The notes under the pieces: generated by a model
Database searches by the model: none
Told to the model about the DNA's origin: nothing
What the model saw: the letters and a program-made list of their open reading frames with translations, nothing else
Translations under genes and position numbers: made by a program
In this document: piece after piece, positions 1 through 64,000 of the stretch
Numbering within the stretch: the stretch's first letter is position 1
How the letters are laid out: each line of letters opens with the position of its first letter
Virus record (IMG/VR): IMGVR_UViG_3300045988_147882
Direction: 5' to 3' (one strand)
Length of the DNA stretch: 64,000 nucleotides
DNA from: a virus

Positions 1-784
1 CTCCAAGAAGTTTATTGTTTTGTTCTGATGTCTTCTTCATTTCATCTCGATATTGTTGAATTGTCTTTTGAAATTCTAGTGTCTTTTCGGCAACACTAGA
101 TTCAAAATCTTTTTGGATTGTTGTAATATTTGTTTGCAACTCTTCCAATTGTTTGTTGCTTGCAAAAGACAACTTCTTTATTTCATCATCTGCTTGGTCA
201 TTTAATGATTTAATCTTTTTGGCCGCTTGTTTCTCTATATTGCCTGAATTTTCTTTTGCCTTAATAGAGAAATCTTCCATTTTATCCAAATAGTCTCTTC
301 CTTGTTTTTGCATTTCATCCACTTTAAATATTGAGTATATAGAGAAAATAAGGAATACAATCATCAATATACCAGCCCATAACGACAATACAGTAAAATC
401 ATGCTGTAATTTGTTATATTGTAGCTCTAGCAAAGATAATGATTCTTTTTGTTTTTCTTCCACTATATCAATAACAACTTGATCTAGACTAATGGTGCTA
501 TCTTTAGTTATGGTTAGAGATTTTAAATATTTGTTTGTTAAGTTGTCGTAAAACTCCTTTTGGACTTCAATAACTTTATTTTGACTTCCCCTATAGTTTA
601 AATGGAAAAGAACGAATATTGCAATGATACAGATTGTACATACAATAATGGAAATTAAGAATTTTCCTTTGTATAGATGAAGGCGTTTTTTATCTATATA
701 ATGCGAACAATTCTCTGAGCATTTTGCAGACGGGTTATCTTCTTGCTTTGCTGTTTCTTGTTTGGGATTTTCTTTTTCTGTCAT
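1..784 (-). CDS. Membrane-anchored coiled-coil protein, C-terminus cut by the window edge
   Basis: Reverse strand is open from ATG (complement of 782-784) to position 1. My translation starts MTEKENPKQETAKQ. It has two hydrophobic segments and long K/E/Q-rich stretches. The ORF track omits it because there is no stop in the window. Confidence 0.5.
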   Translation of the reverse strand, partial: MTEKENPKQETAKQEDNPSAKCSENCSHYIDKKRLHLYKGKFLISIIVCTICIIAIFVLFHLNYRGSQNKVIEVQKEFYDNLTNKYLKSLTITKDSTISLDQVVIDIVEEKQKESLSLLELQYNKLQHDFTVLSLWAGILMIVFLIFSIYSIFKVDEMQKQGRDYLDKMEDFSIKAKENSGNIEKQAAKKIKSLNDQADDEIKKLSFASNKQLEELQTNITTIQKDFESSVAEKTLEFQKTIQQYRDEMKKTSEQNNKLLG

Positions 785-799
785 AGTTATTTTCTTTTA

Positions 800-1195
800 T
801 TATCCTACATTTCGTTCATTTTTCAACATAGCTAATTCGCCTTCGATTTTTTTCAACTTCTCTGTTAGTAATTGATTAGTTTTCATCTGTTCATTTATAG
901 TCCCCTGAAGGGTTGCTATTGTATCAACAAGGCGTTCCATGCGTTCAATATTTGGATCAGGTTTGATATCTGAAATCAGCATTGGGCCTTTATTGCGTAG
1001 TAACCAATCTGCTGAAATATCCGTAAATGCGTTTAATGTGAGCTTAATTACTTTAGAGGAAGGTTCTGTGTTTTTTTGAAACATTGAACCAATCACCGAT
1101 TGGGTTACCCCAATTTTAATGGAAAACTGTCTGTCTGACAGCTTATAATAAGAGATAATCTCTCTAATTTTTTCGTTTACGCTTGTTTCAGCCAT
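800..1195 (-). CDS. HTH (XRE/cI-like) phage repressor, paralog A
   Basis: N-terminal HTH (LSDRQFSIKIGVTQSVIGSMF), a WLLRNKGPM motif and a C-terminal coiled coil ending GELAMLKNERNVG, identical to paralog B. Confidence 0.7.
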   Translation of the reverse strand: MAETSVNEKIREIISYYKLSDRQFSIKIGVTQSVIGSMFQKNTEPSSKVIKLTLNAFTDISADWLLRNKGPMLISDIKPDPNIERMERLVDTIATLQGTINEQMKTNQLLTEKLKKIEGELAMLKNERNVG

Positions 1196-1218
1196 ATCTA
1201 TAATTAATAGTCAATTAA

Positions 1219-1325
1219 CGTAAATACGATTATTTATCAAGCTTTGTGTTTTGTAATTAATGTAAATACGTTTATATTTGCATCATCAATCAATCAATAC
1301 TCCAAAAGTATAAAAAGTGATTGAT
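1219..1325 (+). promoter_or_regulatory. Immunity control element copy 1: two GTAAATACG-type sites 42 bp apart, a TATATTTG -7 box and a leader inverted repeat
   Basis: CGTAAATACG at 1219-1228 and TGTAAATACG at 1261-1270. TATATTTG at 1273-1280. ATCAATCA (1285..) pairs with TGATTGAT (1318-1325). Confidence 0.5.
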
Positions 1326-1357
1326 AAAACAATGCTATGATATGTTCTTTTCATGGC

Positions 1358-1744
1358 TTATCCTACATTTCTTTCATTCTTCAACATAGCCAGTTCACCC
1401 TTTAATTTTTGGTTTTCTTCCAAAAGCCGTTGGGTAAGCACTGTCTTCTCATTGATTTCATCCTGCAAATTGGCTATGGTATATACAATACTTTTCAATT
1501 TGTCCATTCCTGGTTCTGTTTCTTCTTTTTGAATGAGCATGGAACCAGTTCCTCTTAACAACCATTCTGCGGAAATTTCCTCAAATGAGGATGAAATTGC
1601 TATTATTGTTGCAAGGCTAATTTCTCTTTTTCCTATCAGTTGATTATTAATAGTTGTGGGCTTTAATCCACACTTAATAGCAAATCCCCTCTCTGATAGC
1701 CCTGAATAGGTTATTACTTCTTTAATTCTGTTTATCATAATCAA
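1358..1744 (-). CDS. HTH (XRE/cI-like) phage repressor, paralog B
   Basis: HTH (LSERGFAIKCGLKPTTINNQL), a WLLRGTGSM motif and the same C-terminal GELAMLKNERNVG as paralog A. Confidence 0.7.
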   Translation of the reverse strand: MIMINRIKEVITYSGLSERGFAIKCGLKPTTINNQLIGKREISLATIIAISSSFEEISAEWLLRGTGSMLIQKEETEPGMDKLKSIVYTIANLQDEINEKTVLTQRLLEENQKLKGELAMLKNERNVG

Positions 1745-1755
1745 TCAAAAGTTAA

Positions 1756-1867
1756 ATATCCACAAATGGGGATATAAAGTAGGTTTTAAATTTTTATATA
1801 TCCACATTTGAGGATATATTTGCATCATAAATCAATCAATCATACAAACATACAAAAATTGATTGAT
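1756..1867 (+). promoter_or_regulatory. Immunity control element copy 2: two ATATCC-N8-GGATAT palindromes 42 bp apart, early rightward TATATTTG box and a leader hairpin
   Basis: Palindromes at 1756-1775 and 1798-1817. TATATTTG at 1815-1822 overlaps the second palindrome. ATCAATCAAT (1831-1840) pairs with ATTGATTGAT (1858-1867). The first early gene starts at 1892. Confidence 0.55.
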
Positions 1868-1891
1868 AAAACCAATTAAAAAATAACGATT

Positions 1892-2185
1892 ATGAGCTAC
1901 AATTTATCACAAATAATGAAGTCTGCACACCGCAATTACAAGAAGGGTGGAAAAACATTTTCAGAGTGTTTAAAATCTGCATGGAGCTTCGCAAAACTCC
2001 AAGAAAGTTTCTCACCGGAAGCTATGAAATCAAGAACTGATAAATTTTTAGCTGAAAGACATGAAGCTATGAGCAAGACTGCCAAAGCTACACCTAGCAA
2101 GGAATATAATAACCTTAATATTCCCGCTTCCGCTTACTACAACCCAAATAGTACTCATTACGGTGCACATTACGTCGGAGATTAA
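1892..2185 (+). CDS. Hypothetical early protein
   Basis: First ORF downstream of the early promoter and leader. No recognisable motif. Confidence 0.5.
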   Translation: MSYNLSQIMKSAHRNYKKGGKTFSECLKSAWSFAKLQESFSPEAMKSRTDKFLAERHEAMSKTAKATPSKEYNNLNIPASAYYNPNSTHYGAHYVGD

Positions 2186-2200
2186 TCAAATTATACAACA

Positions 2201-2437
2201 ATGGATAAAAGAACCGAACTAGAAATACAGCGAGACAAATATGAAGCTGTGATTGAAGAACGAGACGCGTTGATCAGCTCTTTGAGAGGTGAGAATGAAA
2301 AACTCAAACGAGATTTAGAATCAGAACGTGGATTTTATAGAGAGAAAGTTTCCCAATGTGATGATTTGAAGAAATTTATTGAATCGCAACGAAACTTAAT
2401 GGACATAGTTTTGAAGAACAACCAAAGTATTCTCTAA
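2201..2437 (+). CDS. Hypothetical coiled-coil protein
   Basis: 78-aa ORF with heptad-like charged sequence, tightly spaced after the previous ORF. Confidence 0.5.
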   Translation: MDKRTELEIQRDKYEAVIEERDALISSLRGENEKLKRDLESERGFYREKVSQCDDLKKFIESQRNLMDIVLKNNQSIL

Positions 2438-2711
2438 CCCTCACTAAAGTCAAACCAAACCGCCGGTTATCCGGTACCCAGTCCGGTCTTTGAGCCTGCC
2501 CTTGAAGGGAGACTGGGAACAACAGAGAAGAGTTCTTTGACATATTGGTAAAATGGTGTTTTGGAAGCCGACACATGCCGAAAGGGATTACTGATGTAGG
2601 CGGGCTTCTCAACGATATAATGCTGTGGTTAATGGTCAAGCCGTATCGTTGTAAAACTAAATCAGTTAGACGTTTGTCGGCAAATCGAGGTATTTGCTTT
2701 ATGTATATAAA
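2438..2711 (+). ncRNA. ORF-free, helix-rich segment preceding tRNA-like 1 (candidate structured RNA or processed leader)
   Basis: No credible ORF. Hand-found helices: CCGG-TTAT-CCGG; CCCAGTC..GACTGGG enclosing CCCTT-GA-AGGG; GAAGCC..GGCTTC. Starts with the AAGTCAAACCA 11-mer (2447-2457). Confidence 0.3.
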
Positions 2712-2782
2712 GGTGATGTAGCTTAGTTGGTTAGAGCGCATGTTTCTACATGAGGTCGGCGGTTCGAATCCGTTCATCACTT
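2712..2782 (+). tRNA. tRNA-like gene 1 (71 nt), anticodon arm non-canonical, isotype not assignable by hand
   Basis: Acceptor GGTGATG/CATCACT. D-arm GCTTAGTTGGTTAGAGC. T-arm GGCGG-TTCGAAT-CCGTT. The central arm is CATGT-TTCT-ACATG (14 nt, not 17). The loop region reads UUUCUAC. Confidence 0.6.
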
Positions 2783-2798
2783 CAGTGTTTAATTGACG

Positions 2799-3245
2799 TT
2801 ACAACTGCGTGTATATCTTATAAATTGCATAGGCTGTTAAACTAATAATAAAGAATAGAAATGAAATGTAGGAAATTGACTCACAAATTGCGAAGATTTT
2901 ATTGCGTGGTACGGCTGGCGTTACGGTCATTTTGGAATTGTATAAGCTATAGAGGATATATTCTTCTACCCGTTTTTGAGCGTTGCGTATCATCACGTTG
3001 CTCATTGCTCGATTCTCGTATATGGTTATACACGAAAAAAGGATGGATAGTGCGTTTGAACATATTACCACCAATAGTAAAATTCGACTGCAAGCGTTGT
3101 TGGTTGAAAGATTGCTTAAAGAAACAAGTACAGCAAAAGTAGCAGATGCAACAGTCAACAGAGTGCTTTGGAGTCTGAAAGTCCATTCGATTTTTTTCTC
3201 TAAAGTTTCTTTGTAGTATGAAACTACTTTTTCTTCATTATTCAT
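2799..3245 (-). CDS. Integral membrane protein (about 3 TM), opposite-strand moron
   Basis: 148-aa ORF with three hydrophobic segments. Its own minus-strand TATTTTTG box is the complement of 3274-3281. Confidence 0.55.
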   Translation of the reverse strand: MNNEEKVVSYYKETLEKKIEWTFRLQSTLLTVASATFAVLVSLSNLSTNNACSRILLLVVICSNALSILFSCITIYENRAMSNVMIRNAQKRVEEYILYSLYNSKMTVTPAVPRNKIFAICESISYISFLFFIISLTAYAIYKIYTQL

Positions 3246-3255
3246 ATTTTTCTTG

Positions 3256-3328
3256 TTTTTTGATTTGACACTTCAAAAATAAGAAAATCCCCCGTTCCTT
3301 TTTTATTAGCGAATAATCTTGGAACGGG
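3256..3328 (-). promoter_or_regulatory. Repeat element E1: hairpin plus minus-strand -7 box upstream of 2799..3245
   Basis: The complement of 3274-3281 is TATTTTTG. Hairpin CCCGTTCC (3291-3298) / GGAACGGG (3321-3328). About 35 nt are shared with E2. Confidence 0.4.
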
Positions 3329-3354
3329 AAAATTATTAACTAATTAATAATCAC

Positions 3355-3552
3355 ATGATTCAAGTAACAATTAAAAACGATAGCAATGAGAATTTGGAAG
3401 ATGCCACATTCTCATTGCATGTAGAGAATATGCCGATAAAATCAGCTAAAATAGTAGCCGAAAAGCTTCCTGCTATGATACAGAAAGCTTTTGGGGATTA
3501 TGCAGATTGTAAAGTCGGGTTTAATCGAGATAAAAAGAGAGATAATGAATGA
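3355..3552 (+). CDS. Hypothetical protein
   Basis: 65-aa ORF. No alternative ORF on the other strand. Confidence 0.4.
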   Translation: MIQVTIKNDSNENLEDATFSLHVENMPIKSAKIVAEKLPAMIQKAFGDYADCKVGFNRDKKRDNE

Positions 3553-3566
3553 ATTTCTTCACTTAA

Positions 3567-3644
3567 TTTTTGATTTTACACCCCAAAGTTAAGTAAATCC
3601 TCCGAATAAAGCGTGATGCTGCCGATCGAATTGGTTCGGGGGAG
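3567..3644 (-). promoter_or_regulatory. Repeat element E2 (paralog of E1): hairpin plus minus-strand TAACTTTG box with no minus-strand ORF downstream
   Basis: The complement of 3584-3591 is TAACTTTG. Hairpin 3599-3642 (CCTCCGAA / TTCGGGGG). Confidence 0.3.
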
Positions 3645-3667
3645 CTTTTATTTTAAAATTAATCAGT

Positions 3668-3874
3668 ATGGAAAAAGAAATAGAAAGACGCAGTATAATC
3701 AATGTTTTGCGAAACATGGACGTTGGTGCAATAGAAGTATTTCCTATCATTCAAAAAACGTCTGTTACTTACACTTTAAATGCTCGGCTTTATAAAGAAA
3801 AAGCTGAAGGAATGGTTTGGAAAACAAAGTCAGACGTAAAAAATATGCAGTTTATAGTAACTAGAATTGCGTAA
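3668..3874 (+). CDS. Hypothetical protein
   Basis: 68-aa ORF in the + strand early block. Confidence 0.45.
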   Translation: MEKEIERRSIINVLRNMDVGAIEVFPIIQKTSVTYTLNARLYKEKAEGMVWKTKSDVKNMQFIVTRIA

Positions 3875-3879
3875 CTACC

Positions 3880-4146
3880 TTGTTTGTTGAGATGATTAGA
3901 GGTGAAATGGCTGAAATATTGCTAGATAATATTCTCCGTCTGTTTTCTACAGAGACATTCGGAAAAGATAAGTCTGCATATTATGTAGGTGGGGAAAAGA
4001 AATTGATGAATCTTATAGAAGCGGGTAAGATTGAAAGTGATAAGCCTGTAAATGCTCAAAATGGTAAATGGCACTGTAATGCTGCTCAGGTATTACTTCA
4101 TTGCCGATGCGCTAAGAAAGTCAAACGTAAAAAACGGAAGAAATGA
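3880..4146 (+). CDS. Hypothetical protein with basic C-terminus; start uncertain (TTG 3880 or ATG 3892)
   Basis: ORF-track frame. C-terminal KKVKRKKRKK tail. Confidence 0.45.
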   Translation: MFVEMIRGEMAEILLDNILRLFSTETFGKDKSAYYVGGEKKLMNLIEAGKIESDKPVNAQNGKWHCNAAQVLLHCRCAKKVKRKKRKK

Positions 4147-4334
4147 AAACATTGAAAATCGTTCATAACATTTTTACAGTGGTTGCCTTATTGGTAGCTA
4201 TGTATATAGGTGGGGGAATCGAAGCTACAAGAAGTGATATCGCTTGGTCATATATCATATTCTTCGTAGTCGTTGTACTATTGGTTACTAGATTTATCTA
4301 TGAAGATAAGAAACAAAATAAAAATAGCCTGTGA
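4143..4334 (+). CDS. Small membrane protein (2 TM)
   Basis: 63-aa ORF with two hydrophobic helices. ATGA overlap with the upstream ORF. Confidence 0.45.
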   Translation: MKTLKIVHNIFTVVALLVAMYIGGGIEATRSDIAWSYIIFFVVVVLLVTRFIYEDKKQNKNSL

Positions 4335-4390
4335 AGGTCAACATTGCTTAATTTTAGTATTTGCCAATTAGCCCGGTTCTCCGGGCATCT

Positions 4391-4461
4391 GCCGGGATAG
4401 CCCAGTTGGTTAGAGCGCATGTTTCTACATGAGGTCAGCGGTTCGAATCCGTTTCCCGGCT
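4391..4461 (+). tRNA. tRNA-like gene 2 (71 nt), twin of tRNA-like 1 with a different acceptor stem
   Basis: Acceptor GCCGGGA/TCCCGGC. The core from AGTTGG to CCGTT matches tRNA-like 1 except for one base, including the short CATGT-TTCT-ACATG arm. Confidence 0.6.
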
Positions 4462-4567
4462 CAACTCAATCAGAGTTAAGTAACCCGTGAGGGGGAAAAT
4501 TATGTTTGTATCAATAACAATTCAATCAATGTAGCCGGAAGCGTCTGGCTACGACCTGAAGGAATGG

Positions 4568-4665
4568 CGGAATTGGTAGACGCAAGTATGCAGATAGATT
4601 GAAGAAAGTCATACATAGGTAATCTGTCATCCCGGTTCGAGTCCGGGTTCCTTCACAGAGAATTT
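4568..4665 (+). tRNA. tRNA-like gene 3 (98 nt, class II / Leu-like D-arm), interior non-canonical
   Basis: Acceptor GAAGGAA/TTCCTTC. D-arm GCGGAATTGGTAGACGC. T-arm CCCGG-TTCGAGT-CCGGG. The 47 nt between the D and T arms give no 5-7-5 anticodon arm by hand. Candidate folds are GATT-GAAGAA-AGTC, or GTATG/CATAC with a 19-nt loop. Confidence 0.5.
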
Positions 4666-4882
4666 TTCTTTTTATGTTTAACTAATGTTGCCAGCGAAAA
4701 GGACGCTGTAGGGTTAAAGCCCCTGTTATTTGAGTTTTAATTGTTCTATACTATTCCGGTGTGCTTTGAACGGCTATCCGGAAGCAAGAAGCTCGTGAGA
4801 GTGCTATTTAATAGTTAATGTCGTGTTTTATTTTGTGTTTGTGTTCTAGGTGAATGGTTCGTGAGAATAGTTCACTTAAAAC

Positions 4883-4949
4883 GGATGGCTGGTGTAATTG
4901 GCAGCATACGCAGATATGCGTGATGTGGGTTCGATCCCCACGCCATTCA
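4883..4949 (+). tRNA. tRNA-like gene 4 (67 nt), very short central hairpin
   Basis: Acceptor GGATGGC/GCCATTC (one G-U). D-arm GTGTAATTGGCAGCAT. T-arm GTGGG-TTCGATC-CCCAC. The central arm is ACGCA-GATA-TGCGT. Confidence 0.55.
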
Positions 4950-5050
4950 CCCTTCTGATCCTAATTAAATTATAGTAGTTCATGAGTTTTGTTTTGTGTT
5001 TGTGATTGGGGTGTATGGTCTGTGAAGATAGTGCACCTTTTTAATTAATC

Positions 5051-5133
5051 GGGCGGATATGTATATCGTTGGTTGAAACTGCGGTGATGTGCACCAATAT
5101 TCCGTGAGACCGGTTCGACTCCGGTTCCGTCCA
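5051..5133 (+). tRNA. tRNA-like gene 5 (83 nt), interior unresolved
   Basis: Acceptor GGGCGGA/TCCGTCC (one G-U). T-arm ACCGG-TTCGACT-CCGGT. In the 51-nt interior I could fold only GGTG-ATGTG-CACC. Confidence 0.4.
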
Positions 5134-5227
5134 CTAGCATTTACATTATGTATAAATCAGGGAGCCGTACACCCTTCAAGCGTAGCCGTTCCATAAGGTA
5201 CATTGGATTATTCATTTTCTTATTTTT

Positions 5228-5258
5228 CTGCCTGTACAATACCGTACAGGCAGTTTTT
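5228..5258 (+). terminator. Rho-independent terminator closing the RNA island
   Basis: CTGCCTGTAC-aatacc-GTACAGGCAG (10-bp stem) followed by TTTTT. Confidence 0.75.
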
Positions 5259-5266
5259 AACTACCT

Positions 5267-5369
5267 GAAAATGGCGTTAAAATGGCGAAGTTTCTGTTTG
5301 CTAAACTTGTCAATAACGATTACCTTTACTGATGTAATAAACTAAAAGTCAAACCATTAATTCAGAATT
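5267..5369 (+). promoter_or_regulatory. Conserved ~100-bp promoter/leader repeat, copy 1 (before erf)
   Basis: AAATGGCG x2 at 11-bp phasing. TTTG at 5297-5300 and TACCTTTA at 5321-5328 (20-nt spacer, Bacteroides -33/-7 geometry). Leader CTGATGTAATAAACTAAAAGTCAAACCA. Confidence 0.6.
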
Positions 5370-5966
5370 ATGAAAGAATTAGTAACCATTCAGCAAAAGC
5401 TGAAAGCCCCGAAAGGGCAATTTAATAAGTTCGGTAGTTACAAATACCGTAGTTGTGAGGATATTCTTGAGTCAGTGAAACCTATTCTGACTGAAACAAA
5501 GTGTTCGTTAACTCTCAGTGATGAGATGGTGCCAGTAGGCAATAGAATTTATGTAAAAGCAACTGCCACTTTAACCAACGAAAAAGGGGAAAAAGAAATA
5601 GTGACTGCTTTTGCGAGAGAAGAGGAAACAAAGAAGGGAATGGATGGCAGCCAAATTACCGGAGCCTCATCTTCTTATGCAAGAAAGTATGCTCTTAACG
5701 GTCTATTTTGCATTGATGATACAAAAGACAGTGATGCAACTAACACTCACGATAAAGAAGACGCACAACAGCCTGCAAAAACACCGGCTAGTATGAAGAA
5801 TCCAGTTTATACTGGTGCCCAACTGAAAAAGGCTATTGCTGACATGCTTGCTGTCAAAAGCAGAGCTGAACTTGAAAAAGTATGGTATGCTAATCCGGCT
5901 ATGCAAAATGATAAAGAGTTTGTAAATGCTTGTATGGAAATGGGCAAAATTTATCCTGCATCATGA
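5370..5966 (+). CDS. erf: ERF-family single-strand annealing protein
   Basis: FNKFGSYKYRSCEDILESVKPIL and GASSSYARKYALNGLF regions. Next to a nuclease and SSB. Confidence 0.75.
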   Translation: MKELVTIQQKLKAPKGQFNKFGSYKYRSCEDILESVKPILTETKCSLTLSDEMVPVGNRIYVKATATLTNEKGEKEIVTAFAREEETKKGMDGSQITGASSSYARKYALNGLFCIDDTKDSDATNTHDKEDAQQPAKTPASMKNPVYTGAQLKKAIADMLAVKSRAELEKVWYANPAMQNDKEFVNACMEMGKIYPAS

Positions 5967-6871
5967 TAGAGTTGGTTAAATCGAGTGTGGTTTTCTCAGA
6001 AGAGAACCACACATATTTTCTTGGTGAAAAGCAACTGAAAGGTATTACCGGAATGATAAGCCGGCAACTATTTCCCAATAAGTATAGGGATATTCCAGAA
6101 TACATATTGAAAAAAGCTGCTGAAAAAGGCAGTCGTATTCATGGACAATGCCAGTTTGCTGATGTTACAGGATTACCACCCGAGAGTATTGAAGCTATTA
6201 ATTATATCAGGGAAAGAGTAAATGCCGGATATAAGGCTTTTGCCAATGAGTACACTGTTTCAGACAATGAATATTTTGCATCGAATATTGATTGTGTTTG
6301 GGAAAAGGACGAAAAAATCAGTCTTGGCGACATCAAGACTACTGCAAGCCTTGACCGTGAGTATTTGAGTTGGCAGCTATCAATCTATGCCTATTTGTTT
6401 GAACTTCAAAATCCACTAATTAAAGTTGATAAACTGTTTGGCATTTGGTTACGTGGAAATAAGTCGGAATTAGTCGAGATTGAGCGTAAGCCGGATGCAG
6501 AGGTTAAGAGATTACTGGAGTGTGAGATTAAAGGTGAACAGTTCTTACCTAATGCTCCTGTTCCAGCCGATGAGAAGCAGCTTATTCCTATGCAATTAGT
6601 AAATACTATTATTGATATAGAGGAACAGGCGAGTTATATCGCTGAAGTGCAGAAAGGTTATAAGGAACAGCTTAAAAGTGCCATGCGTGAGAACGGTGTT
6701 AAATCATGGGACGCCGGTCGGTTGCGTGTTAGCTATACTCCCTCTTCAACGGGTAAGAGTTTTGATGCAAAGAAGTTTCAGGAAGATCACCCGGAACTAT
6801 ATTCTCAATATTTAAAAACATCAACTAAAGCGGATAGTATTCGTGTAACTATAAGGGAGGAAGGAAAATGA
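5963..6871 (+). CDS. PD-(D/E)XK-type exonuclease (recombination partner of Erf)
   Basis: Same frame as track ORF 5930..6871. I prefer ATG 5963, which overlaps the erf stop (ATGA). Motifs GSRIHG and LGDIKTT. Confidence 0.6.
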   Translation: MIELVKSSVVFSEENHTYFLGEKQLKGITGMISRQLFPNKYRDIPEYILKKAAEKGSRIHGQCQFADVTGLPPESIEAINYIRERVNAGYKAFANEYTVSDNEYFASNIDCVWEKDEKISLGDIKTTASLDREYLSWQLSIYAYLFELQNPLIKVDKLFGIWLRGNKSELVEIERKPDAEVKRLLECEIKGEQFLPNAPVPADEKQLIPMQLVNTIIDIEEQASYIAEVQKGYKEQLKSAMRENGVKSWDAGRLRVSYTPSSTGKSFDAKKFQEDHPELYSQYLKTSTKADSIRVTIREEGK

Positions 6872-7341
6872 GTGTTAATAAAGTAATTCTTATAGGGCGT
6901 GCCGGTAAAGACCCGGATGTGAGAACATTGGACGGTGGAGCGAAAGTAGCTTCTTTATCTTTTGCTACAACAGATAAGGCGTACACCTTACAAAATGGAA
7001 CCCAGGTGCCGGAACGTACAGAATGGCATAATCTTATTTTTTGGAATAAGACTGCTGAAATAGTTGAGAAGTACGTCCATAAAGGAGATAAGTTGTATAT
7101 AGAAGGTAAGTTACGCACTCGTAACTATGACGATAGCAAAGGAGTTAAACGTTACATAACTGAAGTCTTTGTTGATAGTATCGAGATGCTTACACCGAAA
7201 GTTCAACAACAGGCTGCTCCTGTACCACCACCGTTACCAACGCAACAGCCTACACAGAGACAGCAACAACAAGTACAGCAGCCTGCATATCAGCAACAGC
7301 CATATCAACAGGTATCACCGCCTGATGATTTACCATTCTAA
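6868..7341 (+). CDS. ssb: Single-stranded DNA-binding protein
   Basis: OB-fold N-terminus (VILIGRAGKDPDVR, TEWHNLIFW), a Q/P-rich linker and an acidic tip DDLPF. Confidence 0.9.
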   Translation: MSVNKVILIGRAGKDPDVRTLDGGAKVASLSFATTDKAYTLQNGTQVPERTEWHNLIFWNKTAEIVEKYVHKGDKLYIEGKLRTRNYDDSKGVKRYITEVFVDSIEMLTPKVQQQAAPVPPPLPTQQPTQRQQQQVQQPAYQQQPYQQVSPPDDLPF

Positions 7342-7343
7342 AT

Positions 7344-7763
7344 ATGGCAGAAGCTATTCTAACAAAACAAAATGGGGTAGTCACAATGGATAAGTCGTTT
7401 GACTACCTCTGTTCCACGCTCAAGAATGGAACTTACACTGTAAGCATCAAGAGAAAGGTAGAACCACGTACCCTGTCGCAGAACGCGCTCATGTGGCTGT
7501 GGTTTGCCTGTATTGAGAGGGAGACAGGCACGGATAAGTTGGATGTACATGATTACTATTGCCGGAAGTTTCTTCCACGGCAAATATGTATGAATGGAAA
7601 TATTGTTTCGGTTGTTGGAAGTACTTCTAAATTGAATACGATCCAAATGAAAACTTTCATGGATAAGGTTCAGGCTGATGCTGCCACCGAATTAGGAATC
7701 AATTTGCCATTGCCTGTTGACCAGTACTATAAAGATTTTATTAATGAATACCTGCATAGGTAA
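7344..7763 (+). CDS. NinB/Orf-like recombination mediator
   Basis: RTLSQNALMWLWF and GSTSKLNTIQM resemble lambda NinB as I remember it. Located in the recombination module. Confidence 0.55.
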   Translation: MAEAILTKQNGVVTMDKSFDYLCSTLKNGTYTVSIKRKVEPRTLSQNALMWLWFACIERETGTDKLDVHDYYCRKFLPRQICMNGNIVSVVGSTSKLNTIQMKTFMDKVQADAATELGINLPLPVDQYYKDFINEYLHR

Positions 7764-7787
7764 GTATTAACTCAAAGTTTAATTAAA

Positions 7788-8396
7788 ATGGATTTGAATA
7801 TTTCAAAAGCAAAATTGACCAAAAAGGGATGTCTTGAAGTGGTCTATGCAGACAAGGAAGGAAACGATATTGTTTTCAAGGGGATTAATCCTGTTCATCC
7901 GGATTTGAAGGATTCGCTAAACAAGCTCATACCCTACATTGTCGATATTACAGAACAGAAAGAATCCCAGTACATTAATTGGGAACGTCCAGAGTCATGT
8001 CTTGAAGATGAGTTCTTCAAAAAGTTCAATGTAACCGGCGTTAGCATTGGTGGTGATTCTTCTTTTGAGGTTTGTGTGTTGACAGGTAAGCGAACCCTTA
8101 TGACGAGCAAAGTCCTTAATCTTTGTTCTCCTGGTATCGGTTTCGATCCGGACAATGAATCGTATGTGCATTGTGAGGAGTTTCGTGATGCGGTTTATAA
8201 TTTCTTGTATGAAGCAGAGCTTTATGTTACAGAGAATAAATGTTCGGAGATTCAAAGGGAATTTGAATTTAAAGATGGTGAGGATCCGTTTGACAAGGTT
8301 GATGAAGCTGCTGATGCAATGAATGAAGATGGTGAAGATAACGGGATATGTTCAACAGTTGAACATCATGAATTAGTATTAGAACCTGCTTCATGA
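7788..8396 (+). CDS. Hypothetical protein with acidic C-terminus
   Basis: 202-aa ORF. Its stop overlaps the next start. Confidence 0.5.
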   Translation: MDLNISKAKLTKKGCLEVVYADKEGNDIVFKGINPVHPDLKDSLNKLIPYIVDITEQKESQYINWERPESCLEDEFFKKFNVTGVSIGGDSSFEVCVLTGKRTLMTSKVLNLCSPGIGFDPDNESYVHCEEFRDAVYNFLYEAELYVTENKCSEIQREFEFKDGEDPFDKVDEAADAMNEDGEDNGICSTVEHHELVLEPAS

Positions 8397-10129
8397 AACC
8401 AATTTATGTGACTAAGACGCCCAATCTGTACCGGATTCAGTTCGAGTATCACCCAAAGTTGGTCGAGGTCATAAAGATGATACCAAGTAAGCCACGCTAT
8501 GACGGAACAGACCGGGCGTGGCTTGTTAGTATCAATGATACGCGTTATCCTATTGGACGTGATGCGAATTGGTATGTGAGAGCTTTTGCGCAATGGGCTG
8601 TTCAGATGCGTTATTGTTCTACTGTCAAGGAACGTGAGGTAACTGAAGATATTAATTATGATATTCCTCCGATGAAACCTTTTGTCGGTGAACACTATAT
8701 GTTACTTCAACCTTACGAGTATCAACTTGAAGGAGTACAGTATGCAATAGAGCACAAACGCTGTTTTTTCGGTGACCAGCCCGGATTAGGTAAAACATTG
8801 CAAGCCATATGTGCAGTTGTTAAAGCACATAAGGAAGCGCCCATTTATGGTGAGTCTTTTCCAGTACTTGTAATTTGCCCTGCTGCGTTGAAAGTAAACT
8901 GGCAGCGTGAGTTTAAGAAGTTCGCAGGTATGAATTCGATTATCCTTGATGACAGAAACCGACAGTCCTGGCAATCATTTTATGAGTGTAAAAAGTCTGA
9001 TGGCAACCCACTTTGTGAGGTGTTCATTACTAATTATGAATCGCTTAATAAATTTTTTGTAAAAGCTGTAAATAAGGAATCCAAGCTTACAATGAAAAGT
9101 ATTGCTTTCGATCAGCGTGTCTCTCTGTTTAGGTCTGTTATCATTGACGAATCTCATAAATGCAAATCAAGTAAAACTCAACAGAGCAAATATGTTGAAG
9201 GTATCTGCAAAGGTAAACGTTATATATTCGCATTGACCGGTACTCCTGTTGTTAACAATAATACAGACTTGCTACAACAGCTAAAAATATTAGGTCGATT
9301 AGAGGACTTTGGAGGTTATAGCCGGTATGTTGAAAGATATTGTGATGGTCCCAAACAGGCATCCAACGTTAAAGAGCTGAATTGGCGACTATGGAATACT
9401 TGCTTCTTTCGTCGTGAGAAGTCAAAGGTGCTTACACAACTTCCGGACAAGACTCGTCAATACTTGACAGTTGATATCACTACCACCAAAGAGTATAAGG
9501 CTGCCGAGGCTGATATTGTAAAATACTTGAAGAAGTACAAGAACGCTTCGGATGAACAAGTGCAGAAATCAATGAATGGTGCCGTTATGGTGCAGATGCA
9601 GCTTTTAAAGCAGATATCTGCCAGAGGTAAAATCAAGGCTGTTTGTGAATTTGTCCATGATGTTATCGACGGTGGTGAGAAGCTGATACTTTTCGGTTAC
9701 TTGAAAGAAGTTGTAGCAGAACTGAAAAAGGAATTTCCTAAAGCTGTTACTGTAACGGGTTCCGATAGTGTCAACCAAAAGCAATATGCCGTTGACTCTT
9801 TCCAAAATAATCCGGATTGTAAACTGATTATTCTGAATTTCAAATCGGGCGGTACCGGGCTTACTTTGACTGCTGCCAGTCGTGTTGCTTTTATAGAGTT
9901 CCCTTGGACTTTCAGTGATTGCGAACAGGCAGAAGATAGAGCACACCGTAACGGTCAAAAGAACAACGTTAACTGCTATTACTTCTTAGGTAAGGATACT
10001 ATTGACAAGTATATGTATGATGTGATTCAAACAAAGAAGAACATTGCTAACGGTGTAACCGGAACGGATGACCAAGTAGAAGGGAATATGGTGAATCTTG
10101 CAATGGACTTGTTTAGGGATAAATTATGA
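8393..10129 (+). CDS. SNF2-family helicase
   Basis: DQPGLGKTLQAI (motif I), DESHKCKS (II), LTGTPVVNN (III), QAEDRAHRNGQ (VI). Confidence 0.85.
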   Translation: MKPIYVTKTPNLYRIQFEYHPKLVEVIKMIPSKPRYDGTDRAWLVSINDTRYPIGRDANWYVRAFAQWAVQMRYCSTVKEREVTEDINYDIPPMKPFVGEHYMLLQPYEYQLEGVQYAIEHKRCFFGDQPGLGKTLQAICAVVKAHKEAPIYGESFPVLVICPAALKVNWQREFKKFAGMNSIILDDRNRQSWQSFYECKKSDGNPLCEVFITNYESLNKFFVKAVNKESKLTMKSIAFDQRVSLFRSVIIDESHKCKSSKTQQSKYVEGICKGKRYIFALTGTPVVNNNTDLLQQLKILGRLEDFGGYSRYVERYCDGPKQASNVKELNWRLWNTCFFRREKSKVLTQLPDKTRQYLTVDITTTKEYKAAEADIVKYLKKYKNASDEQVQKSMNGAVMVQMQLLKQISARGKIKAVCEFVHDVIDGGEKLILFGYLKEVVAELKKEFPKAVTVTGSDSVNQKQYAVDSFQNNPDCKLIILNFKSGGTGLTLTAASRVAFIEFPWTFSDCEQAEDRAHRNGQKNNVNCYYFLGKDTIDKYMYDVIQTKKNIANGVTGTDDQVEGNMVNLAMDLFRDKL

Positions 10130-10314
10130 AGCCATTTAGATTAGTTATAATTGGGCAGAGAACTCATATTCAGGAATACAAGAAAGAAATGTTGTTCGGT
10201 CCTGAATGGGAAACCATAATATCCTTTGTCGGTTGCAGGAACAGGTGTAAACAAATCGTTGACCTTCTAAATGAATGTGCTACGATTTCAAAAAACAAGC
10301 AGAAAAATGACTGA
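10126..10314 (+). CDS. Hypothetical small protein
   Basis: 62-aa ORF coupled to its neighbours by overlaps. Confidence 0.4.
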   Translation: MKPFRLVIIGQRTHIQEYKKEMLFGPEWETIISFVGCRNRCKQIVDLLNECATISKNKQKND

Positions 10315-10756
10315 AGAAGATATTCGTAAATTGGAGGTGAAATATTCTGAAACCAAGATACAACACATTTGTGTAACTTGGTTCAGAGAAACGTTTCCCA
10401 ATGTCGGCCCTCTACTCTTTGCTATACCAAACGGCGGCGTCAGGACAAAGAAAAGCGGTGCTATGCGTAAATATGAAGGTGCCATCGCTGGTGTTGCTGA
10501 CTTGATTCTGCTTTTTCCTCGCGGTGGTAAGAGCAGTCTTTGCATAGAGATGAAAACTCCACATGTAAAAGGTAAACGTGCCGGAACGCAGTCTGATGAG
10601 CAAAAAGAATGGCAGGCATTAGTTGAGAAATATGGCAGTGTATATGTCGTTTGTCATGGGTTGATTGAGTTCATTAATAGCGTTTGCTATTATCTGAAAG
10701 CTGACCCTCAACCTTATATAAACAATGTCTTACGGAATTATTATAAATTGATATGA
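10307..10756 (+). CDS. VRR-NUC domain nuclease
   Basis: IPNGG, AGVADLILLFPRGG, CIEMKTP and QSDEQKEW motifs. The track start is 10271. ATG 10307 overlaps the upstream stop. Confidence 0.7.
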   Translation: MTEEDIRKLEVKYSETKIQHICVTWFRETFPNVGPLLFAIPNGGVRTKKSGAMRKYEGAIAGVADLILLFPRGGKSSLCIEMKTPHVKGKRAGTQSDEQKEWQALVEKYGSVYVVCHGLIEFINSVCYYLKADPQPYINNVLRNYYKLI

Positions 10757-11610
10757 CTTATATTGAACTTATCAATAGGTTTTGGGAACTTGACGAAAGC
10801 TGGCAATTTTCCTGCTGTGAAACGAGGCTTTATTTTTACTTGCTAAAAATTGCGAATCGTTTAGGCTGGGAGGATAACTGGACACGTAGTGATACAAAGG
10901 TGTCATCTGACGTGGGAGTGTCTGTAAAAGTATTCAAGTCCGCCCGAAATAGATTAGTTCAAGCAGGTCTTATTGAATGTAAACAAGGCAATGGAAGAGG
11001 CAATAAATCAACGTATTCTATAAAAGGTGTACAAAAAGGTATGCAAAATATACCACCTTTACGGCATCCTTTAGGGACACCTTTAGGGTACCCTTTAGGG
11101 ACACCTTTTCAAGAAAGCTCCCCCATACCCCCTAAAGAAGAATATAAGACAGAGACAAAGAAAGAACCCCCTAAAGGGGGTAAGAAAGAAAGTAGCTCTG
11201 GCGAGCTTTTCCCACTCTCTAAACCGGAGAAACCTAAAAGAGTCGCAAAAGAATTTATAGCTCCTACGCTTGATGAGGTTATTCAACACTTCATCAAGCA
11301 AAATGCTCCGGAACGGTTAGATGACTGGCAAGAGCAAGCAGAAATATTCTTCAATCACTTTGACTCGATAGGGTGGAAGAATGCCAATGGAGTGAAAATA
11401 GAGCGGTGGGATTCCAAAGCAAACCTTTGGATACTGGATCGTATTCGTGAAAATCGAAAAAATGAATTAGACCATGACGGAAGAGGAAAAGAATTTATCA
11501 AGCAAACTTCAAAATTTGATGGAGAAGGAAGCCGGCAAGCGCAAGCTGACGCTCCAACAGATAGAGAATCTGATACAAAGGCACAAAGAAAGTATTCAGA
11601 ACGTTTCTGA
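10753..11610 (+). CDS. Replication initiator-like protein (DnaD/O-like winged-helix N-terminus, low-complexity linker)
   Basis: The N-terminal 90 aa resemble phage replication-protein N-domains. Sits just before a DnaC-like loader. Contains iteron-like repeats. Confidence 0.5.
   Translation: MTYIELINRFWELDESWQFSCCETRLYFYLLKIANRLGWEDNWTRSDTKVSSDVGVSVKVFKSARNRLVQAGLIECKQGNGRGNKSTYSIKGVQKGMQNIPPLRHPLGTPLGYPLGTPFQESSPIPPKEEYKTETKKEPPKGGKKESSSGELFPLSKPEKPKRVAKEFIAPTLDEVIQHFIKQNAPERLDDWQEQAEIFFNHFDSIGWKNANGVKIERWDSKANLWILDRIRENRKNELDHDGRGKEFIKQTSKFDGEGSRQAQADAPTDRESDTKAQRKYSERF
11056..11180 (+). repeat. Iteron-like array inside the initiator gene (candidate ori)
   Basis: CCTTTAGGG at 11068, 11080 and 11092 (12-bp period), with degenerate copies flanking. 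Inverted CCCTAAAG at 11130 and 11169. CCCCC-TAAA-GGGGG at 11167-11180. Confidence 0.45.
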
Positions 11611-12262
11611 ATATGACTTAACTGATACGCAAGAGTATTACAGTCATTGGAATTTAATTTCTAACCTTGGTACGGATTATACGGAACGGGAGTTTAGAAA
11701 ATTTGATGTTGATGATAACAACTCTAAACTAATTCAGTTTCTTCTGTACTACTTCAACGGATGTCGGTATGCTCAAAATGTGTTTCCGGAAGAGAATTAC
11801 AAGGTTCATAAGAATCTTTTGCTTGTTGGTGAACCTGGTACCGGAAAAACAATGTTGATGCAGATTTTTGCAGATTATTTGAAACTCACTTGTAACCCCA
11901 ATGCTTTTGAAAACTTGTCTGTTACTCAAATGATGAATTATTATAAAATTCACGGGCATATTGACTTGTACACTTACAATGAGAATCAATCCAAAGGATT
12001 TAAACCAAATCCCTTTAATATCTGCTTGAATGATATCGGTCTGGAAACGGAAAATCAAAAATCGTATGGTACCAGTCTCGATTCAGTTATTGATGAATTT
12101 CTTTATGCCCGGTATGAGATTTTTCAGCAATATGGCAAGAAGTATCATATAACATCGAATCTTGGCATAGCCGAATTTAAGAAACGTTTTGGGCCAAGAT
12201 TAGTGGATCGTTTTAAAACGTTTAATGTTCTCCCCCTGTGTGGCGAGAGTCGTAGAATATAG
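11474..12262 (+). CDS. AAA+ ATPase, DnaC/IstB-like helicase loader
   Basis: Walker A LLLVGEPGTGKTM. Follows the initiator. Overlaps it by 137 nt in another frame (alternative start ATG 11519). Confidence 0.65.
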   Translation: MTEEEKNLSSKLQNLMEKEAGKRKLTLQQIENLIQRHKESIQNVSEYDLTDTQEYYSHWNLISNLGTDYTEREFRKFDVDDNNSKLIQFLLYYFNGCRYAQNVFPEENYKVHKNLLLVGEPGTGKTMLMQIFADYLKLTCNPNAFENLSVTQMMNYYKIHGHIDLYTYNENQSKGFKPNPFNICLNDIGLETENQKSYGTSLDSVIDEFLYARYEIFQQYGKKYHITSNLGIAEFKKRFGPRLVDRFKTFNVLPLCGESRRI

Positions 12263-12267
12263 CTACT

Positions 12268-12456
12268 ATGAAAGTTACAATTTACTGGGTTACTAAAGAT
12301 TCGGATAAAATTGCTCGTATCAGAGAGCGTTTCGGTATTGGAACGTATCGAAGTGTGAACGGTGAAACGCCTGCTGAAATACGAGAAGAAGATATGGAAC
12401 TTCTTCGGGAAACTGAAAGAAGAGGATTTATTCAAATACGTAATAAGCCCACATGA
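12268..12456 (+). CDS. Hypothetical small protein
   Basis: 62-aa ORF. Its stop abuts promoter repeat copy 2. Confidence 0.4.
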   Translation: MKVTIYWVTKDSDKIARIRERFGIGTYRSVNGETPAEIREEDMELLRETERRGFIQIRNKPT

Positions 12457-12557
12457 AAATGGCGTTAAAATGGCGAAGTTTCTGTTTGCATAACTTGTCA
12501 TTTTACGATAACTTTACTGATGTAATGAATTAAAAGTCAAACCAATATAATTAAATT
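12455..12557 (+). promoter_or_regulatory. Promoter/leader repeat, copy 2 (before ParB-like gene)
   Basis: Near-identical to copy 1 (AAATGGCGTTAAAATGGCGAAGTTTCTGTTTGC ... TTTACTGATGTAAT ... AAAAGTCAAACCA). Confidence 0.6.
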
Positions 12558-14273
12558 ATGGAAGTACAAAACATTAGAATTGACCTTATTAGTCCTTCTC
12601 CTTTGAATCCGAGAAAGACTTTTGATGAAGCAGCTCTTGAAGAGCTCGCAAGCAACATTGAAAAGCAAGGCTTATTGCAGCCTATCACCGTCAGGGTAGC
12701 CAAATCCGAAGATTTTACTGACTTAGAGACTGGCGGTGTTACGACAATTCCCTGTTCGTATGAAATTGTTTGCGGTGAGCGTCGTTTTCGGGCTGTGTCA
12801 CTTTTGAAAGCAAAGGAAGATGAAGCGAATGTTGCAAAAATCAAAGCCCATCGAAAAAAGTCGGAGAAATTTCAGACAATATCCTGCATTGTCAGAGAAA
12901 TGACAGACGATGAGGCTTTTGAAGCGATGATTACCGAGAATCTTCAAAGAAAAGATGTTGATCCCATCGAAGAAGCTTTTGCCTTTGCGCAGTTGGCTGA
13001 GAAAGGACGGACTTTGGAAGATATTGCTCTTAAATTTGGAAAGTCTACTCGTTTTGTCTTTGACCGTATAAAGCTAAACGGTCTTATCCCGGAACTGAAA
13101 GAACGTGTAAGAAATGGAGACATACCATTATCCGGTGCTATGATTCTTTCAAAACTTGACGAAGAAACTCAAAAGGAGTTCAATGAGGAAGAAGATGAAC
13201 AATGCACGACATCTATGATACGTGACTATGTTAGTAATTCCTTTTTAGAACTGGATAAAGCGGATTGGATTAAAGAAGACGCAGACAATTGGGAAAATGG
13301 CGAATTTAAGCAGTGCTCTCAATGTGAATCTAATACCTGTAATCATGGTTGTTTGTTCTATGAGATGAATAATAAGAATGCTCGCTGTATCAATGCTGCC
13401 TGTTTTTATAGAAAGCGGATTGCATATGTAATCCGAAAGATTCTGCTTGAGAGTGAGAATCTTGTTAAAGTAGGTGAACCTTTTTCATTCGGAAAAACTG
13501 TTATTGTAGCAAAAGCAGAATATTATTGGAGTGATGAAAGAAAAGCACAATATGAAAGTGCTTTAGAAGCCGTAAAGCAACTTGGATTTGAAGTAGTTAA
13601 TCCAGATGAGGTGTTTAGGAGTTTATGTTATTATAGTGCTGATGATGAACGGACACTAAAAATGCTTGATGAAGGTGAAATTTATCGCTGTATCTCATTC
13701 TTTGGTAATTATAATCCAGAATTTAATGTAAAATTCTATTACACAAAGAAAGAACTGGTTTCTAGTACTGCCGCTGTTGCCGATCTAAAAGAGATAGAAA
13801 GGGAAAAAATAAACGCCCAATTAAAAAGAGCGAAGGATATAGTCAAGGAGAAGTCTGCTGAAGAAATGCGCAAGTGGGCGCAAGAGAAAACATATTATCA
13901 GAGAACAAAAGAATTCTCTGAAAATGAACAACTTGTTTTTGATGTGCTGGTTCTTAGCGGTTGTAGCAGTACTTATCTTGAAAAACTGAATTTGAAAAAA
14001 TGGAATGGTGAGAGTGATTTTGTAAATTATGTCAAGAACAACCAAGCTGACCGACACCAATGGTATAGAGCCTTTATTGCTGAATGCTTATCATCGAATA
14101 ATGTGAATTTCTGCTCCTATTTGCAAAAGTGTCAGAAAATCCTTTTTGCAGAACAATATCCGGATGATTACAATGCGCTAACAAAGAAACTTGCAGATTC
14201 ATATAGCAAGAAAGAGATGAAGCTCAAACAGCAACTCGAAGAACTTAATAACGATAACACAGAGGAAGCCTAA
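12558..14273 (+). CDS. ParB/Srx N-terminal domain protein with long C-terminal extension
   Basis: LISPSPLNPRK, GLLQPITV and VCGERRFRAV motifs. Confidence 0.8.
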   Translation: MEVQNIRIDLISPSPLNPRKTFDEAALEELASNIEKQGLLQPITVRVAKSEDFTDLETGGVTTIPCSYEIVCGERRFRAVSLLKAKEDEANVAKIKAHRKKSEKFQTISCIVREMTDDEAFEAMITENLQRKDVDPIEEAFAFAQLAEKGRTLEDIALKFGKSTRFVFDRIKLNGLIPELKERVRNGDIPLSGAMILSKLDEETQKEFNEEEDEQCTTSMIRDYVSNSFLELDKADWIKEDADNWENGEFKQCSQCESNTCNHGCLFYEMNNKNARCINAACFYRKRIAYVIRKILLESENLVKVGEPFSFGKTVIVAKAEYYWSDERKAQYESALEAVKQLGFEVVNPDEVFRSLCYYSADDERTLKMLDEGEIYRCISFFGNYNPEFNVKFYYTKKELVSSTAAVADLKEIEREKINAQLKRAKDIVKEKSAEEMRKWAQEKTYYQRTKEFSENEQLVFDVLVLSGCSSTYLEKLNLKKWNGESDFVNYVKNNQADRHQWYRAFIAECLSSNNVNFCSYLQKCQKILFAEQYPDDYNALTKKLADSYSKKEMKLKQQLEELNNDNTEEA

Positions 14274-14295
14274 CGGTTTCCTCTCTTTATTTGAA

Positions 14296-16815
14296 ATGAA
14301 AATGAAAGACTATATAGAATTTCTAAAAGACAAGATGGCTATTAGCCACAATACTGGATTTGAAGTTAATCCTAATGAAATATCAACTTCTCTTTACCCT
14401 CATGTGAGAGATACCGTTCGTTGGGCGGTTTCCGGTGGTTGCCGTGCCATATTCTCCAGTTTCGGTATGCAGAAAACAGTAACCCAATTGGAGATATGCA
14501 GAGTTATAATCAACCAGTATTTTGGTAAAGCTCTTATCGTTTGTCCTAAACGTGTAGTAGTAGAGTTTATCACCCAAGCTAAGGAGCACATGAACATGAC
14601 AGTTAAGTATGTCAAGACCATGAGCGAAGTCAGAGCCTGCAAGTGTGATATAATGATTACCAACTATGAGCGTGTCCGTGACGGAGAAGACGGCGTAAGA
14701 ATAGAACCTTCCTTTTTTACCGTTACCTCATTGGATGAAGCAAGCGTATTGAGAGGGTTCGGCACCAAGACATACCAAGAGTTCCTACCGCTGTTCGCCG
14801 ATGTGCCTTTCCGCTTTGTTGCCACTGCCACGCCGTCACCTAACAGATACAAGGAGCTGATACATTATGCCGGATATCTTGGAGTGATGGATACAGGTCA
14901 AGCCCTTACACGTTTTTTTCAACGTGATAGTACCAAAGCTAATAATCTAACGCTTTATCCACACAAAGAAAAAGAATTTTGGCTGTGGGTATCAACTTGG
15001 GCATTGTTCCTAACCAAGCCTTCCGACCTCGGTTATCCTGATACCGGCTATGAATTGCCGGAACTGCGGGTACATGAAGAAGTGGTTAGCGTTGACAATT
15101 CCACTGCCGGTACAGACCGTGACGGACAAGTGAAGATGTTTCGTGAGGCTGCTCTCGGACTTGCTGATGCAGCGAAAGAACGTCGGGACAATATGGCAGA
15201 GAAGATTGCCCGTGTCGTAGAGATTATTAATCGTCCTGAAAACAAGGACGAGCATTTCCTTTTGTGGCATGACCTTGAGAGTGAGCGGGAAGCCCTTTGC
15301 AAGGCTATCCCCGGTTGCAAAGCTGTTTATGGCTCGCAGGATGATGAGGAAGCCGACAAGGTGATAGCGGACTTCAAAAACGGGAGATTGAAATACCTGG
15401 CCGCAAAGCCTGAAATGCTTGGTGAGGGTTTGAACTTCCAGTACCATTGTCATAAGGCTATCATGTTCATCGACTACCGGTTCAATGACAAGTTTCAGGC
15501 GATAGCCCGTATCTACCGTTTCATGCAAAAACATCCTGTAGACCTTTACTTGGTCTATGCAGAAAGTGAAGGAGAGATATTCAAAAGCTTTATGCAGAAA
15601 TGGGCGCAGCATCGTGAAATGGTTTCTAAAATGACTGATATCGTCCGTGAGAACGGTCTGTTCGGTTTGCAGGCAGAGGAGAAGATGATGCGCTGGATGT
15701 TTGCCAGCCGTGAAGAAAAATCCGGTAAACTGTGGAAAGCCATCAATAACGACAATGTTTTGGAGTGTCAGAAAATGGAAAGCAACTCGGTGGATTTGGT
15801 TGTAACCAGCATCCCTTTTTCCAATCATTACGAATATACGCCGACCTATAACGATTTCGGGCATAATGAAAGCAACGACAAGTTCTTCGAGCAGATGGAC
15901 TACCTCACACCAGAACTGATGCGGATATTGAAGCCTGGGCGGCTGGCTTGCATCCATGTGAAAGACCGTGTATTGTTCGGTAATGCCACAGGTGACGGTA
16001 TGCCCACCATCGACCCGTTCTCCGAAATGACGGTATTTCACTACATGAAACACGGATTCCGCTACATGGGGCGTATCACAGTAGATACCGATGTGGTAAG
16101 GGAGAATAACCAGACCTACCGCCTTGGCTATACAGAGATGTGCAAAGATGGTTCTAAGATTGGTATTGGTTGCCCTGAATATGTGCTTCTTTTCCGTAAA
16201 CTGCCTTCTGATACTTCACGTGCCTATGCAGATTTGCCAGTAACCAAGAATAAGAATGAATATTCGTTAGCCCGCTGGCAAATAGATGCTCATGCAAGTT
16301 GGAAATCTTCAGGTAATACTTTGTTAAGCTATGAAGATATGAAAGTTGCCGGTATTGACAAGATACGCCATTTGTTTAGAAACTATGAGCGTGAACATAT
16401 ATACAATTATGAAGAACATGTTGCTTTCGCTGAAGAATTAGAAGTTTACGGTAAACTACCAAAAACATTTATGGCCGTAGATCCTGTAAGTAAGAAACCT
16501 TGGATTTGGGATGACGTTACCCGGATGCGTACACTCAATACCAAGCAGTCACAGAAAAAACGTCAAAATCATATTTGTCCTCTTCAGCTTGATATTGTTG
16601 AGAGGTTGATTGAACGGTATTCAAATAAAGGAGACTTGGTATTCGACCCATTTGGCGGTATCGGTACTGTTCCTTACTGTGCTATTAGATTGGGGCGTAA
16701 AGGGCTCTCTACCGAGTTGAATTATGACTATTGGAAAGACAGCCTTTCATACTTGCATGAAGCTGAAATTGAAGTGAATGCACCGACGCTATTTGATTTG
16801 ATGGAAGCTATTTAA
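14296..16815 (+). CDS. Fusion of an SNF2/DEAD-like helicase domain with a beta-class N4/N6 DNA methyltransferase
   Basis: N-terminal half: FGMQKT, LDEAS, ATATPSPN. C-terminal half: DLVVTSIPF (motif IV variant) followed by DLVFDPFGGIGT (motif I). Higher GC than neighbouring genes. Confidence 0.75.
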   Translation: MKMKDYIEFLKDKMAISHNTGFEVNPNEISTSLYPHVRDTVRWAVSGGCRAIFSSFGMQKTVTQLEICRVIINQYFGKALIVCPKRVVVEFITQAKEHMNMTVKYVKTMSEVRACKCDIMITNYERVRDGEDGVRIEPSFFTVTSLDEASVLRGFGTKTYQEFLPLFADVPFRFVATATPSPNRYKELIHYAGYLGVMDTGQALTRFFQRDSTKANNLTLYPHKEKEFWLWVSTWALFLTKPSDLGYPDTGYELPELRVHEEVVSVDNSTAGTDRDGQVKMFREAALGLADAAKERRDNMAEKIARVVEIINRPENKDEHFLLWHDLESEREALCKAIPGCKAVYGSQDDEEADKVIADFKNGRLKYLAAKPEMLGEGLNFQYHCHKAIMFIDYRFNDKFQAIARIYRFMQKHPVDLYLVYAESEGEIFKSFMQKWAQHREMVSKMTDIVRENGLFGLQAEEKMMRWMFASREEKSGKLWKAINNDNVLECQKMESNSVDLVVTSIPFSNHYEYTPTYNDFGHNESNDKFFEQMDYLTPELMRILKPGRLACIHVKDRVLFGNATGDGMPTIDPFSEMTVFHYMKHGFRYMGRITVDTDVVRENNQTYRLGYTEMCKDGSKIGIGCPEYVLLFRKLPSDTSRAYADLPVTKNKNEYSLARWQIDAHASWKSSGNTLLSYEDMKVAGIDKIRHLFRNYEREHIYNYEEHVAFAEELEVYGKLPKTFMAVDPVSKKPWIWDDVTRMRTLNTKQSQKKRQNHICPLQLDIVERLIERYSNKGDLVFDPFGGIGTVPYCAIRLGRKGLSTELNYDYWKDSLSYLHEAEIEVNAPTLFDLMEAI

Positions 16816-16913
16816 TCTAAATAAGAATGGATATGTATTTGTATAAAAACAGACCACCGCCTTTATTAAATAGTGTGAGATTATTCTTAGTCTAACAATT
16901 TAACCCGATCGAT

Positions 16914-17207
16914 ATGATAACATTGAATAGGTTTGCCCAGAGATGCTTGAATATCATGAGGAAGCGCTTTAAGATGAATGAGCATAGCTCAAGAAAAGCG
17001 TTTAGCATAAGAATTGAAGCCGTTTGGAGAAAATTCGATATTGCTTCTAAATATAGGAGTGATAATCTTCCTAAATATTCGGAAGATGAAGAATTGGCAG
17101 CCGAGATGATAATTTACCTTGTTGCCTATTTAAAAAGATTTGGTTGTGAGGACATTGAACAGCTTATCAAAGATAAGATAGAGTTCGATGATAGAAAAAA
17201 TGATTAG
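16914..17207 (+). CDS. Hypothetical protein, possibly a MazG-like all-alpha NTP pyrophosphohydrolase
   Basis: EDEELAAEMIIYLVAYLKRFGCEDIEQLIKDKI resembles the MazG helix pair. Weak call. Confidence 0.35.
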   Translation: MITLNRFAQRCLNIMRKRFKMNEHSSRKAFSIRIEAVWRKFDIASKYRSDNLPKYSEDEELAAEMIIYLVAYLKRFGCEDIEQLIKDKIEFDDRKND

Positions 17208-17253
17208 GTGTTGTTACTGACTGTTTGTGTTGTTGATTTTAATATAGTTAGTT

Positions 17254-17910
17254 ATGACAGAGATTATTCAAGTCTGCCTACTTGATTTTAATAAGGGGCA
17301 GCTCACGGGATTGCCGAAAAATCCACGTTTTTTTCGTGATTACCGCTTTGAAGCGATGAAGAAAAGCATTCAGGATTCGCCAGAGATGCTTGAACTTCGA
17401 GAACTTATAGTTTTTCCCTACAATGATGGCAGATATATTGTTGTTTGTGGTAATTTACGTTTGCGAGCTTGCAAGGAGTTAGGTTATAAAGAACTGCCTT
17501 GTAAAATTCTGGCACCTGATACCCCCGTTAAGAAGTTGAGGGAATATGCCACTAAAGATAATGTCAATTTTGGTGAGAATGATTTGGACGTTATGGAAAA
17601 CGAGTGGAATAAGGCGGAACTCCAAGATTGGGGCATCGAATTTGCCCCGGAGAAGAAAGAGGATGAATTTAAAGAGCGCTTCGATGCCATCACGGATGAT
17701 ACAGCCATTTATCCTCTCATTCCAAAGTATGACGAAAAACATGAGTTGTTTATCATCACCTCAAGTAATGAGGTAGATAGCAACTGGCTTCGTGAAAGGC
17801 TGGATATGCAGCACATGAAGTCGTACAAGACCGGGAAAGTAAGTAAGAGTAATGTAATCGACATAAAAGACGTTCGCCATGCCTTGCAAAATAGTAATAC
17901 CAAGTCATAA
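17254..17910 (+). CDS. Second ParB-like nuclease-domain protein
   Basis: LPKNPR and IVVCGNLRLRACKELGY resemble the ParB N-domain motifs. Confidence 0.65.
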   Translation: MTEIIQVCLLDFNKGQLTGLPKNPRFFRDYRFEAMKKSIQDSPEMLELRELIVFPYNDGRYIVVCGNLRLRACKELGYKELPCKILAPDTPVKKLREYATKDNVNFGENDLDVMENEWNKAELQDWGIEFAPEKKEDEFKERFDAITDDTAIYPLIPKYDEKHELFIITSSNEVDSNWLRERLDMQHMKSYKTGKVSKSNVIDIKDVRHALQNSNTKS

Positions 17911-18631
17911 GCGCCATGACCGGGTGTTCGCTAAAAAGTTGGTGAACGATCCTATCATTTGCGTTGCTGAAAGTCAAGCTGACTTATATCAACAATTTAA
18001 CCCGGAATGTGAAATTGTTACTCATCCTGACGATGTTATGGGCCTCATCCCGAAACGTAACTGGATGGCAAAGCATTTTGGAGAACTTTTCATGCTTGAT
18101 GATGATGTCCATGCCTGCAAACCTATTTATGTGGAAAAAGGAGAACCTAGCCGGATAAAGGATAAAGATAAGATAACCAATATCATTCAGTCATTATTTG
18201 AGATGGCCAGTATGATGGATGTACATCTGTTTGGCTTCACCGCTCGGATATCGCCGGTAATGTATGATGAATCCGCTTTTCTTTCTCTTTCGAAAATGAT
18301 AACCGGTTGCAGTTATGGAGTAATCTATAACAAAAACACTTGGTGGAATGAGGAAATACGTTTGAAGGAAGATTTTTGGATTTCTTGTTACATGAAGTAC
18401 AAAGAACGTAAGGTTTTAACCGATTTGCGGTATAATTTTGAGCAAAAGAACACTTTTGTAAACGCTGGTGGGCTTGCTTCTATAAGGAATCAGGAAGAGG
18501 AACGTAAATCTATCCTCTTTATCAAAAAGAATTTTGGTGATAGTATTTTGCTAAAGAGTGCAACCACTAATGGGAAAGACAAAACAAAGCAGCTCGTTCA
18601 ATATAATATATCATGCAAATTCAAATTCTAA
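17879..18631 (+). CDS. Hypothetical enzyme-like protein (possible glycosyltransferase-type DxD, MLDDDV)
   Basis: 250-aa ORF. The N-terminal IVIPSHKR and LDDDV motifs are reminiscent of GT-A folds. The function is a guess. Confidence 0.3.
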   Translation: MPCKIVIPSHKRHDRVFAKKLVNDPIICVAESQADLYQQFNPECEIVTHPDDVMGLIPKRNWMAKHFGELFMLDDDVHACKPIYVEKGEPSRIKDKDKITNIIQSLFEMASMMDVHLFGFTARISPVMYDESAFLSLSKMITGCSYGVIYNKNTWWNEEIRLKEDFWISCYMKYKERKVLTDLRYNFEQKNTFVNAGGLASIRNQEEERKSILFIKKNFGDSILLKSATTNGKDKTKQLVQYNISCKFKF

Positions 18632-18640
18632 TAGTCTGTA

Positions 18641-18742
18641 AAAAAGGCGTTTAAATGGCGTCCATTCTGTTTGTCATATTCGCCTTTTTTAGCTAATTTT
18701 ACTGATGTAATAAACTAAAAGTCAAACCATTAAATTAGAATT
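18641..18742 (+). promoter_or_regulatory. Promoter/leader repeat, copy 3
   Basis: AAGGCGTTTAAATGGCG ... TCTGTTTG ... TTTTACTGATGTAATAAACTAAAAGTCAAACCA, then ATG at 18743. Confidence 0.55.
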
Positions 18743-19318
18743 ATGATTATAAGAACAGTTTGCGGATATGATTTCTTTGAGGTGAGTTCTGCAATGCAGA
18801 AAGCCATTAGGCGAGCCGACACCGGGGTAGCCGGCTTTTTTGCATTGGAACTTTGGGCGAGTGGGTACCGCGACTATGTGTGGAAGCGTCTGTTTACCAT
18901 TAGTGCTGAAGATTGCTATGGAATCATTACTAAAGAGATAGAAGCATTGTGGCAGGGGCATGAGCTGGTAAACAAGACTGCTACTGAACCCAAAGGGAGG
19001 ATATTTGTCAGTAAAGCTGTTATTCTCCTTTGTGAATGTAGAAAGAATCGTGATGCGGATCATTTGCAAAACTTCATCTATGATAGAAAGGATATTGATA
19101 TAGAAAAGTGGATAAATGATGTCAGGCGTTATCCTATTCCTATTCCAGATTACACTTTCGATGTACATACACGAAAGGGTAAAAAACATGGGAGAACCAA
19201 AGAAGAATTCTTTCAGGAAGAATACAAGGCGTTACAACCTCGTGTTCCTGGTTTATTCGATGATTTGGTTCAACCCAGTCAACCAAAGTTATTTAATGAT
19301 GAAACCACGGCTAAGTAG
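18743..19318 (+). CDS. Stand-alone MgsA/RarA C-terminal-domain-like protein
   Basis: YDFFEVSSAMQKAIRRAD ... LELWASG ... RLFTISAEDCYG resembles the MgsA_C signature as I remember it. Confidence 0.45.
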   Translation: MIIRTVCGYDFFEVSSAMQKAIRRADTGVAGFFALELWASGYRDYVWKRLFTISAEDCYGIITKEIEALWQGHELVNKTATEPKGRIFVSKAVILLCECRKNRDADHLQNFIYDRKDIDIEKWINDVRRYPIPIPDYTFDVHTRKGKKHGRTKEEFFQEEYKALQPRVPGLFDDLVQPSQPKLFNDETTAK

Positions 19319-19366
19319 CTGTGGTTTCTCATTTTTCATATAAGTCAAACCAATTTAATTAAAACA

Positions 19367-20014
19367 ATGAACACGTATTACAAATTTGCGCCAAATGTAT
19401 TTTTGGCAAAGTGTGATGAGAAGCACGAAAAAGGTGAAACTATTGAGGTTACCACCAAGTATGGTAAGGAGAACGAAAGTATAGTATTTAACCTAATCTT
19501 CGAGAAAGATGGGTTTTACTATTACTCCATCGTTAGAGCTGACGGCTTTAATGTTCAAGAATGGGCTAAGCAAAGAGCGGAACGCAGGCATGAATGGGCG
19601 TCATCGGCAGTACAAAAAAGTAATGAGTATTTTCAGAAATCAAATAAACATCGCGATTTCCTTTCTTTGGGTGAGCCTATCAAAGTTGGACACCATAGCG
19701 AACGAGGACATCGCAAAATGATAGATGATGCCTGGAATAACATGGGGAAAAGCGTTGAGTTTAGCGATAAGGCTGCCGAACATGAAAGAGTTGCGAAGTA
19801 TTGGGAAAAAAGGGCTAATACGATAAACTTGTCCATGCCGGAAAGTATAGATTTCTATGAACATAAGTTGGAACAAGCAAAAGAATATCACGAAGGATTG
19901 AAGTCCGGTAAGTACCGACGCGAGCATACATACGCTATGGCTTATGCCAATAAAGCAGTAAAAGAGGCTAAAAAAAATTATGACCTTGCAGTAAAGCTGT
20001 GGGGCGATGTTTAA
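19367..20014 (+). CDS. Hypothetical protein (DUF3560-like)
   Basis: GEPIKVGHHSERGHRK motif. Preceded by the AAGTCAAACCA 11-mer. Confidence 0.4.
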   Translation: MNTYYKFAPNVFLAKCDEKHEKGETIEVTTKYGKENESIVFNLIFEKDGFYYYSIVRADGFNVQEWAKQRAERRHEWASSAVQKSNEYFQKSNKHRDFLSLGEPIKVGHHSERGHRKMIDDAWNNMGKSVEFSDKAAEHERVAKYWEKRANTINLSMPESIDFYEHKLEQAKEYHEGLKSGKYRREHTYAMAYANKAVKEAKKNYDLAVKLWGDV

Positions 20015-20042
20015 TAATCTGTAGTATCTCAAATAATTTACT

Positions 20043-20507
20043 ATGAGAGAATTATCAAAAGAAACCTCATTACAAAGGGTAATGAGGGCTTCAGGTCGTG
20101 TACCTGTACAATGCTCATGCAGTGTTTGTAAACAACAATGTCATACGCCATGTTTAGGTACTCCTGATGATATTGAACGAATTATAGATGCTGGTTATGC
20201 CGACAGGTTAGCACTGACAAACTGGGCTGCTGGTATATTCTTAGGGGTTATTAATATTGCTATTCCGATGATTCAACCTGTTTCCGGCAAAGAGTTTTGT
20301 GCTTTCTTCGAAAATGGACTGTGTATCTTACATGATAAGGATTTGAAACCCACTGAAGGGCGTTTGTCTCACCACACTGTCAGGAAGGATAACTTCAATC
20401 CAACTATGAGTATTGCTTGGAACGTTGCGAAAGAATGGCTGATGCCAGAGAATGAGGATGTACTTTCTCGTGTAGTAAATAAATTCTTGAATGCGAGGAA
20501 GCCATGA
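20043..20507 (+). CDS. Cys-rich protein, YkgJ-like CxxCxxCC-type metal-binding domain
   Basis: CSCSVCKQQCHTPC plus the later CAFFENGLC. Confidence 0.35.
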   Translation: MRELSKETSLQRVMRASGRVPVQCSCSVCKQQCHTPCLGTPDDIERIIDAGYADRLALTNWAAGIFLGVINIAIPMIQPVSGKEFCAFFENGLCILHDKDLKPTEGRLSHHTVRKDNFNPTMSIAWNVAKEWLMPENEDVLSRVVNKFLNARKP

Positions 20508-20836
20508 ATGTGTATCAATCAATACCTCGTAGAGATTGTAGGGTGTTTGCTAAATGTGGGGCAAAATCCTTATCACATTGCCGGCGGCATCGTGGAACTG
20601 ATGGTGAGTGTAAAAACTGTACTCTTATTCATCGCAAACCTCGCAATCGTATTATAGATGCTTCAGGACGTGAGATGAAAAAATGTACACACTGCGGAAA
20701 TTACTTCTACTTGAACCGGTTCTACAATCGTATAGTAGTGAGAAAGGGTAAGGAATATCATTTATTGACTTCTTGGTGCCGCATGTGTATGTCTGAAATC
20801 AATAATCAAAGAAATTTGAAGAAAAGAAATGAGTAG
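20504..20836 (+). CDS. Zinc-ribbon-like Cys-rich protein
   Basis: CKNC, CTHCGN and WCRMC pairs. Translationally coupled to its neighbours. Confidence 0.4.
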   Translation: MNVYQSIPRRDCRVFAKCGAKSLSHCRRHRGTDGECKNCTLIHRKPRNRIIDASGREMKKCTHCGNYFYLNRFYNRIVVRKGKEYHLLTSWCRMCMSEINNQRNLKKRNE

Positions 20837-22514
20837 TATAAATTTATTATATATTGACCTGTTTTGTGGAGCAGGTGGAACCTCGACAGGAGTGGAATCT
20901 GCAAGAATTGATGGTAAACAGTGTGCTAAAGTAATAGCCTGCGTCAATCACGATGCCAACGCCATTGCAAGCCATGCGGCCAATCATCCGGATGCATTGC
21001 ATTTTACGGAAGATATTCGCACGCTGGAACTTTCCCCGCTAATTGAACATCTTGCCAAATGTAAGGCTCAATATCCGGGTGCAGCGGTCGTTCTTTGGGC
21101 GAGCCTGGAATGTACGAACTTCTCCAAAGCAAAAGGTGGGCAACCTCGGGACGCTGATAGTCGCACACTTGCTGAACATCTTTTCCGGTACATTGAAGCT
21201 ATTTGCCCGGATTACATTCAGATTGAAAACGTTGAAGAATTTATGAGTTGGGGTGATATGGACGAAAACGGAAAGCCTATCAGCATGGATAAAGGTAGAC
21301 TATATCAAAGATGGGTACGCAACGTAAGAAAGTATGGCTACAACTTTGATTTCCGTATTCTCAATGCTGCCGACTATGGTGCATATACTACTCGAAAACG
21401 CTTCTTTGGTATATTTGCCAAAAATGGATTACCGATAGTATTTCCACAACCCACTCACTGTAAAAACGGTAAACAAGATATGTTTGGTCGTTTGGAAAAG
21501 TGGCGCCCGGTTAAAGAGATACTGGATTTTTCCGATGAAGGAACAAGTATTTTTCGTGAGAAGCCACTTGCTGAAAAGACAATGGAACGTATCTATGCCG
21601 GCCTGATAAAATTTGTAGCCGGGGGCAAAGATGCTTTTCTTATCAAATATAATTCCATGAGCCGGACTGGAAAATATAATGCCCCTGGGATTGACGAACC
21701 ATGCCCGGTAGTAGCTACGCAAAACAGACTGGGAGTTGCGCAGGTATGCTTTCTTTCAAAACAGTTCAGTGGACACCCCGAAAGCAAGAATGTTTCTATT
21801 AATGAACCAGCCGGAACAATTACATGCAAAGACCATCATGCGTTTGTATCAGCCCATTACGGTAACGGATTTAACCGCTCAATAAATGAACCGTCTGCAA
21901 CCGTAACAACGAAGGATCGGTTATCTCTCGTTTCTCCATATTTCATAGACCAGCAATATGGAAACAGCAAACCTTCATCTACAGAAAAGCCGCTTGGATG
22001 TATTACCGCCAATCCTAAGTACAATCTTGTTAGCTGCAAGCCGTGGATTATGAATACAAACTTCTCCAACGTTGGTAGTAGCATAGAAGAGCCCGCACAA
22101 ACAGTCACTGCAAATAGAAAGTGGCACTACCTAATGAACCCTCAATTTAATAGTGCAGGTGGTTCCGTTGATAATCCATGCTTCACTCTCATAGCACGTA
22201 TGGATAAAATGCCGCCTTATTTGATCGCAACTGAAACTGGACATGTAGTAATCGAGATTTATGATACCGACAGCCCTATGACAAAAAAAATAAAAGAGTT
22301 CATGGGCTTATACGGGATAATTGATATTAAAATGCGAATGCTACGCATACCTGAACTAAAGCGTATCATGGGATTTCCAGAAAACTATGTGTTAATTGGT
22401 ACACAGGCTGACCAAAAGAAATTCATAGGGAATGCAGTCGAAGTTAACATGGCACGTGTTCTCTGTGAATGTATTAGTAAAAAGTTACGTGAACTAGGGT
22501 CAGTTGCAGCATAA
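20829..22514 (+). CDS. dcm: DNA (cytosine-5)-methyltransferase
   Basis: DLFCGAGG (I), ECTNFS (IV), IENVEEF (VI), TRKRFF (VIII), GNAVEV (X). Confidence 0.9.
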   Translation: MSSINLLYIDLFCGAGGTSTGVESARIDGKQCAKVIACVNHDANAIASHAANHPDALHFTEDIRTLELSPLIEHLAKCKAQYPGAAVVLWASLECTNFSKAKGGQPRDADSRTLAEHLFRYIEAICPDYIQIENVEEFMSWGDMDENGKPISMDKGRLYQRWVRNVRKYGYNFDFRILNAADYGAYTTRKRFFGIFAKNGLPIVFPQPTHCKNGKQDMFGRLEKWRPVKEILDFSDEGTSIFREKPLAEKTMERIYAGLIKFVAGGKDAFLIKYNSMSRTGKYNAPGIDEPCPVVATQNRLGVAQVCFLSKQFSGHPESKNVSINEPAGTITCKDHHAFVSAHYGNGFNRSINEPSATVTTKDRLSLVSPYFIDQQYGNSKPSSTEKPLGCITANPKYNLVSCKPWIMNTNFSNVGSSIEEPAQTVTANRKWHYLMNPQFNSAGGSVDNPCFTLIARMDKMPPYLIATETGHVVIEIYDTDSPMTKKIKEFMGLYGIIDIKMRMLRIPELKRIMGFPENYVLIGTQADQKKFIGNAVEVNMARVLCECISKKLRELGSVAA

Positions 22515-22602
22515 AATGGCGTTAAATTGGCGAATGTTCTGTTTGTAAAACTTGTCAATAATGATTACCTTTATAGATGTAAAGAACTAAAAGTCAATCA
22601 AT
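22513..22602 (+). promoter_or_regulatory. Promoter/leader repeat, copy 4
   Basis: AAATGGCGTTAAATTGGCGAATGTTCTGTTTG ... TACCTTTATAGATGTAAAGAACTAAAAGTCAATCA. Confidence 0.55.
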
Positions 22603-22848
22603 ATGAAGAGGAATGAAAAAATAGCAAAATTAGAAAGACTAGGTATTTTCAATCAATGGAAATATAATACAGAAAGAGCAAATGAGACATTTAATATTGA
22701 GTGTCCTGACTTCTCAATGACAAATGAAGAGCGGATGAACAATTTGTTAGATGTTGATTGCTGTTTTCATTGGTTTCTAACTATTTCATTCCCTTTTAAT
22801 AATACTCCTGAAGGCGTTGCTTTTTGGAATGATATTGCAAAAAAATAA
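22603..22848 (+). CDS. Hypothetical protein
   Basis: 81-aa ORF directly after promoter repeat copy 4. Confidence 0.45.
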   Translation: MKRNEKIAKLERLGIFNQWKYNTERANETFNIECPDFSMTNEERMNNLLDVDCCFHWFLTISFPFNNTPEGVAFWNDIAKK

Positions 22849-22874
22849 TTAAAATAAAATTAGAAAGGAATCAA

Positions 22875-23666
22875 ATGATAATAGCATGGTTCAGTTGCGG
22901 TGCTACATCCGCAGTTGCTTGTAAGATAGCATTAAGCCTATACGATGATGTGCATATCTACTATATTGAAACTGGTTCCGGTCATCCCGATAACACTAGA
23001 TTCTTGGCAGATTGTGAAAAGTGGTACAATCAATCTATCCACATTATCCGAAGCGACAAGTACACCTGTGTGTCTGATGTGTTGCGAAAGGGGTATATCA
23101 ACGGCGCGCATGGTGCCGCCTGTACTCTTGAACTGAAAAAGAAAGTCCGCTACAAGTTGGAAAAAGAATTGCAGCACTGGGACGGTCAAGTTTGGGGTTT
23201 CGATTATGACCCGAAAGAGATTAACCGGGCTATCCGATTAAAACAGCAGTACCCGGACACAAAGCCACTATTCCCGCTTATTGAAAAGCAGATTACGAAG
23301 CAGGATGCAATGGGAATGCTTTGGAAAGCCGGTATTGAAATCCCCGCTATGTACAAGATGGGCTATAATAACAACAATTGTATCGGTTGCGTGAAAGGCG
23401 GAATGGGCTACTGGAATAAGATACGAAAGGACTTCCCGGATGTATTTAACGAGGTGGCGCAGATTGAACGTGATGTAGGTGCAACTTGTCTAAAAGATAA
23501 AGACGGACGAATCTTCCTTGACGAACTCCCAACATGGCGAGGTGACCCAGTAGAAGAGATTATACCGGATTGCTCGCTTATCTGTCAGATAGAGTTTCAA
23601 GAGATAATCGACAGGCAGGTAGAACGAGTTTTGAAAGGAGAAATTAGTATTAACGATGTAGCCTAA
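22875..23666 (+). CDS. PP-loop ATPase, PAPS-reductase-family protein
   Basis: N-terminal IIAWFSCGATSAVA (SGGxDS-like) and a C-terminal CIGC pair. Confidence 0.6.
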   Translation: MIIAWFSCGATSAVACKIALSLYDDVHIYYIETGSGHPDNTRFLADCEKWYNQSIHIIRSDKYTCVSDVLRKGYINGAHGAACTLELKKKVRYKLEKELQHWDGQVWGFDYDPKEINRAIRLKQQYPDTKPLFPLIEKQITKQDAMGMLWKAGIEIPAMYKMGYNNNNCIGCVKGGMGYWNKIRKDFPDVFNEVAQIERDVGATCLKDKDGRIFLDELPTWRGDPVEEIIPDCSLICQIEFQEIIDRQVERVLKGEISINDVA

Positions 23667-23688
23667 TTAGGCTCAAAACAAGATAGAT

Positions 23689-24091
23689 ATGAATTTTAAA
23701 TCATTGGTAGCTCAATTAGCAAATCGCATCAATCAGCCGCATGTGGTTGAAACATATATGCGTAAAGTTTTTGCGTCTGGTGTTGAGTGGCAGAAAAAGC
23801 AATCTCCATGGATAAGAGTAGAAGAACGATTACCAGATGAAGAGTAGCGTGTTTTAGTCGGATTTTTATATTACTATAAATACGATGATAGAGAAGCTGA
23901 ATCACGTAAGCATATAGATGTATTCACGTATGAAAATGGTATATGGACTACTGATAGTGATATATCATATTTAGGAAAAGTGTCGAAAAGGATGATATTA
24001 AGGTTATATGTTGGATGCCTATTCTGTCTTTCGATGAAATATTGGAAGCCAACAGAGATGTACTAGAACGGATTAAAAAGAAAGGAGACTG
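23689..24091 (+). pseudogene. DUF551-like gene interrupted by an in-frame TAG (23845-23847) and needing a -1 shift near 23961-23990
   Basis: SPWIRVEERLPDEE-TAG-RVLVGF...ENGIWTT in one frame. The characteristic end KVICWMPILSFDE...GD-TGA is in the -1 frame and overlaps the next ATG. Confidence 0.55.
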
Positions 24092-24508
24092 ATGATGACA
24101 GCAAAAGAATTAAGTAAGTTAATCACTACTGGCAGAAAACTGAAAAAGTTTATTAAAGAAACTCTCCCTAAAATCAGAGAAGAGTTTCAAAGCCATAGCA
24201 ATAGTGGAATAGATAAGCATACAGATGGATTTGGCAGAAGGGAGAGTATTCAGAGTATGAATATAAGTAATCTTTGTTATTTTTCTTTTTCTGGCAGTTA
24301 TGGAAGTGGAGACACATATTCGGATATAGCAAATATGGATACTGATTTGATGCAGGAATACTTTATCAAATATCTGAATAGGCATAAGGATGAAATAATG
24401 GAGGGAGTAGCAGATTTAATGATAAATGATGCAAAATCAGGTCAAGAAGATGCTATTAAGGAAATAGACGAGTATAAAAAATCACTGCTAAAACTATTGG
24501 AGGAATAA
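24092..24508 (+). CDS. Hypothetical protein
   Basis: 138-aa ORF. Confidence 0.5.
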   Translation: MMTAKELSKLITTGRKLKKFIKETLPKIREEFQSHSNSGIDKHTDGFGRRESIQSMNISNLCYFSFSGSYGSGDTYSDIANMDTDLMQEYFIKYLNRHKDEIMEGVADLMINDAKSGQEDAIKEIDEYKKSLLKLLEE

Positions 24509-24529
24509 AATAACAGAAAGGAATAAATT

Positions 24530-24757
24530 ATGCAATACATATTAACAGAACAAGAATATAGAGCTTTGACCCCTATTAGTGAGGTAAATAAGCTCAAAGA
24601 AGAAGTACAGCTTCTTAATGATAAAGTTATGGAGCTTAGTGAACATCCATGTGGAAGTGGCGCAGATTATAGAAGTGTAACCTTTTATTGTGATGATTGT
24701 CCGATTGGTGCGTTTGGAACCGGAACTTGCACAAAGAGTCAACAATATTCTAAATAA
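24530..24757 (+). CDS. Hypothetical Cys-containing small protein
   Basis: 75-aa ORF followed by a terminator-like hairpin. Confidence 0.45.
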   Translation: MQYILTEQEYRALTPISEVNKLKEEVQLLNDKVMELSEHPCGSGADYRSVTFYCDDCPIGAFGTGTCTKSQQYSK

Positions 24758-24792
24758 CACTCAAAATACAGTCTGTAATGAATAAAAGCAAA

Positions 24793-24822
24793 AGGCGGGT
24801 TGCAAAGCCGCCTCCTGTTTAT
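24793..24822 (+). terminator. Terminator-like hairpin
   Basis: AGGCGG-gttgcaaag-CCGCCT followed by a T-rich tail. Confidence 0.45.
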
Positions 24823-25045
24823 TTTAGATGGGTACACACTCTGTCACGTATTCAATTAACTAATAACTGTCACTTACGAGATTGAAAAATGCTTCCCATC
24901 CTACCGTCTAATTGATTTTGGACATCCATATAGCCCCACGGTAGTAAAGCTATAGGAGTCCTTTTAAAATTATGTTTTTCATAAAAATAAAATTAAGTCG
25001 CTTGCACCGTGCAAACGACATCCAAAAGTAACAATTTAAAATAAT

Positions 25046-25477
25046 ATGGCAAAAATTTATGTAGCAAGTAGTTGGAGAAATGTATTTCAACAGGACGTTG
25101 TAGATATTCTCCGTGATTTAGGACATGAGGTTTACGATTTTAAGAATCCCCCACATGGTAATGGTGGTTTCCAATGGTCTGATATAGATCCTGATTGGCA
25201 GAACTGGACAACAGAGCAATATAGAGAAGCGCTTAATCACCCAATTGCGCAGAAAGGTTTTGATTCGGATTTCAACGGTATGCAGTGGGCTGATGTCTGC
25301 GTTATGGTTCTCCCTTGTGGTCGGTCTGCTAACACAGAAGCGGGTTGGATGAAAGGTGCAGGTAAAAAGGTGATGGTTTATTCTCCGAAAAAGGAAGAAC
25401 CGGAACTTATGTATAAGATATACGATTTTGTGAGTGATAGCATATTTCGTATCAATGATGAGATAATTGGAGTATAA
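25046..25477 (+). CDS. Nucleoside 2-deoxyribosyltransferase-like (Rcl/NDT fold) protein
   Basis: KIYVASSW start and RSANTEAGWMKGAGKKV resemble the NDT-family core. Confidence 0.45.
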   Translation: MAKIYVASSWRNVFQQDVVDILRDLGHEVYDFKNPPHGNGGFQWSDIDPDWQNWTTEQYREALNHPIAQKGFDSDFNGMQWADVCVMVLPCGRSANTEAGWMKGAGKKVMVYSPKKEEPELMYKIYDFVSDSIFRINDEIIGV

Positions 25478-25488
25478 CTGTTTTAGTA

Positions 25489-26406
25489 ATGAACATCGGA
25501 ATATTAGCAGTTGACAGTAATTATCCTAATCTAGCTTTGATGAAGATAAGTGCATGGCACAAGGCAAGAGGCGACAATGTGGAATGGTATAACCCTTTGT
25601 GCTCATACGATAAAGTTTATTCGGCAAAGGTATTCTCCTTTACTCCAGATTATGGCTATTACATCAATACCAATCAGATTGAGAAAGGTGGTACAGGGTA
25701 TGACATAAGCAAGGTTCTTCCAGTAGAAGTTGATAAAATAGTTCCCGACTATAACCTGTATAATATTGATAAGAATCTGGCTTATGGCTTCCTTACCCGT
25801 GGCTGTCCTAATCGTTGCAAATGGTGTGTCGTTCCTGCCAAAGAAGGCAACATAACTCCATACATGGATATAGAAGAAGTATCTGCCGGGCGAAAGAACG
25901 TAATACTCATGGATAACAATGTACTTGCATCCGATTATGGATTACAACAGATTGAAAAGATTGTCTCCATGGGCGTACGAGTAGACTTCAATCAGGGCTT
26001 AGATGCTCGCTTGGTAACAGACGACATCGCCCGGCTACTGGCAAGAGTAAAGTGGATGAAGCGCATACGGTTCGGCTGTGACACACCGGGACAGATTGCC
26101 GAATGTGAGCGTGCCACAGCTTTGATTGACAAGTACGGGTACAAAGGCGAATACTTCTTTTATTGTATCCTGCTCAGTGACTTCAAAGAATCGTTTGAGC
26201 GTGTCAATCATTGGAAGAACAAAGGCGGTCGGTTCTTACCGCATTGCCAGCCTTATAGGGATTTGAATAATCCACGTCAAATTATTCCTCAATGGCAAAA
26301 GGATTTAGCCGGATGGGCTGATAAGAAGTGGGTGTTTAGAAGCTGTGAATTTAAAGACTTTACTCCTAGAAAGGGTTTTAAGTGTAGGGAGTATTTTCAA
26401 AAATAA
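25489..26406 (+). CDS. Radical SAM enzyme
   Basis: CPNRCKWC is a CX3CX2C cluster motif in the context FLTRGCPNRCKWCVVP. Confidence 0.75.
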   Translation: MNIGILAVDSNYPNLALMKISAWHKARGDNVEWYNPLCSYDKVYSAKVFSFTPDYGYYINTNQIEKGGTGYDISKVLPVEVDKIVPDYNLYNIDKNLAYGFLTRGCPNRCKWCVVPAKEGNITPYMDIEEVSAGRKNVILMDNNVLASDYGLQQIEKIVSMGVRVDFNQGLDARLVTDDIARLLARVKWMKRIRFGCDTPGQIAECERATALIDKYGYKGEYFFYCILLSDFKESFERVNHWKNKGGRFLPHCQPYRDLNNPRQIIPQWQKDLAGWADKKWVFRSCEFKDFTPRKGFKCREYFQK

Positions 26407-26473
26407 GATTTAATCTTTAGGATTTTATGTTGAACCTAGGTGTGTCTTTAAACAAGATGCACCTTTAGTTTTT

Positions 26474-27268
26474 GTGATGATGAGAAAAATGATTGTAACC
26501 GGCAGTGAGGGATTTATTGGTAAAGCCCTTTGCCGAGAATTAGCTAAAAGGGATGTCGAAGTCATAGGACTTGATCGAAAGTCTGGTATTGAAGCCACAA
26601 AAGTATGTGAGCTCCTGAAAAATGGGGGTATTGATTGTGTGTTCCATTTGGCGGCGCAAACTAGTGTGTTTAATGGAAACCTGGAACAGATCAGGAAGGA
26701 TAACATTGATACTTTCATGCGAGTAGCTGATGCTTGCAATCAAAATCATGTGAAGTTAATATATGCCAGTTCGTCAACGGCTAATCCGGAGAATACCACT
26801 TCTATGTATGGAATAAGCAAGTATTTCGATGAACAGTATGCATCTATCTATTGTAAGGCTGCGACCGGGTGCCGGCTGCATAATGTATATGGACCTAATC
26901 CGCGAAAAAGAACTCTTCTCTGGTTCCTGATGGAAAAGGAAAACGTGTCATTATACAACTGTGGTCAGAATATCCGGTGCTTCACTTACATAGATGATGT
27001 CATTGAGGGGCTTATCTATTCGGTGGGTTGTAACCGGCAACTTATCAATATTTGTAACGTCCAACCTGTGACTACTATGTATTTTGCTTCTTTAGTAAGA
27101 TACTACAAACCGCTTGAAATTGAGCTAATTAATGAAAAACGGGATTTTGACAATTTAGAGCAGTCGGTGAACCGGGATATCTATTTAGTACCTTTGTCTT
27201 ACACATCTGTCGAGGACGGAGTAAAGAAGATCTTTGATGAAAGGAAAGGGAAAGATATGTCGTATTGA
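26474..27268 (+). CDS. NAD-dependent epimerase/dehydratase (extended SDR)
   Basis: VTGSEGFIGKAL (GxxGxxG) and YGISK (YxxxK). The start is ambiguous among 26474-26489. Confidence 0.75.
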   Translation: MMMRKMIVTGSEGFIGKALCRELAKRDVEVIGLDRKSGIEATKVCELLKNGGIDCVFHLAAQTSVFNGNLEQIRKDNIDTFMRVADACNQNHVKLIYASSSTANPENTTSMYGISKYFDEQYASIYCKAATGCRLHNVYGPNPRKRTLLWFLMEKENVSLYNCGQNIRCFTYIDDVIEGLIYSVGCNRQLINICNVQPVTTMYFASLVRYYKPLEIELINEKRDFDNLEQSVNRDIYLVPLSYTSVEDGVKKIFDERKGKDMSY

Positions 27269-27800
27269 CGACTGGGATAAGCCGGAAGCGGTGAAATGTA
27301 AGAGCTGGTCTCATCAGGAACGGTTATGTGATCTGAAAGAAAAGGTATCACTTCATAAAAAGGGTGATATCTATTACATCTCCCAGTTCACCCGTTCCAA
27401 GACTGGTACCAGCTTTTCAGAAATTAAACAGTCGGAGGAACTTGCATCATTCTTTGCAGAGAGAGCGTGTGAGTTTCTCCACCGCTTCATAGTAGGGGGA
27501 TATGAAGGATGGTGTATAGTCACCACACCGCGACGGAGACACAACGAGGGCTTTCATTTTTCAACCTCTATCTGTACGAAAATTGCGGGGGCGGTGAAAA
27601 TACCATTCTATGAGAATGCAATCCAGTGCCTAACTAAAGATAGATTGAATCCAGAATTCTTTCTTCTTCGTCCGATAAAGGAAAAGAAAATAATAGTGTA
27701 TGATGACATATTAACAACTGGCAGCACACTGCTTGCCACCTATGAGCTTTTAAAGGATAGAGAGCAGCTTCTTTTTCTCGTAGGAATAAATAACAAATGA
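27234..27800 (+). CDS. ComF-like phosphoribosyltransferase
   Basis: PRPP-binding motif KIIVYDDILTTGSTL. Confidence 0.7.
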   Translation: MMKGKGKICRIDDWDKPEAVKCKSWSHQERLCDLKEKVSLHKKGDIYYISQFTRSKTGTSFSEIKQSEELASFFAERACEFLHRFIVGGYEGWCIVTTPRRRHNEGFHFSTSICTKIAGAVKIPFYENAIQCLTKDRLNPEFFLLRPIKEKKIIVYDDILTTGSTLLATYELLKDREQLLFLVGINNK

Positions 27801-27801
27801 T

Positions 27802-28347
27802 ATGGGAAAGCAAGAGAAACCATTAACATTCAAGCAAGAGAAATTCTGTAAATACTACGTTGATACAGAAGGTAATGCTAGTGAAGCATATAGGATGTCT
27901 TATGATGCGTCAAAGATGAAACCTGAAACGATTTGGAGTGCTGCTAGCAGATTGTTAGCCAATAGCAAGGTTAGTGCAAGGATAAGTGAGATTAAGCAAC
28001 AGAGGGCGAAAGAGACTGAAGTAGAGAGGAAAACGGTCGAGAAGGTATTAATGGATATTGTACTCGCTGATCCCGATGATTTACATTATGTAGACCCTGT
28101 TACCGGGAAAACAAAGATGAGAAGTCCGTCCCAACTTCCAAAGCGCGCCCGTAATGCGTTGAAGAAGATTCAGAATAATAGAGGAGTGGTTAATTATGAG
28201 TTCAACGGCAAGACAGAAGCCGCCCGGATTCTTGGTGCCTGGAATGGATGGGAAGCCGATAAGAATGTCAACATCAAAGGTGGAGACGGAAATAAAGTCG
28301 GTGAACTTCGTATCGGATTTGAAGATAATGAGAATTCGGAAGAATAG
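27802..28347 (+). CDS. Terminase small subunit
   Basis: FCKYYVDTEGNASEAYRMSY ... SKVSARISEIK (P27-type terS). Directly upstream of terL. Confidence 0.8.
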   Translation: MGKQEKPLTFKQEKFCKYYVDTEGNASEAYRMSYDASKMKPETIWSAASRLLANSKVSARISEIKQQRAKETEVERKTVEKVLMDIVLADPDDLHYVDPVTGKTKMRSPSQLPKRARNALKKIQNNRGVVNYEFNGKTEAARILGAWNGWEADKNVNIKGGDGNKVGELRIGFEDNENSEE

Positions 28348-28408
28348 AACAATTTGAACTGCAAAATCCGGTATTCATCCTACGGAGAAACCTTACTTTT
28401 AGAACAAT

Positions 28409-30424
28409 ATGGTTATAAATTATAAGAAGCTAAATCCTAACGGATTCTATCTATTGAAGTACTTGAATGATGAGACTATCCGTTTTATCATTCTCTATGG
28501 AGGTTCATCTTCCGGTAAGTCGTATAGTGTGGCACAAACAATACTGATACAGACATTACAGGATGGTGAGAACACTCTTGTCATGCGTAAGGTAGGAGCT
28601 TCTATTCTCAAAACCATTTATGAAGATTATAAGGTCGCTGCGATCGGTCTTGGCATCTCCCATTTGTTCAAATTTCAACAGAATACTATTAAATGTCTGG
28701 TAAATGGTGCGAAGATAGATTTCTCCGGTCTTGACGATCCGGAGAAGATAAAAGGTATCTCTAACTATAAGCGAGTTCAGTTAGAGGAATGGTCAGAGTT
28801 CGAGCATCCGGATTTCAAGCAGCTACGTAAGCGTTTGCGTGGTAAGAAAGGGCAGCAGATTATTTGTACCTTTAACCCGATCAGTGAAAGCCATTGGATA
28901 AAGAAAGAGTTTATTGATAAAGATAAATGGCATGATGTACCGATGACTGTTACCATTGCCGGCAAAGAGTTGCCGGAAGAACTTACCAAGGTCAAATCCG
29001 TAAGAAAGAACGCACCCAGGCAAATACTTAATCTTCGTACTAAGCAAATCGAGGAACAGGCCCCTAATACAGTTATTATCCAATCTACCTATTTGAATAA
29101 TTTTTGGGTTGTTGGTAGTCCTGACGGTACGTATGGTTTCTATGATGAGCAATGTGTTGCCGACTTTGAGTATGATAGAGTTCACGATCCGGACTATTAC
29201 AATGTGTACGCATTGGGAGAATGGGGTGTCATTCGTACCGGTAGTGAGTTCTTCGGTTCCTTCAATCGTGGCAAACATTCCGGTGAGCATAAGTATGTTC
29301 CGGACTTACCTATTCATATCTCTGTCGATAACAACGTGCTTCCGTATATCAGCGTATCATATTGGCAGGTCGATTTCACAACTGGTACCAAGGTTTGGCA
29401 ATTCCATGAAACGTGTGCTGAAAGCCCCAACAATACAGTAAAGAAAGCTTCCAAACTTGTTGCAAAGTATCTGAAATCTATCCAATATTCTGATAGGTTA
29501 TATGTACATGGTGATGCATCAACGAAAGCGGCAAACAGCATTGACGATGAGAAGCGTTCCTGGATGGACTTATTCATAGATACATTGCAGAAAGAAGGAT
29601 TCGAGATTGAAGATAAGGTAGGCAACAAGAATCCGAGTGTTGCCATGACCGGTGAGTTTATCAATGCTATCTTTGATTGTACTGTTCCCGGTATAGAGAT
29701 ACACATTGACGAATCATGTTCGGTATCTATTGAGGACTACATGAGCGTACAGAAAGATGCTAACGGTGCCATTCTTAAAACTAAGGTCAAGAATAAAACT
29801 ACCTTGCAGACTTATGAGGAGCACGGACACCTGTCTGATACGTTCCGATATGTCGTTGTGGATTTGTGTAGTGAGCAGTATATAGAGTTTAGTAACCGGC
29901 GAAAAAGAAACTTGTATGCTTGTAATGGCACTATTAATTTCTTCAATCCAGATACCGAATGTAAATACACTAAGAAGATTCTATATGTGATGCCGAATGT
30001 TAATGGGAAATTTGTCCTTATACAAGCGTTTAGATGTGGAAATAAATGGCATGTTGTTGATGTCGTATTTATGGATACTACTTCAACAGAAGATATACGT
30101 TCTTCTATTTTGTCCCATGAATCTGATTCATGTGTAATTGAATGTACAGATGCTTATTTCCCTTTTATCCGGGAACTCCGTTCTAGTACAAACAAGGAGA
30201 TTCGTGTAATGAAAGAGTTTCCGGATGTAGATAAGCGTATTGCTGCAACATCTGATTATGTGAAAAATAGTATTCTTTTTTCTGCATCAAAAGTAGAATC
30301 TGATACGGAATATGTTGCCTTCATGAATAATCTGATGGACTATAATAAAGATAGTGAAACAAAAGAGGCCAGTGCTGTTTTGAGTGGGCTAGTACAGTTC
30401 GTTGTAAAATTAGGTTTGAATTGA
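28409..30424 (+). CDS. Terminase large subunit
   Basis: Walker A YGGSSSGKS. Size and position fit. Confidence 0.85.
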   Translation: MVINYKKLNPNGFYLLKYLNDETIRFIILYGGSSSGKSYSVAQTILIQTLQDGENTLVMRKVGASILKTIYEDYKVAAIGLGISHLFKFQQNTIKCLVNGAKIDFSGLDDPEKIKGISNYKRVQLEEWSEFEHPDFKQLRKRLRGKKGQQIICTFNPISESHWIKKEFIDKDKWHDVPMTVTIAGKELPEELTKVKSVRKNAPRQILNLRTKQIEEQAPNTVIIQSTYLNNFWVVGSPDGTYGFYDEQCVADFEYDRVHDPDYYNVYALGEWGVIRTGSEFFGSFNRGKHSGEHKYVPDLPIHISVDNNVLPYISVSYWQVDFTTGTKVWQFHETCAESPNNTVKKASKLVAKYLKSIQYSDRLYVHGDASTKAANSIDDEKRSWMDLFIDTLQKEGFEIEDKVGNKNPSVAMTGEFINAIFDCTVPGIEIHIDESCSVSIEDYMSVQKDANGAILKTKVKNKTTLQTYEEHGHLSDTFRYVVVDLCSEQYIEFSNRRKRNLYACNGTINFFNPDTECKYTKKILYVMPNVNGKFVLIQAFRCGNKWHVVDVVFMDTTSTEDIRSSILSHESDSCVIECTDAYFPFIRELRSSTNKEIRVMKEFPDVDKRIAATSDYVKNSILFSASKVESDTEYVAFMNNLMDYNKDSETKEASAVLSGLVQFVVKLGLN

Positions 30425-30550
30425 ATTGCGTTATATGTGATTGAAAATAAGGATGTTGTATTGTTGATATTATGTTTTCGTAATTTCAAGATTTTAGTGT
30501 TTTGGAAAACGGTTTTCCTTTTTACTTAGTTTTGCTCAAAAAGGAACCCA

Positions 30551-31996
30551 ATGAATATTTTTTTTGATAATCTATTTGGAAAGAAATCTAAGACTAAAGG
30601 TGAAGTTGAAATAGTTACTTCATCTGAAAATAAGGATATAGATACTCAAAGTGGCAAGGCTGAAAAATGGTCAGTTGCATACATTGAGGACCTTACTAGT
30701 CCTATTGTAGCGGGCAGTAACTATCTAACGCTATTCAGTACGATACCTGAAGTCTTTTTCCCGATCGATTATATTGCATCGCGAATTGCAGGTGCTAATT
30801 TTCAATTGAAGAAAACTAAGGATGACAGTATAGTATGGGCGAATAAACGAATGAATGGCATACTTAGTCGTCCTAATTGTTTGATGCGTTGGAAAGAATT
30901 GATTTATCAGCACCATATTTATAAATTGTGTACAGGGAATAGCTTTATTCGTGCCGCTATGCCTGATGTCTTTTCTACAGCTGAAAAATGGAGATATTGC
31001 GATAATTATTGGGTGCTACCTTCTGATAAGACTATTGTAGAACCTGTTTACGGGAATATACCATTGTTTGGCATTGCCCAAACAGAAGATATTATTCGTA
31101 GCTATCGTTTGGAGTATGGTTGGAATGGTAGTTTGGAAATTCCTCCATACCAAATATGGCATGATAGAGACGGAAGTGCAGAGTTCTATTCAGGGGCTAT
31201 GTTCTTGAAGTCCAAAAGTCGTCTTGCTTCCCAAAATAAGCCAATGTCAAATCTAATAGCTGTATATGAAGCTAGAAATGTGATTTATGTAAAGCGGGGT
31301 GGATTGGGCTTTATTGTAAGTAAGAAAACTGATGCTACCGGTTCAATAGCGTTGACTGACGATGAAAAGGAACAGCTTTTGAAGCAAAATTTTGAGAAGT
31401 ATGGTGTAAGGAAGGGCCAGGTACCTTATGGTATTTCAGATGCAGACATTGACTTTGTTCGTACTAATCTTTCTATTGCAGAGTTACAGCCGTTTGAAGA
31501 GACTTTGGCTGATGCAATAAATATTGCAGGGGCATACGGCATCCCTGCCGTTCTTGTTCCGCGAAAAGACCAGTCCACATTTAGCAATCAGGCTACTGCT
31601 GAAAAGAGCGTATATTGTTCAACTGTTATTCCTATGGCCAAACAATTCTGCAAGGATTTTACAGCTTTCCTTGGTCTTGAAGGAGGGGGATATTATTTGG
31701 ATTGTGATTTCTCTGATGTTGATTGTTTGCAGGAAGGATTGAAAGAATCCGAAGACGTAAAGACAAATATAAATAAACGTTGTCGTGAACAATTCTCATG
31801 TGGGCTTATAACACTCAATGACTGGCGTGCCCAAATAGGCGAAAGTATGATAGAAAATCCCTTGTTTGACAAATTGAAATTTGATATGTCAGATGAGGAA
31901 CTGGATAAAGTAAATCGAGTTTTTAACACTAAAAGTGGAGATGAAAAAGATGGAAGAGAAAATCAAAAGCCTTCAGTACAAGACAAAGGCAAATGA
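30551..31996 (+). CDS. Portal protein
   Basis: 481-aa ORF between terL and the prohead protease. Confidence 0.7.
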   Translation: MNIFFDNLFGKKSKTKGEVEIVTSSENKDIDTQSGKAEKWSVAYIEDLTSPIVAGSNYLTLFSTIPEVFFPIDYIASRIAGANFQLKKTKDDSIVWANKRMNGILSRPNCLMRWKELIYQHHIYKLCTGNSFIRAAMPDVFSTAEKWRYCDNYWVLPSDKTIVEPVYGNIPLFGIAQTEDIIRSYRLEYGWNGSLEIPPYQIWHDRDGSAEFYSGAMFLKSKSRLASQNKPMSNLIAVYEARNVIYVKRGGLGFIVSKKTDATGSIALTDDEKEQLLKQNFEKYGVRKGQVPYGISDADIDFVRTNLSIAELQPFEETLADAINIAGAYGIPAVLVPRKDQSTFSNQATAEKSVYCSTVIPMAKQFCKDFTAFLGLEGGGYYLDCDFSDVDCLQEGLKESEDVKTNINKRCREQFSCGLITLNDWRAQIGESMIENPLFDKLKFDMSDEELDKVNRVFNTKSGDEKDGRENQKPSVQDKGK

Positions 31997-33011
31997 TGTT
32001 GATGAGAAGGGTATCGTTACCGTTGCGGTGAACGGTATCGGTGTGAAGGACTCACAAAATGACATATCTATGCCCGGCTCATTCAATAAGACATTGAAAG
32101 AAAATATTGGTCGGATGCGTTGGTTCCTGAATCATCGTACAGACCAGTTGTTAGGTGTTCCGTTGAGTGGTAAGGAAACAGAAGGTAATTTGGTTATGGT
32201 CGGTCAGTTAAATCTTGAAAAACAGATTGGCCGTGATACGTTAGCTGATTATAAGCTGTTTGCAGAGAATGGAAGAACCCTAGAACACTCTATCGGAGTA
32301 AAAGCCATCAAAAGGGATTCTATCGATCCTTGTAAGGTGCTTGAATGGCGTATGATGGAATATTCAACATTGACAAGTTGGGGGAGTAATCCACAGACGT
32401 TCCTTGTGAATATCAAGTCTGCTACTGCTGACCAGGTAAAGGAAGCTGTTGATTTCGTCCGGAAAGCGTTCTTGCAGCATGGATATAGTGATGAACGTTT
32501 AAAAGGATACGATATGGAATTAAGTTTATTACTGAAGAGCCTCAACGGTGGTGCCGTTGTCTCATGTCCTCATTGTGGTTATCAATTTGATTATGATGCA
32601 GAAACAGAGCATACCTTTGCCCAACAGGTATTAGATTATGCTGCTGATTATCAGAGATGGATAACACAGGACATTGTAAGGGAAGAAATGGAGAAGCTCA
32701 CTCCGGAGATTAGAACCCAAGTAATTTCTCTTATTGATTCTGTCAAATCAGAAAAGAAAGAATTTACTCAAAAGGGTCTACAAGACCTTATGAATTATGT
32801 AAGATGTCCCCACTGTTGGGGAAAAGTATATCGTTCGAATGCTATTCTGCAAAACACTTCTGAAAATACCACCGGAAAAAATGAGCCGTCTGTTGACACT
32901 CAAGAAAAGAATGACGGGGAAAATGGGAACGATGAAGTAACGATTAAAGCCGCTGATAATGGCACTTTACTCGATTTCAAGAGTTTGAATAGCTGTTTCG
33001 AGAATAAATAA
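31935..33011 (+). CDS. Prohead protease (HK97/S78-like) with C-terminal Zn-ribbon/scaffold-like extension
   Basis: GIGVKDSQNDISMPGSFNKTL ... WFLNHR. Also CPHCG and CPHCWG pairs. Confidence 0.7.
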   Translation: MEMKKMEEKIKSLQYKTKANDVDEKGIVTVAVNGIGVKDSQNDISMPGSFNKTLKENIGRMRWFLNHRTDQLLGVPLSGKETEGNLVMVGQLNLEKQIGRDTLADYKLFAENGRTLEHSIGVKAIKRDSIDPCKVLEWRMMEYSTLTSWGSNPQTFLVNIKSATADQVKEAVDFVRKAFLQHGYSDERLKGYDMELSLLLKSLNGGAVVSCPHCGYQFDYDAETEHTFAQQVLDYAADYQRWITQDIVREEMEKLTPEIRTQVISLIDSVKSEKKEFTQKGLQDLMNYVRCPHCWGKVYRSNAILQNTSENTTGKNEPSVDTQEKNDGENGNDEVTIKAADNGTLLDFKSLNSCFENK

Positions 33012-33028
33012 CTTAAAATTTAAATTTT

Positions 33029-34603
33029 ATGCCTAAAAAATTTACAGTATCAGATTTTAATCTGAAAACAGACGGTCTGCCGGCAGAACAGAAAACTTTC
33101 ATGGAAAACATTGTCGGCATGATGTGTGAAGTAGTTAACAAGTCACTTGAAGGATTTGCCTCACCGGAGGAGGTAACGAAACAGTTTGGTGACATCAATA
33201 ATCTATTGAAAGCCTATGATGGAGAAAAGTTCCAGCAATTGGTAAAGGACAACGAGCAACTTGTAGAACAAGTTAAAACTCTAGGTGAAAGTATCGAGAA
33301 AATGAAGCAGAAAGGTCTTTCTATGGATACTATCAACAAGTTCGATGAGAAGTTGAACGAGATGCTTGATTCTGAAAAATTCAGAGATTTCGCAGAAGGA
33401 AAAACACGCAAATCAGGAGAATTTGACGGCTTCTCCTTGAAAGATGTCGTTTCCATGACTGACAATTACACCGGTGATTTGTTGATTACTCAACAACAGA
33501 AACGTGTTGTGACTCAGGTTGCCAACAAAAAGTTGCATATGCGTGATGTATTAACGACGTTGACTGCTGATCCTGCATACCCTCAACTTGCCTATGCACA
33601 AGTATATGCTTTCAACCGCAATGCCCGTTTTGTAACAGAGAATGGGCGTTTGCCTGAATCAAGCATCAAGGTAAAAGAGATACAGACAGGAACTAAGCGC
33701 CTTGGTACTCATATCCGTATCTCAAAACGTATGTTGAAATCAAGAGTGTACATTCGTTCCTACATCTTGAACATGCTTCCTGAAGCTGTTTGGATGGCAG
33801 AAGACTGGAACATCTTGTTTGGTGACGGTAATGGTGAGAATTTGCTTGGTATTATTAATAATACTGGGGTGACTTCTGTAGAGAAGATTATCAGTACAGC
33901 CATTGTTACAGGTGCCGCCGGTGCTGTAAAAGCTATTACCGGATATAACGGTGATAAGGATGTGATTGTAGAGTTTGCAGAACCACAGGATTTGATTCTT
34001 GATGGAATGAGTATCACGTTCGCTGGTGCCGCTGTTCTTACAGAACTGAACAAAACACACGCTCTTGTGAAAATGGAAGATGGTCGTATCCTTATTCCTG
34101 GTGTCGCGTTCTCCGGTGCTGAAACGGCTACGGATAAAATGACATTCAGTGTTCATGAAGCCGGCTTTAAGAACATTGAGGAACCCAACTCTGAAGATGT
34201 AGTGAAAACAGCTTTCGCCGCAATGACATATGCCCAGTATTTTCCGAATGCTATTATTCTTAATCCAATGACTGTTAACGGTATGGAATCAGAAAAAGAT
34301 ACGACAGGACGTAATCTTGGTATCGTTAAAATGGTTGATGGGGTGAAATATATTGCCGGTCGTCCGATTATCGAGTATGGTGGTATTCTTCCAGGTAAGT
34401 ATCTTTTAGGTGACTTTAACCAAGCCGCAAATTTGGTTGATTATACCACTTTGACACTTGAATGGGCTGAAGATGTGGAGACCAAGCTTTGCAATGAGGT
34501 TGTGCTGATGGCACAAGAAGAAGTTATCTTCCCGATTTATATGCCGTGGGCTTTCGCTTATGGGGATTTGGCCGCATTGAAGACTGCAATAACTAAAGCG
34601 TAG
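33029..34603 (+). CDS. Major capsid protein (HK97 fold with N-terminal coiled-coil delta domain)
   Basis: Position after the protease, size, and an N-terminal coiled coil. Confidence 0.7.
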   Translation: MPKKFTVSDFNLKTDGLPAEQKTFMENIVGMMCEVVNKSLEGFASPEEVTKQFGDINNLLKAYDGEKFQQLVKDNEQLVEQVKTLGESIEKMKQKGLSMDTINKFDEKLNEMLDSEKFRDFAEGKTRKSGEFDGFSLKDVVSMTDNYTGDLLITQQQKRVVTQVANKKLHMRDVLTTLTADPAYPQLAYAQVYAFNRNARFVTENGRLPESSIKVKEIQTGTKRLGTHIRISKRMLKSRVYIRSYILNMLPEAVWMAEDWNILFGDGNGENLLGIINNTGVTSVEKIISTAIVTGAAGAVKAITGYNGDKDVIVEFAEPQDLILDGMSITFAGAAVLTELNKTHALVKMEDGRILIPGVAFSGAETATDKMTFSVHEAGFKNIEEPNSEDVVKTAFAAMTYAQYFPNAIILNPMTVNGMESEKDTTGRNLGIVKMVDGVKYIAGRPIIEYGGILPGKYLLGDFNQAANLVDYTTLTLEWAEDVETKLCNEVVLMAQEEVIFPIYMPWAFAYGDLAALKTAITKA

Positions 34604-34607
34604 GATT

Positions 34608-35030
34608 ATGGATTACATACTTAGAGGTAACGATAAGGATGTAACCAATGTGCTTAAAGAGCAACGCATTCGGATTAATAGAGGGATGATTCAACTCATC
34701 CCTATTTCCGAATGTGGTCTTGTTACAGAAGAAGATGCCCGAAAGACATTGGAATGTATGCTTGCAGAAAAAAATGAAGAGATTGGCAGGCTTACTGCAT
34801 CCATTGCAGAGAAAGATAAGACAATTGTTGAACTGACAGAAGAGCGTGAAACAATGAAAGCTCGCATTGCAGAACTTGAAGTACAGGTGCCTTCTGATGA
34901 AAAGAATCTTCCGGTTGCCGATTCAAAAGATTTGCAAGAGGAAGATGCCAAGGAGGTAACTGTTACAGATGATAAAGCCGTTTCCGTAGAAGATGAAAAG
35001 AAAACCGGGAAAGGCAAGACTTCTAAATAA
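34608..35030 (+). CDS. Hypothetical acidic coiled-coil head-associated protein
   Basis: 140-aa ORF after the capsid gene. Confidence 0.45.
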   Translation: MDYILRGNDKDVTNVLKEQRIRINRGMIQLIPISECGLVTEEDARKTLECMLAEKNEEIGRLTASIAEKDKTIVELTEERETMKARIAELEVQVPSDEKNLPVADSKDLQEEDAKEVTVTDDKAVSVEDEKKTGKGKTSK

Positions 35031-35038
35031 CTATCGCT

Positions 35039-35581
35039 ATGTTGATTGATGTTTCATATTTTATGTCAGGTCCCAGGCATATTGAGAATGTTTCGGTCGC
35101 TGAAATGCCTTCGCCCCAATCTCTTGCTGTGAATGAGGTGATAAATGGGTATATTAAGGCATTTCAGCCCGAATTTCTCCGGAATGTTGTTGGTGTGACT
35201 CTTTCCCAAGCTATCACAGATTATTTGGAGCTTATTGAACGGGAAAAGGAAGATTCTTCAGATGAAGTTGATATTTCAGAAGAGAAGGAAGCCCCCCAGT
35301 CCGGATATGCAGTATTATGCGAGAAGCTGTGTGAACCGTTCGCTGACTATGTCTTTTATCATATTCTTCGTGACGCAAACACCCAGGCTACAATAACCGG
35401 GCTTGTCCGTTTGAAATGTGCTAATGAATATATAGCTCCTTTGAAGAGACAAGTAAGCACATGGAATAGCATGGTAGAGAAGAATAAACAGTTTGTTGAA
35501 TGGGCTATGTCGAATGATTGTCCTTTCGATGTGAAAATAACCAAGAATCTTTTGACCCCAATTAATGCTTTCAATTTATGA
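35039..35581 (+). CDS. Putative head-tail connector protein
   Basis: Called on position only. Confidence 0.4.
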   Translation: MLIDVSYFMSGPRHIENVSVAEMPSPQSLAVNEVINGYIKAFQPEFLRNVVGVTLSQAITDYLELIEREKEDSSDEVDISEEKEAPQSGYAVLCEKLCEPFADYVFYHILRDANTQATITGLVRLKCANEYIAPLKRQVSTWNSMVEKNKQFVEWAMSNDCPFDVKITKNLLTPINAFNL

Positions 35582-36150
35582 TAGATTTAGATATAACAGA
35601 ACTGTTTGAGGAGATTGTAAAGGAACTTCCAGAAGGGCTTGAAATTCTCTATCCAAATGGGAAAGGGGGAACTAAAGTTATGAAGTCCCCAAGGTTGAAT
35701 TACATCTTCGGTAGCAGTCAATATATCAAAGATATTTTAGATGAATACAGTAAGTCTTCTGCCCAGTCTGAAAGGAAGTTTCCATTGGTTGCACTATTCA
35801 CTCCAATTAGTGAGGATAGAGGTGATGCGGATTATTTTTCAAAAGCAAAGGTTTCGTTAATTATAGCATGTTCTTCTTGTAAAGAGTGGAGCAATGAGAT
35901 GCGCAGAACCACATCTTTTAAAAATATCCTTCGGCCAATCTATAAACGTTTATTGGAAGTATTATATGAAGATTCTCGGTTCGACTGCGACTATGACGAA
36001 AAAGTGAAACATAGTTATTCAGAAAACTATTCATATGGCAGATACGGAGCCTATACAGATTCCGGTGAGGCTGTGAGCGAGCCGATTGATGCCATAAATA
36101 TACGCTCGATGGAAATAAAAATTAATAATCTTAATTGTAGAAGAAAATGA
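35578..36150 (+). CDS. Putative head-tail joining / tail completion protein
   Basis: Called on position only. ATGA-type overlaps on both sides. Confidence 0.4.
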   Translation: MIDLDITELFEEIVKELPEGLEILYPNGKGGTKVMKSPRLNYIFGSSQYIKDILDEYSKSSAQSERKFPLVALFTPISEDRGDADYFSKAKVSLIIACSSCKEWSNEMRRTTSFKNILRPIYKRLLEVLYEDSRFDCDYDEKVKHSYSENYSYGRYGAYTDSGEAVSEPIDAINIRSMEIKINNLNCRRK

Positions 36151-36986
36151 GAAAGATTAGAACGTGTAAGGGTTCCCGGATGAACACTGGTAGTTCTGCT
36201 TGTAGCATTGACTGGAAAAAGGTCAAAGGTGCTATCTTGACAGAACATGGTGTCAAACTCCCTGCTGATATAACAGGTGAGAAGTTGCTCGAATTGTGCC
36301 ATGCAGACCGTCCCGGGCGTATTTACCCTATTTTGCCATTCCTGGAGTATGCCAAGAATGGTGGAGAGCCTCAAGTTAATCCTGTAGGGTACGGTGCAAG
36401 TGAATACAACGGGCTTAGCGCTCAAACAGACACCTTCACTTTGAAGAAATTTGATGAGGTTTTGAATGCCCAGCTTCTGAAATGTGCCAATAAAGGATGG
36501 GACGTTTACTTTTGGAATCAGGATAATATGTTGATCGGTTATAATGATGACACTGATATCCTTGCCGGTATTCCGATGTCTACTGTTTACCCGACCGTGA
36601 CACAGTACCCGACCAGTAGTGCTAAGTCTGCGATGACTGTTAGTTTTTCACATGAAGATGTGGAAGACAGCCAATTGCACTTTGACTACGTGCAGTTAGA
36701 CTTCAATCCCAAGAATTTCGTTAAAGGCTTGGTTGATGTTGTGTTTCAAAAGTTGGAGGCCGAAAATACTTACAAAATAGTTGAAGTTGTTGGTGGTTAT
36801 GACCGTACAGAAGAATTTGGCAGTCTTATTGCTGATGGTGCTGCTGAAGTTATGAATAACGTAACTTCTGCTACATATTCGGATGGTATCATTACCATTG
36901 TTCCTAAAGCCGGGGCGGTTCCTTCGTTGAAAGCTCCTTCTGTATTGTATGAAAAAGGAATCAGAGGTATCGAGCAGGTGTCATGA
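36147..36986 (+). CDS. Putative major tail protein
   Basis: 279-aa ORF located before the chaperone-position ORFs and the tape measure. Confidence 0.45.
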   Translation: MRKIRTCKGSRMNTGSSACSIDWKKVKGAILTEHGVKLPADITGEKLLELCHADRPGRIYPILPFLEYAKNGGEPQVNPVGYGASEYNGLSAQTDTFTLKKFDEVLNAQLLKCANKGWDVYFWNQDNMLIGYNDDTDILAGIPMSTVYPTVTQYPTSSAKSAMTVSFSHEDVEDSQLHFDYVQLDFNPKNFVKGLVDVVFQKLEAENTYKIVEVVGGYDRTEEFGSLIADGAAEVMNNVTSATYSDGIITIVPKAGAVPSLKAPSVLYEKGIRGIEQVS

Positions 36987-37138
36987 AGGTAGATAATGTT
37001 ACGTTCGTCGAGGTTGCTGTGAAGGGCATGACGAAGGAAGAGTTTATTAATGCGCACATTAAAGTCGTGTGGCAGGAACTGAAGGAAGCTGACCGCAAGA
37101 AGAAGCTCTCGGAAGTGTACGATGCGATAACTAAGTAA
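36983..37138 (+). CDS. Small hypothetical protein (51 aa, not in the ORF track)
   Basis: ATGA overlap with the upstream stop. Translates as MKVDNVTFVEVAVKGMTKEEFINAHIKVVWQELKEADRKKKLSEVYDAITK. A hairpin follows. Confidence 0.4.
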   Translation: MKVDNVTFVEVAVKGMTKEEFINAHIKVVWQELKEADRKKKLSEVYDAITK

Positions 37139-37141
37139 CCG

Positions 37142-37182
37142 ACGGGCTGGGGTGTGATTACAGCCCGGCCCGTTATATTTTT
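37142..37182 (+). terminator. Terminator-like hairpin
   Basis: ACGGGC..GCCCGT (or the inner GGGCTG..CAGCCC) followed by TATATTTTT. Confidence 0.4.
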
Positions 37183-37187
37183 ACTGT

Positions 37188-37709
37188 ATGGCAGATTTTG
37201 ATGAATTACATAGAGTTATTCATTCCATTGCATCCGGGTTTGAAGAGGAATGTATTAGGTGTATGGAAGAACATAAGAATGTGCTCGTTGATTGCATTCA
37301 GGAGCAATTATATTCCGGTCTGGACGGTACTGAACATCTATTGAATCCTGATTATGATACTGACACCTATTTTAACGAGCCCGGTCCTTGGCAGAACCGT
37401 GCGGAACAATATAAACGATGGAAGGAGAGGATAACTCCACCTCTTAGAAGTGAGATGCTTTATTTGCCACCGCGTCCGGTTGAGGTACCTAACCTCTTTA
37501 TTACTGGTACTTTCTATGATAGCATAACTGCCGATAGAATTGATTCCGGGCTTCGATTCTCAACGAAAGGATTTACGGACGGTAGTTCTATTGAGAAGAA
37601 ATACGGTGAGCAGATTTTAGGCATTGGTGATACAGCTAAAGAGTACTTTAATATTATGTATCTCCGTCCCTGGATGGAACGTTTCTTTTCAGAATGTGGA
37701 TATCGGTAG
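37188..37709 (+). CDS. Hypothetical protein at the tail-assembly-chaperone position (G-like)
   Basis: 173-aa ORF ending in TAG at 37707-37709. The next ORF is in the same frame. Confidence 0.5.
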   Translation: MADFDELHRVIHSIASGFEEECIRCMEEHKNVLVDCIQEQLYSGLDGTEHLLNPDYDTDTYFNEPGPWQNRAEQYKRWKERITPPLRSEMLYLPPRPVEVPNLFITGTFYDSITADRIDSGLRFSTKGFTDGSSIEKKYGEQILGIGDTAKEYFNIMYLRPWMERFFSECGYR

Positions 37710-37712
37710 AAA

Positions 37713-37901
37713 ATGGCTTGTAGTTGCGAAATAAAAAAGATGCAGAGTGAACTGGAACGTATCAGTGATCTTGCAAAGAAAGCAGCTGTCTTGGATGGTT
37801 GCATGTATGTCGTTTATCAGAAAGAAGATGGTACCTATGCTTTTGATAAACTAGGAGTTGAGATAAAAGGAAAGATTGTTGAATATAGACATTACCTGTA
37901 A
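37713..37901 (+). CDS. Hypothetical protein at the chaperone-extension position (T-like)
   Basis: 62-aa ORF, same frame as 37188..37709, separated from it only by TAG-AAA. Confidence 0.45.
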   Translation: MACSCEIKKMQSELERISDLAKKAAVLDGCMYVVYQKEDGTYAFDKLGVEIKGKIVEYRHYL

Positions 37902-37903
37902 TT

Positions 37904-40900
37904 ATGGCAGATTTAAAATTAAAAGATTTCGTTGAAGATAGTGAGATTCAAAAGTTGATTGAACTTGATAATACTATTGGTAAAGTAAGGGAAACTTATA
38001 AAAATGCAGCTATTGAGCTTGCAAAAGGTCTAAAGATAAATGTGGACGGCATCGCTGACTTGGAGAAGTTAGGTAACATTTATAAAACTCAAGTTAAAGT
38101 TGCAGGTTCTGCATCTAACGAATTAACAGAGGCTCTTAGAAAACAGTCTGAAATAACCCAAGCCGTAAGCAAGAGGATAGAGGAAAAGTTAAATGTAGAA
38201 AAACTGTCTTCTGCTGAATTAAAGAAACTCACTAAGGCTAATCAAGATAATGCTGTGTCCTTGGAAAAAGCAGCTAAAGCGGAAGCTAACTTGACAAAAG
38301 CGCAGAATGTCGGTAATACTACTCGTAAGAAAGCTGTTCTATCTGAAGAAGAACGTTTAAAGATTATCCGGTCGGCAATAATACTAACTAATCAGGAAGT
38401 ACACAGTCGTTCCCAGGCAAAGGAAATGAATAAGCAGCTTCAAAAGGCTGTTGATTTACTGAAAGATACTGATGAGAATTATATTCGTACGCTTGCCCGT
38501 CTTAATTCTACAATCGGAATCAATACCGATTACATAAAGCGAAATTCCGATCGATATAGTCAACAGAAAATGACCATCGGTGCATATCGGGAAGAAGTAA
38601 AGGCGGCATGGATTGAAATACAGAACGGTAATAAGTCCATGCAGAATATGGGTATTATTGCCCGGAATGCTGGAATGATGCTTAAAACGGAGATGGCTCC
38701 TGGGCTAAACAAAGTTGGTGCAGGATTGAAAGGGTGGGCTGCTGGATATATTGGTGCACAAGCTGTTGTTAGTGGAGTTGTTGCTCTTTTCACTAAACTT
38801 CGTGAGGGTGTAGGTAGTGTTGTTGAATTTGAATTTGCTAATAGCCGGCTTGCTGCAATACTCGGTACCACATCAGACCAAATAAAAGAATTAACTCTTG
38901 ATGCTAAAAGGTTGGGAGCTACAACTAAATATACAGCTTCTGAAGCTACCGAATTGCAGATTGAATTAGCGAAATTAGGTTTTACAAGAAAAGAAATATT
39001 AGATGCAACAGAATCTGTTTTACGTTTTGCTCAAGCTACCGGTGCAGAGTTGGGAGAGGCTGCTTCGTTGACAGGAGCTGCATTAAGAATGTTTAATGCT
39101 GATACCCGTGAGACTGAACGCTATGTATCTGCAATGGCTGTTGCGACAACAAAGAGTGCATTGTCTTTTTCATATCTTGCTACTGCACTTCCAATCGTGG
39201 GGCCAGTAGCTAAAGCGTTTAATTTCTCTATTGAAGATACTTTAGCATTGGTTGGTAAGTTGGCAGATGCAGGATTTGATGCTTCAATGTCTGCTACTGC
39301 TACTCGTAATATTCTTCTAAATTTAGCCGATACAAACGGGGTACTTGCCAAGTCGTTAGGTGGTCCGGTGAGAACATTACCTGAATTGGTCGCTGGATTG
39401 CAAAAATTGAAAGAGCAGGGAGTAGATTTGAATAGTACTCTTGAAATGACAGATAAACGAAGTGTCGCTGCTTTCAACGCTTTTTTAACTGCTGCCGATA
39501 AAATAGTTCCTTTGCGTGACCAGATTACAGGTGTTGAGAGTGAATTAGGGAACATGGCTTATACTATGGAAGATAATGCAAAGGGAGCAATTGCCAGTTT
39601 AAGTTCTGCTTGGGAAGCTCTCATGATTTCTTTGGGAAAGAATACTGGCGTTTTATCTGGAATTATAAATGAATTTACTGAACTTGTTCGTTCTATGCGT
39701 GCTGTTATTGCTACTGCTGAAGAGCTTGGTGAAGAAAGATTAGCCAATGCAGCTCGTAACGGTCAAGAAGCTGCTAAATTGGATAAGGAATGGGTTAAAT
39801 CTAAGGAGGAAAGTATTGATAGGGTCGCTTTGAAATATAGAAAAGAGGGAGTTGACGGTGCAGAAGCTTTTGAGAAAGCTAGAGGAGAACAACTTAAAAT
39901 ATTGGAAAGAACTTTATCACAAGAAGAAGCTAGATTGCAACTTTATACTAAACGAAACCAAAAGCAGTGGAGTGAGTATAATAATCGTAGTTTATTGAAA
40001 CAAGGCCTAGGGCTTCAAAAAACTACTAATCAGATGAAAAAAGACATAGATGAGTCTTTCAAGCTTGTTGAAGAGCAAACTGCATATGTTGCTGGGTTGA
40101 AAGAAAAAATGGAGCAAATCAAAGGTATTACCAATGATTATCAAGAGGAAAATATGGGAAGTACATTTAACAAACCTCTCACAGATAAAGAAAAACGTGA
40201 ACTGGAGAAAGCTGCTAAGGAAAAACAAAAGATTAAAGAAACTTATCAAGAATCTGAACTCGCCCTCATGGATGAAGGCTTAGAAAAGGAACTTGCTAAA
40301 ATTGGTTTAGCGTACTCAAAGAAGATTGCTGCTGTTAAGGGTTATAGTAAAGAAGAAATTGCTATTCGTCAGAATTTGGCGAAAGAAATGCAGGATAAAT
40401 TAGATGAATTCTCTATTAAGTATAATTCTGACCGTGAAAAGAAAGATGTTGAGAACGCTCTTGCTGTTGTAAAAAAGGGGTCCCAAGAAGAACTTGATTT
40501 GAAATTGCACCAGTTGGAGTTGCAACGTGAAGCAGAAATTGATGCAGCGGAGAAAACAGGTGAAGATGTTTTTCTCATTGACGAAAAATATGCAAAAAAG
40601 AAACAAGAACTTAACGAAAGACATGCATCCGATCAGGTGCAGTTAATTGCAGAGAATGCAGCGCATGAGCAGGAAATCCGGGATGCTGCATATGTTATGG
40701 ATACGCTTGCTCTTAAAAAACAGTTAGCTTCTAAGGAAATAACCCAGCAGGAGTATGCAGAACTTGAATATCAGCTAAAATTAAACTATGCACGTAAAAC
40801 TGCTGAAGCAGCTATTGATGCTTTGGAGTCCGAACTTGCTACTGCCAATTTGAGTACGGATAAAAGGGAGAAACTAGAGGAGAAACTTGCTAAATTGAAA

Positions 40901-41830
40901 GCAGACCTTGCCCAAAAAGAAGCAGAAGCGGAGATTGAGGCTATCAATAAGGTTACTAAAGCGGATGAGAAAGCTCAGAAAGAGCGTCAGAAAAACTTGA
41001 AAAAGTGGCTTCAAACTGCATCTCAAGCTGTGGGGACCATTGGAAACTTAGTCTCTTCTATTTATGATGGACAGATTCAGAAAATAGAGGAAGAACGGGA
41101 AGCCAATGAGGAAAAGTATGATGAGGATATTGAACGAATAGAGAACTTAGCAGAATCGGGGGCCATATCTGAAGAGGAAGCAGAAGCACGTAAACGTGCA
41201 GCAAAGGATCAGACTGAAGCCAAGAATAAAGAGCTGGAAAGGCAAAAGCAAGAGATTGCGCATAAGCAAGCTGTTTGGAACAAAGGGGTACAAGTAGCAG
41301 AAACGGGAATTGCGACGGCTCGTGGTATTATGGAGGCTTTCCAGTTAGGTCCGATTGCCGGTGCTGTTATGGCTGCTGTTATCGGGGCAATGGGGGCTAT
41401 GCAAGTAGCAACAATTCTTGCAACTCCTATTCCTTCCTATGCAGACGGTACTAAAGGTAATGATAGGCATCCCGGCGGTACCGCTTTAGTTGGTGATGCC
41501 GGTAAACATGAAGTTATCATGTATTCCGGAAAAGCATGGATTACTCCTGATGCTCCAACTTTAGTTGATATTCCTAAAGGTGCACAAGTCTTTCCTGATG
41601 TTGATAAGGTAGATATCTCTAATTTTGATATGCCGGATTGGGACTTTCCTACATTTTCACCGACATATTTTGCATCTTCTTCCGGTGACACCATTGTTTT
41701 CAATGATTATTCCCGATTAGAAAAAAGGGTTGATAGAACAAATTTTCTTTTGATGAAGAGTCTTAAAATGCAGCGTCAGGATGCTTCTAACCGTGAATTT
41801 GAACTGTATAAGTTATCTAAACTGAAATAG
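37904..41830 (+). CDS. Tail tape measure protein
   Basis: 1308 aa. Long coiled coils and a TP901-type core (LAAILGTTSDQIKELTLDAKRLGATTKYTASEATELQIELAKLGF). Confidence 0.9.
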   Translation: MADLKLKDFVEDSEIQKLIELDNTIGKVRETYKNAAIELAKGLKINVDGIADLEKLGNIYKTQVKVAGSASNELTEALRKQSEITQAVSKRIEEKLNVEKLSSAELKKLTKANQDNAVSLEKAAKAEANLTKAQNVGNTTRKKAVLSEEERLKIIRSAIILTNQEVHSRSQAKEMNKQLQKAVDLLKDTDENYIRTLARLNSTIGINTDYIKRNSDRYSQQKMTIGAYREEVKAAWIEIQNGNKSMQNMGIIARNAGMMLKTEMAPGLNKVGAGLKGWAAGYIGAQAVVSGVVALFTKLREGVGSVVEFEFANSRLAAILGTTSDQIKELTLDAKRLGATTKYTASEATELQIELAKLGFTRKEILDATESVLRFAQATGAELGEAASLTGAALRMFNADTRETERYVSAMAVATTKSALSFSYLATALPIVGPVAKAFNFSIEDTLALVGKLADAGFDASMSATATRNILLNLADTNGVLAKSLGGPVRTLPELVAGLQKLKEQGVDLNSTLEMTDKRSVAAFNAFLTAADKIVPLRDQITGVESELGNMAYTMEDNAKGAIASLSSAWEALMISLGKNTGVLSGIINEFTELVRSMRAVIATAEELGEERLANAARNGQEAAKLDKEWVKSKEESIDRVALKYRKEGVDGAEAFEKARGEQLKILERTLSQEEARLQLYTKRNQKQWSEYNNRSLLKQGLGLQKTTNQMKKDIDESFKLVEEQTAYVAGLKEKMEQIKGITNDYQEENMGSTFNKPLTDKEKRELEKAAKEKQKIKETYQESELALMDEGLEKELAKIGLAYSKKIAAVKGYSKEEIAIRQNLAKEMQDKLDEFSIKYNSDREKKDVENALAVVKKGSQEELDLKLHQLELQREAEIDAAEKTGEDVFLIDEKYAKKKQELNERHASDQVQLIAENAAHEQEIRDAAYVMDTLALKKQLASKEITQQEYAELEYQLKLNYARKTAEAAIDALESELATANLSTDKREKLEEKLAKLKADLAQKEAEAEIEAINKVTKADEKAQKERQKNLKKWLQTASQAVGTIGNLVSSIYDGQIQKIEEEREANEEKYDEDIERIENLAESGAISEEEAEARKRAAKDQTEAKNKELERQKQEIAHKQAVWNKGVQVAETGIATARGIMEAFQLGPIAGAVMAAVIGAMGAMQVATILATPIPSYADGTKGNDRHPGGTALVGDAGKHEVIMYSGKAWITPDAPTLVDIPKGAQVFPDVDKVDISNFDMPDWDFPTFSPTYFASSSGDTIVFNDYSRLEKRVDRTNFLLMKSLKMQRQDASNREFELYKLSKLK

Positions 41831-41832
41831 TC

Positions 41833-42414
41833 ATGATTGAAAGATTAAATCAGATAACATTGAATGATTTCATTGAGCTTTCATGCGGAAACTATGCTTG
41901 TTTGCTTTCGGGTCGCGAATTTGTGTCAGAGAGCACGCTTAAAGAGATAGCATCTAAATTGCTCATTGAATACAGAAGTATTGTTAATCCTTCAAATATG
42001 AAGGCTATGGTAATGGACAAAGAGGATATGCTGAAAGAACGTGCCAAACTATTGAGTCTTCGTATTTGTCAGGCTCTTGTTTCTCTTGGCTTTTATGATG
42101 ATGTTCGTCAGGTATTGGGTCAACTAAATGTAGATACCCGAAATATGAGTGATGAGCAAGTTATATCGAAGCTTGATTATTTACTTCATTCTGCAATTTT
42201 TGAGCAAAAACGGAATGAGGAGAGACGCAGTGAGGAACATAAAGGAAGTAAGGCTACTCCTGAACAAATTCGTTCTTCTTTTGATGCAGAGATTGCTTTT
42301 CTAATGACATTCTTTAAAATGAGTATTGATTCCCGTGTAATTAATGCTGCTGTCTATGCGAATATCGTTCATCAAGCTGATGTTGAAATATCGATCAGAA
42401 AAAGAAGCACATGA
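41833..42414 (+). CDS. Hypothetical protein
   Basis: 193-aa ORF after the tape measure. Confidence 0.5.
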   Translation: MIERLNQITLNDFIELSCGNYACLLSGREFVSESTLKEIASKLLIEYRSIVNPSNMKAMVMDKEDMLKERAKLLSLRICQALVSLGFYDDVRQVLGQLNVDTRNMSDEQVISKLDYLLHSAIFEQKRNEERRSEEHKGSKATPEQIRSSFDAEIAFLMTFFKMSIDSRVINAAVYANIVHQADVEISIRKRST

Positions 42415-42480
42415 TAATATTGGTATTACATATATGCTGTAATTCGATTAATTTTTAATTAAAGCGAATTATTTCATACA

Positions 42481-42521
42481 GTCGTTTGTACATCTCCTTT
42501 AGAATCACAAACGACTTTTTT
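42481..42521 (+). terminator. Rho-independent terminator at the left edge of the sigma/HicAB island
   Basis: GTCGTTTGT (42481-42489) / ACAAACGAC (42507-42515) followed by TTTTTT. Confidence 0.6.
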
Positions 42522-42809
42522 ATGAATAAAAAAAACAGCATCCATTGTATAAATAGGCATTTATACAATGTTTTATTGTCAGAATTACGTACATTAGAGA
42601 CGAAGTGTAATCGGATAACAGCAGAAGTGTCCGAGGTAAAAAAAATGATTGCCTTATTGCCCCCCGATATAGGCACTCTTATTAGTTCAATCGAGCGTTC
42701 TGCTAAGGAAATGCACGAACAAAGTATCATGCACCGGAAATATGTGGAAAGGTGCATTAATGGCGAACCGAAGATACACCTAATAAGGAGGGCTGACAAT
42801 GGACTTTGA
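42522..42809 (+). CDS. Hypothetical protein co-transcribed with the sigma factor (possible partner or regulator)
   Basis: ATG sits right after the terminator T-run. The ORF overlaps the sigma start by 11 nt. The track start is 42486 (TTG). Confidence 0.4.
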   Translation: MNKKNSIHCINRHLYNVLLSELRTLETKCNRITAEVSEVKKMIALLPPDIGTLISSIERSAKEMHEQSIMHRKYVERCINGEPKIHLIRRADNGL

Positions 42810-43272
42810 AAAGGAATTATCAGAAATATATCCTTGGATATTAAAGGTGGCAAGAAAATTCTGCTGTTCCATGCAAGATGCTGAAGACTTAGCCGGTGAT
42901 ACAGTTTATAAGCTACTTGTGAATCGTGATAAATTTGATTGTTCTAAACCGCTTCAACCGTGGTGCCTTATTATAATGAGGAATACTTATATAATAAGAT
43001 ACAATAGAAATTCCCTTATACATTTTACAGGGCTTGATATGGTAGACGGAAGTGCCATTTCTAACTGTACAGCTCATTCAATACTGTTTGATGATTTGGT
43101 TTCCATAATACAACGGTGTGCTAAAAAATCCCGTTGTATTGATAGTGTGATGTATTATGCTAGTGGGTATTCTTATGATGAGATAAGTGAAATCCTGAAC
43201 ATTCCTGTTGGAACTGTAAGAAGTCGTATTTCTTCCGGTCGGAAGTTTCTGCTTCATGAAATTGGATATTGA
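42799..43272 (+). CDS. ECF-type sigma-70 family factor
   Basis: Region 2 (DAEDLAGDTVYKLL ... PWCLIIMRNTYI) and region 4 HTH (YSYDEISEILNIPVGTVRSRISSGRKFL). Confidence 0.75.
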   Translation: MDFEKELSEIYPWILKVARKFCCSMQDAEDLAGDTVYKLLVNRDKFDCSKPLQPWCLIIMRNTYIIRYNRNSLIHFTGLDMVDGSAISNCTAHSILFDDLVSIIQRCAKKSRCIDSVMYYASGYSYDEISEILNIPVGTVRSRISSGRKFLLHEIGY

Positions 43273-43336
43273 TGATCGATTAAAAGTGTATGGAAATAAC
43301 TTTTTTCATAAATATAGCAAAATAGTTATATTTTTA

Positions 43337-43368
43337 TTTGGTGGTTTATAGCAAAAACGCTATATTTG
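43337..43368 (+). promoter_or_regulatory. Bacteroides-type promoter for hicAB
   Basis: TTTG at 43337-43340, a 20-nt spacer, then TATATTTG at 43361-43368. Confidence 0.5.
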
Positions 43369-43398
43369 TATCGTCTTAAATAAACGGTCTTTTACATT

Positions 43399-43584
43399 AT
43401 GAAGTACAATCAGTTTTTTGCGGAACTTACCGCAGCAGGTTGTTACGTTCTTAGGCATGGGGCTAATCATGATATTTGGTACAGCCCCAAGACAGGAAAC
43501 AAATTTGCCCTGTCAAGGCATGGCAAACAGGAAGTGCCTACCGGAATGGAACGTAAAGCAAGAAAGGTTCTTTTGGGGGAGTAA
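43399..43584 (+). CDS. hicA: HicA-like mRNA interferase toxin
   Basis: 61 aa. HGANHDIW ... LSRHGKQEVPTGMERKARKVL fits the HicA pattern. Confidence 0.7.
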   Translation: MKYNQFFAELTAAGCYVLRHGANHDIWYSPKTGNKFALSRHGKQEVPTGMERKARKVLLGE

Positions 43585-43675
43585 TCCCCCTACCTTTTGC
43601 GCTTTATTATCTAAAGGACTGTAAATGTTGAGACAATGGGGTACGGTATATTGCCGTACTCCTATTTTTAAAGCA

Positions 43676-44077
43676 ATGGATATGAAAGTAACTGTAATCA
43701 TGGAAAAGGCGAGCGATGGGTATTACTCATGCTTTGTCGAGGAAGATTTACCCGGCTTTGGTTTGGCAGGGTATGGAGATACGGCGGAAGCCGCGAAAGA
43801 GGATATGATGAAAGCATATGAGGAAATAAAGGAGATGCAGGCAGAAGAAGGCAAGGAAATGCCGGAATTGGAGTTTATCTACAAATATGATATGCAGTCT
43901 TTCTTCAACTATTTCTCATTCCTGAATGTTACTAAGGTTGCAGAGTTGGCAGGTATCAATGCTTCATTGATGAGACAATATACTTCCGGTGTGACAGTAG
44001 CCGGACAAAAACAATATGATAAGATACGGGTAGCGGTGGAACGTATATCTAAAGAACTTTCCGCAGCCACTTTCTAA
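43676..44077 (+). CDS. hicB: HicB-like antitoxin with C-terminal HTH
   Basis: KVTVIMEKASDGYYSCFVEEDLPGFGLAGYGDTAEAAKEDM (UPF0150/HicB N-domain). The track start is 43625; the internal ATG at 43676 is more likely. Confidence 0.7.
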   Translation: MDMKVTVIMEKASDGYYSCFVEEDLPGFGLAGYGDTAEAAKEDMMKAYEEIKEMQAEEGKEMPELEFIYKYDMQSFFNYFSFLNVTKVAELAGINASLMRQYTSGVTVAGQKQYDKIRVAVERISKELSAATF

Positions 44078-44123
44078 AGATAGTGTACCGCTGTGAAGCG
44101 AGACCGTTTTAAGACAAAGGCAG

Positions 44124-44159
44124 GCTCCGTTCCTTTATATATGGGTTCGGAGCTTTTTT
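44124..44159 (+). terminator. Terminator after hicB
   Basis: GCTCCG..CGGAGC followed by TTTTTT. Confidence 0.55.
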
Positions 44160-44280
44160 ATGAAAGTATTAATTTGTAAATTGAGAATGCAGAAAGTCAT
44201 AATTATTTTATGTTTTATCTATTGCGTTGAAAAATAAATAGTTATGTCTTGCTTTTGCAAAATGCAATTTTCAAGAATTT

Positions 44281-44309
44281 AGCCAATCGGGAAACCGGTT
44301 GGCTTTTTC
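44281..44309 (+). terminator. Strong terminator (GAAA tetraloop)
   Basis: AGCCAATCGG-GAAA-CCGGTTGGCT followed by TTTTT. Confidence 0.7.
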
Positions 44310-44311
44310 TA

Positions 44312-44319
44312 TATATTTG
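44312..44319 (+). promoter_or_regulatory. -7 box TATATTTG restarting distal tail gene transcription
   Basis: Exact TAnnTTTG match 27 nt before ATG 44346. Confidence 0.45.
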
Positions 44320-44345
44320 CTCGTGAACGTTCAAAACGAGTTAAA

Positions 44346-46337
44346 ATGCTTTGTAAATATGTACTTACAGTTGATAGTATTTCCTATGATATTCCCAAAT
44401 CTTGTATTCAGAATTGGGATGAAATAAAGTTTTCCCGTAAACGCTCCGGACTTGAAGGAATAACTAGAACCTTTACTTCAAAATTCCAGTTTGTGGGAGA
44501 AGCCTATGATCTCATATTGGAGGAGTATTTGAGCAAATACCTGGCTTCTAATGCTAGTATCACTGTTTATACTATAACTAATTCTCATACTTATGAAGAA
44601 TTCTTCAGTTGCCGACTGGATTTCGGTTCATTGACCTATGATGGAAATGCTGTTTCTATTAATTCGATAGATGATAGTGTCGCTAATATCATAAAGGCTA
44701 ACAAAGGAACGCAGTACGAATATTCGGTAGATGAGATAAAAGATGTATATCAGCTTTATTATGATTCTGTAAGTATGAATTATAGTCAACCGCATACATT
44801 AGGTGGTAATACTGTAGAAAATGATGCTTCTTTGCAATATATTGTAATTGACAAAGGAATATATGTAGAAGCTATAACATATTCGCTTCCCTTATATATT
44901 TCTGGTGGTGAACTTCCGTCACGGGATTCACCTCTTGAGTTTTATGATGCACCACAAGAATCGAAAGATGATCCAAATGTATTTGTTAAAGCCTTGTCCG
45001 ACATTGATATAGTATTGAATTTTAGTTTTGAATACTATATCAGTTATAGTGATGCGTATACAACTAAAGCTGAAATTGTTCTAGGTGGGCGTTACGAAGA
45101 TGGTCGTTTAGTCGAGTTGAAAAGATGGGGGTATAATAAGGGGGATGTTACTCCAAGTAATCTGAATGAATCCATCAAGATTCATCTGACTAAAGGGCAG
45201 GCTTTATTTTTTGATTTGAAGGTAACATTTAACAGAGTTAATGCTTCTACTGGCAATATTTATTTTCGTAATTTCAAATTTGAGACACGCTTTACTTCTC
45301 GAGCTAACCCTATCTATGTGGATGCAATAAGACCTATTGATGTGTTAAACCGATTGCTTAAAAGCATGAATGGTGGAAATGAAGGTATCTATGGTGAAAT
45401 AGCTTCAGGTGTTGATGAAAGGTTAGATAATTGCGTGATATTAGCTGCTGAAAGTATCCGTGGAATCCCCCAAGCTAAGCTATATACTTCTTATACAAAG
45501 TTTAAAAACTGGATGGAAACAGTTTTTGGCTTTGTGCCTGTGATCAATGGTGTCACTGTTTTTTTTAAACACCGGGACAAATTGTTTAGTGATAACAATG
45601 TAAAGGATTTAAATAGCAGCTTTTCTAGTTTTGAGTATAAGGTTGATTCATCAAGAATATATTCTTTGGTTAGGGTAGGATATGATAAACAGGACTATGA
45701 AAGTATGAATGGTCGTGACGAATTCCGATTTACTACTGAATATACTACTGGCATTGATATAACTGATAATGTATTAGAGTTGATTAGCCCTTACCGTGCT
45801 GATGTTTATGGAATTGAATTCTTATCGCAAAAGAGAGGCCAAGATACAACGGATAGTGAAAGTGACAATGATGTGTTTTTTGTTTGTGCCAGTACTACAT
45901 TACATGATAATGGCGGAGTACAAACATATAAAGAGTATAGGCTTATAAGGAGCGGTTGGGAAATAAGTGGTGTACTTGATCCTGAAACGATGTTTAATAC
46001 CATGTATTGGCAAGGAGGCATATTGCAAGCAAATGCCGGCTATATTGGTATGTTCACTAAAAAACTATCTTATTCTTCTTCTGACGGTAATAGTGATGTT
46101 GTTGTCAATGGTATAGGAATGAAAGATGATTTTAACGTTGAAAGTGGTATTATAACTTGTGGAGATGTTTCATTCACAACTTATAATGAAGATATTCCAC
46201 CAACAGATGATGAAACGATTAAAATCTTAAAAGATGATCTAGTTTACGAGGGCTACATCAAAGAGGTGAGTAGTACAGTTGAGAGAAACGAGGGAGTGAA
46301 GTATGATTTATTTGTCCGTTCAATAACAAAAGCCTAG
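44346..46337 (+). CDS. Distal tail / baseplate structural protein (putative)
   Basis: 663-aa ORF in the tail module. No motif recognised. Confidence 0.5.
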   Translation: MLCKYVLTVDSISYDIPKSCIQNWDEIKFSRKRSGLEGITRTFTSKFQFVGEAYDLILEEYLSKYLASNASITVYTITNSHTYEEFFSCRLDFGSLTYDGNAVSINSIDDSVANIIKANKGTQYEYSVDEIKDVYQLYYDSVSMNYSQPHTLGGNTVENDASLQYIVIDKGIYVEAITYSLPLYISGGELPSRDSPLEFYDAPQESKDDPNVFVKALSDIDIVLNFSFEYYISYSDAYTTKAEIVLGGRYEDGRLVELKRWGYNKGDVTPSNLNESIKIHLTKGQALFFDLKVTFNRVNASTGNIYFRNFKFETRFTSRANPIYVDAIRPIDVLNRLLKSMNGGNEGIYGEIASGVDERLDNCVILAAESIRGIPQAKLYTSYTKFKNWMETVFGFVPVINGVTVFFKHRDKLFSDNNVKDLNSSFSSFEYKVDSSRIYSLVRVGYDKQDYESMNGRDEFRFTTEYTTGIDITDNVLELISPYRADVYGIEFLSQKRGQDTTDSESDNDVFFVCASTTLHDNGGVQTYKEYRLIRSGWEISGVLDPETMFNTMYWQGGILQANAGYIGMFTKKLSYSSSDGNSDVVVNGIGMKDDFNVESGIITCGDVSFTTYNEDIPPTDDETIKILKDDLVYEGYIKEVSSTVERNEGVKYDLFVRSITKA

Positions 46338-46341
46338 AAAT

Positions 46342-47655
46342 ATGATTATAAGCCCGTTTACCCCACTGTTTTTTTCTCCGTCTACCGATAAATTTGGAGC
46401 GAAGAGTAAATATGTGCAATTATTCGCACGTACAGACAGGATTTTTGTTGAATTGATTTTGACAGCCAAAGAGCAGGAGCCTATAGTTTACATTAATAAT
46501 CTTTTAAGTAATATATCTACACCTGTATCATTAAGCTCATGGAAGATGAATGATGATAAGATTCTTTATTTCTATAACATTTCATTGCTTCCATGTGGAT
46601 ACTATACTGTAACAGTTAATGGGAATACGAGTGAGATTTTTAAAGTTACGGACGATGAATGTGAGTTATCAGAAACCAGCCTTATTCAGTATTCAATGAA
46701 AGATAATAAGCAGCGTCTTGATGCTGTCTGGTGGATAGATGGGATGCAATACTTTTTTGATTTTCGCGTTCCTGGTGGTTTCAAAGATAACGGATGGACG
46801 TTCGGTGTGGATAATGAGCAGTTCGTGACCTCTGATGAGGATATTGTTGAGCTATTCAGCCACGAATATACAACAGTATTATTCACGCTTGGAAATGGGA
46901 TGGGATGCCCTGTGTGGTTTGCTGAATTATTGAATCGTGTCTTATGCTGTAATTACGTCTACTTTGATGGTGTTCGATATACCAGAAAGGAAAGTAATGT
47001 TCCAGAACTTAACCAGCAAATAGAGGGATTGAAGAGTTTTGTGTTCAATCAAATGTTACAGAAGGTAAGAACGATGAATCCAGTTTTGGAATGGAATAAC
47101 CAGCTTGCTATGAGGTGTGTACAAAGCGGGGCTTATAGGATAGCAGATGATGAAGGAATACGTAGTATCAAGTATGGTTCAGAAAGTGAGGTTGCAGAGG
47201 TCGGAGCATATATCAATATGACTAAGGCTATTCCTAATACTGGAGTTTCTATTAATAGTGATACTATGGTTACTGTCAACAGTATTCATCACCCAGGTGT
47301 TGATGAAAATTCATATTGGGATTTGATTGCAATCAAGACGACTGACATAGATAACAAGTATATTGGTAGAAGAGGTTACGGTAAACTTACAGTTAATGGA
47401 CTGGATAGACTAAAGAACGATTTGGACAACGGTTCGATAAATTTGCGTGCTGTACTATATAAAGGAGATTCGTATACTAACCTCATTGAAGGGAGTGCAA
47501 TTAGTAGGGATGGTGTATGTGTCTTGAAAGGTATTAACGGTGGAGATATTGGTGCTCTGAAGGAGTTCCAACTTTATCTTGATAATGTCTATGATTGCGA
47601 CATAGATAATCTTGGTATGACCATTGAGCTTGTATGGGTATATGAAAATGATTAA
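46342..47655 (+). CDS. Tail structural protein (putative)
   Basis: 437-aa ORF in the tail module. Confidence 0.5.
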   Translation: MIISPFTPLFFSPSTDKFGAKSKYVQLFARTDRIFVELILTAKEQEPIVYINNLLSNISTPVSLSSWKMNDDKILYFYNISLLPCGYYTVTVNGNTSEIFKVTDDECELSETSLIQYSMKDNKQRLDAVWWIDGMQYFFDFRVPGGFKDNGWTFGVDNEQFVTSDEDIVELFSHEYTTVLFTLGNGMGCPVWFAELLNRVLCCNYVYFDGVRYTRKESNVPELNQQIEGLKSFVFNQMLQKVRTMNPVLEWNNQLAMRCVQSGAYRIADDEGIRSIKYGSESEVAEVGAYINMTKAIPNTGVSINSDTMVTVNSIHHPGVDENSYWDLIAIKTTDIDNKYIGRRGYGKLTVNGLDRLKNDLDNGSINLRAVLYKGDSYTNLIEGSAISRDGVCVLKGINGGDIGALKEFQLYLDNVYDCDIDNLGMTIELVWVYEND

Positions 47656-47666
47656 AAAAGAGAATT

Positions 47667-50600
47667 ATGACAGAAACAGAAAAACAACAGATTATTAGCC
47701 TTGTGTTACAAGCGTTGAAGACAAACTGTCTTACAATAGAGCAACTGACTGATACAACAGAGCTATCCAAAGATATGTACGTTGAAGTTAGTGGCGGTCG
47801 GAAAATATCTATTGATTTACTTTCAAGTACCATTGCTAAAATGGTGAATGGGGATTTTGATGCATTAGTGGAGAATGTCAATAAGATTGCAAAAGATTTA
47901 TCGGATGGAGACGCCGAGTTATTGAAACGTATAACAGGAGTGTCTGATAAATCCAATCCTTTGACTGACCCATTTAAAAGTATTGGCTCTTTTACTACTA
48001 TTGGTAGCTTTAAAGATAAATTAAAAACAATGTATTCCGGGGATTCTTCTATTGGGAATTATCGGTGTATTTTGTCTGTTGATTCGTCTAAGATTCCTGT
48101 AAATATACAAATTGAACGGTTGGAGCTTAATAAGGTTTGTCAATCATTCACTTCGTGTATACAATTAGCTACCATGTCAGACAATGCCGAAGGTGTATAT
48201 TTAGGTACAGTTTGTACAATCTCACGAATAGGTATTGTTTCCAATGAGAGTGTTACATGGGGCAAATGGACATCTGTAATAAATGGCTTTGAGGAAAGGA
48301 TAGGAAAAGCGAACGGTATCGCTCCTTTGAACGAAGAAAGTAAAGTTCCTTCTGAATGTCTGCCTGAACCGTTGTCTCTTGGGGAAGGTGAAGAAGAAGC
48401 TTTCCCCGGCAACCGTGGAAAGTCTTTGGAAGATACAATGAAAAATATCCCTTCCGATATAATCAAACCGGGTTCTTTCTCCGTCCTGTCTGACGCTTCC
48501 TATCTCGATGTGTATTTTAAGAAAGTGTCCAAAACAACCGGTAAAGAAACGGATGACAGCTTCCGTCTGCCTTCCGCTACCCTTGAACAAGCCGGCCTTT
48601 TGTCCGCCGAGGATAAGCAAGCCCTTGAGGATATGAAGAGCGGCACGCCCGCTGACGATGTAACACACCCCATCGTCATTGTTGATGAGATCCGCCCATT
48701 GAAAGACGGCTACTATACCCTTGAAACCGCTATTGCCGCCATTGTCTCCTATCAACAGGAATCTGGCGTCAAATATGAGCGAACGGGTCTCATCATTACT
48801 TACAAAACAGGCGAGTATGAAATGGAAACCCGGCAGTTCCAGGGTGCTGTGTCCGATTTTGCGACCCCTTCTCTTTGGAAACCCTTCGGGAATGGTGGTG
48901 GCGGTTCCGTTTTTGAAACTTCCGATGAACCGGCGGAAGGGGGAAAGGACGCCTTTTCAACTGGTGGCGCCTATGCCTATGTTCCGGCCAACCTCGACGT
49001 AAACGTGGAAACAGAAGGCATTGTAAAACTTCAGATGAAGAACGCTGCCGGTGAAACCCTTGGCGATGAAGTGCAGTTCGCTATCGGCACGGGTGGCGGC
49101 GGTCAAACTGGTGGTACCATTGTTGCCATTGCTTTCCAGTCGACACCTGTCTATGGCTCTTACGGCTCCACGCTACGAACCTTTGCCGCCATTCGTTCCG
49201 TGACCTCGAACGGTGTCGAATCCTCTGACAACCTGATTGAGAAACTGGAACTCGTAGACCGTGAAAGCGGGCTTACCGTCTGGACTGAAACCGTCAACAA
49301 AGCATCTTCCGGTGACATGAAGGACTTCTCCTTTGAACTGGACTTCACCACATACTTTACGGCTGCCGGTACTCGGAAATTCAAGCTGATAGCCACTGAC
49401 GAGAGCGGCAACACCGGTTCCAAGAATGTCAATGTAACAGCTGTTGATATTACCTGTACCTGTGTGCAGGTGCTCAACTATACCCCTGAAACTCTGCTTA
49501 CTCCGACAACTGAAAGTTTCAGCCTTCCACTCTATAAGTTCGGAAACAACACCTCTGATAAAGGTATCAGTGCCCAGGTTGACATCAAGATTAATGGTGA
49601 ATGGCAATCCCTGTCTACCACCGTTGTAAATGACAACTACTCGCACTCCGTTGTAATCCGCCCTGCTTCCCTCGGCCTAGAACACGGTACCTATCCCTTG
49701 CGCATCCAAGGAACGGATGTCGCATCTGGAGTGAAAGGAAATGTCATCTACACGGCTGTCATGGTAATTGACCCGAATAGTTCCACACCTCTTGTCGCCT
49801 TGAGATACGATGATAAAAACGGTGGAGTAGTCCGACTGTACGAAACCGTAGAACTTGATGTTGCCTGTTATGACCCGTTGGAAATGACTTCACCCGTCAG
49901 CGTGAAAGCCAATAACGTGCAGGTAACACAAATTGCTGCCAGTCGTAACAAAACCTATCAGGTCAAACAACAACTGCAGGGCTACAAGGCTGACGGCACC
50001 GATACGGTCAACTATACTGCCGTATGCAAGGACGTGACTAGCGAACCTGTCCGGGTGACAGTTAGCGGTTCCGCCATTGACGCCGCCATAAAAGAAGGCG
50101 CCATCTATAACTTTGACTTCTCATCCCGTACCAATCAGGAAACTGACCATAGCATTGTCAGCGGTAATTATGAAATGAAAGTGGACGGTGCCAACTGGAC
50201 TACCAACGGTTTTGGCACATTCTTGGGTGAGAACTGCCTTCGCGTAGCCGAGAATGTGGGCGTGTCATTAAACCATGCCCCGTTTGCCGGCTCGTCCATC
50301 GAATCCAACGGTGCCGCCATCCAGTTCGCTTTCGCTTCCAAGAACGTGACCGATGATGATGCCCTGCTCCTTAGCTGCTATGACGAAACGTCCGGTGCCG
50401 GCTTCTATGTCACCGGCCGGGTGGTCGGCATCTTCTGTAACAATGGCGTTTCCCGTCGTGAAGAACGCGCCTATCGACAGGGTGAAAAGATAACCGTAGC
50501 CGTGGTTGTTGAACCTGCAAGCAACTACGTTGAACGTGACGGCACACGGTATTCCATGATGAAACTCTTCCTCAACGGTGAGGAAGTCGCCTGCCTTGGT

Positions 50601-53600
50601 TATGTTCCGGGCGGCGGCTCCCTGATTCAGACCAAGTATATAACGATGGACGGCAAACTGGGTGATTTGTATCTTTATTACATGATGGCCTGGAACTCCT
50701 ATATGGAATGGGCACAGGCGTTCAAGAACTACCTTGTCCGTCTGACTGATACCGAGGTAATGGTGAAGGAATACGCCTTTGAGGACGTCCTTAAAAGCCA
50801 GACGGCCGAGGGTAGCACCCAAAGCCGCCCGTCGGCTGCCGAAATCTATTCACGCGGTATGCCTTACATTGTCGAATGCCCCTATGAAGGCTCCGATATA
50901 GAAGCACTGGACGGCACCACTTCCACCAGTACGAAGATATACATCACGCTCTATTACTTTGACCCCGAACGTCCGTGGCGTAACTTCAAGGCCGTGAGTG
51001 TCCAAACCCGCAACCAGGGAACCACCTCTGCCAAACGCCCGGTAAAGAATAAACGCTACTACCTCGCCAAGAGCAAAGGCAAAAACAAGGACACTCGAAT
51101 CATACTACTTAATCCGGACGATACGACGGAGGAAGGACGCCGTGCAATAGCCTTGGCTGCCATCAACAAAGTACAGGTCGGTGATAATACAATCCCGGTC
51201 GATGTCATTACCGTAAAAGTCGATTACTCCGATTCCGGCAATGCGAACGACTGCGGCGCCTGTGAAATGATGAACGTTACATACCGTGCCTTGGGTGGTA
51301 ACTATATGACACCTGTCCAACGTGCATTTGACGGAACATTTGACAGCGGTGACTTGCATATCGAAGGCTTGCAGATGAACCACTCCACCGCCAATCACCC
51401 GGTAGCCACCTATCGGTGTAAGGATGACAGCCTGCAAAACGTCTATTTCCATGCCAAAGGCAACTGGAAAGAAGACAAAGGGGAACAGTTCGCCCTCGGC
51501 TTCAAAGATACCCCCGGCTATAACAAAGGTTGCCTGAATTATGGTGACTTCATAGAGTTCTTCGGTACTCCTGACGAAACTTTAGACGCAATTGAGACAC
51601 GCTTCAAACAGACTGACGGCCTCGATACGGACAGTGTGTACCTGCTTTCCCTGTATTGTGGCAGTTCGTACCGGATAATGAGGTATCAGGACAGCTCATG
51701 GAAAAAGCAGTCCGGTTCCATGAAGTATGAAAACGGCAAATGGAATGTCACCGGTGACGTCCTGAATCCGGTTGAAGGTTTCGAACTTCTTAACTACCAA
51801 GGTATGGACTGGTTTCAGGGCGTTGGTTCTGTTCAGGATATGATGGCCATGAAAACGGACAAGTCCTCATGGGTTCAAAAACTCGTGGATAACGGAACTA
51901 TCTCTGCTGATACCTTCCCGGCATGGACTTACTACTTTGAATCGCTTGTCGATGATGACCAGCTCGCCATTGATTACGCTTTGGGTAAGAAAGTGCCCTA
52001 TAACCTCTACCGATGGTTGCGCTTCTGTGATTCCTGCGATTACTCCAAAGGCGGGAACTGGCAAAGAACATGGAAGGAAAACCTGTATAAATACGCCTGC
52101 CCAGAAAGTGTCTTGAGTTATGACATCTTCACCGACTACCTTGCCGCCACTGACCAACGCGCCAAGAATATGCAGCCGATGTGGTTCTTGGAAGAGTATG
52201 CTTCCGTAACAGACGGTGTGTACAGCTCCGAGGATGCCATGCGCATGTACCTGAATAAAATCTATGACTGCGATACGCTCAACAGCAAGGACAACGACGG
52301 TGGTTGCACGGTTGATGCCGAGGTGGACCCCAACCGGACGAGCGATGAAACATTCACTAACCCTTATGCTGGCTACGGCTCCGTTCTGTTTAATAACATC
52401 TATCTCCAGCAAGTAGTGTGGACTGACTCATCCGGTACGGAACTCTCCCTGCGTACTGTTGCCGCCGCTATGCGTAACGTTCAGGCGACCATTGACGGCG
52501 TCACCCTGCACCCGTTCTCACCCGAAGGAGCTACGCATTTCTTCATTGACAAACGGCTCAAAAAATGGCAGAAACTGGTTAGTTCTTACGACGGTGAACG
52601 GAAATACATCTCCTATACAGCCACCTCTGACGCTATTTACTTCTATGCCCTGCAAGGTCTTGGACTTACCGCCCTTCCGTCCTTCATTGAAAGACGTTGG
52701 CGTATTCGTGACGGCTATTTCCAAACAGGTGATTTCTTCAGCGGTGTAATTTCCGGGCGCGTATCTTCCAAACCAAACGCCACCATCCGGATTGTCGCCG
52801 CTAAAAACGGTTACTTCGGTGTTGGCAATGACGCTAGCGGCAACCTTTCCGAAAGCTGCTTCCTTGAAGCGGGCGAAGAATATGTATTCACCAACTTCTC
52901 ACATGAGGAAGGCGCCTTGCTGTATATCTATCAGGCTGACCGCATGAAGCTGCTCGACCTGTCTGAAATCTCCCTGTCAAGTACGGTGAGCTTCTCCGCC
53001 ATGCAACTTGTGGAAACCCTTATCTTGGGCTCTGACACCCATACGGAACAATCCATCGGTTCTTACGCACCGCTTACCTCGTTGAACTGCGGCGAAATGC
53101 CCTTCCTCGTATCACTCGATATCCGGAACACACAAATCGCTACGCTCGTCACCGACAAATGCCCACGTATCGCCCATATCAATGCGTCCGGTAGCAAACT
53201 GGAGAACATCACGCTTGCAGAGACTTCTCCGATAAACGACATCTCTCTTCCACCAACAATGACAAGCCTCCGTTTTGTCGGTCTTCCTGAACTGACCTAT
53301 ACCGGTCTTTCCGCCCCGTCCGGCCTGCAAATCGAATCCATGCCGAACGTCCAACGCCTGCGTCTTGAAACGTCGCCTCAACTTGACGCCATTCAGATGC
53401 TCCGTGACGTCCTCGCTTCACAAGCGGCATCCCGTAAACTTTCCATGCTCCGTATCTCGAACATGACCCTGAAGGCTGACGGCTCCGAGCTTCTTGCCAT
53501 TCTCGAATATGGAGTTGCCGGAATGGATGAGGACGGCAACAGACAGGATAAACCGGTAGTCAACGGCACGTATGAACTGACAGTTATCCGTGAAACGGAT

Positions 53601-53840
53601 GAAATCGAATCCCTTGAATCCGGTATTGACGGCCTTGTCATCCTTACCGTCATAGATGCCTACATCGACCTGATCAACTGGTTCAATAATGAGTCTTATG
53701 GCGGAGAACCGTACTACGATAACGTAACGCTGGACAACATCAATGAAGTCCTTGAATATTATAACGGCGAAACCTACGAGGAATATCTCGAACGGTTTGC
53801 TGAAGACAATATGGATATTAATGATTTAATTAACAAGTAA
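47667..53840 (+). CDS. Giant tail fiber / host-interaction protein (2057 aa) with C-terminal leucine-rich repeats
   Basis: LRR-like run (LDLSEISL...LVSLDIRNTQIATL...INASGSKLENITL...LRFVGLPELTY). Composition switches to GC-rich near 48.5 kb. Lies directly upstream of the DGR targets. Confidence 0.7.
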   Translation: MTETEKQQIISLVLQALKTNCLTIEQLTDTTELSKDMYVEVSGGRKISIDLLSSTIAKMVNGDFDALVENVNKIAKDLSDGDAELLKRITGVSDKSNPLTDPFKSIGSFTTIGSFKDKLKTMYSGDSSIGNYRCILSVDSSKIPVNIQIERLELNKVCQSFTSCIQLATMSDNAEGVYLGTVCTISRIGIVSNESVTWGKWTSVINGFEERIGKANGIAPLNEESKVPSECLPEPLSLGEGEEEAFPGNRGKSLEDTMKNIPSDIIKPGSFSVLSDASYLDVYFKKVSKTTGKETDDSFRLPSATLEQAGLLSAEDKQALEDMKSGTPADDVTHPIVIVDEIRPLKDGYYTLETAIAAIVSYQQESGVKYERTGLIITYKTGEYEMETRQFQGAVSDFATPSLWKPFGNGGGGSVFETSDEPAEGGKDAFSTGGAYAYVPANLDVNVETEGIVKLQMKNAAGETLGDEVQFAIGTGGGGQTGGTIVAIAFQSTPVYGSYGSTLRTFAAIRSVTSNGVESSDNLIEKLELVDRESGLTVWTETVNKASSGDMKDFSFELDFTTYFTAAGTRKFKLIATDESGNTGSKNVNVTAVDITCTCVQVLNYTPETLLTPTTESFSLPLYKFGNNTSDKGISAQVDIKINGEWQSLSTTVVNDNYSHSVVIRPASLGLEHGTYPLRIQGTDVASGVKGNVIYTAVMVIDPNSSTPLVALRYDDKNGGVVRLYETVELDVACYDPLEMTSPVSVKANNVQVTQIAASRNKTYQVKQQLQGYKADGTDTVNYTAVCKDVTSEPVRVTVSGSAIDAAIKEGAIYNFDFSSRTNQETDHSIVSGNYEMKVDGANWTTNGFGTFLGENCLRVAENVGVSLNHAPFAGSSIESNGAAIQFAFASKNVTDDDALLLSCYDETSGAGFYVTGRVVGIFCNNGVSRREERAYRQGEKITVAVVVEPASNYVERDGTRYSMMKLFLNGEEVACLGYVPGGGSLIQTKYITMDGKLGDLYLYYMMAWNSYMEWAQAFKNYLVRLTDTEVMVKEYAFEDVLKSQTAEGSTQSRPSAAEIYSRGMPYIVECPYEGSDIEALDGTTSTSTKIYITLYYFDPERPWRNFKAVSVQTRNQGTTSAKRPVKNKRYYLAKSKGKNKDTRIILLNPDDTTEEGRRAIALAAINKVQVGDNTIPVDVITVKVDYSDSGNANDCGACEMMNVTYRALGGNYMTPVQRAFDGTFDSGDLHIEGLQMNHSTANHPVATYRCKDDSLQNVYFHAKGNWKEDKGEQFALGFKDTPGYNKGCLNYGDFIEFFGTPDETLDAIETRFKQTDGLDTDSVYLLSLYCGSSYRIMRYQDSSWKKQSGSMKYENGKWNVTGDVLNPVEGFELLNYQGMDWFQGVGSVQDMMAMKTDKSSWVQKLVDNGTISADTFPAWTYYFESLVDDDQLAIDYALGKKVPYNLYRWLRFCDSCDYSKGGNWQRTWKENLYKYACPESVLSYDIFTDYLAATDQRAKNMQPMWFLEEYASVTDGVYSSEDAMRMYLNKIYDCDTLNSKDNDGGCTVDAEVDPNRTSDETFTNPYAGYGSVLFNNIYLQQVVWTDSSGTELSLRTVAAAMRNVQATIDGVTLHPFSPEGATHFFIDKRLKKWQKLVSSYDGERKYISYTATSDAIYFYALQGLGLTALPSFIERRWRIRDGYFQTGDFFSGVISGRVSSKPNATIRIVAAKNGYFGVGNDASGNLSESCFLEAGEEYVFTNFSHEEGALLYIYQADRMKLLDLSEISLSSTVSFSAMQLVETLILGSDTHTEQSIGSYAPLTSLNCGEMPFLVSLDIRNTQIATLVTDKCPRIAHINASGSKLENITLAETSPINDISLPPTMTSLRFVGLPELTYTGLSAPSGLQIESMPNVQRLRLETSPQLDAIQMLRDVLASQAASRKLSMLRISNMTLKADGSELLAILEYGVAGMDEDGNRQDKPVVNGTYELTVIRETDEIESLESGIDGLVILTVIDAYIDLINWFNNESYGGEPYYDNVTLDNINEVLEYYNGETYEEYLERFAEDNMDINDLINK

Positions 53841-53842
53841 CT

Positions 53843-54631
53843 ATGACGAATGAACAAAGCGCAACGCTGCTTCGCTTGAATAAACAGGCACAAGTGGCAG
53901 CACTGAACGCCGTGGGCTTCTCGGATGTCACCGAGAATTCCCGCGCATCTGAATTTGGACAACGTATCAAGTGGGCCGCCGGTCTGCTTGATCTGCATCT
54001 TGCCTGTAATCGTATTTCGGATAACTCCAAGGCATACTTTACTGCTGCCGAATGGAACTCCCTTACGCTCGCTAATAAGCAACTGTATATCAAACGTGGG
54101 CTTCGTATCCGTGCCCATGGACACTCCTTCGTAATCGCCGCCCAGGAGTGCTATAATGCCGATATGACTACTACCTTCTATTGGGGCGGTCAGGGTAAAG
54201 CCATAGACGGCCTGAACCAAAAAGGACTGGGTGCCATGTACGGCTGCTTCACGGGTGAGGAAGATACCGACCTGATTATCACCGGCCTGAAAGACCAAAA
54301 CAATAGCGGTGTAATCGGTGCGCCGGCTGCCGAAGCCGCCCGTGCATACCGTGCCTACACTTTGGAAAGTGACGGTATCGAGGATGAATCCAACTGGTTC
54401 CTTCCTTCATCCGGCCAAATGCTTCTGATGTACCGCTACCGCGATAAAATCAATGAGATGATGCGTACCTTTTGGAGTAGTGACAGTATGCTGATGACTG
54501 ATAAATACTACTGGTCATCAACAATTTGGGATACTAACTCCGCCTGGGCGTTCGAACTGAATACCGGGCGTATTACGAATCAAAACAAAAATTCAGCCCT
54601 TCTTCATGTGAGAGCTGTTGCTTCCGAATAG
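53843..54631 (+). CDS. DUF1566-like (C-type-lectin-fold) protein, non-diversified paralog of the DGR target
   Basis: Shares the N-terminal LLRLNKQ..., WFLPSSGQM and YYWSST motifs with the next gene. Its 3' end has no nucleotide match to the TR. Confidence 0.65.
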   Translation: MTNEQSATLLRLNKQAQVAALNAVGFSDVTENSRASEFGQRIKWAAGLLDLHLACNRISDNSKAYFTAAEWNSLTLANKQLYIKRGLRIRAHGHSFVIAAQECYNADMTTTFYWGGQGKAIDGLNQKGLGAMYGCFTGEEDTDLIITGLKDQNNSGVIGAPAAEAARAYRAYTLESDGIEDESNWFLPSSGQMLLMYRYRDKINEMMRTFWSSDSMLMTDKYYWSSTIWDTNSAWAFELNTGRITNQNKNSALLHVRAVASE

Positions 54632-54656
54632 TATTAACTTAATATTATACAATAAA

Positions 54657-55466
54657 ATGGATAAAAATATCGCCAGCGCCATGCTTCTGCGCTTGAATAA
54701 ACAAGACCAGATAGAAGCCTTAAAATCAATAGGTTTTACAACCGTGAATGAAAACACCCCCGCAAGCGACATCGCCAAATATATGCAATGGTCAGGTACG
54801 CTTCTTGACCTTTCTTTGGCTACGCTCCGGATTGAAGACGGTGAACAAGTCTTTTTCACGGCTTCCGAATGGAACTCCATGAGCGCGAATAATCGCTCCA
54901 AGTATATCCGTATCGGCATCCGACTTCGCGCCGAATGCCACCAGTTCATTATCGCCAAAAGCGACTGCGTTGACGCAGGCGGCAATAAAACGTTCAAATG
55001 GGGTGGCTACGGAACTGACCTACGCGGCTTGAAAAACTACGGCAGTGGTAACCAAGGACTCTATGATACCTTCGACGGCAAGGAAAATACCGATGTTATA
55101 ATAGAAACCCTTGCAGGCGTCAAGGACACCCAGGGAACTGTCGGCACCCCTGCCGCCGAAGTTGCCAGAGCCTATAAAGCCTGTACGCTTGAATCTGACG
55201 GAATTGAAGATACAACCGTGTGGAACCTGCCCGCATTGGGTGAACTTATGCTTATGGCCAAGTATAAAACCGAAATCAATGAGCTCATAACTTCTATGTT
55301 TGGCAATCAAAATATATTTACAAACGACTGGTATTGGTCTAGTACCGAATATGACGCTTCCAGCAGTTGGTACGTGTACTTCGTCAGCGGCCACGTCAAC
55401 GCGTACGGCCGCCAGTACGCGGGCCGGGTTCGTCCCCTCGCCGCAATAAACACTTTATCCCTTTAA
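54657..55466 (+). CDS. DGR target (variable) protein, DUF1566-like C-type-lectin fold with C-terminal VR
   Basis: WNLPALGEL, WYWSSTEY and a C-terminal ...RVRPLAA. The last ~30 codons form the VR. Same frame as track ORF 54618; ATG 54657 matches the paralog's start. Confidence 0.8.
   Translation: MDKNIASAMLLRLNKQDQIEALKSIGFTTVNENTPASDIAKYMQWSGTLLDLSLATLRIEDGEQVFFTASEWNSMSANNRSKYIRIGIRLRAECHQFIIAKSDCVDAGGNKTFKWGGYGTDLRGLKNYGSGNQGLYDTFDGKENTDVIIETLAGVKDTQGTVGTPAAEVARAYKACTLESDGIEDTTVWNLPALGELMLMAKYKTEINELITSMFGNQNIFTNDWYWSSTEYDASSSWYVYFVSGHVNAYGRQYAGRVRPLAAINTLSL
55356..55446 (+). repeat. DGR variable repeat (VR), 91 bp
   Basis: Aligns without gaps to 56113-56203 with 14 mismatches. Nine of these are at TR adenines. 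The last 29 bp are identical. Confidence 0.85.
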
Positions 55467-55495
55467 TTCTTTGTCCCTTAGATAGTTAGCTAAAT

Positions 55496-55518
55496 AAAAG
55501 CCCCGGCAGGGGCTTTTT
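55496..55518 (+). promoter_or_regulatory. Hairpin 50 bp downstream of the VR (terminator and/or DGR target-recognition hairpin)
   Basis: AAAAGCCCC-GGCA-GGGGCTTTT. The 4-nt loop fits the GRNA pattern I recall for DGR hairpin/cruciform elements. Confidence 0.5.
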
Positions 55519-55565
55519 AGCTTCACTTTTTTGAGCTAAAATTGTGTTAATTGCTTTACAGTTAT

Positions 55566-55573
55566 TAACTTTG
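55566..55573 (+). promoter_or_regulatory. Candidate -7 box (TAACTTTG) for the avd-TR-RT transcript
   Basis: Exact TAnnTTTG match 40 nt before the avd ATG. Confidence 0.3.
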
Positions 55574-55612
55574 CCCCCTCTAATACATACATTAAAATAT
55601 TAAAAAATTAAC

Positions 55613-56020
55613 ATGGCACTTACACAAGACCTTCCTATATCAAATTCGATGTATAAGCTTCTGAACCTTATCATTGATGCCCGGCAACAATTCCCCAAGG
55701 CGTTCCGGTATGAATTTGGTACGGAGTTGATGATGCTTGCCGTTCATTGTTGCGAATATATCCGTTATGCAAATACAGATATGAACCTTGAGCATCGTGC
55801 AGATTATCTGATGAAGTTTTTGTGTGAGTTTGATGCATTGAAATTACTGCTAAGAGTGTGTGAAGAACGACATTTGACCAGCCTGACTCAAACTGCCGAA
55901 ATCTGTCTGCTTGCAGAGAGCATCGGTAAGCAAAGTACCGGTTGGTACAAAAAAACGGTTGCAGATCTCCAACGGCAAAAAGCTAACGGATCGCAACAAG
56001 TCGCAAAGCCGGAGTCATAA
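55613..56020 (+). CDS. avd: DGR accessory variability determinant (Avd), four-helix-bundle protein
   Basis: 135 aa, helical. FPKAFRYEFGTEL and IGKQSTGWYKK resemble the Avd / 23S-rRNA-IVS protein family. Lies between the target and the TR/RT. Confidence 0.75.
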   Translation: MALTQDLPISNSMYKLLNLIIDARQQFPKAFRYEFGTELMMLAVHCCEYIRYANTDMNLEHRADYLMKFLCEFDALKLLLRVCEERHLTSLTQTAEICLLAESIGKQSTGWYKKTVADLQRQKANGSQQVAKPES

Positions 56021-56034
56021 TCGCCAAGGGGATT

Positions 56035-57456
56035 ATGAGTGAGCAATTAGAATTATTTATTGGGCATCCCCCCGGTGATGAGCCGGGAAAGACTAAGATA
56101 GCGGATGCAACGGCTTCCAGCAGTTGGAACGTGAACTTCAACAACGGCAGCGTCTACACGAACTACCGCCAGGGCGCGGGCCGGGTTCGTCCCCTCGCCG
56201 CAACAGGTAATATAATCTATGACATACTTCTTAGCAGTATTTTCGAAGCATCCGAAGATTGTGCCAGACAGAAAAGAACGAGTACGGATTGTGTTGAGTT
56301 TTATAATGATTATCAGTCTGCATTGGTGCGGCTATGGTATTCTATTATTTACGGTGAATATGTACCGGACTTTTCAAAAGTATTCATACGGACTTACCCG
56401 GTATATCGGGAGGTTTTTGCCGCCGCTTTCATTGATCGTGTTGTCCATCACTGGATCGCTCTTCGTATCGAGCCGATTTTAGAGGAACGTTTTCGGGAAC
56501 AAGGGAACGTCTCGAAGAACTGCCGGAAAGGTGAGGGATGTCTGTCTGCCGTGCACTATCTGAATAACATGATAGTCGAGGTCAGTGAGAATTATACTGC
56601 CGATGCGTACATTTTCAAAGATGACCTGTTTAGTTTCTTCATGTCTATCTCGAAATCGTTGGTATGGGAAATGCTGAACATATTCGTAAGGGACAATTAT
56701 AAAGGCGATGATATTGAATGTCTGCTTTACCTTCTAGCCGTTACTATCTTTCATTGTCCACAAAATAAGTGTATCAGACGCTCTCCCGTCTCCATGTGGG
56801 ACAAACTTCCCAGTAATAAAAGTCTGTTTCATAATGACCCTGACAGGGGAGTGGCTATCGGGAACCTGCCGTCGCAACTCATAGCCAACTTTCTGGCGTC
56901 TGTATATGATTATTTCGTGATGGAAATACTGGGATTCATATATTATGTACGCTTTGTTGATGACTTTTGTATCGTAGTGAAATCACCGGAAGAAATATTG
57001 TCCAAAGTCCATCTTCTTGATGGTTTCCTGAAAGAACAACTCCTTTTACGGTTGCATCCACGCAAACTGTATCTTCAGCATTATAAAAAAGGAGTCTTGT
57101 TTGTAGGGGCGTTCATTTTGCCTGGTAGAATTTATGTATCTAACAGGGTGGTTGGTAACACATATAACGCTGTCAGGAAATTTAATAGAATAGCTGAAAA
57201 TGGATTTGCAGAAGCGTATGTTGAGAAGTTTGTGAGTACGATGAACTCTTATTATGGCCTGATGAAACACTTTGCAACGTACAATATCCGCCGTAAAATT
57301 GCAGCGATGTTGCTTCCTGAATGGTGGGAATATGTTTATATCGAAGGACATTTTGAAAAGTTTGTATTGAAGAATAAATATAACCATAGAAAACAACTAA
57401 TTAAACATATCAAAAAACATGGATCAAAAAAATATCTTACCGCGTGGGATTGCTAA
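56035..57456 (+). CDS. DGR reverse transcriptase (the ORF as drawn includes the TR in its 5' extension)
   Basis: FIDRVVHHWI, AIGNLPSQLIANF (the DGR-type I/LGxxxSQ motif) and YVRFVDDFCIV (the YxDD box). Confidence 0.85.
   Translation: MSEQLELFIGHPPGDEPGKTKIADATASSSWNVNFNNGSVYTNYRQGAGRVRPLAATGNIIYDILLSSIFEASEDCARQKRTSTDCVEFYNDYQSALVRLWYSIIYGEYVPDFSKVFIRTYPVYREVFAAAFIDRVVHHWIALRIEPILEERFREQGNVSKNCRKGEGCLSAVHYLNNMIVEVSENYTADAYIFKDDLFSFFMSISKSLVWEMLNIFVRDNYKGDDIECLLYLLAVTIFHCPQNKCIRRSPVSMWDKLPSNKSLFHNDPDRGVAIGNLPSQLIANFLASVYDYFVMEILGFIYYVRFVDDFCIVVKSPEEILSKVHLLDGFLKEQLLLRLHPRKLYLQHYKKGVLFVGAFILPGRIYVSNRVVGNTYNAVRKFNRIAENGFAEAYVEKFVSTMNSYYGLMKHFATYNIRRKIAAMLLPEWWEYVYIEGHFEKFVLKNKYNHRKQLIKHIKKHGSKKYLTAWDC
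56113..56203 (+). repeat. DGR template repeat (TR), 91 bp
   Basis: A GC-rich island in AT-rich context. Contains five AAC codons in the frame that corresponds to the VR. Confidence 0.85.
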
Positions 57457-57697
57457 GCCTATCGAGCAACAGCCGGACGGAACCTGGATTGTGCGTCATC
57501 ACTTCCGGGTGGTTGGTACCAATGAGAATGGTGAGGAACTAGTAACTTTTGCCAGTTCGGAATATCCCGAGAAACCTACCTTGCAACAGATTCAAAGAAG
57601 TATTGACCGCTATCGGGTGTGTCTAACAATGTATGGAGATACAATTTCAGACGAAATAGAAAAGGTTGATCTTTCCGTGTATATGTTTACGGATTAA
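57419..57697 (+). CDS. Hypothetical protein downstream of the RT
   Basis: 92-aa ORF overlapping the RT end by 38 nt. A strong terminator follows. Confidence 0.45.
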   Translation: MDQKNILPRGIAKPIEQQPDGTWIVRHHFRVVGTNENGEELVTFASSEYPEKPTLQQIQRSIDRYRVCLTMYGDTISDEIEKVDLSVYMFTD

Positions 57698-57721
57698 TAG
57701 TTCAATTTGTTGGTTGTTTTA

Positions 57722-57748
57722 GGGGTGCTTTTCAAGCATCCCTTTTTT
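57722..57748 (+). terminator. Rho-independent terminator ending the DGR operon
   Basis: GGGGTGCTT-ttc-AAGCATCCC followed by TTTTTT. Confidence 0.7.
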
Positions 57749-57895
57749 ATTTATGGAAAAAGTAAAAATTATAATGTCTTGTTTTATAGATATTTATCAT
57801 AGAATTGATTTCCAAGATTTTCCGTTTTTGTAAAACTCGTTATTATACTCAATACATTTGTTCCATACAGAATATTTTATTAATAATTAAACGCT

Positions 57896-58189
57896 ATGAG
57901 TATGGGTATAAAAGTATTGTATGATTGGATTTTGCAATCTAACCGACCGGCACACGCCAAAGCCGGGATGTTCGTCTTTGTTGTAATGCTTGTTTTCTGT
58001 TTCCTTCTATTAGGCATTGATTTCTGTAAATCTGCTATTGTTTCTTTAACGACAACCGCCATTGCCGCAATAGTGGTTGAGTACATTCAGAAAAAGTGCG
58101 GGTTCATCTTTGATTGGCTTGACGCATTAGCTACTGTTTTGCTTCCTGGGCTGATTACTGTGTTTTCAATATTGGTAGTAACTTTATGA
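57896..58189 (+). CDS. Membrane protein, holin-like
   Basis: 97 aa with three hydrophobic helices, at the head of the lysis cassette. Confidence 0.5.
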   Translation: MSMGIKVLYDWILQSNRPAHAKAGMFVFVVMLVFCFLLLGIDFCKSAIVSLTTTAIAAIVVEYIQKKCGFIFDWLDALATVLLPGLITVFSILVVTL

Positions 58190-58713
58190 TTAATATTATG
58201 AGATGGTTATATGAGCTATTTAATGTAGACCAGATACGAATTATTTTCGTTTCGATGTTCAGTTCTCTTCTTGCTTATTTAACGCCGACTAAAGGTTTTC
58301 TTATAGCATTAGTTATAATGTTTGGATTTAATATTTGGTGCGGAATGAGGGCTGATGGTGTTTCAATTATACGTTGTAAAAACTTTAAGTGGGATAAGTT
58401 TAAAAATGCCTTGGTTGAACTTCTTCTCTATCTTATAATCATTGAAGTAGTCTTCTCCTTTATGAGCTTGATAGGAGACGGTGAGAACTCATTGTTAGTT
58501 ATTAAGACTATTACGTATGTATTTTCTTATGTATATCTTCAGAACGCATTTAAGAATCTGATTATTGCTTATCCTAGAAACAAAGGGTTTCGTATAATTT
58601 ACCATGTAATACGTTTTGAATTTAAGCGGGCTACGCCTACACATGTACAAGGAATTATTGATAGAATCGAAAACGAACTAGATAAAGAGGAAAGATATGA
58701 AAATATTGATTGA
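58186..58713 (+). CDS. Membrane protein, holin-like
   Basis: 175 aa with several TM helices. Overlaps the amidase start. Confidence 0.5.
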   Translation: MINIMRWLYELFNVDQIRIIFVSMFSSLLAYLTPTKGFLIALVIMFGFNIWCGMRADGVSIIRCKNFKWDKFKNALVELLLYLIIIEVVFSFMSLIGDGENSLLVIKTITYVFSYVYLQNAFKNLIIAYPRNKGFRIIYHVIRFEFKRATPTHVQGIIDRIENELDKEERYENID

Positions 58714-59275
58714 TAACGGTCACGGTAGCAATACTCCGGGTAAGTGTTCTCCGGATGGCAGGTTAAGGGAATACTCTTATACCCGTGAAATTGCTGGGCG
58801 TGTAGTATTTGAATTGCGTAAATTAGGTATTGATGCGGAACTGGTCGTGAAAGAGGAAATAGATGTTCCTTTGTCAGAACGTTGTAGGCGAGTGAATGAA
58901 TATAAGACTTCTGAAGCAATTCTTATTTCTATCCATTGCAATGCAGCCGGTAATGGTTCAAATTGGATGCAAGCACGTGGTTGGGAAGCATGGACCAGTG
59001 TGGGACAGACAAAAGCCGATAAGCTGGCTGACTGTCTGTATGCTACTGCTGAAGAATATTTGTTTGGAATGAAAATACGGAAGGATATGGCAGACGGTGA
59101 TCCAGATAAGGAGAGTAGTTTTTATATCTTGAAGCATACGAAGTGTCCGGCTGTTCTGACGGAGAATCTGTTTCAGGATAACAAAGAAGATGTGGATTTC
59201 CTGCTGTCAGAGGAGGGGAAACGGACTATTGTCTCTCTTCATGTGAAAGGTATTTGTAAATATCTGAAAGTATGA
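58697..59275 (+). CDS. N-acetylmuramoyl-L-alanine amidase (endolysin)
   Basis: KILIDNGHGSNTPGK ... ISIHCNAAG ... and a C-terminal TENLF are typical of Amidase_3. Confidence 0.85.
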   Translation: MKILIDNGHGSNTPGKCSPDGRLREYSYTREIAGRVVFELRKLGIDAELVVKEEIDVPLSERCRRVNEYKTSEAILISIHCNAAGNGSNWMQARGWEAWTSVGQTKADKLADCLYATAEEYLFGMKIRKDMADGDPDKESSFYILKHTKCPAVLTENLFQDNKEDVDFLLSEEGKRTIVSLHVKGICKYLKV

Positions 59276-59790
59276 AAATGCTAATCTATATAACCATGTT
59301 CCTGATGTCAGGAATATGGTTTACTTCCTGCAAAACTTCTCATAGCATTGAGTCACAAAAGCAGATTGACTATTCAGGGGATTTTTTGTATTTGCGAAAC
59401 TTAATTGAATCATTACAGCTGGATGTGAATAAGCAAACGAAAGTTACTACTGACAAGTTGAGTGATCTGAAAATTGAGAATAAAACAGTTTACTTGTCGC
59501 TTCCGGATTCAACCGGAAAACAGTATCTAGTCAAAGAAAGTACTACCACCGCTTCCAAACAGGAGCAAGAACGGAGTGAAGTTGATGAAACATTATCCAT
59601 TACTTTGCAGCAGTTCTCGAATCGACTTGATACTATAAGTAACAAGGTGAATGCTTTACTAAATCAAAGAGAGAAGGTAGTCGAGTTATCTTGGTGGGAT
59701 TTACATAAAGATAAAGTTTATATAGGAGTAATTATTTTGATTATTATCTGTTGGCTAGCGTATGGATTAAGAAAGAAGCCATTTTGTTGA
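59272..59790 (+). CDS. Unimolecular spanin-like lipoprotein with C-terminal TM
   Basis: Signal plus lipobox-like FTSC at residues 17-20. C-terminal helix VYIGVIILIIICWLAYGL. Follows the endolysin. Confidence 0.5.
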   Translation: MKMLIYITMFLMSGIWFTSCKTSHSIESQKQIDYSGDFLYLRNLIESLQLDVNKQTKVTTDKLSDLKIENKTVYLSLPDSTGKQYLVKESTTTASKQEQERSEVDETLSITLQQFSNRLDTISNKVNALLNQREKVVELSWWDLHKDKVYIGVIILIIICWLAYGLRKKPFC

Positions 59791-59955
59791 GAATACAATT
59801 CTTGATTAAAAATATATGGTTAAAAATACAATATTTGAGAAATAATATATATATTTGCAACTGTATAAACAAGTGCCTTCGTGCCGGAATACAAAGAAAA
59901 TGTGTTCCGGCATATTTTTTGCTCGGAATGCTAATATTAATTAAAAAAAAATATT

Positions 59956-60159
59956 ATGAAAGAAGAAAAACTACAACCAGGCAAGGAGGTCAAGTTGACG
60001 TTGGAGAGCGGAAAAGAATTTGAAGGAAGAATAATAAGTAGAAGTGGTATTGGTGATGTCGATAATTATGTTCCTTCTTTGGAAGTTATTCAAATTGAAA
60101 ATGTTGAGGGGGTATTGGAAGCTTCACTCTCTCAAATTAAGGATGGTTCCGAAAGGTAA
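59956..60159 (+). CDS. Hypothetical small protein
   Basis: 67-aa ORF followed by a strong terminator. Confidence 0.45.
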   Translation: MKEEKLQPGKEVKLTLESGKEFEGRIISRSGIGDVDNYVPSLEVIQIENVEGVLEASLSQIKDGSER

Positions 60160-60172
60160 TAGAAAGAATTAA

Positions 60173-60198
60173 AGGCAGCTTACTAGGCTGCCTTTTTT
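60173..60198 (+). terminator. Rho-independent terminator
   Basis: AGGCAGC-ttactag-GCTGCCT followed by TTTTTT. Confidence 0.7.
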
Positions 60199-60493
60199 GT
60201 AATCCTTCCAATCAACAACACACGAATCAACAAACTCTCAAGAAGGGTTACATAAGATAGTACTAATATATAATTGAAAAGTTCGGTAAGGATATAAAAA
60301 AGTGAGCACTTTTCTTTTAAGTCAAGTATAGCTATAATTGGTGAGCACTTATATTATATTGTTTGCTGTGATAAATAGGAACAAACTTTAGTACCTTTGG
60401 AATCTATTATTTCTGGAAATATTTTTTATTTATCAAAATCATGATTATATTTGAATTGATAATATTGTTTTAAAACTTATTAGATTTTGATTT

Positions 60494-61606
60494 ATGATAA
60501 GAATGAAAAGAAATGTAAAAGGTTGGCTCGTTTGGGGAACTGTCATCCTCATATTAATTATAATAGTCATTTTAGCTTTCTATTTTATTCAGACCAAAGG
60601 TAAGTTTGCGGATAAACAGACCGACTGGGGTGAGTTTGGAAGTCTATTAGGAGCGATTGCAGGATTAATAGCATTCGTCGGAGTTTTATTTACATTAAGA
60701 CAGAATAAACAGCAATTCTTGAATAGCGAGGATAGAGCTGTCTTTTTTGAGTTGCTTAGGATTTTTATTTCATATCGGGATGCCTTGCAAGTGAAAAGAA
60801 TAGATTGGGTATATGATGAAAAACAATGTGAATGGAAAATAACTCCTTACAATGAGTTTTGTACACCAGAAAAAACTTATCGACAGATTTATGTAGAGTT
60901 ATACCATACTTTCTATTTGGAAATAAGAAGAGGTATTCCTGAAAATTTTTCCAAAGAGGAATTTGTAAGGAGGATTATTCCCCAAAATATGTCTAAAGAG
61001 CAATGGATGCTTATATATGGTCAATTGAAGGCTGCCATTAACAACATTTATTCAGAGCATGAATTTGGAATACATAAAGGAAAGATTAATATTTATCCTG
61101 TACATATAAACACTTATGATTACCTCTGTTTAAATGCGATTAAGATCTATTTTGAACAGAATAATTTCAAGCCCATAGCTGAAGCTTGTGCTAAAGCCGC
61201 TGATCATTGTTTTGCCCCATATAAAAATCAACTTGGCACATATTTTAGGAATGCTTATTATATTTTGGAAATGACTTCGGAATTCACTTCGCCCCTAAAA
61301 TATTCGAATATATTTCGAGCGCAACTGTCAAAGTATGAACTTGTGTTGTTGTTTTTTAACTCATTTAGTTCATTATCAACAATTGAGACACGAAGGTTAT
61401 ACTTGAATGCCGATTTGTTCAATAACCTTGAGTTGAAAGATGTGCGATTGAAAGAGGGGATAAATGATGAATCTGTATCCCGCCGAATGGAATATATACA
61501 TTTTCCACCAGTCTTGTTTCAAAAGGCAAACAAAAACGAATATATGTCTAGTGATTTGTTGGAAAAATTGTACAATGTGATTCTTCCAGAAAATAATATA
61601 CTATAG
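60494..61606 (+). CDS. Putative abortive-infection protein (putAbiC-like), prophage moron
   Basis: An N-terminal TM, then WGEFGSLLGAIAGLIAFVGVLFTLRQNKQQF, which resembles the two-helix signature of the putative phage Abi family as I remember it. Very AT-rich and insulated by terminators. Confidence 0.5.
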   Translation: MIRMKRNVKGWLVWGTVILILIIIVILAFYFIQTKGKFADKQTDWGEFGSLLGAIAGLIAFVGVLFTLRQNKQQFLNSEDRAVFFELLRIFISYRDALQVKRIDWVYDEKQCEWKITPYNEFCTPEKTYRQIYVELYHTFYLEIRRGIPENFSKEEFVRRIIPQNMSKEQWMLIYGQLKAAINNIYSEHEFGIHKGKINIYPVHINTYDYLCLNAIKIYFEQNNFKPIAEACAKAADHCFAPYKNQLGTYFRNAYYILEMTSEFTSPLKYSNIFRAQLSKYELVLLFFNSFSSLSTIETRRLYLNADLFNNLELKDVRLKEGINDESVSRRMEYIHFPPVLFQKANKNEYMSSDLLEKLYNVILPENNIL

Positions 61607-61620
61607 AATGTTCGGTAGAA

Positions 61621-61650
61621 ATAAAAAAGTGAGGGGAACCACCCCCTCAC
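61621..61650 (-). terminator. Terminator for the leftward xis-like operon (possibly bidirectional)
   Basis: GTGAGGGG..CCCCTCAC. On the minus strand it is followed by TTTTTTAT. Confidence 0.55.
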
Positions 61651-61778
61651 CAAAGTCAAACCAAAATAATCCGAATTATGTCCGTATTATCTTGATGTTG
61701 CAAAGATACAATTATTTTTCGATTAGACAATAAAAATCCCTGCATCGGCTCAATGCAGGGATGGTGTCAAATAAGAGC

Positions 61779-62228
61779 TTAACTGATTTTTAATGATGTC
61801 TGATGAATCATTTCGCTAACATCGTTCAAAGCGTTCAGGAACGTTTTGAGTTCATTGTCAGTAAAGCGAGCCTTTTTCCCGTTGACTATATTCCCGTTAA
61901 TACGCTGATATAGCCAGTTTCTACTTTTACCAAAATATTTCTTTGCAATATAACTGAATGAGATTGCTTCGGGCAATTCTCCAAGTTTATCACGTAATAT
62001 GGCTTCTTCCGCTCTTTCTATATAATCATTGCAGGCATTTACTGTTGCTTTTAGCCCAGCTTCAGATGCTTTTTTGTAGGCTTCCTTTTGGGCTTCCGGT
62101 AGTTTATTATATTTATCCTGCATTTCCTTTTTGAAAGCTTCTTTTTCTTCTGTGGTTTTTAGTTCTTTGAATCTTTCAAAGTCAGCCTGCATTTCTTTTG
62201 TTGGCAGGCAATCATTCCAATCTATCAT
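61779..62228 (-). CDS. Hypothetical protein with C-terminal HTH-like region (DUF5053-like; possible excision/regulatory factor)
   Basis: ISFSYIAKKYFGKSRNWLYQRINGN. Located next to the integrase. Confidence 0.4.
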   Translation of the reverse strand: MIDWNDCLPTKEMQADFERFKELKTTEEKEAFKKEMQDKYNKLPEAQKEAYKKASEAGLKATVNACNDYIERAEEAILRDKLGELPEAISFSYIAKKYFGKSRNWLYQRINGNIVNGKKARFTDNELKTFLNALNDVSEMIHQTSLKIS

Positions 62229-62243
62229 AGCTTTTAATGTTTG

Positions 62244-62263
62244 TCCCTCCCCGAAGGGAGGGA
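62244..62263 (-). other. Intercistronic GC-rich hairpin with a UUCG loop (minus-strand sense)
   Basis: TCCCTCCC-cgaa-GGGAGGGA on the + strand, so the loop is UUCG on the transcribed strand. It is 15 nt before ATG 62228. Confidence 0.4.
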
Positions 62264-62269
62264 TGTTAA

Positions 62270-62440
62270 TTACAACTTTTTTAATTTCTCTTGGATTTCG
62301 TTCATCCGATCGAGTATGTCATTTATAAGCGCTTCCCGTTCTTTGGCATTTTCAGGAACCCCATAGGCCTCGTGAAATGAAGCGAGAAGTTTTAAATTCT
62401 CATACTCTTGTTCTAATTCTTTTTTTTCTTCATCTTTCAT
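62270..62440 (-). CDS. Small hypothetical protein (56 aa, not in the ORF track)
   Basis: Translates as MKDEEKKELEQEYENLKLLASFHEAYGVPENAKEREALINDILDRMNEIQEKLKKL. Confidence 0.4.
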   Translation of the reverse strand: MKDEEKKELEQEYENLKLLASFHEAYGVPENAKEREALINDILDRMNEIQEKLKKL

Positions 62441-62537
62441 CAGTTAAACATTAAAATTAAGAACTCTTATTTGACACTACAAAGATAATAAGCATTTGGT
62501 TATTATGCAAATTCTTAGTGATTTATTTTATATGTGA

Positions 62538-63722
62538 TTATTCATTTTTCAAGTTGTCAAGTATTTCCCTGATTGCTTTATCAGCGTGTTTTCTCATTAT
62601 TGTGACATAGTTGAAGATTGGTCTATCTTCTTTCATTGATTGCCCGATACAGTATTCCAGTGTACTAAGAGGAATTCCCAGGTCATATCCATGTTGGACG
62701 AAAGATTTGCGGGCTGAATATAGGGTGAATTTATGCCTGATTCCTGCCACCTTGCCTAATTGACTGATTTTCCTGGCCAGCAGGTTATAGCAGGAGGTAT
62801 AGTTCTTGTATTTCCCGAATATGATTTTCCCTGTATTCTTTTTCATATACTTTTTTATAATGGGCTTTGCTTCTTCGGGAATGGAAAAGGAAATCAGGGA
62901 GTCCCCTTCTTTGGTGTTTTTGGTCTTTTTCCGGATGTAGTTTATTTCATCCGTCCGGAAATCGTATGCTAGTATGTCTACTAGGTTCATGCCGGCAAGA
63001 TAATAAGTAAGCATGAAAATGTCCCGTGTTACGTTGAGATTGTAATGCTCTAAATTTGCATCTCTGATTGTTTTGAGTTCTTCCACTGTAATTTGGGTTT
63101 CTCTCTTTTGGGTTGATGGAATCTTGGCTGTGATGAAAGGGTCGATATCGTAGGTAACGTATTTCATCTTTATGGCATAGTTGATAATAACCTTTAGCAG
63201 GGTTATGTAGATGTTGATTGTGGTGCTTGACAGCTTTGTCTTTTTGAGCCATGATATGTACTGGTTCATTCTGATAGGGGTAATATGTTCCATGAGAGAA
63301 CCGTTCCCGATGAATTGCATAAACTTGTTTGTGGCCAGCCGATAGAGTTTGTATGTCTTGGTACGTTCTTCTTCATCTATTTGGGACAGATATTCATCCA
63401 CGATATCCTCGAACTTACGATGCTTTTCTCCGTTTAACGGGTTAGTTATCATTTTGACTAATTGCGTGCACGTGAGCGAATCAGGGTAGTCCAGTTCCAT
63501 GTATCGCTTGAAATAAAGGTTGTATAGCTGTTGTAATTTTGTATTGAGAAAATCCTTGTCTGGACGGTGTACTATTTTACCGTTCTTAAACTCGTTTTCC
63601 CTTACCACTATATCCGTGGTGATGAATCTCGTTTCAGAGTTGTGTGCGACTCGAATTCTTATTTTGTGTGTCCCGTCTGATAACTTCTTTGCGGGAACTA
63701 TTACCAATGTTAATGTAGCCAT
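62538..63722 (-). CDS. int: Tyrosine recombinase / phage integrase (Bacteroides type with N-terminal arm-binding domain)
   Basis: C-terminal HKFTLYSARKSF ... LGIPLSTLEYCIGQS ... (R-H-R-Y region). N-terminal MATLTLVIVPAKK...IRIRV. The track start is 63761; ATG 63722 is preferred. Confidence 0.85.
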   Translation of the reverse strand: MATLTLVIVPAKKLSDGTHKIRIRVAHNSETRFITTDIVVRENEFKNGKIVHRPDKDFLNTKLQQLYNLYFKRYMELDYPDSLTCTQLVKMITNPLNGEKHRKFEDIVDEYLSQIDEEERTKTYKLYRLATNKFMQFIGNGSLMEHITPIRMNQYISWLKKTKLSSTTINIYITLLKVIINYAIKMKYVTYDIDPFITAKIPSTQKRETQITVEELKTIRDANLEHYNLNVTRDIFMLTYYLAGMNLVDILAYDFRTDEINYIRKKTKNTKEGDSLISFSIPEEAKPIIKKYMKKNTGKIIFGKYKNYTSCYNLLARKISQLGKVAGIRHKFTLYSARKSFVQHGYDLGIPLSTLEYCIGQSMKEDRPIFNYVTIMRKHADKAIREILDNLKNE

Positions 63723-63935
63723 AATTTGTGTTTTTAGGGTAAAAATGGCGTTTTCGACCATTATTTTTTTAACATCCTATTGTAATTTACTTATAATCAG
63801 ATTCTAATCCGGGAATTTTCCGACCATAATCCGACCATTTTATAGCGTCAAAAGTGACGTTTTTGCTCTCTATTATAGACTACTAATTGATAGGAAAAAT
63901 AGTTCGATTGTGCTTTTAATATGCTGTATATCAAT

Positions 63936-63978
63936 AAAATAAAAATCGGAAGCTCATGCTCGCTCGCAGGCTTCCGAT
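63936..63978 (-). terminator. Minus-strand terminator, probably of a flanking gene
   Basis: ATCGGAAGC..GCTTCCGAT (9-bp stem). On the minus strand it is followed by TTTTTATTTTATT. Confidence 0.5.
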
Positions 63979-64000
63979 CAACACAAAAACTAAACTAGAC

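Follow-up and report, generated by a model that had tools for sequence, protein, structure and literature searches.

A probably complete and naturally active diversity-generating retroelement with an adenine-mutated template repeat in a Bacteroides prophage

Does a pair of repeats lying downstream of the tail genes of a Bacteroides prophage belong to a working diversity-generating retroelement (DGR), and if so, why do several of the mismatches between them lie away from template adenines? The DNA analysed here (the window; 64,000 nucleotides, IMG/VR record IMGVR_UViG_3300045988_147882) is a JGI metagenome contig from a short-read assembly. Its template repeat (TR, 56113..56203) and variable repeat (VR, 55356..55446) are direct repeats 757 bp apart and, like all features described below, are on the plus strand. 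The two align over 91 bp without gaps and, as a preliminary description had reported, differ at 14 positions, nine at TR adenines and five at G or T, with all five in-frame AAC codons of the TR changed in the VR (to TAC, TAC, GTC, AGC, and TAC). Sequence comparisons suggest that this is in all likelihood a complete, naturally active DGR whose own TR carries a tract of adenine substitutions, which may have arisen by off-target retrohoming. Save for the adenine-mutated template of the window copy, it is typical of a well-known class.

The cassette and its carrier

The cassette (53843-57456) follows the order paralog, target, avd, TR, RT ORF, which agrees with the order read earlier and can be seen in the ORF list. 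Two details of the earlier reading were wrong: it is the paralog that abuts the 2057-aa ORF upstream, with the target coming next, and the TR is not an intergenic element between avd and RT but lies in frame inside the RT ORF. That ORF (56035..57456) encodes 473 aa and matches PHROG 1423 (6.3e-58). The TR encodes residues 27-57, the bRT-like core begins at about residue 52-68, and the sequence contains no in-frame ATG, GTG, or TTG between the end of the TR and the conserved RT N-terminus. The motifs previously recognised, AIGNLPSQ and a catalytic FVDD, are present in the translation (the latter as RFVDD). The closest solved structure is Bordetella bRT (8ub7, E 6.6e-11), with IGNLPSQLIAN aligned to IGSLTSQLFAN and RFVDD to RYMDD. 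The RT also has weak NCBIfam matches to group II RT (44 bits), retron St85 (25 bits), and Drt3a (24 bits), which might suggest a group II intron, retron, or Abi/DRT defence RT beside a coincidental repeat, but the respective cut-offs of 300, 235, and 200 bits are all far above these scores. Moreover, its best solved relative is a DGR RT with the SQ motif aligned, an Rfam scan of the window detected neither intron nor retron RNA families, avd lies next to the RT, and the adenine bias between TR and VR is overwhelming; we give a non-DGR RT virtually no credence.

The accessory variability determinant, avd (55613..56020, 135 aa), is in the position expected for it. Its product matches Pfam bAvd (3.4e-10; 40.8 bits against a gathering cut-off of 40) and PHROG 3206, "Avd protein of DGR" (2.6e-35), while NCBIfam DivGenRetAVD (2e-8) falls under its cut-off.

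The target gene (54657..55466) encodes 269 aa, with gene callers using the ATG at 54657 and not the TTG at 54618 from which it had been started. The VR occupies 30 of its last 36 codons, with variable positions at 55371-55423, within a C-terminal Lcl_C/DUF1566 domain that is C-type-lectin-like. The earlier assignment to a DUF1566-like, lectin-fold protein holds: Pfam Lcl_C scores above its gathering cut-off (3.9e-9; 37.3 bits against 34.9), and Foldseek with an AF2 model (pLDDT 89.7) returned the Legionella Lcl C-terminal domain (8q4e) as top match, followed by weak matches to C-type lectins, with 4eps as second-best. At 90% identity, one cluster of the target comprises 29,189 distinct sequences. 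The preceding paralog (53843..54631, 262 aa) is Lcl_C-like and 43% identical to the target (PHROG 4245, 1.2e-35; Pfam Lcl_C 3.8e-6, under the gathering cut-off) and is not diversified. No TR-like repeat was found at its 3' end, which is not hypervariable (14 haplotypes among 64 relatives, one of them with 33 copies). In RefSeq, the element's proteins are named only "RNA-directed DNA polymerase" and "DUF1566 domain-containing protein".

The carrier is a temperate Bacteroides siphovirus-like prophage, which was found in the genomes of B. xylanisolvens XB1A, B. congonensis, and B. acidifaciens. Besides the DGR, we found terminase, portal, capsid, tape-measure, tail, amidase, and integrase genes, and the DGR separates the tail genes from the lysis genes. 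The tape-measure gene (37904-41830) and then virion-structural genes precede the 2057-aa ORF (47667..53840), which is directly upstream of the cassette and is context, not a DGR component. This ORF, presumably a tail-tip or fibre protein, matches PHROG 14959 (unknown function) end to end, had no match in a Pfam search, and has a G+C content of 47-50%, against 35-41% for the remaining phage. Gene order suggests that the target protein may be attached to the tail, and its position is compatible with the receptor-binding tip proposed earlier.

Adenine-confined variation and the mutated template

The preliminary description had proposed that VR polymorphism would be confined to positions matching TR adenines, and the population data bear this out. 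When the VRs of 42 near-identical relatives are compared with the family consensus TR, 450 differences are seen, and 446 of these coincide with TR adenines. No two of the 64 full-length relatives have the same VR haplotype (64/64), whereas the flanks, in windows of 50 to 100 bp, show 11-21 haplotypes and the TR six. One relative, L170, has a G-to-T change in its TR that was copied to its VR. Judged from these sequences, the family is plainly active in nature, with unique VRs and ordinary variation in the flanking DNA. Every DGR component tested was present, and the variation falls where a DGR would place it.

The five G or T mismatches within the window are explained by its TR. The consensus TR is carried by 57 of 65 viral and 62 of 71 metagenome copies, as well as by isolate genomes, and the window TR is an adenine-mutated derivative of it (TR'), with seven A-to-G/T changes at 56150, 56155, 56164, 56173, 56174, 56179, and 56180. 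All seven fall in the 3' half and affect adenines of AAC codons. When the window VR is compared with the consensus TR instead, it mismatches only at adenines and matches at all non-adenine positions; the five apparent non-adenine mismatches are therefore due to the seven-substitution tract in the window TR. They are not the result of RT infidelity.

A decaying or inactive remnant, in which the five mismatches are drift since the last homing, would account for the finding that only 64% of the window's TR/VR mismatches face adenines, since this share is typically at least 75% in genuine DGRs (Roux et al., PMC8144416). However, the RT, avd, and target ORFs are all intact, the RT is 96-99% identical to dozens of relatives, and the restriction of all seven TR changes to adenines of AAC codons is not a neutral pattern. 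The family's activity, and templates with heavier mutation that still drive homing, also argue against decay, which we consider highly improbable.

The window's adenine tract also bears on the length of the shared 3' end. The 29 bp described earlier are indeed identical in the window copy but are not the family-wide invariant length. Only 23 bp (CCGGGTTCGTCCCCTCGCCGCAA) are invariant, because the codon at 56179-56181 is AAC in the consensus TR. This G+C-rich end (55424..55446 in the VR) is the counterpart of the (GC)14/IMH, is identical in the TR, and is invariant across all aligned VRs and TRs. The 25-nt 3' end of the repeat occurs exactly twice in the window, against an expectation of zero from shuffles. 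Identity between TR and VR ends right after GCAA, and the TR has unique flanks (GGATGCAACG upstream and CAGGTAATAT downstream).

Origin of the mutated template

Adenine-only changes occur in 7 of 103 non-redundant natural TR copies (~7%), in tracts anchored at the 3' end. Across this census, 33 substitutions are at adenine sites and one is elsewhere (odds ratio 84, p = 2e-17), and the 3'-most AAC codon is included in 9/9 distinct multi-site TR variants. We infer that such tracts arise when mutagenised cDNA occasionally retrohomes off target, into the donor TR. By analogy with Bordetella phage BPP-1, RT-Avd would bind an RNA that runs from the 3' portion of avd through the TR into the beginning of the RT gene, and the TR would be reverse transcribed with misincorporation opposite adenines. 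The cDNA would replace the VR at the 3' end of the 269-aa Lcl_C (C-type-lectin-like) gene beside the tail genes, with the common 23-bp G+C-rich end and, 49 nt past the VR, a hairpin with a GRNA loop guiding integration. Occasionally, mutagenised cDNA may home into the donor TR instead, leaving a 3'-anchored adenine tract.

The mutated template could also be an artefact of assembly, in which VR-derived sequence was threaded into a TR locus that really carries the consensus. Besides the short-read origin of the contig, this is favoured by the existence of TR/VR hybrid contigs in the family (the start of L291 and seven contigs with avd-less joins, L057-59, L173, L204, L214, and L230), by several contigs with a TR tract equal to the 3' tract of their own VR, and by three isolate-genome copies of the window's TR lineage, all of which have the consensus TR. 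However, the window TR' is unlike the window VR, differing at 36/37, 42, 51/52, and 60/61, and a donor VR would need an unmutated 5' half, which none of the 64 VRs has. TR and VR have no k-mer of at least 21 nt in common inside the variable part, with junction intervals of only 4-14 nt, and the exact RT/TR' protein of the window is recorded from both JGI and ENA, in two contigs of differing lengths. Two further assemblies, L288 and L289, differ at 6 of 4528 positions, all within the VR. They have one fully mutated TR in common, and each VR equals this TR plus different changes. These VRs differ from the common TR only at its remaining adenines, which indicates that mutated templates are real and functional; a copying artefact cannot yield such a pattern. 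We therefore consider an artefact unlikely. The mutated template appears from these comparisons to stay functional, with fewer variable positions.

Real mutated templates could alternatively reflect VR-to-TR gene conversion, by recombination or template switching, instead of integration of fresh mutagenised cDNA. In 8 of the 10 mutated TRs with a known VR, each TR change is also in the cognate VR (L002, L044/L083, L209, L210, L224, L227, L288/289, and L292), a pattern that fits conversion as well as self-homing followed by ordinary homing; deletion-type VR/TR hybrids also exist. On the other side, the mutated TRs of the window and of L290 bear no relation to their resident VRs, and a VR renewed from the new TR would retain its fixed bases, which the resident VR does not. 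The VRs of L292, L288, and L289 have extra adenine changes relative to TR' (in L292 some of these are inside the mutated tract), as expected if TR' came first and then templated the VR. Junction homology of 4-15 nt is also short for RecA-type conversion, and at least 8 bp of identity suffices for 5' cDNA integration (Guo et al. 2011, PMC3240598). Conversion is thus possible but is the less probable origin, and we favour off-target retrohoming.

Flanking signals and comparison with known DGRs

A hairpin (55496..55517; AAAAGCCCC-GGCA-GGGGCTTTT) with a 9-bp stem begins 49 nt after the VR, confirming the GGCA-loop hairpin placed about 50 bp downstream. Known DGR hairpins have G+C-rich stems of 7-10 bp and a 4-nt GRNA loop (Guo et al. 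2011, PMC3240598), to which GGCA conforms. Relatives have hairpins with different (covarying) stems and the GRNA loops GGTA, GAAA, and GGAA at +35 to +50. The window hairpin likely serves target recognition by the DGR and probably doubles as terminator of the target gene. Unlike the VR, the TR lacks a hairpin even though the 23-bp end is common to both; no stem of at least 5 bp was found within 150 nt after the TR. The distance of 49 nt exceeds the 4-34 bp range reported in PMC3240598, and the hairpin could be a terminator only.

The TR is enclosed by a long-range RNA duplex whose upstream arm (55820..55870) is inside avd and whose downstream arm (56205..56265), part of the RT coding sequence, begins 2 nt after the TR. 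The arms contain a 24-nt inverted repeat with 88% complementarity (duplex energy -40 kcal/mol), and the pairing appears in the MFE as well as the centroid structure of a 461-nt RNA (z = -5.5). L001, a relative with 64% identity, retains the pairing with one compensatory G-C to A-U change. The duplex is a candidate counterpart of the avd:Sp "cPRT Stop".

The prototype DGR of BPP-1 (mtd-avd-TR-brt) shares with the window the order target-avd-TR-RT, an Avd, an RT aligning over the IGxxxSQ and xxDD motifs, a VR at the C-terminus of a lectin-fold protein beside tail genes, a G+C-rich 3' end common to TR and VR with a GRNA-loop hairpin 3' of the VR (PMC3240598), and a resembling avd/post-TR duplex (bioRxiv 2023.10.23.563531). 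In contrast to BPP-1, the window has no non-coding spacer, the TR being part of the RT reading frame and the downstream RNA arm likewise coding for RT, and no IMH/IMH* pair differing at a few positions, identity ending after 23 bp. Its hairpin is at +49 and not directly after the VR, its upstream duplex arm is 258 nt before the TR, its target is of the Lcl_C/DUF1566 type and not Mtd, and an undiversified paralog precedes the target. Furthermore, natural copies of the window family show adenine mutagenesis of the TR itself. In BPP-1, Doulatov and colleagues reportedly saw this in 2004 only when IMH* was replaced by IMH.

Prophage DGRs of Bacteroides are closer in setting, sharing host genus, prophage location, and an avd-containing cassette (bioRxiv 2024.11.15.621889; Hankyphage, PMC6199706; B. 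uniformis phages); the window RT has 40-42% identity with those of B. uniformis phages F1, F2, and F4. The survey of more than 1,100 Bacteroides DGRs defines its variable-protein group 1, of which 70% is prophage-encoded, partly by the fold of 4eps (bioRxiv 2024.11.15.621889), the second-best structural match of the window target. We found no description of the window phage or of mutated templates in these papers on Bacteroides DGRs, and at the DNA level the cassette has no match in the INPHARED phage collection. The best protein-level match is an unannotated faecal phage scaffold (64% RT identity). The LdtA DGR of Legionella pneumophila (DUF1566/CLec2, category "d"; Wu et al. 2018, PMC5758913) also has its VR in a DUF1566/Lcl_C-type C-terminal domain, and the Legionella Lcl C-terminal domain is the best structural match of the window target. 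LdtA is a cellular surface lipoprotein encoded on a genomic island, whereas the window target, a short phage protein whose gene is beside the tail genes, has no lipoprotein signal.

Prophage context and genes of the cassette

The window is a temperate siphovirus-like prophage, with early genes for ParB, a helicase and a methylase, genes for terminase (28409), portal (30551), capsid (33029) and tape measure (37904), and large tail genes (44346-53840) followed by the diversity-generating retroelement (DGR), an Amidase_3 lysin (58697) and an integrase on the minus strand (62538-63761). An AbiC-like gene (60494-61606; putAbiC, 1.3e-9) lies between the lysis genes and the integrase and, going by this match, is likely to be a prophage superinfection-exclusion or defence gene. 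G+C content is 46-51% across 48000-56000, compared to 31-44% in the rest of the phage, and the sign of the GC skew flips; the affected region takes in the greater part of the 2057-aa ORF as well as the two Lcl_C genes. This suggests that the tail-fibre/DGR-target module has a different origin. Two tRNA genes (2712-2782 and 4391-4461; Rfam scores of 57.8 and 54.7 bits), identical at 58 of 72 positions, share an abnormal anticodon arm, CATGTTTCTACATG, with a loop of 6 or 8 nt containing UCUA/CUA, for which ARAGORN gives a two-base "anticodon". A third tRNA-like match of 98 nt is located at 4558-4655. The odd tRNAs could be of a suppressor-like or frameshift type, or else degenerate copies lying close to the end of the prophage.

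The window has a match in JGI metagenome 3300008513, on a contig of 230,693 bp. Near-identical prophages, with reverse transcriptases (RTs) 96-99% identical to that of the window, are present in B. xylanisolvens XB1A, B. congonensis Marseille-P3132T (two copies), B. acidifaciens DSM 15896 and a Bacteroides MAG. The family was also found on 65 IMG/VR and 71 metagenome contigs, and a repeat scan of viral contigs with the 3' end of the template repeat (TR) returned the same 65 contigs. Nothing close to the cassette at the DNA level was found among GenBank phages, and the sole hit of a 24-kb DNA search was an unannotated fragment of 4.6 kb. B. uniformis phages F1, F2 and F4 carry more distant RTs, at 40-42% identity.

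The gene order given in the preliminary description (paralog, target, avd, TR, RT) was recovered in the ORF map. The RT is encoded by a 473-aa ORF (56035-57456) which contains both of the motifs described from the sequence, AIGNLPSQ and the catalytic FVDD box (as RFVDD). In an alignment to bRT, the RT of the prototype DGR of Bordetella phage BPP-1, AIGNLPSQLIAN aligned with IGSLTSQLFAN and RFVDD with RYMDD. The best PDB match, and hence the best solved relative, is also bRT (8ub7, E 6.6e-11; IGNLPSQLIAN opposite IGSLTSQLFAN), in keeping with the proposed DGR-type RT. Membership of a group II intron, retron or other non-DGR clade, which had been named as evidence against a DGR, was examined with NCBIfam profiles. 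The RT scored 44 bits with the group II intron model TIGR04416 (cut-off 300), 25 bits with the retron St85 model (cut-off 235) and 24 bits with the Drt3a model (cut-off 200). Three tRNAs were the sole Rfam matches in the 64-kb window, where no group II intron RNA or retron RNA was detected at gathering thresholds. We rejected a group II intron identity given a profile score far under the cut-off and the lack of an intron RNA, and a retron or defence RT (DRT, Abi) identity given scores under the cut-offs, the lack of a retron RNA, and neighbours consisting of avd and a repeat pair. A 92-aa ORF (57419-57697) overlapping the 3' end of the RT gene was called in every relative examined and is fused in frame with the RT in P0005, a 553-aa member of the RT cluster; its sole family match is a sub-threshold match to Pfam PAS (E 0.0028, 18.1 bits, cut-off 22.6).

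The 135-aa protein encoded between target and RT (55613-56020), expected to be Avd, passes the Pfam bAvd cut-off (40.8 bits, cut-off 40) and matches the PHROG "Avd protein of DGR" (2.6e-35), while NCBIfam DivGenRetAVD scores 34.5 bits (2e-8), under its cut-off of 80. Based on these profile matches we annotate it as Avd. Sequence searches of the PDB returned no meaningful match for either Avd or the target, so structure prediction was needed.

The first gene of the cassette is the paralog (53843-54631; 262 aa), an undiversified copy with 43% identity to the target. It, rather than the target as had been stated, adjoins the 2057-aa ORF. The paralog lacks a 3' end resembling the TR and shows no hypervariability, ruling it out as a DGR target. 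The target itself (269 aa; start ATG at 54657 according to the gene callers) has a C-terminal Lcl_C (DUF1566) domain over the Pfam gathering cut-off, which contains the variable repeat (VR); the VR takes up 30 of the last 36 codons. The best Foldseek match of an AF2 model of the target (24 homologues as input, mean pLDDT 89.7) is the C-terminal domain of Legionella Lcl (8q4e; probability 1.0, TM 0.60 on the target). The Bacteroides fimbrial protein 4eps is also among the best matches, and classical C-type lectins are weak matches ranked after these two. The VR-bearing domain is thus predicted to have a C-type-lectin-like fold, a characteristic of DGR targets, as anticipated when it was described as a DUF1566-like, lectin-fold protein. 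No second VR or remote target was found in the window within 3 mismatches of the 25-nt repeat end.

The element is a canonical, avd-containing DGR of the DUF1566/CLec2-target class, category "d" (PMC5758913), which confirms the initial observation and supports its interpretation. The DGRs catalogued in Bacteroides number more than 1,100, most of them on prophages (bioRxiv 2024.11.15.621889). As Bacteroides prophage DGRs with DUF1566-type targets are already abundant and surveyed, the DGR itself adds little.

Variation at template adenines in the prophage family

The TR (56113-56203) and VR (55356-55446) form the 91-bp gap-free repeat reported previously, with 14 mismatches, nine at TR adenines and the other five at TR G or T. 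All five AAC codons of the window TR are indeed changed in the VR (to TAC, TAC, GTC, AGC and TAC). The 25-nt 3' end of the repeat occurs exactly twice in the 64-kb window and in none of 100 shuffles.

Restriction of VR polymorphism to positions matching TR adenines, proposed as a check of the DGR, was assessed in the relatives. When 42 in-register VRs were compared with the consensus TR, the commonest TR sequence among relatives, 446 of the 450 differences were at adenines and 4 were elsewhere. The consensus TR is present in 57/65 viral and 62/71 metagenome TR copies, and in three isolate copies (B. xylanisolvens XB1A, B. acidifaciens DSM 15896 and one of the two B. congonensis prophages). When 64 full-length copies of 53400-58000 were aligned, no two had the same VR. 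In this set the TR has 6 haplotypes, and flanking windows of 50 to 100 bp have 11-21 haplotypes with one or two dominant alleles. The 90%-identity cluster of the target protein contains 29,189 distinct sequences. In one relative (L170) a G-to-T change in the TR is also found in the VR. Judged from these sequence comparisons, the element is a working DGR, because VR variation is confined to adenines, the VRs are all distinct, and a TR change has been copied to a VR.

The substitutions at TR adenines in natural VRs are skewed (A-to-G, 236; A-to-T, 161; A-to-C, 49), which could reflect RT bias or selection, and across 55371-55423 AAC codons mostly become Tyr, Gly, Ser and Asp codons. The two prophages of the B. 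congonensis Marseille-P3132T isolate (L081 and L085; RTs 99% and 96% identical to the window) have TR lineages that differ by ordinary, mostly non-adenine substitutions. A metagenome copy of the second B. congonensis lineage (L195) has all of the lineage's TR substitutions in its VR too.

Adenine-mutated templates

The TR of the window differs from the consensus at seven offsets (37, 42, 51, 60, 61, 66 and 67, which correspond to 56150, 56155, 56164, 56173, 56174, 56179 and 56180), each an adenine within an AAC codon of the 3' half (AAC to AGC, TAC, TAC, GGC and GGC). Set against the consensus TR, the window VR differs only at adenines. The five non-adenine mismatches of the window pair vanish in this comparison, which rules out RT infidelity or decay as their origin; they exist because the TR has mutated since the latest rewriting of the VR. 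Similarly, the 29-bp identical end reported as the IMH (the G+C-rich repeat end) could not be upheld: codon 56179-56181 is AAC in the consensus TR, leaving an invariant stretch of 23 bp, and the longer match is an accident of the window's copy.

Invariance of the TR, a further characteristic of DGRs, does not hold in this family, as 3'-anchored tracts of adenine changes are carried by the window TR and by 7 of 103 natural TR copies (~7%), in which the changes are at adenines only. This census covered non-redundant copies from unbiased scans, with one divergent lineage with ordinary fixed differences left out, and yielded 33 substitutions at the 26 adenine sites versus 1 at the 65 other sites (odds ratio 84, p = 2e-17); p-values for individual tracts are post hoc and descriptive only. 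Members of the 90%-identity RT cluster supplied further mutated TRs. All nine distinct multi-site variants take in the 3'-most AAC codon, and their 5' reach is variable. The departure is one of fidelity and not of kind, and the element remains a DGR.

L288 and L289, contigs of two ENA assemblies, differ at 6 of 4528 positions, all within the VR. They have in common a single TR mutated along its whole length (TR', an adenine-mutated TR), and each VR can be derived from this TR' by changes, different in the two contigs, at adenines still present in the TR'. Likewise, the VR of L292 equals its own mutated TR plus adenine changes, some of them within the mutated tract. Together with L170, these contigs directly show information flow from TR to VR. 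We take these sequences to show that templates, once mutated, are inherited and still work; the window's own TR' is probably one of them. As the TR lies in frame within the RT ORF, mutated TRs alter up to 10 residues of the RT N-terminal extension. RT function survives these changes, implying that the N-terminal segment is dispensable or not translated; no in-frame ATG, GTG or TTG was found downstream of the TR before the RT segment that aligns to bRT from residue 17 onward.

Assembly chimeras are a serious concern as a general cause of mutated TRs, since seven contigs (L057, L058, L059, L173, L204, L214 and L230) join the target to the RT by one repeat, without avd, and L291 (1-146) begins with the reciprocal TR/VR hybrid. 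De Bruijn-graph chimerism or SPAdes-type bulge collapse was rejected as the general cause on account of VRs built on a mutated template (L288/L289 and L292) and of a TR' in L290 and the window which is unrelated to the resident VR and so was not copied from it; some contigs may be affected. Furthermore, TR/VR identity at the junctions that chimeras need is at most 4-14 nt, and the TR'-bearing RT of the window has entries in JGI as well as in ENA. The avd-less joins have a hybrid repeat with the VR 5' flank and the TR 3' flank, and some show the unmutated consensus TR. They are either real 757-bp deletions, excised VR/TR recombination circles or assembly repeat collapse.

For 8 of 10 mutated-TR cases, where the VR contains all of the TR changes, VR-to-TR gene conversion is still a serious contender. 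We found no report of natural TR self-mutagenesis, TR corruption or self-homing in the literature. TR mutagenesis was reportedly seen by Doulatov et al. in 2004 after swapping IMH* (the TR counterpart of the IMH) to IMH. Treponema "TR variants" are lineage variants not given as adenine-specific (PMC4891356), and current descriptions and models treat TRs as invariant or as altered only by background point mutation (e.g., the recent model in bioRxiv 10.64898/2026.02.18.706561).

Repeat ends, RNA pairing and homing

The GGCA-loop hairpin noted downstream of the VR was found at 55496-55517 with a 9-bp stem. Its distance of 49 nt from the VR is outside the published range of 4-34 bp (PMC3240598). 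Most close relatives have a GGTA loop. In distant relatives (41-64% RT identity) the stem differs and the loop, at +35 to +50, is GGTA, GAAA or GGAA. Downstream of the TR no hairpin was found. The element therefore has the G+C-rich end common to both repeats and the GRNA-loop hairpin after the VR only that characterise DGRs. Unlike BPP-1, it lacks a spacer, carries the TR inside the RT ORF, and has no IMH/IMH* pair differing at a few positions.

A predicted long-range RNA duplex encloses the TR, in which avd codons (55820-55870) pair with the first RT codons after the TR (56205-56265) with a computed energy of -40 kcal/mol. The MFE structure of a 461-nt RNA (z = -5.5) contains this duplex, as does the centroid structure, and the pairing is kept in a relative with 64% identity (L001), with one compensatory change of G-C to A-U. 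By analogy to BPP-1, this duplex is a candidate equivalent of the avd:Sp "cPRT Stop", and only a candidate because its upstream arm is 258 nt before the TR, a geometry unlike that of BPP-1. No Avd-binding stem-loop was identified near the TR.

The hairpin after the VR and the duplex enclosing the TR fit the BPP-1 model. Under that model, RT-Avd would bind the TR-containing RNA (PMC3240598, bioRxiv 2023.10.23.563531), cDNA synthesis would begin at the TR 3' end with misincorporation opposite adenines, and the cDNA would integrate at the G+C-rich end common to the VR, its 5' end being resolved by short homology. Mutated TRs would then probably arise by occasional off-target homing of cDNA into the donor TR, as 3'-anchored tracts with variable 5' ends match the polarity of retrohoming. 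Such self-homing would be possible through the 23-bp end common to TR and VR, and its frequency would be limited by the dissimilar downstream sequence and by the lack of a hairpin there. We lean towards the view that DGR directionality is leaky in nature, with mutagenised cDNA or the VR occasionally written back into the TR as 3'-anchored tracts, giving heritable, functional templates with fewer adenines.

Non-adenine TR/VR substitutions occur in 23% of DGRs, with their cause left open (PMC5758913). Here, a natural population shows adenine-specific, 3'-anchored TR rewriting, and rewritten templates still template new VRs. If leaky directionality is true, TRs would evolve in DGR-driven bursts and not by ordinary point mutation, one explanation would be provided for multiple "non-A" mismatches in DGR surveys, and a selected VR state could be fixed into the template in one step. 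If it is general, it bears on how directionality is achieved despite the identical 3' ends of TR and VR, on the non-adenine mismatches of many catalogued DGRs, on how DGRs lose diversifying capacity, and on how TR/VR pairs from single genomes are scored. DGR finders apply an adenine-bias cut-off. The mutated template makes DGR directionality and template evolution accessible to experiment, and the family includes lysogens that can be cultured (B. xylanisolvens XB1A, B. acidifaciens DSM 15896 and B. congonensis), which allow a direct test.

In a more distant DGR (~40% RT identity; contigs L074 and L077), a 33-nt inverted repeat with 82-85% complementarity joins the DNA just 3' of the VR and just 3' of the TR (arms at 5297-5329 and 6029-6061 in L074, and at 5327-5359 and 6074-6106 in L077), enclosing avd and the TR. 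Possibly, this inverted repeat is another form of the duplex that encloses the TR in the window.
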